From Escherichia coli O157:H7 (GTDB lineage Bacteria > Pseudomonadota > Gammaproteobacteria > Enterobacterales > Enterobacteriaceae): 64,000 bases of DNA. Within the stretch, counting starts at the first letter, position 1. Each line of letters begins with the position of its first letter. The translations under genes and the position numbers were made by a program. A model generated the notes under the pieces. That model was not told where the DNA came from. It made no database searches and saw nothing but the letters and a program-made list of their open reading frames with translations. Below, piece after piece: positions 1 to 64,000 of the stretch. The stretch lies in the NCBI RefSeq assembly GCF_013167455.1, contig NZ_CP038328.1. One strand, given 5' to 3'.

Positions 1-1
1 G

Positions 2-763
2 GCTATCGTATTGATTGTGCGTTCGTTTATTTATGAACCGTTCCAGATTCCGTCAGGTTCGATGATGCCGACTCTGTTAATCGGTGATTTTATTCTGGTA
101 GAGAAGTTTGCTTATGGCATTAAAGATCCTATCTACCAGAAAACGCTGATCGAAACCGGTCATCCGAAACGCGGCGATATCGTGGTCTTTAAATATCCGG
201 AAGATCCAAAGCTTGATTATATCAAGCGCGCGGTGGGTTTACCGGGCGATAAAGTCACTTACGATCCGGTCTCAAAAGAGCTGACGATTCAACCGGGATG
301 CAGTTCCGGCCAGGCGTGTGAAAACGCGCTGCCGGTCACCTACTCAAACGTGGAACCGAGCGATTTCGTTCAGACCTTCTCACGCCGTAATGGTGGGGAA
401 GCGACCAGCGGATTCTTTGAAGTGCCGAAAAACGAAACCAAAGAAAATGGAATTCGTCTTTCCGAGCGTAAAGAGACACTGGGTGATGTGACGCACCGCA
501 TTCTGACAGTGCCGATTGCGCAGGATCAGGTGGGGATGTATTACCAGCAGCCAGGGCAACAACTGGCAACCTGGATTGTTCCTCCGGGACAATACTTCAT
601 GATGGGCGACAACCGCGACAACAGCGCGGACAGCCGTTACTGGGGCTTTGTGCCTGAAGCGAATCTGGTCGGTCGGGCAACGGCTATCTGGATGAGCTTC
701 GATAAGCAAGAAGGCGAATGGCCGACAGGTGTGCGCTTAAGTCGCATTGGCGGCATCCATTAA
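2..763 (+). CDS. lepB: Signal peptidase I, C-terminal part (5' end lies outside the window)
   Basis: Open frame from the window edge; catalytic-domain sequence recognised as LepB; followed by rnc-era as in the lepB-rnc-era operon. Confidence 0.9.
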   Translation, partial: AIVLIVRSFIYEPFQIPSGSMMPTLLIGDFILVEKFAYGIKDPIYQKTLIETGHPKRGDIVVFKYPEDPKLDYIKRAVGLPGDKVTYDPVSKELTIQPGCSSGQACENALPVTYSNVEPSDFVQTFSRRNGGEATSGFFEVPKNETKENGIRLSERKETLGDVTHRILTVPIAQDQVGMYYQQPGQQLATWIVPPGQYFMMGDNRDNSADSRYWGFVPEANLVGRATAIWMSFDKQEGEWPTGVRLSRIGGIH

Positions 764-776
764 TAGCTCATCTTCG

Positions 777-815
777 TTCACGTTGTCGCCGTTATGGCGA
801 CAACGTGAATTATTT
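777..815 (+). terminator. Hairpin after lepB (13-bp perfect inverted repeat TTCACGTTGTCGCC / GGCGACAACGTGAA, then a T-rich tail)
   Basis: Inverted repeat read directly in the sequence, immediately 3' of the lepB stop. Confidence 0.55.
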
Positions 816-904
816 ATGAGATAAATCTCCCGTGGCTAACGACATCCCCCGTCGTTGTGTATAGAATATTCCCCCGAAGTTTAAGGTTGGCACCTCCAGG
901 TTGC

Positions 905-1005
905 CACGGCACACGAAACAGCGTTGGTCCCCATATACCGCTAAACTGAAACTGCAGCGAAGCAGTTAGCAGAGCCATGTATATCAGGTCTGTTTCGTGT
1001 GCTGA
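905..1005 (+). promoter_or_regulatory. rnc leader stem-loop (rncO-like RNase III autoregulatory structure)
   Basis: Long-range inverted repeat GCACACGAAACAGC (about 909-922) with CTGTTTCGTGTGC (about 989-1002) in the rnc 5' UTR; RNase III is known to cleave its own leader. Confidence 0.55.
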
Positions 1006-2618
<1,613 letters not shown>

Positions 2619-2629
2619 GAGTAACTCCG

Positions 2630-3358
2630 ATGGAAGGCTGGCAGCGCGCATTTGTCCTGCATAGTCGCCCGTGGAGCGAAACCAGCCTGATGCTGGACGT
2701 CTTCACGGAGGAATCGGGTCGCGTGCGTCTGGTTGCCAAAGGCGCACGCTCTAAACGCTCTACCCTGAAAGGTGCATTACAGCCTTTCACCCCTCTCTTG
2801 CTACGTTTTGGCGGGCGTGGCGAAGTCAAAACGCTGCGCAGTGCTGAAGCTGTCTCGCTGGCGCTGCCATTAAGCGGTATCACGCTTTACAGCGGTCTGT
2901 ACATCAACGAACTTCTCTCCCGCGTACTGGAATACGAGACGCGCTTCTCTGAACTCTTTTTCGATTACTTGCACTGCATTCAGTCTCTTGCAGGGGTCAC
3001 TGGTACGCCAGAACCCGCGCTGCGCCGCTTTGAACTGGCACTGCTCGGGCATCTGGGTTATGGCGTCAATTTTACCCATTGTGCGGGTAGCGGCGAGCCG
3101 GTAGATGACACCATGACGTATCGTTATCGCGAAGAAAAAGGGTTTATCGCAAGCGTCGTTATCGACAATAAAACGTTCACCGGAAGGCAGTTAAAAGCGT
3201 TAAACGCACGGGAATTTCCTGACGCAGACACACTGCGCGCCGCGAAACGCTTTACCCGCATGGCGCTTAAGCCGTATCTTGGCGGTAAACCTTTAAAGAG
3301 CAGGGAACTGTTCCGGCAATTTATGCCTAAGCGAACGGTGAAAACACATTATGAATGA
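2630..3358 (+). CDS. recO: DNA repair protein RecO
   Basis: 242-aa ORF recognised as RecO; position after era. Confidence 0.94.
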
Positions 3359-3369
3359 TGAGGATTGTC

Positions 3370-4101
3370 ATGGCTGAATTACTGTTAGGCGTCAACATTG
3401 ACCATATCGCTACGCTGCGCAACGCGCGCGGTACCGCTTACCCGGATCCGGTGCAGGCCGCGTTTATTGCCGAGCAGGCGGGGGCGGACGGCATTACCGT
3501 GCATTTACGTGAAGATCGCCGCCACATTACTGACCGCGATGTGCGCATCCTGCGTCAGACGCTGGATACCCGCATGAATCTGGAGATGGCGGTGACCGAA
3601 GAGATGCTGGCGATCGCGGTTGAGACGAAGCCGCATTTTTGCTGCCTGGTACCAGAAAAGCGTCAGGAAGTAACAACCGAAGGCGGCCTGGACGTTGCAG
3701 GGCAGCGTGACAAAATGCGCGATGCCTGCAAACGTCTGGCGGATGCCGGGATTCAGGTTTCTCTGTTTATCGACGCCGATGAAGAGCAGATCAAAGCTGC
3801 GGCAGAGGTTGGCGCACCGTTTATCGAGATCCACACCGGTTGCTATGCTGATGCCAAAACTGACGCCGAACAGGCGCAAGAGCTGGCGCGTATCGCCAAA
3901 GCCGCGACCTTTGCCGCTAGTCTCGGTTTGAAAGTTAACGCCGGACACGGTCTGACCTATCACAACGTAAAAGCCATTGCCGCCATCCCTGAGATGCACG
4001 AACTGAATATCGGTCATGCCATTATTGGTCGTGCAGTGATGACCGGACTGAAAGATGCGGTGGCAGAAATGAAGCGCCTGATGCTGGAAGCGCGTGGCTA
4101 A
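3370..4101 (+). CDS. pdxJ: Pyridoxine 5'-phosphate synthase
   Basis: 243-aa product from the internal ATG ([21 protein letters not shown]); the longest ORF starts at 3355. Confidence 0.93.
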
Positions 4102-4481
4102 TGGCAATATTAGGTTTAGGCACGGATATCGTAGAGATCGCTCGCATAGAAGCAGTGATCGCCCGATCCGGTGAGCGCCTGGCACGCCGCGTATTAAGCG
4201 ATAACGAATGGGAAATTTGGAAAACGCACCACCAGCCGGTGCGTTTTCTGGCGAAACGCTTTGCCGTAAAAGAAGCCGCAGCAAAAGCGTTTGGCACCGG
4301 GATCCGCAATGGTCTGGCGTTTAATCAGTTTGAAGTATTTAACGATGAGCTTGGTAAGCCACGGCTGCGACTGTGGGGCGAGGCATTAAAACTGGCGGAA
4401 AAGCTGGGCGTTGCAAATATGCATGTGACGCTGGCCGATGAGCGCCACTATGCTTGTGCCACGGTAATTATTGAAAGTTAA
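4101..4481 (+). CDS. acpS: Holo-[acyl-carrier-protein] synthase
   Basis: 126-aa ORF whose start overlaps the pdxJ stop by 1 nt; sequence recognised as AcpS. Confidence 0.95.
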
Positions 4482-4504
4482 AAATAATACCGTTCTCTTT
4501 ATAA

Positions 4505-4580
4505 AGTAAAACCCCCGAACTGGTAAGGAACGGGGGTTTTACTTTTTAACTTTAATTTTGTGCAGCACACGATTCCAACG
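4505..4580 (-). ncRNA. ohsC: Candidate OhsC antitoxin sRNA, divergent from shoB
   Basis: Minus-strand CATAAT -10 element at 4587-4592; the transcript would contain the 19-nt element at 4560-4578 and end at the 4508-4547 terminator; known shoB/ohsC layout. Confidence 0.45.
4508..4547. terminator. Bidirectional rho-independent terminator (AAAACCCCCG / CGGGGGTTTT with T-runs on both sides)
   Basis: Perfect 10-bp stem read in the sequence; serves acpS on + and the candidate ohsC transcript on -. Confidence 0.7.
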
Positions 4581-4902
4581 AAAATGATTATGGATCAATT
4601 TCGTTGACCTGTACAAGCAACTTGCAATCTCTGACATAAAAAACGCGAGCCTTTACGAAGAAATCGACATTGATGAAAAGATTAACGTGACCGCTTTTTG
4701 ATAAGTACATTAAAATCGGTTTCGTTATTGGCAATTTTGCTGTGCTTTACACCATGCCACTGAATTCCCCCATTGAAACGAGTGGTGTCGTCAAAGCTCT
4801 GGTGTGGAGTGCAGCACTCGATTCCAATAACTCGCACGTTCAGTTTTGGGGAGATGTAAGGGCTAATCTGAACGGCTGCATTCCTTGTTTAAGGAAAAAC
4901 GA

Positions 4903-4983
4903 ATGACTGATTGCCGATACCTGATTAAACGGGTCATCAAAATCATCATTGCTGTTTTACAGCTGATCCTTCTGTTCTTATAA
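4903..4983 (+). CDS. shoB: Type I toxin ShoB (26-aa hydrophobic peptide MTDCRYLIKRVIKIIIAVLQLILLFL)
   Basis: ORF below the 60-aa track cutoff, read by hand; AAGGA Shine-Dalgarno 7 nt upstream; peptide recognised as ShoB; lies between acpS and yfhL as in K-12. Confidence 0.8.
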   Translation: MTDCRYLIKRVIKIIIAVLQLILLFL

Positions 4984-5005
4984 CACAAGGAAACGTACTT
5001 AAGGT

Positions 5006-5035
5006 GCGTCCGGTGAACCAATCGGACGCGCCTTT
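5006..5035 (+). terminator. Hairpin after shoB (GCGTCCG / CGGACGC)
   Basis: 7-bp inverted repeat 23 nt after the shoB stop. Confidence 0.45.
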
Positions 5036-5176
5036 AATAACTATAAATAAGTGTCTGGGCAGATACTATATAAATTAACTTAGTGAATTATTATGCTAAT
5101 GTCATCAATTAAATAAATATAATGGCGTTAAGGCTTCCCAGTAAAATAATTAATACTCTACTTCCAGAGTAGAATA

Positions 5177-5473
<297 letters not shown>

Positions 5474-5492
5474 TTATACGCGCATTCTTTAC

Positions 5493-6341
5493 TCAGACCA
5501 GTTTTTTCACCAGCGCTTCACTATGACGAATACGTTCTGGTGCCAGTTCCAGATCCTGCTGAATCAGCGCAATGAACAGCAAATCCGTTAACATTCCCTG
5601 CGCGTGACAAGCAGAGATTGAAGCACTGTTTGTCGCTTGTTCTTCGGCAATGGTATACAGGCAATGAGAAGCACGCTGTTGCAGGGCATTGGGAGTAAAG
5701 CCGGTAATCGCCAGCACTTTTCCGCCCACTCGCAGCATCTCATCTGCCGCCAGGTTTAACTCGCGTCGTACACCGGTGTAAGAAATGGCTAATAACAGAT
5801 CGTCAGGGGACGACGCCTGTACGGTAGCGAGTAGCGCATGCATATCGCGCACTGCGGCAGCATTGAAGCCAATCTTCATCAGCTTCCAGGCAAAGTTTTG
5901 CGCCACCAGACCCGAAGCGCCAATACCGGTCAGAATTATCCGCCGCGCAGAGCGCAACATTGTTACGCATTCATGCAGTTTCTCTTCACTATTAACGTTT
6001 AGCGTTGCGTACATAGCGGCAGTATTTTCTTTAATCAGTTTTTCGCCGACCAGCCGTAACGGATCATCACCGCGGATTTGGTTATGAATGGGCACTGAGG
6101 GCGATTCCGGCTGGCTTGCCAGCGCTTCACTCAACGCCAACTTAAGCGCCGGAAAACCTTTATAGCCGAGTTTTTGCGCGAACTTCACGACGCTGGACTG
6201 ACTGACTCCGGCTTCGTTGGCCAGTTGCTGAGAGCTTAAATGGCGCGCCGTATCAGGTTGTAGCAGCAGATAATCCGCCAGTTTTTTATCACTCTGGGCA
6301 AGCCCCTGGTAACGCTGACGGATACGAAGTAAGCCGTTCAT
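5493..6341 (-). CDS. yfhH: RpiR/SIS-family transcriptional regulator
   Basis: 282-aa product from the internal ATG with an AGGAAAG Shine-Dalgarno; N-terminal HTH and C-terminal SIS-like region. Confidence 0.88.
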   Translation of the reverse strand: MNGLLRIRQRYQGLAQSDKKLADYLLLQPDTARHLSSQQLANEAGVSQSSVVKFAQKLGYKGFPALKLALSEALASQPESPSVPIHNQIRGDDPLRLVGEKLIKENTAAMYATLNVNSEEKLHECVTMLRSARRIILTGIGASGLVAQNFAWKLMKIGFNAAAVRDMHALLATVQASSPDDLLLAISYTGVRRELNLAADEMLRVGGKVLAITGFTPNALQQRASHCLYTIAEEQATNSASISACHAQGMLTDLLFIALIQQDLELAPERIRHSEALVKKLV

Positions 6342-6549
6342 ATCTTTCCTCGCGATGAAATAGTGGCGACAACAGGCAATATGAGACACACGCGAGTGAA
6401 TTTTATATTCCATTGCCGCTAATTGCCATGAATTAAAAATTCCAGTTAGCCATGATGCGGTCGATTGTTGCCGGAAAAGTGATGATCTATCTGTTAGGCT
6501 ATGTAGTAGCGAAAATTAATCAGGATGTTTCAGTCCAGAGGAGTATGGT

Positions 6550-7185
6550 TTGGCAACTCACGAGCGTCGTGTGGTGTTTTTTGACTTAGATGGAACATTG
6601 CATCAGCAGGATATGTTCGGCAGTTTTCTGCGCTATTTACTGCGTCGCCAACCGCTGAATGCGTTACTTGTCCTGCCGTTGTTGCCGATTATAGCCATTG
6701 CGTTATTGATAAAAGGTCGTGCGGCACGCTGGCCGATGAGTCTGCTTCTGTGGGGATGCACCTTTGGTCACAGCGAAGCACGTTTACAGGCGTTGCAGGC
6801 CGATTTCGTACGCTGGTTTCGTGACAATGTTACCGCCTTTCCGCTGGTTCAGGAGCGATTAACCACCTACCTGTTAAGTTCCGATGCTGATATCTGGTTG
6901 ATTACCGGTTCTCCACAGCCGCTGGTTGAAGCGGTCTATTTCGATACACCCTGGCTGCCGCGGGTGAATCTTATCGCCAGCCAAATTCAGCGTGGCTATG
7001 GTGGTTGGGTATTGACGATGCGTTGCCTCGGGCATGAAAAGGTCGCGCAACTGGAGCGCAAAATCGGCACGCCGCTGCGGCTGTACAGTGGCTATAGCGA
7101 CAGTAATCAGGACAACCCGCTGCTTTACTTTTGCCAGCATCGCTGGCGAGTAACCCCGCGCGGTGAACTCCAGCAACTGGAATAG
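6550..7185 (+). CDS. pgpC: Phosphatidylglycerophosphatase C
   Basis: 211-aa ORF with a TTG start and GGAG 8 nt upstream; HAD-like DLDGTL motif. Confidence 0.88.
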   Translation: MATHERRVVFFDLDGTLHQQDMFGSFLRYLLRRQPLNALLVLPLLPIIAIALLIKGRAARWPMSLLLWGCTFGHSEARLQALQADFVRWFRDNVTAFPLVQERLTTYLLSSDADIWLITGSPQPLVEAVYFDTPWLPRVNLIASQIQRGYGGWVLTMRCLGHEKVAQLERKIGTPLRLYSGYSDSNQDNPLLYFCQHRWRVTPRGELQQLE

Positions 7186-7197
7186 AGTAAAGCATAG

Positions 7198-9299
<2,102 letters not shown>

Positions 9300-9464
9300 T
9301 TAGTTAATTCTCTGTGTCGTGCGCGTCCCAGCTTGAAAAAATGTAATAATAGTGAAAGGTTTACTCATAAATGAGCGGCATTTTGCGTAAACCTGCGCCA
9401 GATGGCAACTTATTACAGCCATTGGCGGCACGCGTTGCTAATTCACGATGGTGATTTTATTTCC

Positions 9465-9480
9465 ACGCAAACGGTTTCGT
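9465..9480 (+). promoter_or_regulatory. PurR operator (ACGCAAACGGTTTCGT) in the purL leader
   Basis: 16-bp near-palindrome matching the PurR box consensus ACGCAAACGTTTTCTT, about 75 nt upstream of the purL start. Confidence 0.6.
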
Positions 9481-9555
9481 CAGCGCATCAGATTCTTTAT
9501 AATGACGCCCGTTTCCCCCCTTGGGTACACCGAAAGCTTAGAAGACGAGAGACTT

Positions 9556-12500
9556 ATGATGGAAATTCTGCGTGGTTCGCCTGCACTGTCGGCATTCCGA
9601 ATCAACAAACTGCTGGCACGTTTTCAGGCTGCCAGGCTCCCGGTTCACAATATTTACGCCGAGTATGTCCATTTTGCTGACCTCAATGCGCCGTTAAACG
9701 ATGATGAGCACGCACAACTTGAACGCCTGCTGAAATATGGCCCGGCACTCGCCAGCCACGCCCCGCAAGGCAAACTCCTGCTGGTGACCCCGCGTCCTGG
9801 CACCATCTCTCCCTGGTCTTCGAAAGCGACCGATATTGCTCATAACTGCGGGCTACAACAGGTAAACCGCCTTGAGCGCGGCGTTGCTTACTATATAGAA
9901 GCCGGTACGCTGACCAATGAACAATGGCAGCAGGTTACCGCTGAACTGCACGACCGCATGATGGAAACGGTCTTTTTTGCTTTAGATGATGCAGAGCAGT
10001 TGTTTGCCCACCATCAACCGACTCCGGTTACCAGCGTTGATTTGCTGGGGCAGGGCCGTCAGGCGCTGATCGACGCTAACCTGCGTCTTGGCCTGGCTCT
10101 GGCGGAAGATGAAATTGACTATCTGCAGGATGCTTTCACAAAGCTTGGTCGTAACCCGAACGACATCGAGCTGTATATGTTCGCTCAGGCGAACTCTGAG
10201 CACTGCCGCCACAAAATTTTTAATGCCGACTGGATTATCGACGGTGAACAGCAGCCGAAATCGCTGTTCAAGATGATCAAAAATACTTTCGAAACCACGC
10301 CAGATCACGTTCTCTCTGCTTATAAAGATAACGCCGCCGTAATGGAAGGTTCTGAAGTGGGCCGCTACTTTGCTGACCACGAAACGGGCCGCTACGATTT
10401 CCATCAGGAACCGGCGCATATTCTGATGAAAGTCGAAACTCACAACCACCCGACGGCGATTTCTCCGTGGCCGGGCGCGGCGACCGGTTCCGGCGGTGAA
10501 ATCCGCGATGAAGGTGCCACCGGGCGCGGCGCGAAGCCGAAAGCGGGTTTGGTTGGTTTCTCCGTTTCCAACCTGCGAATTCCTGGCTTCGAACAGCCGT
10601 GGGAAGAAGATTTCGGTAAGCCTGAGCGCATTGTCACCGCGCTGGACATCATGACCGAAGGCCCGCTGGGCGGCGCGGCGTTTAACAACGAATTTGGTCG
10701 TCCGGCACTGAATGGCTACTTCCGTACTTATGAAGAAAAAGTGAACAGCCACAACGGCGAAGAGCTGCGCGGTTATCACAAACCGATCATGCTGGCGGGC
10801 GGGATCGGCAACATTCGCGCCGATCACGTACAAAAAGGCGAGATCAACGTCGGTGCGAAACTGGTCGTTCTCGGCGGCCCGGCAATGAACATCGGTCTTG
10901 GCGGCGGAGCGGCGTCTTCCATGGCGTCAGGTCAGTCTGATGCCGACCTCGACTTTGCTTCCGTACAGCGCGACAACCCGGAGATGGAGCGTCGCTGCCA
11001 GGAAGTGATCGACCGTTGCTGGCAGCTTGGTGATGCCAACCCAATCCTGTTTATCCACGACGTCGGCGCTGGCGGTCTTTCTAACGCGATGCCGGAACTG
11101 GTGAGCGACGGCGGGCGCGGCGGTAAATTTGAACTGCGCGATATTCTAAGCGACGAACCGGGCATGAGCCCGCTGGAAATCTGGTGTAACGAATCCCAGG
11201 AACGCTACGTGCTGGCGGTTGCTGCCGATCAATTACCGCTGTTTGACGAACTGTGTAAGCGTGAGCGCGCACCCTACGCGGTGATTGGTGAAGCGACCGA
11301 AGAACTGCATCTTTCTCTGCACGATCGTCATTTTGATAATCAGCCGATCGATCTGCCGCTGGACGTCCTGCTTGGTAAAACGCCGAAGATGACCCGCGAT
11401 GTACAAACGCTGAAAGCGAAGGGCGATGCGCTGGTCCGTGAAGGGATCACCATTGCAGACGCGGTGAAACGCGTACTGCATCTGCCGACCGTGGCGGAGA
11501 AAACTTTCCTGGTGACCATCGGTGACCGCAGCGTAACCGGCATGGTGGCGCGCGATCAGATGGTGGGGCCGTGGCAGGTGCCGGTCGCTAACTGCGCGGT
11601 CACTACCGCCAGCCTCGACAGCTACTACGGTGAAGCGATGGCGATTGGCGAGCGTGCGCCGGTTGCGCTGCTGGATTTCGCCGCCTCTGCCCGTCTGGCG
11701 GTCGGTGAAGCGTTAACCAATATTGCCGCAACACAGATTGGCGATATCAAACGCATTAAACTTTCCGCCAACTGGATGGCGGCGGCAGGCCACCCTGGTG
11801 AAGATGCGGGCCTGTATGAAGCCGTTAAAGCCGTGGGCGAAGAGCTTTGTCCGGCGCTGGGCCTGACGATCCCGGTGGGTAAAGACTCTATGTCGATGAA
11901 AACCCGCTGGCAGGAAGGTAACGAAGAGCGCGAAATGACGTCGCCGCTGTCGCTGGTGATTTCTGCATTTGCCCGCGTGGAAGATGTACGTCACACCATC
12001 ACGCCGCAGCTTTCTACCGAAGATAACGCACTGCTGCTGATTGATTTGGGCAAAGGCAATAACGCGCTGGGCGCAACGGCGCTGGCGCAGGTTTATCGTC
12101 AGCTTGGCGACAAACCGGCAGATGTACGCGATGTCGCGCAACTGAAAGGCTTCTATGACGCGATTCAGGCGCTGGTTGCACAGCGTAAGTTGCTGGCGTA
12201 TCACGACCGCTCTGATGGCGGTCTGCTGGTAACGCTGGCGGAAATGGCCTTTGCTGGTCATTGCGGCATTGACGCGGATATCGCCACTCTGGGTGACGAT
12301 CGCCTGGCGGCGTTGTTTAACGAAGAACTGGGTGCGGTCATTCAGGTTCGTGCCGCTGACCGTGAAGCGGTCGAGTCCGTACTGGCACAGCATGGGCTTG
12401 CTGATTGCGTCCATTATGTTGGGCAGGCGGTTTCCGGTGACCGTTTTGTGATTACCGCCAACGGGCAGACTGTATTCAGCGAAAGCCGCACTACGTTGCG

Positions 12501-13443
12501 TGTCTGGTGGGCAGAAACTACCTGGCAGATGCAGCGCCTGCGTGACAACCCGGAGTGTGCCGATCAGGAGCATCAGGCGAAATCAAACGACGCCGATCCG
12601 GGCCTGAATGTGAAACTGTCGTTTGATATCAACGAAGATGTGGCAGCACCGTATATTGCCACTGGCGCACGTCCGAAAGTTGCTGTGCTGCGTGAGCAGG
12701 GCGTGAACTCGCATGTTGAAATGGCGGCAGCTTTCCACCGTGCAGGCTTCGATGCTATCGACGTGCATATGAGCGACCTGCTGGCTGGACGCACGGGCCT
12801 GGAGGATTTCCACGCCCTGGTCGCGTGCGGTGGTTTCTCCTACGGTGATGTGCTGGGTGCCGGTGAAGGTTGGGCGAAGTCTATCCTGTTCAATGACCGT
12901 GTACGCGATGAGTTTGCAACCTTCTTCCACCGTCCGCAAACGCTGGCGCTGGGGGTATGTAACGGTTGCCAGATGATGTCTAATCTGCGTGAACTGATCC
13001 CAGGTAGTGAGTTGTGGCCACGTTTTGTGCGCAATACCTCCGATCGCTTTGAAGCGCGTTTCAGCTTGGTTGAAGTGACCCAAAGCCCGTCGCTGCTGTT
13101 GCAGGGGATGGTGGGCTCGCAAATGCCGATTGCTGTCTCTCATGGTGAAGGGCGCGTGGAAGTGCGTGATGCGGCGCATCTGGCGGCACTGGAAAGCAAA
13201 GGGCTGGTGGCACTGCGCTATGTCGATAACTTCGGCAAAGTCACTGAAACCTACCCGGCTAACCCGAACGGTTCTCCGAACGGTATTACGGCGGTCACGA
13301 CTGAAAGCGGTCGAGTCACCATTATGATGCCGCACCCGGAACGTGTTTTCCGTACTGTCAGCAACTCCTGGCATCCTGAAAACTGGGGCGAGGATGGCCC
13401 ATGGATGCGCATTTTCCGCAATGCACGTAAGCAGTTGGGGTAA
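9556..13443 (+). CDS. purL: Phosphoribosylformylglycinamidine synthase
   Basis: 1295-aa product from the internal ATG ([14 protein letters not shown]); the longest ORF begins at 9448. Confidence 0.96.
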
Positions 13444-13466
13444 GCCGTCAAACTCATTGGTTTTGC

Positions 13467-13498
13467 AGCCCGGATGAGGCATTCACGCCGCATCCGGC
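13467..13498. repeat. REP-like palindromic element
   Basis: GCCCGGATGAGGCATTCACGCCGCATCCGGC, the same motif family seen at 31177 and 49762. Confidence 0.5.
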
Positions 13499-13520
13499 AT
13501 TAAATACAACCGCTATTATA

Positions 13521-13546
13521 AGCTCCCAACTTCGGGAGCTTTTTTG
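13521..13546 (+). terminator. purL rho-independent terminator (AGCTCCC / GGGAGCT plus a T6 run)
   Basis: Hairpin and U-tract read in the sequence. Confidence 0.7.
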
Positions 13547-13579
13547 TGTCTGTAAATCACGACAATGGGTGGTTTACCG

Positions 13580-13660
13580 TGTCGCTTTCTGGCGACACTT
13601 AAATGATTGATTTTATTGTAATCTAATAAGTTTTTCTTAAGTTGTCTCTTTTTAGCGACA
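13580..13660 (+). promoter_or_regulatory. Two GlrR-type activator sites (TGTCGC-N6-GCGACA at 13580-13597; TGTCTC-N6-GCGACA at 13643-13660)
   Basis: Two palindromes upstream of the sigma-54 promoter of glmY; GlrR is the known activator of glmY. Confidence 0.55.
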
Positions 13661-13749
13661 CAGTGGCTGATTTACATTCAAATAGCGGGGAAGCCATAAA
13701 CCCCTCAAAGCAACGTATAATCAGTACGTTACCAAACTATTTTCTTTAT

Positions 13750-13765
13750 TGGCACAGTTACTGCA
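13750..13765 (+). promoter_or_regulatory. Sigma-54 promoter (TGGCAC-N5-CTGCA) for glmY
   Basis: -24 GG and -12 GC elements with the correct spacing, ending about 12 nt upstream of the glmY 5' end. Confidence 0.6.
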
Positions 13766-13776
13766 TAATAGTAATC

Positions 13777-13960
13777 AGTGGCTCATTCACCGACTTATGT
13801 CAGCCCCTTCGGGACGTGCTACATAAAATTCGAATGACGCACAACAAGGTGCCTGCCGTCCAACTTCTGATATCAGCGTAGCTATATCAACCATCGGGCG
13901 AAACGTCGAGTTAGGCACCGCCTTATTCCATAACAAAGCCGGGTAATTCCCGGCTTTGTT
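13777..13960 (+). ncRNA. glmY: GlmY small RNA
   Basis: Sequence AGTGGCTCATTCACCGACTTATGTCAGCCCCTTCGGGACG... recognised as GlmY; ends in the hairpin AAAGCCGGG/CCCGGCTTT plus U-tract; about 184 nt. Confidence 0.85.
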
Positions 13961-14018
13961 GTATCTGAACTTCCCCTCGGTTAGCATCAGGCTATTCGCG
14001 TCTGACGAGAGTAACACC

Positions 14019-15446
14019 TTGAAACGCTGGCCCGTTTTTCCCCGCTCATTACGACAACTGGTAATGCTGGCATTTTTGCTGATTCTGCTGCCCCTGTTGG
14101 TGCTGGCATGGCAAGCCTGGCAAAGCCTGAATGCGCTTAGCGACCAGGCGGCGCTGGTCAACCGCACCACGCTTATCGATGCCCGGCGCAGCGAAGCAAT
14201 GACCAACGCGGCGCTGGAGATGGAGCGTAGCTACCGTCAGTATTGCGTGCTGGATGACCCTACGCTTGCGAAGGTTTATCAAAGCCAGCGCAAGCGTTAC
14301 AGCGAAATGCTCGATGCCCACGCAGGCGTACTGCCAGACGATAAACTTTACCAGGCATTGCGTCAGGACTTGAACAATCTGGCCCAACTTCAGTGCAACA
14401 ACAGTGGTCCCGATGCTGCTGCTGCCGCGCGTCTGGAAGCCTTTGCCAGTGCCAATACCGAAATGGTACAGGCCACGCGCACAGTAGTGTTCTCTCGTGG
14501 GCAGCAACTTCAGCGTGAAATCGCCGAACGTGGGCAATATTTTGGTTGGCAATCGCTGGTGCTATTTCTGGTGAGTCTGGTAATGGTACTGCTTTTCACG
14601 CGGATGATTATCGGGCCGGTGAAAAATATTGAACGGATGATCAATCGGTTGGGGGAAGGGCGTTCTCTGGGCAATAGCGTTTCGTTCAGTGGACCGAGCG
14701 AGTTACGCTCGGTTGGGCAACGTATTCTTTGGTTAAGTGAGCGCCTGTCATGGCTGGAATCCCAACGCCATCAATTTTTAAGACATTTATCTCATGAATT
14801 AAAAACGCCACTGGCGAGTATGCGCGAGGGCACTGAATTACTGGCTGATCAGGTTGTCGGGCCGCTTACGCCAGAGCAAAAAGAGGTGGTGAGCATTCTT
14901 GATAGCAGCAGCCGCAATTTGCAAAAACTGATCGAACAACTGCTTGATTACAACCGTAAACAGGCGGACAGTGCGGTGGAACTAGATAATGTTGAGTTAG
15001 CACCGCTGGTGGAGACAGTAGTTTCTGCTCATAGCCTGCCCGCACGGGCTAAAATGATGCATACCGACGTCGATCTCAAAGCAACAGCTTGCCTGGCGGA
15101 GCCAATGCTGCTGATGAGCGTACTGGATAATCTTTACTCCAATGCGGTGCACTACGGGGCTGAATCCGGTAACATTTGCCTTCGCAGCAGTTTACATGGT
15201 GCGCGGGTTTATATTGATGTCATCAATACAGGCACGCCCATTCCGCAAGAGGAACGCGCCATGATCTTCGAACCCTTTTTTCAGGGAAGCCACCAGCGAA
15301 AAGGGGCGGTGAAGGGCAGCGGTCTGGGATTAAGCATTGCCAGGGATTGTATTCGCCGTATGCAAGGGGAACTGTATCTGGTCGACGAGAGCGGGCAAGA
15401 CGTTTGTTTCCGCATTGAATTACCGTCGTCGAAAAACACGAAATAA
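14019..15446 (+). CDS. glrK: Sensor histidine kinase GlrK
   Basis: 475-aa product from a TTG start; transmembrane N-terminus, H-box HELKTPL and an ATPase domain. Confidence 0.88.
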   Translation: MKRWPVFPRSLRQLVMLAFLLILLPLLVLAWQAWQSLNALSDQAALVNRTTLIDARRSEAMTNAALEMERSYRQYCVLDDPTLAKVYQSQRKRYSEMLDAHAGVLPDDKLYQALRQDLNNLAQLQCNNSGPDAAAAARLEAFASANTEMVQATRTVVFSRGQQLQREIAERGQYFGWQSLVLFLVSLVMVLLFTRMIIGPVKNIERMINRLGEGRSLGNSVSFSGPSELRSVGQRILWLSERLSWLESQRHQFLRHLSHELKTPLASMREGTELLADQVVGPLTPEQKEVVSILDSSSRNLQKLIEQLLDYNRKQADSAVELDNVELAPLVETVVSAHSLPARAKMMHTDVDLKATACLAEPMLLMSVLDNLYSNAVHYGAESGNICLRSSLHGARVYIDVINTGTPIPQEERAMIFEPFFQGSHQRKGAVKGSGLGLSIARDCIRRMQGELYLVDESGQDVCFRIELPSSKNTK

Positions 15447-15610
15447 TGCTAACAGCCTATCCCATCAGGCTATTTTATTTGTCAGTTCGGCCCCGGGCAG
15501 TGCTCGAAATCCTCACGTACGACATGTACGCTCCGGTTTCTCCGCGCTGTCCATGTCCAAACTGTCTGCAACAATTACGCCCACTGGGATAGGCTTTAAG
15601 TCTGGTGAAT

Positions 15611-16324
15611 ATGCGACACATTTTTCAACGATTATTGCCCCGACGGCTGTGGCTGGCAGGGCTGCCATGTCTGGCATTGCTAGGTTGCGTGCAGAATCAC
15701 AATAAGCCAGCCATTGATACGCCAGCAGAAGAAAAAATTCCGGTTTATCAACTGGCTGACTATCTTTCTACTGAATGTAGCGACATCTGGGCGCTGCAAG
15801 GTAAATCAACCGAAACCAATCCGCTTTACTGGCTGCGGGCGATGGATTGTGCTGATCGTTTAATGCCTGCGCAGTCGCGTCAGCAAGCTCGCCAATATGA
15901 CGACGGCAGCTGGCAAAATACCTTTAAACAAGGGATTTTGCTCGCCGACGCCAAAATTACGCCATATGAGCGCCGCCAGCTGGTCGCGCGTATTGAAGCG
16001 TTAAGTACCGAGATCCCGGCACAGGTTCGCCCACTGTATCAACTCTGGCGCGACGGTCAGGCGCTGCAACTGCAACTGGCGGAAGAGCGCCAACGCTACA
16101 GTAAACTCCAGCAGTCCAGCGACAGCGAGCTGGATACATTGCGCCAGCAACATCACGTTCTACAGCAGCAACTGGAACTCACCACCCGCAAGCTGGAAAA
16201 CCTGACTGATATTGAACGCCAGCTCTCGACCCGCAAACCGGCTGGAAATTTCTCGCCGGATACGCCACACGAGAGTGAAAAGCCCGCGCCATCCACCCAT
16301 GAGGTCACTCCTGATGAGCCATAA
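15611..16324 (+). CDS. qseG: Two-component-system accessory lipoprotein QseG (YfhG)
   Basis: 237-aa product with a lipobox-like LLGC signal and a Q-rich coiled C-terminus; sits between glrK and glrR. Confidence 0.85.
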   Translation: MRHIFQRLLPRRLWLAGLPCLALLGCVQNHNKPAIDTPAEEKIPVYQLADYLSTECSDIWALQGKSTETNPLYWLRAMDCADRLMPAQSRQQARQYDDGSWQNTFKQGILLADAKITPYERRQLVARIEALSTEIPAQVRPLYQLWRDGQALQLQLAEERQRYSKLQQSSDSELDTLRQQHHVLQQQLELTTRKLENLTDIERQLSTRKPAGNFSPDTPHESEKPAPSTHEVTPDEP

Positions 16325-17648
16325 ACCTGCGCATTTATTATTGGTCGATGACGATCCGGGATTGCTGAAACTGCTTGGCCTGCGCCTGACCAGCGAAGGC
16401 TACAGCGTGGTCACGGCGGAAAGTGGCGCTGAAGGATTACGGGTACTGAATCGCGAAAAAGTAGATTTAGTCATCAGCGACCTGCGGATGGATGAAATGG
16501 ACGGTATGCAGCTGTTTGCTGAAATCCAGAAAGTGCAGCCGGGAATGCCGGTAATTATTCTTACCGCGCATGGTTCTATTCCCGATGCCGTTGCTGCAAC
16601 ACAGCAGGGCGTTTTTAGTTTCCTCACCAAGCCTGTTGATAAAGACGCGCTATATCAGGCAATTGATGATGCGCTGGAACAATCCGCGCCAGCCACCGAC
16701 GAACGCTGGCGCGAGGCGATTGTCACCCGCAGCCCGCTGATGCTGCGTTTGCTGGAACAGGCGCGGCTGGTGGCGCAATCAGACGTCAGCGTTTTGATTA
16801 ATGGCCAGAGCGGCACCGGGAAAGAGATTTTCGCCCAGGCTATCCACAACGCCAGCCCGCGCAATAGCAAACCATTTATTGCTATTAACTGTGGTGCATT
16901 GCCTGAGCAATTGCTGGAGTCGGAGCTGTTTGGTCATGCGCGTGGCGCGTTTACTGGCGCTGTCAGCAATCGCGAAGGTTTATTCCAGGCGGCGGAAGGC
17001 GGAACGCTATTTCTCGATGAGATTGGCGATATGCCTGCGCCGTTGCAGGTCAAACTGTTGCGCGTGTTGCAGGAGCGTAAAGTGCGCCCGCTGGGCAGTA
17101 ACCGCGATATTGATATCAATGTGCGGATTATTTCTGCCACTCACCGTGATCTGCCAAAAGCGATGGCGCGCGGGGAATTCCGCGAAGATCTCTATTACCG
17201 CCTCAACGTTGTCAGCCTGAAAATTCCGGCACTGGCGGAGCGCACAGAAGACATTCCGCTACTGGCAAATCACCTGTTGCGCCAGGCGGCAGAGCGACAT
17301 AAACCGTTTGTCCGCGCGTTTTCCACCGATGCGATGAAACGCCTGATGACCGCGAGCTGGCCGGGTAATGTGCGCCAGTTGGTCAACGTGATTGAACAGT
17401 GCGTGGCGCTGACCTCATCTCCGGTGATTAGCGATGCATTAGTAGAGCAGGCGCTGGAGGGTGAAAATACGGCGCTGCCAACCTTTGTTGAGGCACGTAA
17501 TCAGTTTGAACTCAACTATTTGCGTAAGCTGCTGCAAATTACCAAAGGCAACGTCACCCACGCGGCGAGAATGGCGGGGCGCAACCGGACAGAATTTTAT
17601 AAACTGCTTTCCCGACACGAGCTGGATGCAAACGATTTCAAGGAATGA
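16314..17648 (+). CDS. glrR: Sigma-54-dependent response regulator GlrR
   Basis: 444-aa product from the internal ATG ([14 protein letters not shown]); receiver domain, AAA+ GAFTGA motif and C-terminal HTH. Confidence 0.92.
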
Positions 17649-17672
17649 ATTGGCGTTATGTGTTACGTTTAG

Positions 17673-18047
<375 letters not shown>

Positions 18048-18059
18048 ACCGCGTCAAGG

Positions 18060-18085
18060 GTTGCCGGATGTTTCCATCCGGCAAC
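18060..18085. terminator. Hairpin between convergent glnB and hmp (GTTGCCGGATG / CATCCGGCAAC)
   Basis: 11-bp perfect stem; weak U-tract. Confidence 0.5.
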
Positions 18086-18091
18086 ATCAAA

Positions 18092-19282
18092 TCACAGCAC
18101 CTTATGCGGGCCAAAGCATTCGTAATGAATGTTTTCCTGCTTCACGCCCAGATCCACTAACTGTTTCGCGGCAAACTGCATGAAGCCAACCGGGCCGCAG
18201 AGATAGAACTGCATTGTCGGATCGCTGAACGCACCTTCCAGTTTGCTCAAATCCATCAGACCTTCGCTATCAAACTGACCTTTAGCGCGATCGGCTTCGC
18301 TCGGCTGACGATACCAGGTGTGCGCGGTAAAGCGCGGCAGTGACTGCCCCAGTTCCTTAACTTCATCGGCAAAGGCGTGAACATCGCCATTTTCTGCCGC
18401 ATGGAACCAGTTCACTTGTGCTGTGTGGCCTGCTTTTGCCAGCGTGTCGAGCATTGCCAGCATTGGCGTTTGACCAACACCGGCAGAGATTAACGTCACT
18501 GGTGTGTCATCTGCGACAGCCATAAAGAAATCACCTGCCGGAGCGACCAGTTTCACGACATCGCCAACATTGGCGTGATTGTGCAACCAGTTGGATACCT
18601 GCCCACCCTCTTCGCGTTTCACCGCAATACGATAGCCTTTGCCATCCGGTTTGCGAGTCAAAGAGTACTGACGAATTTCCTGATGCGGGAAACCTTCCGG
18701 CTTCAGCCAGACGCCGAGATATTGCCCCGGACGGTATTCTGCCACTGCGCCACCGTCGACCGGCTCCAGTTCGAAGCTGGTGATAAGCGCGCTGCGAGGT
18801 GTTTTAGCCACAATGCGGAAATCGCGAGTACCTTCCCAGCCACCGGCTTTGCTGGCGTTTTCGTTATAGATTTCCGCCTCGCGATTGATAAATACATTAG
18901 CCAGTACACCATAGGCTTTACCCCACGCGTCCAGCACTTCCTGCCCCGGGCTGAACATTTCGTCCAGCGTTGCCAACAGGTGTTCACCGACGATGTTGTA
19001 CTGTTCCGGTTTGATCTGGAAACTGGTGTGCTTCTGCGCGATTTTTTCTACCGCTGGCAGCAGCGCAGGCAGGTTTTCAATATTACTGGCGTAGGCGGCA
19101 ATAGCGTTAAACAGGGCTTCACGTTGATCGCCATTACGCTGGTTACTCATGTTAAAAATTTCTTTGAGTTCTGGGTTATGAGTAAACATACGGTCGTAGA
19201 AATGGGCGGTTAACTTTGGCCCCGTTTCCACCAGTAAAGGGATGGTGGCTTTTACTGTAGCGATGGTTTGAGCGTCAAGCAT
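18092..19282 (-). CDS. hmp: Flavohaemoglobin (nitric oxide dioxygenase)
   Basis: 396-aa product from the internal ATG ([13 protein letters not shown]); globin and FAD/NAD reductase domains. Confidence 0.93.
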
Positions 19283-19300
19283 ATGGTCTTCCTTTTTTTG

Positions 19301-19331
19301 CATCTTAATTGATGTATCTCAAATGCATCTT
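19301..19331 (-). promoter_or_regulatory. NsrR operator (with an FNR-like half-site) over the hmp promoter
   Basis: Minus-strand AAGATGCATTTGAGATACATCAATTAAGATG, 19-49 nt upstream of the hmp start; matches the NsrR inverted-repeat motif. Confidence 0.55.
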
Positions 19332-19478
19332 ATAAAAAATAGCCCTGCAATGTAAATGGTTCTTTGGTGTTTTTCAGAAAGAATGTGATGAAGTGAAAAA
19401 TTTGCATCACAAACCTGAAAAGAAATCCGTTTCCGGTTGCAAGCTCTTTATTCTCCAAAGCCTTGCGTAGCCTGAAGG

Positions 19479-19494
19479 TAATCGTTTGCGTAAA
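19479..19494 (+). promoter_or_regulatory. PurR box-like site upstream of glyA (TAATCGTTTGCGTAAA)
   Basis: Matches the reverse-complement core of the PurR consensus; glyA is a known PurR regulon member. Confidence 0.45.
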
Positions 19495-19609
19495 TTCCTT
19501 TGTCAAGACCTGTTATCGCACAATGATTCGGTTATACTGTTCGCCGTTGTCCAACAGGACCGCCTATAAAGGCCAAAAATTTTATTGTTAGCTGAGTCAG
19601 GAGATGCGG

Positions 19610-20863
19610 ATGTTAAAGCGTGAAATGAACATTGCCGATTATGATGCCGAACTGTGGCAGGCTATGGAGCAGGAAAAAGTACGTCAGGAAGAGCACATCG
19701 AACTGATCGCCTCCGAAAACTACACCAGCCCGCGCGTAATGCAGGCGCAGGGTTCTCAGCTGACCAACAAATATGCTGAAGGTTATCCGGGCAAACGCTA
19801 CTACGGTGGTTGCGAGTATGTTGATATCGTTGAACAACTGGCGATCGATCGTGCGAAAGAACTGTTCGGCGCTGACTACGCTAACGTCCAGCCGCACTCC
19901 GGCTCCCAGGCTAACTTTGCGGTCTACACCGCGCTGCTGGAACCAGGTGATACCGTTCTGGGTATGAACCTGGCGCATGGCGGTCACCTGACTCACGGTT
20001 CTCCGGTTAACTTCTCCGGTAAACTGTACAACATTGTTCCTTACGGTATTGATGCTACCGGTCATATCGACTACGCCGATCTGGAAAAACAAGCCAAAGA
20101 ACACAAACCGAAAATGATTATCGGTGGCTTCTCTGCATATTCCGGCGTGGTGGACTGGGCGAAAATGCGTGAAATCGCTGACAGCATCGGCGCTTACCTG
20201 TTCGTTGATATGGCGCACGTTGCGGGCCTGGTTGCTGCTGGCGTCTACCCGAACCCGGTTCCTCATGCTCACGTTGTTACTACCACCACTCACAAAACCC
20301 TGGCGGGTCCGCGCGGCGGTCTGATCCTGGCGAAAGGTGGTAGCGAAGAGCTGTACAAAAAACTGAACTCTGCCGTTTTCCCTGGTGGTCAGGGCGGTCC
20401 GTTGATGCACGTAATCGCCGGTAAAGCGGTTGCTCTGAAAGAAGCGATGGAGCCTGAGTTCAAAACTTACCAGCAGCAGGTCGCTAAAAACGCTAAAGCG
20501 ATGGTAGAAGTGTTCCTGGAACGCGGCTACAAAGTGGTTTCCGGCGGTACTGATAACCATCTGTTCCTGGTTGATCTGGTCGATAAAAACCTGACCGGTA
20601 AAGAAGCAGACGCCGCTCTGGGCCGTGCTAACATCACCGTCAACAAAAACAGCGTACCGAACGATCCGAAGAGCCCGTTTGTGACCTCCGGTATTCGCGT
20701 GGGTACTCCGGCAATTACGCGTCGCGGCTTCAAAGAAGTAGAAGCGAAAGAACTGGCTGGCTGGATGTGTGACGTGCTGGACAGCATCAATGATGAAGCC
20801 GTTATCGAGCGCATCAAAGGTAAAGTTCTCGACATCTGCGCACGTTACCCGGTTTACGCATAA
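19610..20863 (+). CDS. glyA: Serine hydroxymethyltransferase
   Basis: 417-aa product; AGGAG Shine-Dalgarno; sequence recognised as GlyA. Confidence 0.96.
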
Positions 20864-20883
20864 GCGAAACGGTTAATCTGTTG

Positions 20884-20912
20884 AAAAAGGCTTCCTTCGG
20901 GAAGCCTTTCTA
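20884..20912. terminator. Bidirectional terminator between glyA and yphH (AAAGGCTTCC / GGAAGCCTTT)
   Basis: 10-bp perfect stem with a TTCG loop. Confidence 0.65.
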
Positions 20913-20925
20913 CGTTATCGCGCCA

Positions 20926-22119
20926 TCAAATCTGTCGTAACTGCGTCTCAACATACAAATAGCCAATTCCCAGCACCTGTTGTGCGCGGCTTAATTGCCC
21001 GAAGCCAATTTGCGTCGCTTTCACGCTCGGTCCTTCGTCGCGGTCGAACGGGTTAAATCCTGTCTGGCGAATAATAGTATTAAGCCAGTGCTCACCAAAG
21101 GCACAACTGCGACCGTACAACCAAATCTGATTAATATTGAGGATGTTGAGGAAGTTATACAGACTCAAACCAATGGCATTGGCAGAGCGATCAACCCAGC
21201 TGGTGATCCACGGTTCTCCACTTTGCCAGGCAGCGATTAACTGCGCTGTAGTCAGTTTTTCAGGATCAAGCTGAGTATTAACCGGTTGTGATTTTAGCCA
21301 TACCCGCGCCTGTTTTTTTAATGCACTTAACGAGGCGACGGTTTCCAGGCAGCCGTAACGTCCACAGTCGCAGACGACGCCATCCGGATTAACGATGGTG
21401 TGACCAATCTGTCCGCTACCATACAAACTGCCGCGATAAATTTGCTCGTTAATCACGAACGACGAGCCAATGCCGTAATCAACGTTGATCACGCAGAAAT
21501 CCCGTTCCTGCGAATTATTTTGCCATTTTTCCGCCAGCGCCAGCATCACGCAGTCATTATCGACCATCACCCGAATGCCCAGCTTCTCTTCCAGCAGATA
21601 CTTCACCTCAACCGGCGTTGTCCACGGCGCTTGCGGCATGGTTTGCGACACTCCAGTCACTGGATCAACCTGACCGTGGATTGCCAGCGCCAGATTGATG
21701 GTGCGGTCCGGCCACAATTTACGGTGGCGATGCCAGCATTTTTCGATTTCGGACAGCAGCGCCTGCGGCGTCGGTGCATCAATCTGTAAATACTCAAATT
21801 CACCTTTCGGACTTAAACAAGCATTAGCAACCTGACACTCAATACTGGTGGGCGTCACGTTCAGACACAGCGTCCAGTCACCTTCCGGCGCAATCAGCCA
21901 TGTACCGCTACTATGCCCGCGCGTCTGGCTTTCATCGTCGATATTCACCACCCGTTTTTCGCTTTCCAGTTCCTGCAAAATATTACTGACTGCCGGAATC
22001 GAAATTTGCGCCAGCCGGGCCAGCGTTGATTTATTGGCGCGCTTTTGCCGGTACAGCAGTTCCAGAATCACGCATTTGTTATGGTGGCGAATCTGTTGAT
22101 TGTTAATGCAGGCTCTCAT
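20926..22119 (-). CDS. yphH: ROK (NagC/XylR)-family transcriptional regulator
   Basis: About 397 aa; N-terminal HTH, ROK glycine motifs and a CxCGxxGCxE zinc motif; start may instead be 22125. Confidence 0.85.
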   Translation of the reverse strand: MRACINNQQIRHHNKCVILELLYRQKRANKSTLARLAQISIPAVSNILQELESEKRVVNIDDESQTRGHSSGTWLIAPEGDWTLCLNVTPTSIECQVANACLSPKGEFEYLQIDAPTPQALLSEIEKCWHRHRKLWPDRTINLALAIHGQVDPVTGVSQTMPQAPWTTPVEVKYLLEEKLGIRVMVDNDCVMLALAEKWQNNSQERDFCVINVDYGIGSSFVINEQIYRGSLYGSGQIGHTIVNPDGVVCDCGRYGCLETVASLSALKKQARVWLKSQPVNTQLDPEKLTTAQLIAAWQSGEPWITSWVDRSANAIGLSLYNFLNILNINQIWLYGRSCAFGEHWLNTIIRQTGFNPFDRDEGPSVKATQIGFGQLSRAQQVLGIGYLYVETQLRQI

Positions 22120-22143
22120 CTTCACTAAACCTTGTTTAGTTAA

Positions 22144-25100
22144 TTGCGTGATTATTCCGCGAAAACATTGCCAGATTGTTCAATACACTGCCACAAATCT
22201 TTTAATTCAGTATGTCTTGTTAATATTGAGGGCACCATGACTCCAGTAAAAGTGTGGCAAGAGCGCGTTGAGATCCCGACCTATGAAACCGGGCCGCAGG
22301 ATATACATCCCATGTTCCTGGAAAATCGCGTTTATCAGGGATCGTCCGGCGCGGTTTATCCCTACGGCGTGACCGATACGCTGAGCGAGCAGAAAACCCT
22401 GAAATCCTGGCAGGCGGTGTGGCTGGAAAACGACTACATCAAAGTGATGATCCTGCCGGAATTGGGCGGTCGGGTGCATCGCGCATGGGATAAAGTGAAA
22501 CAGCGCGATTTTGTCTATCACAATGAAGTCATTAAACCTGCGCTGGTGGGGCTGCTGGGACCGTGGATCTCCGGCGGGATTGAGTTTAACTGGCCGCAAC
22601 ACCATCGCCCGACCACCTTTATGCCCGTTGATTTCACCCTCGAAGCCCATGAAGACGGCGCACAGACGGTGTGGGTAGGCGAAACGGAGCCGATGCATGG
22701 TTTACAGGTGATGACAGGTTTCACCCTGCGCCCTGACCGGGCGGCGCTGGAAATCGCCAGCCGCGTCTATAACGGCAACGCCACGCCGCGTCATTTCTTG
22801 TGGTGGGCCAACCCGGCAGTGAAAGGGGGTGAAGGGCATCAGAGCGTCTTTCCGCCGGATGTAACGGCGGTGTTTGATCACGGCAAACGGGCCGTCTCCG
22901 CTTTCCCTATCGCCACCGGCACTTACTACAAAGTGGACTACTCCGCTGGAGTGGACATTTCTCGCTATAAAAATGTGCCCGTTCCAACCTCATATATGGC
23001 TGAAAAATCACAGTACGATTTTGTTGGCGCGTGGTGTCACGATGAAGATGGCGGTTTGCTACACGTTGCCAACCACCATATTGCGCCAGGTAAAAAGCAG
23101 TGGAGCTGGGGACACAGTGAATTTGGCCAGGCGTGGGATAAGAGCCTAACTGATAATAACGGCCCGTATATCGAACTGATGACCGGTATTTTTGCCGATA
23201 ACCAGCCTGATTTTACCCGGCTTGATGCTTACGAAGAGAAGCGTTTTGAGCAGTTTTTCCTGCCTTACCATTCTCTGGGCATGGTGCAAAACGCCTCCCG
23301 CGATGCGGTAATCAAACTCCAGCGTAGTGAGCGGGGGATTGAGTGGGGGCTGTATGCCATCTCTCCGTTGAACGGATACCGCCTGGCGATCCGCGAAATC
23401 GGCAAATGCGACGCGTTGCTCGATGATGCCGTGGCCCTGACACCAGCGACCGCCATCCAGGGCGTGTTACACGGTATCAATCCTGAAAGACTGACCATTG
23501 AGCTCTCTGATGCCGACGGCAATATTGTACTGAGTTATCAGGAACATCAGCCGCAAGAGTTGCCGTTGCCGGACGTCGCCAAAGCGCCACTGTCAGCACA
23601 AGACATTACCAGTACAGATGAAGCCTGGTTTATCGGTCAGCATCTGGAGCAATATCATCACGCCAGCCGTTCACCGTTCGATTACTACCTGCGCGGCGTG
23701 GCGCTGGATCCGCTGGATTACCGCTGTAATCTGGCGCTGGCGATGCTGGAGTATAACCGCGCAGATTTCCCGCAAGCGGTGGCGTATGCCACTCAGGCTC
23801 TGAAACGCGCACATGCGCTGAACAAAAATCCGCAGTGCGGACAGGCGAGTTTGATTCGCGCCAGTGCTTACGAACGTCAGGGACAATATCAACAAGCCGA
23901 AGAGGATTTCTGGCGTGCGGTCTGGAGCGGCAACAGTAAAGCCGGAGGCTATTATGGTCTGGCACGACTGGCGGCGCGTAATGGTAACTTCGACGCGGGT
24001 CTGGATTTTTGCCAACAAAGTCTTCGCGCCTGCCCAATCAATCAGGAAGTGCTTTGCCTGCATAATCTGCTGCTGGTGTTAAGTGGTCGTCAGGACAACG
24101 CGCGTTTGCAGCGCGAGAAACTGCTGCGCGATTATCCGCTGAACGCCACTCTGTGGTGCCTGAACTGGTTCGATGGTCGTAGCGAATCATCTCTCGCGCA
24201 GTGGCGCGGTCTGTGTCAGGGACGCGACGTTAACGCCCTGATGACCGCCGGGCAACTGATTAACTGGGGAATGCCCACCCTCGCGGCAGAGATGCTGAAT
24301 GCACTGGACTGCCAGCGCACGCTGCCGCTTTACCTGCAAGCCAGCTTGCTGCCGAAAGCCGAACGTGGCGAACTGGTCGCAAAAGCCATTGATGTCTTCC
24401 CGCAGTTTGTCCGTTTCCCGAATACGCTGGAAGAAGTGGCGGCGCTGGAGAGTATTGAAGAGTGCTGGTTTGCTCGCCATTTACTGGCCTGCTTCTACTA
24501 CAACAAACGTAGCTACAACGAAGCCATTGCCTTATGGCAACGTTGCGTAGAGATGTCGCCGGAGTTTGCCGACGGCTGGCGCGGGTTAGCGATCCATGCG
24601 TGGAATAAGCAACACGATTATGAGCTGGCCGCGCGTTATCTTGATAATGCTTATCAGCTTGCGCCGCAGGATGCACGTCTGCTTTTCGAACGGGATTTGC
24701 TTGATAAGCTAAGTGGAACCACACCGGAGAAACGACTGGCGCGTCTGGAAAATAATCTGGAAATTGCGCTGAAACGCGACGACATGACCGCAGAACTGCT
24801 CAATTTGTGGCATCTCACGGGGCAGGCAGACAAAGCGGCGGACATTCTCGCCACGCGCAAATTCCACCCGTGGGAAGGCGGGGAAGGGAAGGTCACCAGT
24901 CAGTTTATCCTCAACCAGTTATTACGCGCCTGGCAGCATCTTGATGCCAGAGAGCCGCAGCAGGCCAGCGAACTGCTTCATGCCGCGCTGCATTATCCGG
25001 AGAATTTAAGCGAAGGCCGTTTACCGGGGCAAACTGATAACGACATCTGGTTCTGGCAGGCGATATGCGCCAAAGCCCAGGGCGATGAAACTGAAGCGAC

Positions 25101-25518
25101 GCGCTGTTTACATCTGGCGGCGACCGGCGATCGCACCATTAACATCCACAGCTATTACAACGATCAGCCGGTTGATTACCTCTTCTGGCAAGGAATGGCG
25201 CTGCGATTACTGGGCGAACAACACACCGCACAGCAACTGTTTAGTGAAATGAAACAGTGGGCGCAAGAGATGGCGAAAACCAGTATCGAAGCGGATTTCT
25301 TTGCCGTCTCGCAGCCTGACTTGTTGTCGCTGTATGGCGATTTACAACAGCAGCATAAAGAAAAATGCCTGATGGTGGCGATGCTGGCGGCCGCGGGATT
25401 AGGCGAGATTGCGCAATACGAATCTGCTCGCGCTGAATTGACGGCGATTAATCCGGCCTGGCCGAAAGCGGCATTATTCACCACCGTGATGCCTTTTATT
25501 TTTAACTACGTTCACTAA
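22144..25518 (+). CDS. yphG: Large protein of unknown function (DUF5107-like N-terminus, TPR-like C-terminus)
   Basis: 1124-aa longest ORF; an internal ATG at 22237 with a GAGGG Shine-Dalgarno is the better-supported start. Confidence 0.8.
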   Translation: MRDYSAKTLPDCSIHCHKSFNSVCLVNIEGTMTPVKVWQERVEIPTYETGPQDIHPMFLENRVYQGSSGAVYPYGVTDTLSEQKTLKSWQAVWLENDYIKVMILPELGGRVHRAWDKVKQRDFVYHNEVIKPALVGLLGPWISGGIEFNWPQHHRPTTFMPVDFTLEAHEDGAQTVWVGETEPMHGLQVMTGFTLRPDRAALEIASRVYNGNATPRHFLWWANPAVKGGEGHQSVFPPDVTAVFDHGKRAVSAFPIATGTYYKVDYSAGVDISRYKNVPVPTSYMAEKSQYDFVGAWCHDEDGGLLHVANHHIAPGKKQWSWGHSEFGQAWDKSLTDNNGPYIELMTGIFADNQPDFTRLDAYEEKRFEQFFLPYHSLGMVQNASRDAVIKLQRSERGIEWGLYAISPLNGYRLAIREIGKCDALLDDAVALTPATAIQGVLHGINPERLTIELSDADGNIVLSYQEHQPQELPLPDVAKAPLSAQDITSTDEAWFIGQHLEQYHHASRSPFDYYLRGVALDPLDYRCNLALAMLEYNRADFPQAVAYATQALKRAHALNKNPQCGQASLIRASAYERQGQYQQAEEDFWRAVWSGNSKAGGYYGLARLAARNGNFDAGLDFCQQSLRACPINQEVLCLHNLLLVLSGRQDNARLQREKLLRDYPLNATLWCLNWFDGRSESSLAQWRGLCQGRDVNALMTAGQLINWGMPTLAAEMLNALDCQRTLPLYLQASLLPKAERGELVAKAIDVFPQFVRFPNTLEEVAALESIEECWFARHLLACFYYNKRSYNEAIALWQRCVEMSPEFADGWRGLAIHAWNKQHDYELAARYLDNAYQLAPQDARLLFERDLLDKLSGTTPEKRLARLENNLEIALKRDDMTAELLNLWHLTGQADKAADILATRKFHPWEGGEGKVTSQFILNQLLRAWQHLDAREPQQASELLHAALHYPENLSEGRLPGQTDNDIWFWQAICAKAQGDETEATRCLHLAATGDRTINIHSYYNDQPVDYLFWQGMALRLLGEQHTAQQLFSEMKQWAQEMAKTSIEADFFAVSQPDLLSLYGDLQQQHKEKCLMVAMLAAAGLGEIAQYESARAELTAINPAWPKAALFTTVMPFIFNYVH

Positions 25519-25614
25519 ACCCTATTAACTGTAATATTTGAGCGGCACGCGCTGCCGCTCATCACAAAATAATTAGAATAAGCCGTTGTTAATAAAAACC
25601 CTACAGGAGGCTCT

Positions 25615-39547: not shown

Positions 39548-39737
39548 CTGTAGATCTCCCATAAGCATAATTGATAAGAATAGCTAAAGTTTGCTCAGGG
39601 AAATGGCGAAGGGAATGCTAATCATCAGAAATGTTGGCAAGCGTCACAGAATTTTTCTCATCTTAAACTGTCCTGACCAGTGGATTAGCATGTCTTAAGG
39701 TGATTTTGTGAATGATTATCGTGCTAGAGATCATGGG

Positions 39738-40592
39738 TTAGTTCTGCGGATTCAACGCGCTAAGGATAAAGTTCACCATCTGTTCGCGATAAACGTCGCC
39801 GTGACGATCGGAAAAAGCATCAATGTGTTCGCCATCCGGGATTAGGATCAACCGTTTTGGCTCTTTTGCCAGGCTATACAACTTTTCGCTGTGCTGCCAT
39901 GGGATAACGTGATCAGCTTTACCGTGAATGAGTAAAAGCGGGATCGGGCTGACGCTGGCGATATAATTTTCGCCGCTGTAACTCTCATCAAGTAAGTAGC
40001 CACTGCCGGGGATCATCTGGTTGGCGATGGTTGCATAAGAGGCAAATGTGGAGTCGAGGATCACTGCACGTATGCCTTCACGATCACCCTGACCAATAAC
40101 AGCAAGAATATTCGCCCCGCCAATACTCTGCCCGAACAGCACCAGCCGTTGTGGGTTTACATCACTGCGATGGCGCACCACATTGATGGCGCTTTGCGTA
40201 TCGTCCAGCAATCCGGCCTGGGACGGCGTGCCTTTTGATTTACCAAACCCGCGATAATCAAACATAAAAACGTTGAAATTACGCTCGGGTAACCAACTGA
40301 CCAGCGGCCAGTGGGCGGACATATTTCCGGCATTGCCGTGAGCATGAATGATGGTTGCGATGGCGTTGTCAGCAGGGCCCGTCGAAGAAGGAATAAACCA
40401 GCCTTGCAGACGAGTACCGTCCTTAGCCGTAAATTCGACGGATTCCGCCGACCAGGGGTCGGGACCGTAAATTTTATCGTCAGGATAATAGAAGAAGTTG
40501 ATGGCAACGCGCGGCACTAAATAAACGCAGAAGGCAACAACAAAGAGAATAAACAGAATTTTGGGAACGCGTTTGTTCACTGGCAGTGCCAT
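39738..40592 (-). CDS. yfhR: Alpha/beta-hydrolase-fold protein
   Basis: About 284 aa; N-terminal membrane anchor and GQSIGG nucleophile elbow. Confidence 0.85.
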   Translation of the reverse strand: MALPVNKRVPKILFILFVVAFCVYLVPRVAINFFYYPDDKIYGPDPWSAESVEFTAKDGTRLQGWFIPSSTGPADNAIATIIHAHGNAGNMSAHWPLVSWLPERNFNVFMFDYRGFGKSKGTPSQAGLLDDTQSAINVVRHRSDVNPQRLVLFGQSIGGANILAVIGQGDREGIRAVILDSTFASYATIANQMIPGSGYLLDESYSGENYIASVSPIPLLLIHGKADHVIPWQHSEKLYSLAKEPKRLILIPDGEHIDAFSDRHGDVYREQMVNFILSALNPQN

Positions 40593-40736
40593 AACCTTTC
40601 CTTGCGACTTCTTTATCATCCATTAATCGGGGAAAGATGGTGGGAGAGTGACGAAAGAAAGTAAAGCGGTGAGGAAGTATTTCGGAATAGCGCCTGAAAG
40701 GCGAGGGCGGGTGAGTGATATCACCCGCCTGAGTCA

Positions 40737-41540
40737 TTAACGCTTCAGAGCGTCGCTTAACTCGTCACGCATGTTCGCCAGCATGGCTTTAACAACACGC
40801 GGGTTACCAGCAACGATGTTACCGGTCAGCATATAGTTATGACCACCGGTGAAGTCGCTGACGATGCCGCCCGCTTCACGAACAAGCAGCTCGCCTGCAG
40901 CGAAGTCCCACGGGCGCAGACCGATTTCAAAGAAACCGTCAACACGACCCGCAGCGACGTAAGCCAGATCCAGCGCCGCAGAACCGGTACGACGGAAGTC
41001 TGCACATTCGTTGAACAGTTTGCCGACGATGTTGATGTAGGTAGTGGCGTACTGTTTTGCTTTGAACGGGAAGCCGGTCGCCAGAATAGTACCGTCGAGA
41101 TCGCGAGCGGTGCTGCCGCGCAGACGGTAGCCGTTCAGCTGTGCGCCCTGACCGCGAGTGGCGGTGAACAGTTCGTTACGCATAGGATCGTATACCACAG
41201 CAACTTCGGTGCGGCCTTTGATACGAACGGCGATAGATACCGCGAAGTGCGGCAGACGTTTGATAAAGTTGGTAGTGCCATCCAGTGGATCGATAACCCA
41301 TTGAACATCCTGATCAGTACCTTCAAGTTCACCGCTTTCTTCGGTGATGATGGTGTGCTGTGGGTAAGATTTACGAATCGTGTCGATAATCACCGCTTCG
41401 GCAGCTTTATCTACGTTGGTCACGAAGTCGTTACTGCCTTTCTGGCTCGCTTCTACAGCGTCCGGGGTTTCATAGTTTTTGGCAATCAAATTACCCGCCT
41501 TGCGCGCTGCGCGCACGGCGATGTTCAGCATCGGATGCAT
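40737..41540 (-). CDS. suhB: Inositol monophosphatase family protein
   Basis: 267 aa; recognised SuhB sequence with the WVIDPLDGT motif. Confidence 0.95.
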   Translation of the reverse strand: MHPMLNIAVRAARKAGNLIAKNYETPDAVEASQKGSNDFVTNVDKAAEAVIIDTIRKSYPQHTIITEESGELEGTDQDVQWVIDPLDGTTNFIKRLPHFAVSIAVRIKGRTEVAVVYDPMRNELFTATRGQGAQLNGYRLRGSTARDLDGTILATGFPFKAKQYATTYINIVGKLFNECADFRRTGSAALDLAYVAAGRVDGFFEIGLRPWDFAAGELLVREAGGIVSDFTGGHNYMLTGNIVAGNPRVVKAMLANMRDELSDALKR

Positions 41541-41658
41541 CGGTCTCTCTCACTGGATGTTAAAGAACGGGAAAACGGCGCAGAGTATAGCAGCGAGATC
41601 GGCATCTGTCTTCGTTTTATGATAAGATGCGCGAATAATCTTTAGACGAAGAAAGACA

Positions 41659-42396
41659 ATGCTGCAAAATATTCGAATTGTGCTGGTGGAGACGTCACAC
41701 ACCGGCAATATGGGTTCTGTTGCCCGTGCCATGAAAACAATGGGATTAACCAATCTGTGGCTGGTTAATCCACTGGTGAAACCTGACTCCCAGGCGATTG
41801 CCCTGGCGGCGGGGGCCAGCGATGTGATTGGTAATGCTCACATCGTCGATATGCTCGACGAAGCGTTAGCCGGTTGTAGCCTGGTGGTGGGCACCAGCGC
41901 ACGTTCCCGCACGCTGCCGTGGCCGATGCTCGACCCGCGCGAATGCGGTCTGAAAAGCGTTGCTGAAGCGGCAAATACCCCGGTGGCGCTGGTGTTTGGT
42001 CGCGAACGTGTCGGCCTGACCAATGAAGAGTTGCAGAAGTGTCATTATCATGTCGCGATTGCCGCTAACCCTGAATACAGCTCGCTGAACCTGGCGATGG
42101 CGGTTCAGGTTATTGCCTATGAAGTGCGTATGGCCTGGCTGGCAACTCAGGAAAATGGCGAGCAGGTCGAGCATGAAGAGACGCCGTATCCGCTGGTCGA
42201 TGATCTGGAGCGTTTTTATGGTCATCTGGAACAAACGCTGCTGGCAACCGGTTTTATCCGTGAAAACCATCCGGGGCAGGTGATGAATAAATTGCGCCGT
42301 CTGTTTACCCGTGCGCGCCCGGAAAGCCAGGAATTGAATATCCTGCGCGGGATTCTGGCTTCTATAGAGCAGCAGAATAAAGGTAATAAGGCCTGA
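41659..42396 (+). CDS. trmJ: tRNA (cytidine/uridine-2'-O)-methyltransferase
   Basis: 245-aa ORF, SpoU-family methyltransferase. Confidence 0.92.
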
Positions 42397-42423
42397 GGGC
42401 TAAGCCAGATAAGTGCACGGACG

Positions 42424-42470
42424 GTCCCCTCGCCCCTTCGGGGAGAGGGTTAGGGTGAGGGGAACAGGCC
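42424..42470. repeat. GC-rich palindromic repeat-like element (BoxC/RIP-like)
   Basis: TCCCCTCGCCCCTTCGGGGAGAGGGTTAGGGTGAGGGGAA in the trmJ-iscR spacer. Confidence 0.3.
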
Positions 42471-42586
42471 TGCGCTAATGCGAATAATTGCCCTCAACCC
42501 GCCCATGGTCTGGAAGGATAACAGGTACAAACGCCACGATAAAAAAATGGCACTGAAGGTTAAATACCCGACTAAATCAGTCAAGT

Positions 42587-42645
42587 AAATAGTTGACCAA
42601 TTTACTCGGGAATGTCAGACTTGACCCTGCTATGCAATACCCCCA
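42587..42645 (+). promoter_or_regulatory. iscR promoter region with IscR autoregulatory sites
   Basis: AAATAGTTGACCAATTTACTCGGGAATG resembles the IscR type 1 site; overlaps a TTGACC -35-like element. Confidence 0.5.
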
Positions 42646-42696
42646 CTTTTACAATAAAAAACCCCGGGCAGGGGCGAGTTTGAGGTGAAGTAAGAC

Positions 42697-43185
42697 ATGA
42701 GACTGACATCTAAAGGGCGCTATGCCGTGACCGCAATGCTTGACGTTGCGCTCAACTCTGAAGCGGGCCCGGTACCGTTGGCTGATATTTCCGAACGTCA
42801 GGGAATTTCCCTTTCTTATCTGGAACAACTGTTTTCTCGTCTGCGTAAAAATGGTCTGGTTTCCAGCGTACGTGGACCAGGCGGTGGTTATCTGTTAGGC
42901 AAAGATGCCAGCAGCATCGCCGTTGGCGAAGTGATTAGCGCCGTTGACGAATCTGTAGATGCCACCCGTTGTCAGGGTAAAGGCGGCTGCCAGGGCGGCG
43001 ATAAATGCCTGACCCACGCGCTGTGGCGTGATTTGAGCGACCGTCTTACCGGTTTTCTCAATAACATTACTTTAGGCGAACTGGTTAACAACCAGGAAGT
43101 GCTGGATGTGTCTGGTCGTCAGCATACTCACGACGCGCCACGCACCCGCACACAAGACGCGATCGACGTTAAGTTACGCGCTTAA
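42697..43185 (+). CDS. iscR: Fe-S cluster regulator IscR
   Basis: 162 aa; Rrf2-family HTH and the CxxxxxCxxxxxC cluster ligands. Confidence 0.96.
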
Positions 43186-43296
43186 TAAAAAGTATTCAGA
43201 ATCAGGCCGGGGCGTATCGCGCTCCGTAAACACGGTCGTACATCCAGCCGGTAGCCTGGTTCCTTGCATTGAGTGATGTACGGAGTTTATAGAGCA

Positions 43297-44511
43297 ATGA
43301 AATTACCGATTTATCTCGACTACTCCGCAACCACGCCGGTGGACCCGCGTGTTGCCGAGAAAATGATGCAGTTTATGACGATGGACGGAACCTTTGGTAA
43401 CCCGGCCTCCCGTTCTCACCGTTTCGGCTGGCAGGCTGAAGAAGCGGTAGATATCGCCCGTAATCAGATTGCCGATCTGGTCGGCGCTGATCCGCGTGAA
43501 ATCGTCTTTACCTCTGGTGCAACCGAGTCTGACAACCTGGCGATCAAAGGTGCAGCCAACTTTTATCAGAAAAAAGGCAAGCACATAATCACCAGCAAAA
43601 CCGAACACAAAGCGGTATTGGATACCTGCCGTCAGCTGGAGCGCGAAGGTTTCGAAGTCACCTACCTCGCACCGCAGCGTAACGGTATTATCGACCTGAA
43701 AGAACTCGAAGCAGCGATGCGTGACGACACCATCCTTGTTTCTATCATGCACGTAAATAACGAAATCGGCGTGGTGCAGGATATCGCGGCTATCGGCGAA
43801 ATGTGCCGTGCTCGTGGCATTATCTATCACGTTGATGCAACCCAGAGCGTGGGCAAACTGCCTATCGACCTGAGCCAGTTGAAAGTTGACCTGATGTCTT
43901 TCTCCGGTCACAAAATCTATGGCCCGAAAGGTATCGGTGCGCTGTATGTGCGTCGTAAACCGCGCGTACGCATCGAAGCGCAAATGCACGGCGGCGGTCA
44001 CGAGCGCGGTATGCGTTCCGGCACTCTGCCTGTTCACCAGATCGTCGGAATGGGCGAAGCCTATCGCATCGCAAAAGAAGAGATGGCGACCGAGATGGAA
44101 CGTCTGCGCGGCCTGCGTAACCGTCTGTGGAACGGCATCAAAGATATCGAAGAAGTTTACCTGAACGGTGACCTGGAACACGGTGCGCCGAACATTCTCA
44201 ACGTCAGCTTCAACTACGTTGAAGGTGAGTCGCTGATTATGGCGCTGAAAGATCTCGCGGTTTCTTCCGGTTCCGCCTGTACGTCAGCAAGCCTCGAACC
44301 GTCCTACGTGCTGCGCGCGCTGGGGCTGAACGACGAGCTGGCACATAGCTCTATCCGTTTCTCTTTAGGTCGTTTTACTACTGAAGAAGAGATCGACTAC
44401 ACCATCGAGTTAGTTCGTAAATCCATCGGTCGTCTGCGTGACCTTTCTCCGCTGTGGGAAATGTACAAGCAGGGCGTGGATCTGAACAGCATCGAATGGG
44501 CTCATCATTAA
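43297..44511 (+). CDS. iscS: Cysteine desulfurase
   Basis: 404-aa product from the internal ATG ([14 protein letters not shown]); PLP lysine [12 protein letters not shown] and SSGSACTS active site. Confidence 0.96.
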
Positions 44512-44538
44512 TCGGTATCGGAATCAGGAGAATTTATA

Positions 44539-44925
44539 ATGGCTTACAGCGAAAAAGTTATCGACCATTACGAGAATCCGCGTAACGTGGGTTCCTTTGA
44601 CAACAACGACGAGAACGTCGGCAGCGGCATGGTGGGTGCACCGGCCTGTGGCGACGTAATGAAGTTGCAGATTAAAGTCAACGATGAAGGTATCATTGAA
44701 GACGCGCGTTTTAAAACTTACGGCTGCGGTTCTGCTATCGCTTCCAGCTCCCTGGTCACCGAATGGGTGAAAGGGAAGTCTCTCGACGAAGCGCAGGCTA
44801 TCAAAAACACCGATATTGCTGAAGAACTTGAACTGCCGCCGGTGAAAATTCACTGTTCTATTCTGGCAGAAGACGCGATCAAAGCCGCCATTGCGGACTA
44901 TAAAAGCAAACGTGAAGCAAAATAA
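44539..44925 (+). CDS. iscU: Fe-S cluster scaffold protein
   Basis: 128 aa; conserved cysteines and the LPPVK motif. Confidence 0.96.
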   Translation: MAYSEKVIDHYENPRNVGSFDNNDENVGSGMVGAPACGDVMKLQIKVNDEGIIEDARFKTYGCGSAIASSSLVTEWVKGKSLDEAQAIKNTDIAEELELPPVKIHCSILAEDAIKAAIADYKSKREAK

Positions 44926-44941
44926 GAGTTGAGGTTTGGTT

Positions 44942-45265
44942 ATGTCGATTACACTTAGCGACAGTGCAGCAGCGCGAGTAAATACCTTTCTGGCTAACCG
45001 TGGCAAAGGGTTTGGCCTACGTCTGGGCGTGAGAACCTCCGGATGTTCAGGTATGGCTTATGTACTGGAATTTGTTGACGAACCGACGCCGGAAGACATC
45101 GTGTTTGAAGACAAAGGCGTGAAAGTCGTGGTCGATGGCAAAAGCCTGCAATTTCTGGACGGTACGCAGCTGGACTTCGTAAAAGAAGGCCTGAACGAAG
45201 GGTTTAAATTCACCAACCCGAACGTTAAAGATGAGTGTGGTTGCGGCGAAAGCTTCCACGTTTGA
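44942..45265 (+). CDS. iscA: Fe-S cluster insertion protein (A-type carrier)
   Basis: 107-aa product ([13 protein letters not shown]) with the C-terminal CGCGESF motif. Confidence 0.95.
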
Positions 45266-45360
45266 TGCGCATACCGATAACCCCACCGTGGTCGCCTGCG
45301 CGTGGGGGTTGTTTTACCTGATTCGCCGTTATCGCGGCGGATCGCAGCCCTGAGAATGTT

Positions 45361-45876
45361 ATGGATTACTTCACCCTCTTTGGCTTGCCTGCCCGTTATC
45401 AACTCGATACCCAGGCGCTGAGCCTGCGTTTTCAGGATCTACAACGTCAGTATCATCCTGATAAATTCGCCAGCGGAAGCCAGGCGGAACAACTCGCCGC
45501 CGTACAGCAATCTGCAACCATTAATCAGGCCTGGCAAACGCTGCGTCATCCGTTAATGCGCGCGGAATATTTGCTTTCTTTGCACGGCTTTGATCTCGCC
45601 AGCGAGCAGCATACTGTGCGCGACACCGCGTTCCTGATGGAACAGTTGGAGCTGCGCGAAGAGCTGGACGAGATCGAACAGGCGAAAGATGAAGCGCGGC
45701 TGGAAAGCTTTATCAAACGTGTGAAAAAGATGTTTGATACCCGCCATCAGTTGATGGTTGAACAGTTAGACAACGAGACCTGGGACGCGGCGGCGGATAC
45801 CGTGCGTAAGCTGCGTTTTCTCGATAAACTGCGAAGCAGTGCCGAACAACTCGAAGAAAAACTGCTCGATTTTTAA
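45361..45876 (+). CDS. hscB: Co-chaperone HscB
   Basis: 171 aa; J-domain HPD motif. Confidence 0.95.
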
Positions 45877-45892
45877 TTTCTGGAAGCTAAAC

Positions 45893-47743
45893 ATGGCCTT
45901 ATTACAAATTAGTGAACCTGGTTTGAGTGCTGCGCCGCATCAGCGTCGTCTGGCGGCCGGTATTGACCTGGGCACAACCAACTCGCTGGTGGCGACAGTG
46001 CGCAGCGGTCAGGCCGAAACGTTAGCCGACCATGAAGGCCGTCACCTGCTGCCATCTGTTGTTCACTATCAACAGCAAGGGCATTCGGTGGGTTATGACG
46101 CGCGTACTAATGCAGCGCTCGATACCGCCAACACAATTAGTTCTGTTAAACGCCTGATGGGACGCTCGCTGGCTGATATCCAGCAACGCTATCCGCATCT
46201 GCCTTATCAATTCCAGGCCAGCGAAAACGGCCTGCCGATGATTGAAACGGCGGCGGGGCTGCTGAACCCGGTGCGCGTTTCTGCGGACATCCTCAAAGCA
46301 CTGGCGGCGCGGGCAACTGAAGCCCTGGCAGGCGAGCTGGATGGTGTAGTTATCACCGTTCCGGCGTACTTTGACGATGCCCAGCGTCAGGGCACCAAAG
46401 ACGCGGCGCGTCTGGCGGGCCTTCACGTCCTGCGCTTACTTAACGAACCGACCGCTGCGGCTATCGCCTACGGGCTGGATTCCGGTCAGGAAGGCGTGAT
46501 CGCCGTTTATGACCTCGGTGGCGGGACGTTTGATATTTCCATTCTGCGCTTAAGTCGCGGCGTGTTTGAAGTGCTGGCAACCGGCGGTGATTCCGCGCTC
46601 GGCGGCGATGATTTCGACCATCTGCTGGCGGATTACATTCGCGAGCAGGCGGGCATTCCTGATCGTAGCGATAACCGCGTTCAGCGTGAACTGCTGGATG
46701 CCGCCATTGCAGCCAAAATCGCGCTGAGCGATGCGGACTCCGTGACCGTTAACGTTGCGGGCTGGCAGGGCGAAATCAGCCGTGAACAATTCAATGAACT
46801 GATCGCGCCACTGGTAAAACGAACCTTATTGGCTTGTCGTCGCGCGCTGAAAGACGCGGGTGTAGAAGCTGATGAAGTGCTGGAAGTGGTGATGGTGGGC
46901 GGTTCTACTCGCGTGCCGCTGGTGCGTGAACGGGTAGGCGAATTTTTCGGTCGTCCACCGCTGACTTCCATCGACCCGGATAAAGTCGTCGCTATTGGCG
47001 CGGCGATTCAGGCGGATATTCTGGTGGGTAACAAGCCAGACAGCGAAATGCTGTTGCTTGATGTGATCCCACTGTCGCTGGGCCTCGAAACGATGGGCGG
47101 CCTGGTGGAGAAAGTGATTCCGCGTAATACCACTATTCCAGTGGCCCGCGCTCAGGATTTCACCACCTTTAAAGATGGTCAGACGGCGATGTCTATCCAT
47201 GTAATGCAGGGTGAGCGCGAACTGGTGCAGGACTGCCGCTCACTGGCGCGTTTTGCGCTGCGTGGTATTCCGGCGCTACCGGCTGGCGGTGCGCATATTC
47301 GCGTGACGTTCCAGGTCGATGCCGACGGTCTTTTGAGCGTGACGGCGATGGAGAAATCCACCGGCGTTGAGGCGTCTATTCAGGTCAAACCGTCTTACGG
47401 TCTGACCGATAGCGAAATCGCTTCGATGATCAAAGACTCAATGAGCTATGCCGAGCAGGACGTAAAAGCCCGAATGCTGGCAGAACAAAAAGTAGAAGCG
47501 GCGCGTGTGCTGGAAAGTCTGCACGGCGCGCTGGCTGCTGATGCCGCGCTGTTAAGCGCCGCAGAACGTCAGGTCATTGACGATGCTGCCGCTCACCTGA
47601 GTGAAGTGGCGCAGGGCGATGACGTTGACGCCATCGAACAAGCGATTAAAAACGTAGACAAACAAACCCAGGATTTCGCCGCTCGCCGCATGGACCAGTC
47701 GGTTCGTCGTGCGCTGAAAGGCCATTCCGTGGACGAGGTTTAA
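45893..47743 (+). CDS. hscA: Chaperone HscA (Hsp70 family)
   Basis: 616-aa product from the internal ATG ([10 protein letters not shown]); Hsp70 motifs. Confidence 0.96.
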
Positions 47744-47744
47744 T

Positions 47745-48080
47745 ATGCCAAAGATTGTTATTTTGCCTCATCAGGATCTCTGCCCTGATGGCGCTGTTCT
47801 GGAAGCTAATAGCGGTGAAACCATTCTCGACGCAGCTCTGCGTAACGGTATCGAGATTGAACACGCCTGTGAAAAATCCTGTGCTTGCACCACCTGCCAC
47901 TGCATCGTTCGTGAAGGTTTTGACTCGCTTCCAGAAAGCTCAGAGCAGGAAGACGACATGCTGGACAAAGCCTGGGGACTGGAGCCGGAAAGCCGTTTAA
48001 GCTGCCAGGCGCGCGTCACCGACGAAGATTTAGTGGTCGAAATCCCGCGTTACACGATCAACCATGCGCGTGAGCATTAA
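47745..48080 (+). CDS. fdx: [2Fe-2S] ferredoxin
   Basis: 111 aa; adrenodoxin-type Cys motif. Confidence 0.95.
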
Positions 48081-48091
48081 CAGAGGTTAGT

Positions 48092-48292
48092 ATGGGACTT
48101 AAGTGGACCGATAGCCGCGAAATTGGCGAAGCACTGTACGATGCGTATCCCGATCTTGATCCGAAAACGGTTCGATTCACCGATATGCATCAGTGGATTT
48201 GCGATCTGGAAGATTTCGACGACGACCCGCAGGCATCCAACGAGAAAATCCTCGAAGCGATTTTGTTAGTCTGGCTGGACGAGGCCGAATAA
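48092..48292 (+). CDS. iscX: Fe-S assembly protein IscX
   Basis: 66-aa acidic protein downstream of fdx. Confidence 0.93.
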
Positions 48293-48469
48293 TTTCCGCG
48301 TCATGCTTCACGCCGCAGATGCGTTGGCTGCGCTCGTTCACCCCAGTCACATAGTTATCTATGCTCCTGGGGCTTCACTCACTTGCCGCCTTCCTGCAAC
48401 GCGAATCATTTAGCGGAAAAATCCTGGGGCTGCCAACTGGCGGCCCTTTTACAAAGAAGGATAACTAAA

Positions 48470-49753
48470 ATGACAGAAGCGATGAAGATTACCCTCTCTA
48501 CCCAACCTGCCGACGCGCGCTGGGGAGAAAAAGCAACTTACAGCATTAATAATGACGGCATTACCCTGCATTTGAACGGGGCAGACGATCTGGGGCTGAT
48601 CCAGCGTGCGGCGCGCAAGATTGACGGTCTGGGCATCAAGCATGTTCAGTTAAGCGGTGAAGGCTGGGATGCGGATCGATGCTGGGCATTCTGGCAAGGT
48701 TACAAAGCCCCGAAAGGCACGCGTAAAGTGGAGTGGCCGGATCTGGACGATGCCCAGCGCCAGGAACTGGATAACCGCCTGATGATCATCGACTGGGTGC
48801 GTGACACCATCAACGCACCGGCAGAAGAATTGGGACCATCGCAACTGGCACAGCGTGCTGTTGATCTGATCAGCAACGTCGCGAGCGATCGTGTGACTTA
48901 TCGGATCACCAAAGGCGAAGATCTGCGTGAGCAAGGTTATATGGGGCTGCACACCGTCGGACGCGGTTCAGAACGTTCTCCGGTATTGCTGGCGCTGGAT
49001 TACAACCCAACTGGCGATAAAGAAGCGCCAGTGTACGCGTGCCTGGTAGGTAAAGGTATCACTTTTGACTCCGGCGGCTACAGCATCAAACAGACTGCGT
49101 TTATGGACTCGATGAAGTCGGACATGGGCGGCGCGGCAACGGTTACCGGGGCGCTGGCATTTGCCATTACGCGCGGACTGAACAAGCGCGTGAAGCTGTT
49201 CCTCTGCTGTGCGGATAACCTGATTAGCGGCAATGCGTTCAAGCTGGGCGATATCATCACTTATCGCAACGGTAAAAAAGTTGAAGTGATGAACACTGAT
49301 GCCGAAGGGCGCCTGGTGCTTGCCGATGGTCTGATTGATGCCAGTGCGCAGAAACCGGAAATGATCATTGATGCGGCGACCCTCACCGGGGCGGCGAAAA
49401 CTGCGCTGGGTAATGATTATCACGCGCTGTTCAGTTTTGACGATGCGCTTGCCGGTCGTTTGCTGGCGAGTGCCTCACAAGAGAACGAACCATTCTGGCG
49501 TCTGCCGCTGGCGGAATTCCACCGCAGCCAGCTGCCGTCTAACTTTGCCGAACTGAACAATACCGGAAGCGCGGCGTATCCGGCAGGCGCGAGCACGGCA
49601 GCGGGCTTCCTGTCGCACTTTGTTGAGAACTATCAGCAAGGCTGGCTGCATATCGACTGCTCGGCGACTTACCGTAAAGCGCCGGTTGAACAGTGGTCTG
49701 CGGGTGCTACGGGACTTGGTGTGCGCACGATTGCTAATCTGTTAACGGCGTAA
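48470..49753 (+). CDS. pepB: Peptidase B (M17 aminopeptidase)
   Basis: 427-aa product from the internal ATG ([11 protein letters not shown]) with an AAGGA Shine-Dalgarno; NTDAEGRL motif. Confidence 0.9.
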
Positions 49754-49761
49754 ACTAATAT

Positions 49762-49860
<99 letters not shown>

Positions 49861-49895
49861 CTTGTGCCCCGAACGTTGAATGAATTGTGGTTCTT

Positions 49896-50672
49896 ATGTC
49901 CGAAACAAAAAATGAACTTGAAGACCTGCTGGAAAAAGCAGCAACCGAACCGGCGCACCGCCCGGCCTTTTTCCGTACTCTACTGGAATCCACCGTCTGG
50001 GTGCCTGGTACGGCGGCGCAGGGCGAGGCTGTGGTTGAAGATAGCGCGCTTGATTTACAGCACTGGGAAAAAGAAGACGGCACCAGCGTCATTCCTTTTT
50101 TTACCTCGTTAGAAGCACTTCAACAGGCGGTTGAAGACGAACAGGCATTTGTCGTAATGCCCGTTCGCACATTGTTTGAGATGACCCTTGGCGAAACGCT
50201 CTTCCTTAATGCCAAACTGCCGACCGGTAAAGAATTTATGCCGCGTGAAATCAGTTTGTTGATTGGTGAAGAGGGAAATCCGCTGAGCAGCCAGGAAATC
50301 CTGGAAGGCGGTGAATCGCTGATATTATCGGAAGTCGCAGAGCCGCCAGCACAAATGATTGATTCACTCACCACCTTATTTAAAACCATTAAGCCTGTGA
50401 AGCGTGCTTTTATTTGTTCAATTAAAGAGAACGAAGAGGCACAGCCTAATTTACTTATTGGCATTGAAGCCGATGGTGATATCGAAGAAATTATTCAGGT
50501 GGCGGGAAGTGTAGCGACCGATACATTACCTGGCGATGAACCAATCGATATTTGTCAGGTGAAAAAAGGGGAAAAAGGAATTAGCCACTTTATTACCGAA
50601 CATATTGCGCCATTCTATGAACGTCGCTGGGGTGGTTTTTTGCGTGACTTTAAACAGAATCGGATAATCTAA
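49896..50672 (+). CDS. sseB: SseB family protein
   Basis: 258-aa product from the internal ATG (MSETKNELEDLLEKA). Confidence 0.88.
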   Translation: MSETKNELEDLLEKAATEPAHRPAFFRTLLESTVWVPGTAAQGEAVVEDSALDLQHWEKEDGTSVIPFFTSLEALQQAVEDEQAFVVMPVRTLFEMTLGETLFLNAKLPTGKEFMPREISLLIGEEGNPLSSQEILEGGESLILSEVAEPPAQMIDSLTTLFKTIKPVKRAFICSIKENEEAQPNLLIGIEADGDIEEIIQVAGSVATDTLPGDEPIDICQVKKGEKGISHFITEHIAPFYERRWGGFLRDFKQNRII

Positions 50673-50675
50673 AAT

Positions 50676-50990
50676 ATGCCGCCCCAAAGGGCGGCATTCG
50701 GGCTTACCTGCTGCTCTGAAGGTTGTTAATCACCAGTAAATTGTCGCCGGAGAGACTCCGGTTATTATTTACCTCGGTTAACAGCGCACCAGAAACAATA
50801 AGTACGATACAGAAGCACCGTATCTTCATTGTGCGGTCCATGCGAAGACCGCATCACGACAGCACCACTGGCGATATTGCCGCGATAGCAAGCACTGTGG
50901 GGTGCCTGTATTTACGGTCATGGAACATTCTTTCCTAAAGCCAGCGCCCGTTTGCGAGACGGCGAAAAGGGCCATTAAGAATAATACTCT
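50676..50990 (-). ncRNA. ryfA: ryfA-like transcript (a short mRNA annotated as an sRNA); 5' end uncertain
   Basis: Minus-strand rho-independent terminator at 50676-50697 (ATGCCGCCC/GGGCGGCAT then a U-rich tail); position between sseB and sseA matches ryfA. Confidence 0.45.
50704..50829 (-). CDS. Candidate small hydrophobic protein inside the ryfA transcript (41 aa, MKIRCFCIVLIVSGALLTEVNNNRSLSGDNLLVINNLQSSR; TimP-like toxin candidate)
   Basis: ORF below the track cutoff, read by hand on the minus strand; stop lies 7 nt before the terminator hairpin; alternative in-frame start at 50841; no strong Shine-Dalgarno. Confidence 0.3.
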   Translation of the reverse strand: MKIRCFCIVLIVSGALLTEVNNNRSLSGDNLLVINNLQSSR

Positions 50991-51049
50991 CATGTTTGAA
51001 TAATTACTCTGTTTATTATCTTGGCACAGCCAGGCATAAAAGAGAGTAT

Positions 51050-51155
51050 TTCAACACTGTGGGGTGCCTGCGTTGCTCCGGCAACACAAGTCAACCTGCT
51101 GGAAAGGCCGCGAACCAGACCAGCAATAAAAAACCGCCAAATTCGGCGGTTTTTT
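51050..51155 (+). ncRNA. Candidate divergent antisense sRNA (TimR-like)
   Basis: Contains CACTGTGGGGTGCCTG (51056-51071), the same 16-mer found at 50894-50909; ends at the plus-strand terminator 51127-51155; weak TTGGCA-N17-GAGTAT promoter at 51021-51049. Confidence 0.25.
51127..51155. terminator. Bidirectional rho-independent terminator (AAAAACCGCC / GGCGGTTTTT)
   Basis: Hairpin flanked by A/T runs on both sides, directly 3' of sseA. Confidence 0.65.
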
Positions 51156-51171
51156 ATTGCCTGTAAAAAGC

Positions 51172-52017
51172 TTATTTCAATGGCTCAACCGGTAAATCTG
51201 CCCGCGCGCCCCATTCACTCCATGCGCCGTCGTACAGTTTCACGTTTGGCACATCCAGCGTCGCGAGTGCCAACAAAACCACGGCTGCTGTTACACCAGA
51301 GCCGCAGCTGACGATAATTGGTTTGTCATAGCTGACGCCGCGACCAAAAAATATCGCATCCAGTTCATCGGTCGTTTTTAGTTCGCCTTCGCGCACCAGT
51401 TCCGTCCACGGAACGTTCAATGCACCGGGAATATGTCCGCGACGTAAACCTGGGCGAGGTTCATCAACTTCTGCGTTAAAACGTGCAGCCGGGCGGGCAT
51501 CAATAATTTGCGCCGTATTTTCATGGCTTGCCAATAACACATCGGTTACTTTCACCACTGCTTCAGGATTAAACGCGGCGTTAAACTCTCCTTCCGGCAG
51601 CTCTACTGCACCTTCTTCTAACAACAGATCATCGCGCTGCCAGCCTGCAAGTCCACCCCCCAGAATCGACACTTTCTCTACACCAAAGGTGCGCAGCATC
51701 CACCATGCTCGTGGGGCTGAGAAAAGATTACCTTCGTCATAGACAATCAGGTGCTTATCCTGGTTAACGCCTAATTCACGCATCGCCACGGCGAACGTTT
51801 CCGGGCGCGGCAGCATGTGCGGAAGCGGGGAAGTGTGATCAGAAAGCGCTTCGATATCAAAAAACACTGCGCCGGGAATATGTCCATTCAGATACTCCTG
51901 AGCAACGTTACGATCTTCCTGTCCAGGCGACGCCATGCGGGCATCGATAATCTGAATTTCCGGGTCATCAATATGTTCGGCGAGCCAGTCGGCTCCTACA
52001 AACCATGTCGTGGACAT
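51172..52017 (-). CDS. sseA: 3-mercaptopyruvate sulfurtransferase
   Basis: 281-aa product from the internal ATG (MSTTWFVGADW); tandem rhodanese domains with the CGSGVTA active-site loop. Confidence 0.9.
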   Translation of the reverse strand: MSTTWFVGADWLAEHIDDPEIQIIDARMASPGQEDRNVAQEYLNGHIPGAVFFDIEALSDHTSPLPHMLPRPETFAVAMRELGVNQDKHLIVYDEGNLFSAPRAWWMLRTFGVEKVSILGGGLAGWQRDDLLLEEGAVELPEGEFNAAFNPEAVVKVTDVLLASHENTAQIIDARPAARFNAEVDEPRPGLRRGHIPGALNVPWTELVREGELKTTDELDAIFFGRGVSYDKPIIVSCGSGVTAAVVLLALATLDVPNVKLYDGAWSEWGARADLPVEPLK

Positions 52018-52223
52018 AGGCATCTCCATTTTTGCCGGGGTTAGGCTAAATTGTCGGATGTTTAGTGAAAAGCGACAAGCAAAAGAGGCTGATTTGGCTG
52101 TCTGAGCCACAATTCTCACTAAAATTCGGATTGTATGGGCGTGATACTGAATTACATAACGTAAATTCTCACGCATAATAATTATTCGACGTTGCTAACG
52201 GGCCATTGTGGCAGGGATGAAAA

Positions 52224-55200
52224 ATGAAAAAGTTACGCGTAGCCGCCTGCATGCTAATGCTGGCGCTGGCAGGGTGCGACAACAACGATAACGCGCCAAC
52301 AGCGGTGAAAAAAGATGCGCCTTCTGAAGTTACTAAAGCGGCCTCTTCAGAAAACGCGAGTTCAGCAAAACTCTCCGCGCCAGAGCGACAAAAACTGGCC
52401 CAACAGAGTGCCGGTAAGGCGCTGACATTGCTGGATCTCTCTGAAGTCCAACTTGATGGTGCAGCCACGCTGGTGCTGACGTTCTCCATCCCTCTCGACC
52501 CGGATCAGGATTTCTCACGCGTTATTCATGTCGTCGATAAAAAAAGCGGCAAAGTGGATGGTGCCTGGGAGCTATCAGATAATCTTAAAGAGCTGCGTTT
52601 ACGCCACCTCGAACCGAAACGTGATTTGATCGTTACAATTGGCAAGGAGGTCAAAGCACTCAACAACGCAACCTTCAGTAAAGATTACGAAAAAACTATA
52701 ACTACCCGCGACATCCAACCCAGTGTCGGTTTTGCCAGCCGTGGTTCGCTGCTGCCTGGTAAAGTCGTTGAAGGGCTGCCGGTAATGGCGCTCAACGTTA
52801 ATAATGTCGATGTTAACTTCTTCCGCGTTAAGCCAGAATCTCTGCCAGCATTCATTAGCCAATGGGAATACCGCAATTCGCTGGCGAACTGGCAGTCAGA
52901 CAAACTGCTGCAGATGGCGGATCTGGTCTACACCGGACGGTTTGATCTCAATCCTGCGCGTAACACCCGTGAAAAATTATTGCTGCCGCTGGGCGATATC
53001 AAACCGCTTCAGCAGGCGGGCGTGTATCTGGCTGTGATGAATCAGGCTGGACGTTACGATTACAGTAATCCCGCGACGCTGTTTACGTTAAGTGATATCG
53101 GCGTTTCAGCTCACCGTTATCACAATCGTCTGGATATCTTTACCCAAAGTCTGGAAAACGGCGCGGCCCAGCAAGGAATTGAAGTCTCTTTATTAAATGA
53201 GAAAGGGCAGACTCTGACTCAGGCAACCAGTGACGCTCAGGGGCATGTGCAGCTGGAAAATGATAAAAACGCCGCATTATTGCTGGCACGTAAAGACGGT
53301 CAGACAACGCTACTCGATTTAAAACTTCCGGCGCTGGACTTAGCAGAATTTAACATTGCTGGCGCGCCAGGCTATAGCAAACAGTTTTTCATGTTTGGCC
53401 CGCGCGATCTTTATCGCCCGGGTGAAACGGTAATCCTCAATGGTTTGCTGCGTGATGCAGACGGTAAAGCGTTGCCCAATCAACCCATCAAGTTAGACGT
53501 GATTAAACCCGATGGGCAGGTACTCAGGAGCGTCGTTAGTCAGCCGGAAAATGGCCTCTACCACTTTACCTGGCCACTCGATAGCAATGCGGCAACCGGT
53601 ATGTGGCATATTCGCGCTAACACGGGCGATAACCAGTATCGGATGTGGGATTTCCACGTCGAAGATTTTATGCCAGAGCGTATGGCGCTGAATCTGACCG
53701 GTGAGAAAACCCCGCTTACGCCGAATGATGAAGTGAAATTCTCCGTGGTGGGATACTACCTGTACGGTGCGCCTGCTAATGGTAATACTTTGCAAGGGCA
53801 ACTTTTCCTGCGCCCACTGCGTGAGGCTGTGTCAGCCTTACCTGGTTTTGAATTCGGCGATATAGCTGCCGAAAACCTTTCCCGCACGCTGGATGAAGTT
53901 CAGTTGACGCTGGATGATAAAGGGCGCGGCGAAGTTTCTACAGAAAGCCAGTGGAAGGAAACGCATTCCCCATTGCAGGTTATTTTCCAGGGCAGTTTGC
54001 TGGAATCGGGCGGTCGCCCGGTGACGCGCCGCGCTGAGCAGGCTATCTGGCCTGCCGATGCATTGCCGGGGATCCGTCCGCAGTTCGCCTCGAAATCGGT
54101 TTACGATTATCGCACTGACAGCACGGTGAAACAGCCCATTGTTGATGAAGGCAGTAACGCCGCTTTTGACATCGTTTATAGCGATGCGCAAGGCGTGAAA
54201 AAAGCCGTGTCGGGCTTGCAGGTGCGCCTGATTCGCGAACGCCGCGATTACTACTGGAACTGGTCAGAAGATGAAGGCTGGCAATCACAGTTTGATCAAA
54301 AAGATCTGATTGAAAATGAACAAACTCTGGATCTGAAAGCGGACGAAACCGGCAAGGTCAGTTTCCCGGTAGAGTGGGGCGCTTATCGTCTGGAAGTCAA
54401 AGCGCCGAATGAAGCGGTCAGTAGTGTTCGTTTTTGGGCTGGCTATAGCTGGCAGGATAATAGCGACGGTAGCGGCGCAGTGCGACCCGACCGTGTCACG
54501 CTGAAACTGGATAAAGCCGGTTATCGCCCTGGCGATACCATTAAGTTGCATATCGCCGCGCCAACGGCGGGTAAAGGTTATGCGATGGTCGAGTCCAGTG
54601 AAGGGCCGCTGTGGTGGCAAGAGATTGATGTTCCGGCTCAAGGGCTGGATCTGACGATTCCGGTCGATAAAACCTGGAATCGTCATGATCTTTATTTGAG
54701 TACGCTGGTGGTGCGTCCTGGCGATAAATCTCGCTCCGCGACGCCAAAACGCGCGGTTGGTGTGTTGCATCTGCCGCTTGGTGATGAAAACCGTCGCCTC
54801 GATCTGGCGCTGGAAACACCAGCAAAAATGCGTCCCAATCAACCATTAACCGTGAAAATTAAAGCCAGCACTAAAAATGGCGAGAAGCCTAAACAGGTGA
54901 ATGTGCTGGTGTCTGCCGTTGATAGTGGTGTGCTGAATATTACTGACTACGTCACGCCAGATCCGTGGCAGGCGTTCTTTGGTCAGAAACGCTATGGCGC
55001 AGACATTTACGATATTTACGGTCAGGTTATTGAAGGTCAGGGGCGTCTGGCAGCTCTGCGTTTCGGTGGCGATGGTGATGAGCTGAAACGTGGTGGTAAA
55101 CCGCCGGTCAATCACGTCAATATTGTCGCGCAGCAGGCGCTGCCGGTAACGCTCAACGAACAGGGCGAAGGCTCGGTTACACTGCCGATTGGCGATTTTA

Positions 55201-57185
55201 ACGGTGAATTGCGCGTCATGGCGCAAGCCTGGACGGCAGATGAATTCGGTAGCAACGAAAGCAAAGTGATAGTTGCCGCACCGGTGATTGCTGAACTGAA
55301 CATGCCGCGCTTTATGGCGAGTGGCGATAACTCGCGTCTGACGCTGGATATCACTAATCTTACCGATAAACCGCAAAAACTGAACGTTGCCCTGACCGCC
55401 AGTGGTTTGCTTGAACTGGTCAGCGATTCACCCGCAGCCGTTGAATTAGCGCCAGGTGTGCGTACTACGCTGTTTATCCCGGTGCGAGCATTGCCGGGTT
55501 ATGGCGATGGAGAAATTCAGGCCACCATTAGCGGGTTAGCGTTACCGGGTGAAACCGTTGCCGATCAGCATAAGCAGTGGAAAATCGGCGTCCGTCCGGC
55601 GTTCCCGGCACAAACGGTTAATTACGGTACGGCGTTACAGCCTGGTGAGACATGGGCGATTCCGGCGGATGGATTGCAAAACTTCTCGCCTGTTACGCTG
55701 GAAGGGCAATTGTTGTTGAGCGGCAAACCACCGCTGAACATCGCACGTTATATCAAAGAGTTAAAAGCGTATCCGTACGGCTGTCTTGAGCAAACCGCCA
55801 GCGGCCTGTTCCCGTCACTTTATACCAACGCAGCCCAACTGCAGGCGTTGGGCATCAAAGGCGACAGTGATGAGAAACGCCGTGCATCGGTCGATATCGG
55901 CATTTCCCGTTTGCTGCAAATGCAACGTGATAACGGCGGCTTTGCGCTGTGGGATAAAAACGGTGACGAAGAGTACTGGCTGACGGCTTACGTGATGGAT
56001 TTCCTGGTCCGCGCAGGCGAACAGGGTTACAGCGTGCCGACAGACGCCATTAACCGGGGTAATGAGCGTCTGCTGCGCTATTTACAAGATCCGGGCATGA
56101 TGTCGATCCCGTACGCGGATAATCTCAAAGCCAGTAAATTCGCCGTACAGTCTTACGCTGCGCTGGTGTTGGCCCGTCAGCAAAAGGCTCCGCTGGGTGC
56201 GCTGCGTGAAATCTGGGAGCATCGTGCAGATGCCGCTTCTGGTTTACCGCTGCTGCAACTTGGCGTTGCGCTGAAAACCATGGGTGATGCGACGCGTGAT
56301 GAAGAAGCGATTGCGCTGGCGCTAAAAACGCCGCGTAATAGTGATGAGCGGATATGGCTGGGTGATTACGGTAGTCCACTGCGCGACAACGCGTTGATGC
56401 TCTCCTTGCTGGAAGAGAACAAACTGCTACCCGATGAGCAGTACTCCCTGCTGAACACACTTTCGCAGCAGGCGTTTGGTGAACGCTGGCTATCGACGCA
56501 GGAAAGTAACGCGTTGTTCCTGGCTGCCCGTACGATTCAGGATTTACCAGGTAAATGGCAGGCGCAAACCTCTTTCTCAGCTGAGCCGCTGACAGGCGAG
56601 AAAGCGCAAAACAGCAATCTGAATAGCGATCAACTTGCCACCTTGCAGGTGACCAACAGTGGCGAGCAGCCGTTATGGCTGCGTGTGGATGCCAGCGGTT
56701 ATCCGCAATCCGCACCTTTACCGGCGAACAATGTGCTGCAAATTGAGCGTCATATTCTTGGTACTGATGGTAAGAGCAAATCGCTGGACTCGTTACGTAG
56801 CGGCGATCTGGTGCTGGTCTGGTTGCAGGTAAAAGCTAGTAACAGCGTGCCGGATGCGTTAGTCGTGGATCTGCTGCCTGCGGGTCTGGAACTGGAAAAC
56901 CAGAATCTGGCGAACGGTAGCGCCAGCCTGGAGCAAAGTGGTGGCGAAGTGCAGAACTTACTGAACCAGATGCAGCAGGCGAGTATTAAGCACATTGAGT
57001 TCCGTGACGATCGCTTTGTGGCGGCGGTTGCCGTTGATGAATACCAACCGGTAACGCTGGTGTATCTGGCGCGGGCGGTGACGCCGGGAACGTATCAGGT
57101 ACCGCAACCGATGGTGGAATCAATGTATGTTCCCCAATGGCGGGCGACCGGCGCGGCTGAAGATTTGCTGATTGTCAGACCGTAA
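52224..57185 (+). CDS. yfhM: Alpha-2-macroglobulin family lipoprotein
   Basis: 1653 aa; lipobox LALAGC; thioester motif CLEQ. Confidence 0.95.
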   Translation: MKKLRVAACMLMLALAGCDNNDNAPTAVKKDAPSEVTKAASSENASSAKLSAPERQKLAQQSAGKALTLLDLSEVQLDGAATLVLTFSIPLDPDQDFSRVIHVVDKKSGKVDGAWELSDNLKELRLRHLEPKRDLIVTIGKEVKALNNATFSKDYEKTITTRDIQPSVGFASRGSLLPGKVVEGLPVMALNVNNVDVNFFRVKPESLPAFISQWEYRNSLANWQSDKLLQMADLVYTGRFDLNPARNTREKLLLPLGDIKPLQQAGVYLAVMNQAGRYDYSNPATLFTLSDIGVSAHRYHNRLDIFTQSLENGAAQQGIEVSLLNEKGQTLTQATSDAQGHVQLENDKNAALLLARKDGQTTLLDLKLPALDLAEFNIAGAPGYSKQFFMFGPRDLYRPGETVILNGLLRDADGKALPNQPIKLDVIKPDGQVLRSVVSQPENGLYHFTWPLDSNAATGMWHIRANTGDNQYRMWDFHVEDFMPERMALNLTGEKTPLTPNDEVKFSVVGYYLYGAPANGNTLQGQLFLRPLREAVSALPGFEFGDIAAENLSRTLDEVQLTLDDKGRGEVSTESQWKETHSPLQVIFQGSLLESGGRPVTRRAEQAIWPADALPGIRPQFASKSVYDYRTDSTVKQPIVDEGSNAAFDIVYSDAQGVKKAVSGLQVRLIRERRDYYWNWSEDEGWQSQFDQKDLIENEQTLDLKADETGKVSFPVEWGAYRLEVKAPNEAVSSVRFWAGYSWQDNSDGSGAVRPDRVTLKLDKAGYRPGDTIKLHIAAPTAGKGYAMVESSEGPLWWQEIDVPAQGLDLTIPVDKTWNRHDLYLSTLVVRPGDKSRSATPKRAVGVLHLPLGDENRRLDLALETPAKMRPNQPLTVKIKASTKNGEKPKQVNVLVSAVDSGVLNITDYVTPDPWQAFFGQKRYGADIYDIYGQVIEGQGRLAALRFGGDGDELKRGGKPPVNHVNIVAQQALPVTLNEQGEGSVTLPIGDFNGELRVMAQAWTADEFGSNESKVIVAAPVIAELNMPRFMASGDNSRLTLDITNLTDKPQKLNVALTASGLLELVSDSPAAVELAPGVRTTLFIPVRALPGYGDGEIQATISGLALPGETVADQHKQWKIGVRPAFPAQTVNYGTALQPGETWAIPADGLQNFSPVTLEGQLLLSGKPPLNIARYIKELKAYPYGCLEQTASGLFPSLYTNAAQLQALGIKGDSDEKRRASVDIGISRLLQMQRDNGGFALWDKNGDEEYWLTAYVMDFLVRAGEQGYSVPTDAINRGNERLLRYLQDPGMMSIPYADNLKASKFAVQSYAALVLARQQKAPLGALREIWEHRADAASGLPLLQLGVALKTMGDATRDEEAIALALKTPRNSDERIWLGDYGSPLRDNALMLSLLEENKLLPDEQYSLLNTLSQQAFGERWLSTQESNALFLAARTIQDLPGKWQAQTSFSAEPLTGEKAQNSNLNSDQLATLQVTNSGEQPLWLRVDASGYPQSAPLPANNVLQIERHILGTDGKSKSLDSLRSGDLVLVWLQVKASNSVPDALVVDLLPAGLELENQNLANGSASLEQSGGEVQNLLNQMQQASIKHIEFRDDRFVAAVAVDEYQPVTLVYLARAVTPGTYQVPQPMVESMYVPQWRATGAAEDLLIVRP

Positions 57186-59498
57186 ATGCCTCGCTTGTTA
57201 ACCAAACGCGGCTGCTGGATAACGCTGGCAGCTGCGCCATTTCTCCTTTTTCTTGCAGCGTGGGGAGCAGATAAACTCTGGCCTCTACCGCTGCATGAAG
57301 TCAATCCCGCACGAGTGGTCGTGGCGCAGGATGGTACGCCGCTCTGGCGCTTCGCCGATGCTGACGGCATCTGGCGTTATCCTGTAACAATCGAAGATGT
57401 TTCTCCACGTTACCTTGAAGCGCTGATCAATTATGAAGATCGCTGGTTCTGGAAGCATCCTGGGGTGAATCCATTCTCGGTGGCGCGCGCAGCATGGCAA
57501 GATCTCACTTCGGGACGGGTTATTTCCGGTGGCAGCACGCTCACTATGCAGGTTGCTCGTCTGCTTGATCCTCACCCCAAAACATTTGGCGGCAAAATTC
57601 GCCAGCTCTGGCGCGCGTTGCAACTGGAATGGCATCTGTCTAAGCGTGAAATTCTGACCTTGTATCTTAACCGCGCTCCGTTTGGCGGTACGTTGCAGGG
57701 GATCGGTGCGGCAAGTTGGGCTTATCTCGGAAAGTCGCCTGCGAATTTAAGCTATTCCGAGGCGGCAATGCTGGCGGTTTTGCCGCAAGCGCCCAGCCGT
57801 CTTCGCCCGGATCGTTGGCCGGAGCGTGCCGAAGTCGCGCGTAATAAAGTGCTCGAACGGATGGCCGTGCAAGGTGTGTGGTCCCGTGAGCAGGTAAAAG
57901 AGTCAAGGGAAGAACCCATCTGGCTGGCACCCCGACAAATGCCGCAACTGGCACCGCTGTTTTCGCGCATGATGCTCGGTAAAAGCAAAAGCGACAAAAT
58001 CGTTACTACGCTGGATGCCGGTCTTCAACGACGTCTGGAAGAACTGGCGCAAAACTGGAAAGGACGATTACCACCGCGCAGCTCACTGGCGATGATCGTG
58101 GTTGATCATACCGATATGCGTGTTCGCGGCTGGGTGGGTTCGGTTGATCTCAACGATGATTCACGCTTTGGTCATGTTGATATGGTCAATGCGATCCGAT
58201 CGCCAGGATCGGTGCTCAAACCGTTTGTTTACGGTCTGGCGCTGGATGAAGGATTGATCCACCCGGCATCACTGCTGCAAGACGTCCCCCGGCGTACCGG
58301 TGATTACCGACCTGGCAACTTTGACAGCGGTTTTCATGGCCCGATCAGCATGAGCGAGGCGCTGGTGCGCTCGCTGAATTTACCTGCTGTGCAGGTGCTG
58401 GAAGCCTATGGACCGAAACGGTTTGCGGCAAAGTTACGCAATGTTGGATTGCCGTTATATTTGCCCAACGGTGCTGCGCCGAATCTTTCGCTCATTCTCG
58501 GCGGCGCTGGTGCGAAACTGGAAGATATGGCGGCAGCGTATACCGCGTTTGCTCGCCACGGCAAGGCAGGCAAATTGCGCTTACAGCCTGACGATCCGCT
58601 GCTTGAACGGCCTTTAATGTCGTCGGGAGCGGCGTGGATCATTCGCCGGATTATGGCTGATGAAGCGCTACCCTTGCCGGATGGTGCCTTGCCGCGCGTC
58701 GCCCCACTGGCATGGAAAACGGGCACCAGCTATGGCTATCGTGACGCCTGGGCGATTGGGGTTAACGCTCGCTATGTCATTGGGATCTGGACTGGCAGAC
58801 CGGACGGCACGCCCGTTGTTGGTCAGTTTGGTTTTGCCAGCGCCGTACCATTGTTGAATCAGGTCAATAATATCTTACTGTCGCGCAGTGCTAATCTGCC
58901 GGAAGACCCGCGCCCGAACTCAGTCACTCGTGGCGTTATTTGCTGGCCGGGCGGACAGTCTTTGCCGGAAGGTGACGGTAACTGTCGCCGCCGCCTGGCA
59001 ACCTGGCTGCTGGACGGGAGTCAGCCGCCAACTCTATTACTGCCGGAGCAGGAAGGCATTAATGGCATTCGTTTCCCCATCTGGCTGGATGAAAATGGCA
59101 AACGTGTTGCCGCTGATTGCCCGCAAGCGCGACAAGAAATGATAAATGTCTGGCCGCTACCGCTGGAACCCTGGTTGCCCGCATCAGAACGTCGCGCTGT
59201 GCGCTTACCACCGGCCTCGACAATTTGCCCGCCATACGGTCACGATGCCCAGCTCCCGCTGCAGCTGACAGGCGTTCGCGATGGCGAGATTATTAAACGT
59301 TTACCGGGCGCAGCGGAAGCGACTTTGCCGTTGCAATCAAGTGGAGGGGCAGGTGAACGCTGGTGGTTTCTGAATGGCGAACCGTTAACTGAACGCGGGC
59401 GCAACGTGACCCTGCATTTGACGGATAAAGGTGATTATCAATTGCTGGTGATGGATGACGTAGGGCAAATCGCGTCAGTACATTTTTCATTTCAGTGA
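57186..59498 (+). CDS. pbpC: Penicillin-binding protein 1C
   Basis: 770 aa; ATG directly abuts the yfhM stop; glycosyltransferase and transpeptidase motifs. Confidence 0.95.
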   Translation: MPRLLTKRGCWITLAAAPFLLFLAAWGADKLWPLPLHEVNPARVVVAQDGTPLWRFADADGIWRYPVTIEDVSPRYLEALINYEDRWFWKHPGVNPFSVARAAWQDLTSGRVISGGSTLTMQVARLLDPHPKTFGGKIRQLWRALQLEWHLSKREILTLYLNRAPFGGTLQGIGAASWAYLGKSPANLSYSEAAMLAVLPQAPSRLRPDRWPERAEVARNKVLERMAVQGVWSREQVKESREEPIWLAPRQMPQLAPLFSRMMLGKSKSDKIVTTLDAGLQRRLEELAQNWKGRLPPRSSLAMIVVDHTDMRVRGWVGSVDLNDDSRFGHVDMVNAIRSPGSVLKPFVYGLALDEGLIHPASLLQDVPRRTGDYRPGNFDSGFHGPISMSEALVRSLNLPAVQVLEAYGPKRFAAKLRNVGLPLYLPNGAAPNLSLILGGAGAKLEDMAAAYTAFARHGKAGKLRLQPDDPLLERPLMSSGAAWIIRRIMADEALPLPDGALPRVAPLAWKTGTSYGYRDAWAIGVNARYVIGIWTGRPDGTPVVGQFGFASAVPLLNQVNNILLSRSANLPEDPRPNSVTRGVICWPGGQSLPEGDGNCRRRLATWLLDGSQPPTLLLPEQEGINGIRFPIWLDENGKRVAADCPQARQEMINVWPLPLEPWLPASERRAVRLPPASTICPPYGHDAQLPLQLTGVRDGEIIKRLPGAAEATLPLQSSGGAGERWWFLNGEPLTERGRNVTLHLTDKGDYQLLVMDDVGQIASVHFSFQ

Positions 59499-59592
59499 AA
59501 TATACAAAATATTTATTAATCTAATTATGGTATTTATATTTGGAATGCATTAATAATTTAATAATCTCACGTTTTTTTAAACGACTAATTAT

Positions 59593-59606
59593 TTGATTGT
59601 TATCAG
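59593..59606 (+). promoter_or_regulatory. FNR-like site (TTGAT-TGTT-ATCAG) upstream of the molybdoenzyme operon
   Basis: 9 of 10 matches to the FNR consensus TTGAT-N4-ATCAA, in the AT-rich leader 56 nt upstream of the start. Confidence 0.4.
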
Positions 59607-59661
59607 CATTGTTCTCGAATAAATACGTGAATATTTATTTTTTCATTTTCGGGAACGCAAG

Positions 59662-64000: not shown

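Follow-up and report, generated by a model that had tools for sequence, protein, structure and literature searches.

The described proteins closest to the one studied here are the type I bacterial alpha-2-macroglobulins (A2Ms) of Escherichia coli and Salmonella. In the E. coli protein (YfhM, or ECAM) the lipobox Cys has been described (PMC3735191), Cys1187 and Gln1190 have been named as the thioester residues, a disordered bait stretch at residues 923-942 is absent from the elastase-cleaved crystal, and the RDDR and EXMY motifs touch the thioester domain or the cleaved bait (PMC4498604). [quoted passage not shown] PBP1c is anchored via a single transmembrane region (PMC3328433). In the literature no part in peptidoglycan synthesis is known for it under standard laboratory conditions, and its first reported activity-associated phenotype, the restoration of NADA labelling without PBP1b when it is overproduced with LdtD, is unrelated to proteases. 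The other bacterial class, type II, is represented by MagD of Pseudomonas aeruginosa, which has neither the lipobox Cys nor CXEQ and is encoded in the six-gene operon magABCDEF, not beside pbpC. Human A2M has a very low identity to the bacterial protein, about 12% (PMC4498604). The pairing of A2M with PBP1C is already in print, as are the thioester and the hypothesis of defence and repair.

The window, by which we mean the whole 64,000-nucleotide stretch of DNA that was analysed, is of the E. coli O157:H7 chromosome type, and the locus is the E. coli A2M (YfhM/ECAM) and PBP1C gene pair, which is core and already-described biology. RefSeq gene names in a 100%-identical O157:H7 record run yfhM (alpha2-macroglobulin), pbpC, and then a DMSO/selenate-family reductase A subunit. 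Both open reading frames have an ATG start on the + strand, yfhM at 52224..57185 encoding a thioester-bearing type I A2M lipoprotein of 1653 aa and pbpC at 57186..59498 encoding a class A PBP of 770 aa. Our reading, to which we give a probability of roughly 0.85, is that the 2 genes are a core enterobacterial unit of the YfhM protease trap and the PbpC class A PBP, co-transcribed, and with pbpC probably coupled to yfhM.

YfhM is near-identical to PDB IDs 4RTD, 4ZIQ, and 5A42, and it has Pfam matches above the cut-offs to bMG1, A2M_bMG2, bMG3, MG2, bMG5, and bMG6, and further to A2M_BRD, A2M, TED_complement, CUB_A2MG, and bMG10. The lipobox is L15-A-G-C18 at 52266..52277 (+), followed by Asp19, in the sequence MKKLRVAACMLMLALAGCDNNDN. 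By the +2 rule, an Asp at that position is an inner-membrane retention signal, so LAGC followed by Asp points to the inner membrane as the location of YfhM. Pfam A2M_BRD spans residues 759-905, and the bait-region core, taking its residue range of 923-942 from PMC4498604, is at 54990..55049 (+). The initial annotation had noticed a CLEQ thioester motif at about 55780. The motif is indeed present, precisely at 55782..55793 (+), as residues 1187-1190 (Cys1187 to Gln1190) within YPYGCLEQT (TGTCTTGAGCAA); it is the sole CxEQ in YfhM, and its alignment with Cys1187/Gln1190 of the E. coli (4RTD, 4ZIQ, 5A42) and Salmonella (4U48) structures confirms it as the thioester. The C-terminal MG domain carries RDDR (residues 1594-1597) and ESMY (residues 1632-1635, the EXMY motif) within 57003..57128 (+).

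PbpC has the layout glycosyltransferase, transpeptidase, and BiPBP_C (Pfam Transgly, Transpeptidase, BiPBP_C), and exceeds the cut-offs of 2 NCBIfam equivalogs, with 1563 bits for NF008414 (cut-off 1121) and 912 bits for TIGR02073 PBP_1c (cut-off 494). A membrane anchor at about residues 10-28 (CWITLAAAPFLLFLAAWGA; 57213..57269, +) averages 1.8 on the Kyte-Doolittle scale across 19 residues, and because of this hydrophobic N-terminus PbpC is likewise assigned to the inner membrane. The glycosyltransferase motif EDRWF, containing the catalytic Glu84, is at 57435..57449 (+); across 40 PbpC homologues D85 never varies and the conservation of E84 is 90% or more, and the ED..F motif is found in all 79 of 79 PBP1C loci. 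The transpeptidase motifs S342-V-L-K (58209-58220), S396-L-N (58371-58379), and K511-T-G (58716-58724), all +, each reach 90% conservation or more in the alignment of 40 sequences, with SxxK again in 79/79 loci. The BiPBP_C domain typical of the PBP1C C-terminus covers residues 687-767 (59244..59486, +; PF06832 scores 60.4 bits, cut-off 26.8).

Conservation of the pairing had been asserted from the outset, and it holds both here and in the literature. Of 5426 complete E. coli genomes, 5425 have the 2 genes side by side, and in a species-level set of 79 genomes with a PBP1C homologue, drawn from Gamma-, Beta-, Alpha-, and Deltaproteobacteria, a YfhM homologue lies upstream of PBP1C on the same strand in 72; adjacency kept to this extent is not chance. 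CxEQ is kept in 70/70 scorable YfhM homologues adjoining pbpC. One might still suppose that the 2 genes stay together as a single horizontally mobile block, without cooperation, and that the role of PBP1C has nothing to do with protease defence. Budd 2004, as relayed by the papers citing it, held that bacterial A2Ms arose by horizontal transfer; PBP1c lacks a known standard-condition role and has the protease-unrelated NADA/LdtD phenotype described above; and some genomes have a PBP1C homologue but no A2M in the 7 kb upstream of it (L053, L056, L060), and one has the order reversed (L021). The order and strand nevertheless persist down to about 30% identity for A2M and 40% for PBP1C, across 4 proteobacterial classes and with the catalytic motifs kept, a pattern that speaks for joint selection over a long time rather than for recent co-transfer alone; we regard the mobile block as rather unlikely.

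At the junction, TAAATG (57183..57188, +; in the context AGACCG TAA ATG CCT), the yfhM TAA at 57183-57185 meets the pbpC ATG at 57186-57188 with zero gap, and the open reading frame listing and the sequence agree on the contiguity that the initial annotation described. Such a gap is ordinary spacing inside operons. The stronger wording, that the pair is translationally abutted, stands as geometry; coupling is argued from the missing Shine-Dalgarno (SD) sequence, and the abutment is local to Escherichia and Citrobacter. The 20 nt ahead of pbpC (57164..57183, +) contain no SD, and no alternative in-frame start of the gene has one. The best anti-SD duplex is +0.4 kcal/mol for pbpC, whereas yfhM reaches −6.0 and the reductase genes B and C further downstream reach −10 to −11.6, and the pbpC start region is weaker in this respect than 93% of windows sampled within yfhM. 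Judged from these signals, the missing SD would fit translational coupling to yfhM, and since the ATG also touches the yfhM stop, pbpC is probably translated mainly via reinitiation. A stable hairpin is predicted across the E. coli junction (z = −3.3), and is not kept in other Enterobacteriaceae.

The zero gap is found only in Escherichia and Citrobacter (E. coli, E. albertii, and 2 Citrobacter species). Elsewhere the spacing varies, with the genes overlapping by 4 nt at one extreme and several kb apart at the other: the gap is +1 to +3 in Enterobacter, Superficieibacter, and Mangrovibacter, 50-60 nt in Yersinia and Photorhabdus, 400-750 nt in Pseudomonas, and over 4 kb in 2 Xanthomonas. With homology-guided choice of starts, 25 of the 72 junctions fall within −60 to +30 nt, ATGA overlaps included. 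The wide gaps in Yersinia, Photorhabdus, Pseudomonas, and Xanthomonas imply that the partnership does not need coupling.

Upstream, sseA starts at 52017 by the annotation, leaving a divergent sseA-yfhM intergenic region of 206 bp (52018..52223) that is 100% identical to K-12 and is presumed to be the yfhM-pbpC promoter region. Its sole promoter-like site, ATTACA-17-CATAAT at 52151-52179 (+), matches at 9 of 12 positions and is a candidate only, because the site count is no higher than in shuffled sequence. A consensus scan found no promoter-like or terminator-like + strand site at or near the yfhM-pbpC junction, and we infer that the 2 genes are transcribed together from the sseA-yfhM region. 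We found no open-access paper on co-transcription or translational coupling of yfhM-pbpC.

An opposing account has pbpC expressed mostly on its own, from a promoter within yfhM, for example one for sigma-E, with an SD-independent start and a zero gap that reflects genome compaction. Genomic SELEX placed an RpoE-holoenzyme peak within yfhM, at K-12 position 2649866 (about 54645 in the window), which could mark an internal promoter, and the 50-750 nt between the genes in many other genera mean that independent pbpC initiation must be possible there. That signal is, however, in vitro binding, from a study in which a third of the RpoE peaks are intragenic without an assigned promoter, and neither strand of yfhM has a sigma-E consensus at 10 or more of 12 matches. 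From 52179 to 59265 the sigma-70 scan gave nothing promoter-like on the + strand, and the SD-less, weak start region of pbpC counts against independent initiation too, leaving self-expression quite improbable.

After pbpC comes an accessory island of about 4.87 kb (59477..64000, +, continuing beyond the window to about 64346; boundaries by K-12 alignment), which encodes reductase A (59662-62043), reductase B (62040-62669), a reductase anchor (62662-63483), and, by annotation, a 4Fe-4S protein that starts at 63483 and is truncated where the window stops, all +. Profile scores are 1122 bits for TIGR02166 (cut-off 778) and 266 for TIGR02951 (cut-off 214), with a Pfam DmsC match. On its left the island begins within the 3′ end of pbpC, and hence the last 7 pbpC codons and the stop are altered. 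The initial annotation had the reductase operon follow immediately after pbpC in this strain; the strain restriction is borne out, the DMSO/selenate-family island being in 380/5426 complete E. coli genomes and not in K-12, which has ndk 148 bp after pbpC, but the operon starts 163 nt past pbpC, beyond a very A+T-rich spacer, and is a separate island. It is neighbouring context, an unrelated accessory island outside the yfhM-pbpC unit. That transcription in this O157:H7 lineage continues from pbpC into the island, so that envelope defence and anaerobic respiration share a longer, strain-specific operon, is very doubtful, for although the island is only 163 nt away on the same strand and the consensus scan found no terminator-like + strand site after pbpC, the extremely A+T-rich spacer resembles a typical foreign promoter region, the island was inserted as a unit and 93% of E. 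coli genomes lack it, the gene for reductase A has its own weak SD-like match (−4.3 kcal/mol), and anaerobiosis is the normal control of DMSO-reductase-family operons.

How the trap works is shown by the sequence here and, for the 99%-identical K-12 protein, by published structures and biochemistry (PMC4498604). YfhM is a periplasm-facing lipoprotein held at the inner membrane. When a protease reaches the periplasm, it cuts the bait region and so releases the thioester domain, whose Cys1187-Gln1190 thioester then links covalently to the protease and traps it. PbpC is a membrane-anchored class A PBP with intact glycosyltransferase and transpeptidase motifs and the PBP1C-specific C-terminal domain. 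It is probably made mainly by ribosomes that finish yfhM and then reinitiate at pbpC, in which case PbpC output would be tied to YfhM output. Under the published hypothesis of a periplasmic "defence and repair" module, YfhM may capture the protease while PbpC patches the peptidoglycan; functional cooperation of the 2 proteins is hypothetical.

Among the eukaryotic thioester proteins compared (human A2M, A2ML1, CD109, and complement C3/C4), YfhM matches human A2M weakly (E = 2.6 × 10−6 for an MG domain), and C4A (E = 4 × 10−4), CD109, and A2ML1 weakly over the thioester region; unlike these proteins, it is a membrane-tethered lipoprotein with additional bacterial MG domains. Type II A2Ms (magABCDEF; the E. 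coli YfaS class) belong to the same macroglobulin fold family and are likewise periplasmic, and that class is ruled out for YfhM by its full set of type I features. Against the type I proteins, K-12 YfhM/ECAM (b2520) and Salmonella A2M (4U48), the length of 1653 aa and the domain order are the same, the lipobox, CLEQ at 1187-1190, and RDDR/EXMY are shared, and the bait region is identical. From K-12, YfhM differs by 16 aa substitutions, none of them in the thioester motif or in residues 805-968, which include the bait core. PbpC agrees with K-12 PbpC/PBP1C (b2519; NF008414, TIGR02073) in its 770 aa, 3 domains, all catalytic motifs, and the TAAATG junction, and differs by 11 substitutions, of which T764S, K766H, V768S, and M769F cluster in the last 7 codons, and by a TGA stop codon versus TAG. 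The genomic place, between sseA and pbpC, is the same as that of K-12 YfhM/ECAM and Salmonella A2M.

[quoted passage not shown] The yfhM stop at 57183-57185 is followed immediately by the pbpC ATG at 57186-57188, giving TAAATG at 57183-57188 (+) within the boundary sequence ...AGA CCG TAA ATG CCT CGC... and a gap of 0 nt. The initial annotation had called this stop and start contiguous, and ORF coordinates and boundary sequence agree on it. RefSeq gives the order as sseA (divergent), yfhM (alpha2-macroglobulin), pbpC (peptidoglycan glycosyltransferase PbpC), 4 reductase genes and ndk. Several E. coli O157:H7-type chromosomes, strain NADC 5570/86-24 among them, match 52000-59700 at 100% identity, and the yfhM-pbpC region is found in 5425 of the 5426 complete E. 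coli genomes, always chromosomal and in single copy; an 80-nt probe spanning the junction matches, at no less than 90% identity, 4384 genomes.

The reductase genes belong to an accessory island that is no part of the yfhM-pbpC unit. The alignment with K-12 ends about 20 nt short of the pbpC stop, roughly at 59477-59480, and resumes 16-19 nt into the pbpC-ndk spacer, at about 64346, past the window end, making an island of ~4.87 kb with a very A+T-rich leader of 163 nt. It encodes an A subunit of the DMSO/selenate family (59662-62043; TIGR02166, 1122 bits versus 778), a B subunit (62040-62669; TIGR02951, 266 bits versus 214), a DmsC-type anchor (62662-63483; Pfam DmsC, 84 bits versus 22) and, as fourth gene, a 4Fe-4S protein (from 63483); the reductase scores fall under the exception-model cut-offs of DmsA, YnfE and YnfF and so point to no particular substrate. 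Superficieibacter electus carries, at 9487-11829 of its locus, a reductase A subunit 84% identical to that at 59662-62043 and likewise directly 3' of pbpC. The island is present in 380 of the 5426 complete genomes, mostly O157:H7, which bears out the earlier description of the operon as following pbpC "in this strain". Because its left edge falls inside pbpC, the protein ends in ...ASVHFSFQ with its last seven residues altered, versus ...ATVKFVMQ in K-12, and stops on TGA versus TAG; for O157:H7 genomics this rewriting of the last seven codons is a point of minor interest. The pbpC-ndk gap may be a recurrent or ancestral site of such a reductase operon.

Elsewhere in the window, Rfam over 49000-64000 has no match besides the ryfA RNA at 50671-50975 (-), scoring 323 bits, which holds timP at 50704-50829 (-), the gene of a small toxic inner-membrane protein; the locus, lying between sseB and sseA, is a known one. 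The gene yphC at 29188-30282 (+), of the zinc-dependent alcohol dehydrogenase family, is interrupted by a stop at codon 75 and is annotated as a pseudogene in the matching O157:H7 record.

The YfhM N-terminus, MKKLRVAACMLMLALAGC18-D, is a signal peptide with the lipobox LAGC, where Cys18 is followed by Asp. By the established +2 rule, a lipoprotein with Asp after the lipobox Cys is retained at the inner membrane. The domains matched by Pfam run in the order bMG1, A2M_bMG2, bMG3, MG2, bMG5, bMG6, bait region (A2M_BRD), A2M, thioester (TED_complement), CUB (CUB_A2MG) and bMG10, with all bacterial-macroglobulin matches exceeding their cut-offs. A signal peptide with a lipobox cysteine is a feature of type I bacterial A2M (PMC3735191). 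No NCBIfam model matches YfhM at E <= 1e-10, and for that reason family membership rests on Pfam and on the PDB, where YfhM is near-identical to the E. coli structures 4RTD, 4ZIQ and 5A42 and close to the Salmonella structure 4U48.

The sole CxEQ in YfhM is CLEQ at residues 1187-1190 (55782-55793, +), inside YPYGCLEQT, two bases off the position of about 55780 first estimated for it. When residues 1152-1303 only are aligned, this CLEQ falls column for column on the CLEQ of the E. coli (ECAM) and Salmonella A2M structures; over the thioester region, complement C4A, CD109 and A2ML1 are also matched weakly. Fyfe et al. 2015 identify the thioester pair as Cys1187 and Gln1190 and find the bait segment Arg923-Leu942 disordered (PMC4498604). 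The C-terminal MG domain has both of the motifs that shield the thioester (PMC4498604): RDDR at 1594, and EXMY, in the form ESMY, at 1632. YfhM differs from the K-12 protein by 16 substitutions, with none in the thioester motif and none between residues 805 and 968, the interval within which the bait core is identical in the two. A thioester bond and covalent protease capture are reported for K-12 ECAM by Doan & Gettins 2008, as cited in PMC4498604 and PMC3328433, and from 99% identity we infer both for the O157 protein; the trap mechanism established for the K-12 protein would carry over through this near-identity.

PbpC has the Pfam domains Transgly (E = 1e-51), Transpeptidase and BiPBP_C, the last (PF06832) covering residues 687-767 at 60.4 bits versus a cut-off of 26.8, and it scores over the cut-offs of 2 NCBIfam equivalogs, NF008414 (1563 bits, cut-off 1121) and TIGR02073 PBP_1c (912 bits, cut-off 494). 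Hydrophobic residues 10-28 form the membrane anchor. The GT51 motifs EDRWF (with E84 the catalytic Glu) and GGSTLTMQ, and the transpeptidase motifs S342VLK (SxxK), S396LN (SxN) and K511TG (KTG), are each at least 90% conserved in an alignment of 40 full-length homologues with 32-59% identity to the E. coli protein. A PDB search with PbpC turns up no PBP1C structure, the best matches being PBP1a proteins. Glycan polymerisation and beta-lactam binding by K-12 PBP1C are credited to Schiffer & Holtje 1999 by the papers that cite it, and published descriptions still assign PBP1c no known part in making peptidoglycan under standard laboratory conditions. Four cysteines, C586, C600, C645 and C681 (58941-59228), sit between the transpeptidase domain and BiPBP_C; in the 40 homologues each is either invariant or conserved to at least 90%. 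This suggests two periplasmic disulfides.

A plain homologue search with PbpC returns, among the matches listed, one near-identical cluster followed mostly by Citrobacter-type proteins at about 86% identity. Too narrow for a broad test, it was replaced by a search of cluster representatives, which supplied the 40 homologues, and their alignment was used to scan one genome per species. A YfhM homologue lies upstream on the same strand in 72 of the 79 PBP1C loci, and the initial claim that the pairing is conserved holds at this level, in order and strand alike. The paired loci come from Enterobacterales, Pseudomonas, Xanthomonadales, Aeromonas, Betaproteobacteria, Alphaproteobacteria, Desulfobacter and MAGs labelled Acidobacteria and Nitrospinota. 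Three of the others (L062, L032, L030) extend just 142, about 2000 and about 3050 nt upstream of PBP1C, too short for a full A2M gene of ~5 kb, and in three more (L053, L056, L060) A2M was not found within 7 kb of the PBP1C homologue. A gammaproteobacterial MAG (L021) has the genes in reversed order on the same strand, PBP1C at 7001-9229 and A2M after it at 9672-14396.

Every A2M aligned over the thioester site keeps CxEQ, as CLEQ (34), CAEQ (21), CSEQ (9), CIEQ (3), CTEQ (2) or CVEQ (1). It has been published that bacterial A2Ms of the CxEQ class usually adjoin pbpC, and the retention of the motif beside pbpC in these genomes is independent support for that association. [quoted passage not shown]

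The exact abutment is less widespread than the pairing. The distance from stop to start is 0 nt in E. albertii and two Citrobacter species, +1 nt in two Enterobacter species and Superficieibacter, +3 nt in Mangrovibacter, about 50-60 nt in Yersinia and Photorhabdus, 400-750 nt in Pseudomonas and 4.4-5.3 kb in two Xanthomonas species, while several Alphaproteobacteria have the ATGA overlap (-4 nt). Judged from these loci, tight junctions are common, not universal, exact abutment is not conserved across pairs, and TAAATG is a state local to the Escherichia/Citrobacter branch.

The 20 nt 5' of the pbpC ATG score +0.4 kcal/mol against the anti-Shine-Dalgarno sequence, weaker than 93% of windows sampled within yfhM, versus -6.0 kcal/mol for yfhM itself and -10 to -11.6 kcal/mol for reductase genes B and C. 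The candidates for an alternative start with a Shine-Dalgarno (SD) sequence are, in the first 70 codons of pbpC, only TTG (4) and GTG (44, 46), all lacking one, and the NCBIfam equivalog aligning from residue 1 also counters such a start. A consensus scan of 51800-59800 finds no promoter- or terminator-like site at the junction, but its counts are no higher than in shuffled sequence, which makes this weak scan uninformative. The missing SD and the lack of an alternative SD start fit a process in which ribosomes terminating on yfhM would reinitiate and so translate pbpC. We infer an operon and these coupling steps from the sequence, and tentatively propose, with a probability of about 0.3, that in Escherichia and Citrobacter PbpC comes wholly from ribosomes finishing YfhM at the SD-less UAAAUG, giving a fixed small PbpC:YfhM ratio and delivery to the same membrane site.

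The rival is that pbpC is driven by an independent sigma-E promoter within yfhM, where a genomic SELEX peak of RpoE holoenzyme, representing binding in vitro, is located at K-12 2649866, about 54645 in the window; however, neither strand of yfhM has a match of at least 10/12 to the sigma-E consensus GGAACTT-N15-17-TCAAA, and we give such a promoter a low probability. The junction RNA folds in E. coli to -48.5 kcal/mol (z = -3.3), pairing the ATG region with yfhM 3' coding sequence in a way that would suit coupling. This hairpin was dropped as a functional element because it is not conserved over nine enterobacterial junctions, whose consensus energy is -3.65 kcal/mol with next to no covariation. 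A perfect 12-bp inverted repeat at 57207-57236 (+), the GCGGCTGCTGGA...GCTGGCAGCTGCGC region in the membrane-anchor-coding part of pbpC, adds to the low folding energy and is not conserved outside Escherichia.

Coupling of an SD-less pbpC to a protease trap could set the ratio or the location of both proteins, and reinitiation, if true, could help YfhM and PbpC to form a physical complex, an interaction proposed in the literature. Such coupling would bear on a question standing since 2004. We found no open-access paper on co-transcription or coupling of yfhM and pbpC.

The pair as such is already described and belongs to the core of the E. coli chromosome. Earlier publications cover the gene pair, its structures and thioester chemistry, and also the idea of periplasmic defence and repair, in which protease capture is joined to wall repair as a hypothesis for the pair. 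The layout recurs in K-12 MG1655, where pbpC occupies 2645013-2647325 and yfhM 2647326-2652287, again with a gap of 0; this strain shares both the TAAATG junction and a 206-bp sseA-yfhM intergenic region that is wholly identical.

Follow-up and report, generated by a model that had tools for sequence, protein, structure and literature searches.

The spacer of 163 bp (59499-59661) that lies between pbpC and a four-gene DmsABC-type operon in Escherichia coli O157:H7 is probably the control region of that operon, with a promoter core of the FNR-activated class II type, and this reading can be held with good confidence. Positions are those of the window, which is the whole stretch of 64 kb that was analysed. 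An FNR promoter ahead of this operon, ECs3384-3381, is not described in the searched literature, and it belongs to the well-known class II kind, to which the promoters of anaerobic respiratory operons of the E. coli dmsA, narG and nirB type belong.

The DNA of the window matches many E. coli O157:H7 chromosomes at 100% identity, and the features that bear on the spacer are collected in Table 1. The catalytic subunit carries the twin-arginine (Tat) signal SRRSFL and scores 1122 bits against TIGR02166 (cutoff 777.7), and the FeS subunit scores 265.8 bits against TIGR02951 (cutoff 214.1). The family assignments of these two subunits are solid. The DmsC-family anchor had no NCBIfam match. The operon combines a Tat catalytic subunit, a four-cluster FeS subunit and, by RefSeq annotation, a membrane anchor, as a DmsABC-type operon does. 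Its product would be a Tat-exported complex of the DMSO-reductase family, and operons of this kind are typically FNR-controlled. ECs3384-3381 is the ortholog of Salmonella STM2530-2527, and ndk comes after ECs3381 in identical O157 genomes.

Table 1. Features of the pbpC-operon spacer and of its flanking genes, in window coordinates.
Feature	Position	Strand	Basis
yfhM	52224-57185	+	Gene list/annotation
pbpC, penicillin-binding protein 1C, co-directional upstream gene	57186-59498	+	ORF list, RefSeq annotation of identical O157 DNA, K-12 pbpC-ndk alignment
Extremely AT-rich tract, candidate H-NS or UP-like region without identified site	59499-59592		Composition, distribution
FNR box TTGATTGTTATCAG, centre 59599.5, 62.5 bp upstream of ATG	59593-59606	+	Pattern match, positional conservation in orthologs
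Left arm tGTTCTCGAA, complement of the Shine-Dalgarno region, ahead of the predicted start	59610-59619	+	RNA folding, duplex energy
Predicted -10: GAATAT 22 nt after the box, or AATATT 23 nt after it	59629-59635	+	Ortholog hexamer spacing
Predicted transcription start, ~59641 (box centre + 41.5), leader ~21 nt	59639-59643	+	Inferred from class II geometry
Right arm TTCGGGAACg, contains the Shine-Dalgarno GGGAA	59648-59657	+	RNA folding, duplex energy
DmsA/YnfE-family molybdopterin catalytic subunit, 793 aa (ECs3384)	59662-62043	+	TIGR02166, signal sequence, Sakai annotation
DmsB-type 4x[4Fe-4S] electron-transfer subunit (ECs3383)	62040-62669	+	TIGR02951
DmsC-family membrane anchor (ECs3382)	62662-63483	+	RefSeq annotation
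Fourth operon gene, 4Fe-4S dicluster protein (ECs3381)	63483-64000, continues past window end	+	Annotation of identical O157 DNA, ferredoxin-domain matches

The proteins encoded at this locus were also compared between Escherichia and Salmonella or Enterobacter. The catalytic and FeS subunits share 82-89% identity, the membrane anchor ~50% and the fourth 4Fe-4S protein ~38-42%, and the flanking PbpC and Ndk share ~80% and ~94%, respectively. Against Salmonella STM2530-2527, DmsA and DmsB are at 84-88%, DmsC is at ~51% and the fourth protein at ~38-40%. Since the anchor and the fourth protein have diverged while the flanking PbpC and Ndk are conserved, the comparison points to a distal operon half that has evolved fast or is of mosaic origin.

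Between the last base of the pbpC stop codon (59498) and the next ATG (59662) lies exactly the 163-bp gap that a sequence-only reading of this DNA had given; the flanks named there, pbpC and a molybdoenzyme operon, are borne out by the ORF list, the annotation and the TIGR02166 and TIGR02951 scores. The same reading had called the spacer an almost entirely A/T leader. The AT-richness is real, as the GC content is 0.221 overall (78% A+T) and 0.160 for the first 94 bp (59499-59592), and 59482-59581 is the lowest-GC 100-nt window of the whole 64 kb (GC 0.16), but ‘almost entirely’ is a mild exaggeration. The term leader would apply to only ~21 nt of the 163 bp, the part predicted to be transcribed, and not to the remainder, which would be promoter and upstream DNA. 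A GC content of 0.20 or less was found in just 0.07% of the 100-nt windows across the 64 kb; the second most AT-rich 100-nt stretch, at 5033-5132, has a GC content of 0.23. The tract 59499-59592 is present in Escherichia only and as a single copy per genome, which rules out a repeat or mobile-element origin.

The claim of an FNR-like site one mismatch from consensus was confirmed. The box TTGATTGTTATCAG agrees with the FNR consensus TTGATNNNNATCAA at 9/10 specified bases, the single mismatch being at the last base. It is identical in three other aligned sequences of E. coli and Escherichia sp. E1V33, and reads TTGATTGTTGTCAG in Escherichia sp. MOD1-EC7003. A one-mismatch match alone is weak evidence, since the 64-kb window holds 6 matches to the FNR pattern with at most one mismatch and 2.2 are expected by chance. 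Mapping onto the Sakai annotation places two of the six between genes, namely the box itself and 19309-19322 in the glyA-hmp spacer, and three within the coding regions of yfhM, yphF and hscA; the match at 11219 is beyond the Sakai-annotated stretch used for the mapping. The site at 19309-19322, TTGATGTATCTCAA, has one mismatch and lies 27-40 bp upstream of hmp. It would correspond to the FNR operator known for hmp and so serve as an internal positive control.

The comparison of orthologous loci says far more about the box than the match itself. Eighty loci with relatives of the catalytic subunit were considered, one genome per species, each anchored on the Tat motif and the start codon. Of 71 orthologous loci, 39 have an FNR box that departs from the consensus at no more than one base and has its centre 53.5-78.5 bp before the ATG, and in 28 of them the box is perfect. 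Shuffled upstream regions gave a mean of 0.21 loci (maximum 2), and the control region from -400 to -100 gave 2 such sites in 20,377 positions. The loci with the box span more than 15 genera of Enterobacterales, including Salmonella, Enterobacter, Citrobacter, Leclercia, Silvania, Franconibacter, Siccibacter, Budvicia, Limnobaculum, Proteus, Morganella and Photorhabdus, and the sequence flanking the box is not alignable between these genera. Likewise, an nAnnnT hexamer with at least 3/6 matches to TATAAT begins 21-23 nt after the box in 52/53 loci, compared with 11.9 +/- 3.0 loci in shuffles and 2-14 loci at other spacings. We regard this positional conservation as the decisive evidence for the FNR box, and on these comparative grounds FNR control of the operon is well supported. 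The proposal that the site fits anaerobic induction thereby gains support from the position of the box across genera and from a -10 at class II spacing.

Several aspects of a class II FNR promoter can be recognised here, which include the TTGAT-N4-ATCAA repeat, a box over the -35 with a -10 at 21-23 nt, and conservation in orthologs. A scan of 59300-59900 found no consensus sigma-70 -35/-10 pair, the FNR box occupying the -35 position, and no intrinsic terminator (G+C-rich stem followed by a T-run) after pbpC; 59300-59800 had no Rfam match at E<=1. The lack of a consensus sigma-70 promoter and of a terminator in the scan fits an activator-dependent promoter together with read-through from pbpC. 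In line with what is established for class II promoters, FNR in its dimeric [4Fe-4S] form would occupy the box under anoxia and recruit RNA polymerase, the box standing in place of a -35 and the weak -10 following 22-23 nt on. Transcription would start near 59641 and give a leader of ~21 nt bearing the Shine-Dalgarno sequence GGGAA (59651-59655). The searched literature holds no transcription start, FNR binding or expression data on this promoter.

Alternatively, the FNR-like sequence could be a chance match in AT-rich DNA, with the operon expressed by read-through from yfhM-pbpC. One-mismatch sites are not rare in the window, as counted above, and no terminator was detected after pbpC. However, the positions of the box and of the -10 are kept across many genera while the flanks diverge, and this includes loci that do not have pbpC upstream; in addition, the arm complementary to the Shine-Dalgarno region, described below, argues against productive read-through. 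We consider this alternative very improbable.

The promoters of the relatives carry a further element. With the NarL/NarP pattern taken as the 7-2-7 heptamer pair TACYYMTnnAKRRGTA, sites with at most one mismatch were found in 10/51 ortholog loci (0.06 expected) and with at most two mismatches in 21/51 (0.93 expected). The sites are at -58.5 in Enterobacter and Salmonella, at -56.5 in Proteus and at -25.5 in Leclercia and Silvania, and Budvicia has a perfect match at -63.5. In many ortholog promoters the 7-2-7 site adjoins the FNR box (e.g., L034:2884-2899, L012, L010, L035 and L050-L057). At the position of the AT-rich tract the DNA of the relatives differs in sequence and often holds such a site, whereas the window spacer has none, its best match having 5 mismatches. 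Since relatives carry 7-2-7 sites and the window does not, the Escherichia promoter is a diverged one, in which the AT-rich tract replaces the 7-2-7 site and one box position is degenerate. The degenerate position is the outermost base of the right half-site, and the boxes of the relatives are mostly perfect. With the box mismatch and without a NarL/NarP site, the Escherichia promoter may be weakened or dependent on other inputs. In E. coli 4FM (NZ_CM137007.1, L086:1615-2383), an IS1 element has inserted directly behind the FNR box and has a copy of TCAGCATT at each end. This strain is, as judged from its sequence arrangement, a natural promoter-disruption mutant in which IS1 parts the box from its -10 and operon.

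The operon segment is present in 379 of 5426 complete E. coli genomes, the AT-rich tract in 380 of them, and in K-12 pbpC is joined directly to ndk. The left breakpoint of the variable segment is at ~59475, which is ~20 bp inside the end of pbpC and not in the spacer; the last ~7 pbpC codons (59475-59498) read …ASVHFSFQ in O157 and …ATVKFVMQ in K-12, each followed by the stop codon. The order pbpC-operon-ndk is common to Salmonella enterica subspecies, several Enterobacter, Lelliottia, Superficieibacter, Huaxiibacter and two other Escherichia species. The coding GC of the operon is 0.485-0.50, compared with 0.525 for the window, and the AT-richness is confined to the 163-bp spacer (GC 0.22). 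The annotation of identical O157 DNA shows no mobility genes flanking the operon. On account of this synteny, the coding GC and the missing mobility genes, the simplest reading is that the locus would be ancestral and was deleted in most E. coli lineages, rather than being a recent import. The same observations speak against taking the AT-richness as a mark of acquired DNA, as had been suggested from the sequence at first. The locus resembles H-NS-silenced acquired islands in its patchy E. coli distribution and its very AT-rich promoter region, and differs from them in its host-typical coding GC, its freedom from mobility genes and a position conserved across genera. Neither the segment-wide high AT content of such islands nor their foreign origin, as told from absence in relatives or from mobility genes, a tRNA or repeats, was found.

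H-NS binding at the tract 59499-59592 is nevertheless plausible, since the extreme AT-richness is real and specific to Escherichia; the AT-rich 94 bp that replace the NarL/NarP-type site of the relatives may bind H-NS. A stronger form of this idea would have H-NS filaments nucleate on the tract and occlude the promoter, so that only an anti-silencer could turn the operon on, even under anoxia, and the FNR box would have a secondary role. H-NS silencing can coexist with FNR control, as it does at the hlyE promoter. The stronger form would agree with the lowest GC in the window being in the spacer (0.16 over 100 nt) and with the variability of the segment (379/5426 genomes). It would also agree with the expression data at hand. 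For example, on oxygen depletion of O157 Sakai the microarray probe for ECs3381 stayed flat while dmsA, frdA and narG went up (PMC2241611), a datum from one probe, for the last gene of the operon. Similarly, Salmonella STM2530 had no phenotype in anaerobic rich medium, where according to the authors it may not be expressed, and no DMSO phenotype, substrate, regulation or inducing condition is known for STM2530-2527 (bioRxiv 10.1101/2022.11.29.517730). With known FNR targets rising in that culture, the flat ECs3381 signal also counts against the FNR reading; it is a weak point and would fit silencing, a weak promoter or a missing co-factor or co-inducer. Against dominant silencing, no H-NS occupancy data for the spacer were found in the searched literature, and the H-NS high-affinity motif TCGATAAATT had no match with at most 2 mismatches in the spacer. 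Moreover, the AT-rich stretch is only ~100-160 bp long next to genes of GC 0.49-0.50, and the premise of acquired DNA fails with the synteny conserved across genera. Silencing that overrides the FNR box is rather unlikely, and the FNR-activated core remains the preferred reading.

Folding of the sequence from the box to the ATG revealed an inverted repeat around the -10, the loop of which holds the -10. The left arm begins 3-5 nt past the FNR box and the right arm covers the Shine-Dalgarno sequence. In the window the stem is 10 bp long, including 2 G-U pairs, and the fold of -11.2 kcal/mol (z -2.1) is moderately better than that of shuffles, 7/200 of which fold as well. The left arm and the Shine-Dalgarno region form a duplex of -12.6 kcal/mol, compared with -5.3 when the arms are shuffled (p=0.003). 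The hairpins of Enterobacter are at -23 to -25 kcal/mol, with z of -6 to -7. RNAalifold on 16 aligned promoters gave no consensus in a common register and recovered only the FNR palindrome itself, because the register of the hairpin shifts between lineages; duplex-energy tests against shuffled arms and against the arms of other loci were used in its place. By these, the pairing of the left arm with the Shine-Dalgarno region beats shuffled arms at p<=0.05 in 17/52 loci, and arms of the same locus pair better than arms of different loci (sum -251.8 versus -155 +/- 13.8, p<5e-5). Escherichia sp. MOD1-EC7003 (L004) has a compensatory double change from C-G to U-A relative to O157.

The pairing also varies with the upstream gene, with a mean z of -2.68 where that gene is co-directional (n=23) and of 0.04 where it is divergent (n=25), a difference that is confounded with phylogeny. 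The predicted accessibility of the Shine-Dalgarno sequence rises from a mean of 0.33 in read-through RNA to 0.59 in native RNA, and goes up in 31/33 loci; in the window itself the predicted values are equal (0.32 vs 0.33). The fold-back features seen in the sequence are thus a 5' arm upstream of the predicted start, a 3' arm over the Shine-Dalgarno sequence and pairing above chance. RNA that reads through from pbpC would contain both arms, and 59610-59619 would pair with 59648-59657 and hide the ribosome-binding site. RNA initiated at the FNR promoter would start inside the hairpin, and without the 5' arm it would be translatable. That pbpC read-through RNA is translationally masked in this manner is put forward tentatively, with somewhat less than even confidence. 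The fuller proposal, for which the expectation is slightly lower still, is that the covarying hairpin might act as an IS10-like fold-back insulator which keeps the anaerobic operon tight, combined in Escherichia with the loss of the NarL/NarP site and with an AT-rich, possibly H-NS-bound tract.

The repeat could instead be an element of the DNA, that is, an operator for a dimeric regulator or a supercoiling-sensitive cruciform, or else a weak terminator or attenuator that works in both directions. The -10 lies at the centre of the palindrome, flanked by an A-run and a T-run, both strands fold about equally well overall, and the inner stem in the window consists of A-T pairs with a T-run behind it, all of which would suit these alternatives. 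The arms, however, covary from lineage to lineage, as a protein operator seldom does, and the 3' arm lies consistently over the Shine-Dalgarno sequence. A terminator or attenuator is countered by the scan, which showed no terminator-like hairpin, and by stems that are G+C-poor beside the T-run. The strand asymmetry, in which G-U pairs are set against A-C pairs and RNA structure against a DNA palindrome, was 12/20, a split that favours neither. We judge these alternatives unlikely, although less so than the chance match.

Some smaller motifs were also noted. At 59618-59639 the predicted -10 is enclosed by a perfect inverted repeat of 8 bp, made up of A and T only, AATAAATA-cgtgaa-TATTTATT, with a T-run behind it, and relatives show the same layout in other sequence, e.g., AAAAAGC-gagaat-GCTTTTT. 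A ModE-like reading of AATAAATA-N6-TATTTATT was dropped by eye, as was an ArcA-like reading of the TGTTA/TGTTC repeat with its 12-bp spacing; both are weak, lie in AT-rich DNA and are not common to relatives.

The spacer shares with class II FNR promoters a box that serves for the -35, a centre ~41.5 bp before the predicted start, a weak -10 and genes of a Tat-exported molybdoenzyme downstream. It departs from them in the last-base mismatch of the box and the unusually AT-rich upstream flank, and its start is one predicted from sequence; the Escherichia version also has no NarL/NarP or ModE site. The operon is like Salmonella Typhimurium STM2530-2527, the third dmsABC-like operon of that organism, in its four-gene layout and its position between pbpC and ndk. 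In the Salmonella subspecies sampled, the FNR box is perfect and its centre lies 60.5 bp before the ATG; unlike the window, Salmonella has a NarL/NarP-like 7-2-7 site at -58.5 and only weak pairing of an arm with the Shine-Dalgarno region. The closest precedent for the hairpin is the fold-back inhibition of externally initiated transcripts in IS10/Tn10 (Davis, Simons and Kleckner, 1985, Cell 43:379, as cited in PMC2965389). The proposed logic is alike, in that the native promoter would lie inside the inverted repeat and the 5' arm, as pairing partner of the ribosome-binding site, would be present only in transcripts from outside. Unlike in IS10, the gene set is a chromosomal respiratory operon and not a transposase gene, the stem is modest, and the function is read from the sequence alone. 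The promoter-in-hairpin arrangement is new here.

Few metabolic loci set O157:H7 and a minority of E. coli apart from K-12, and this operon is among them. The FNR promoter and the NarL/NarP sites of the relatives point to strict anoxia, with or without nitrate or nitrite, as the relevant conditions. If true, the placing of a promoter within a hairpin would be a simple device, of general use, for shielding a tightly regulated operon against read-through from upstream.
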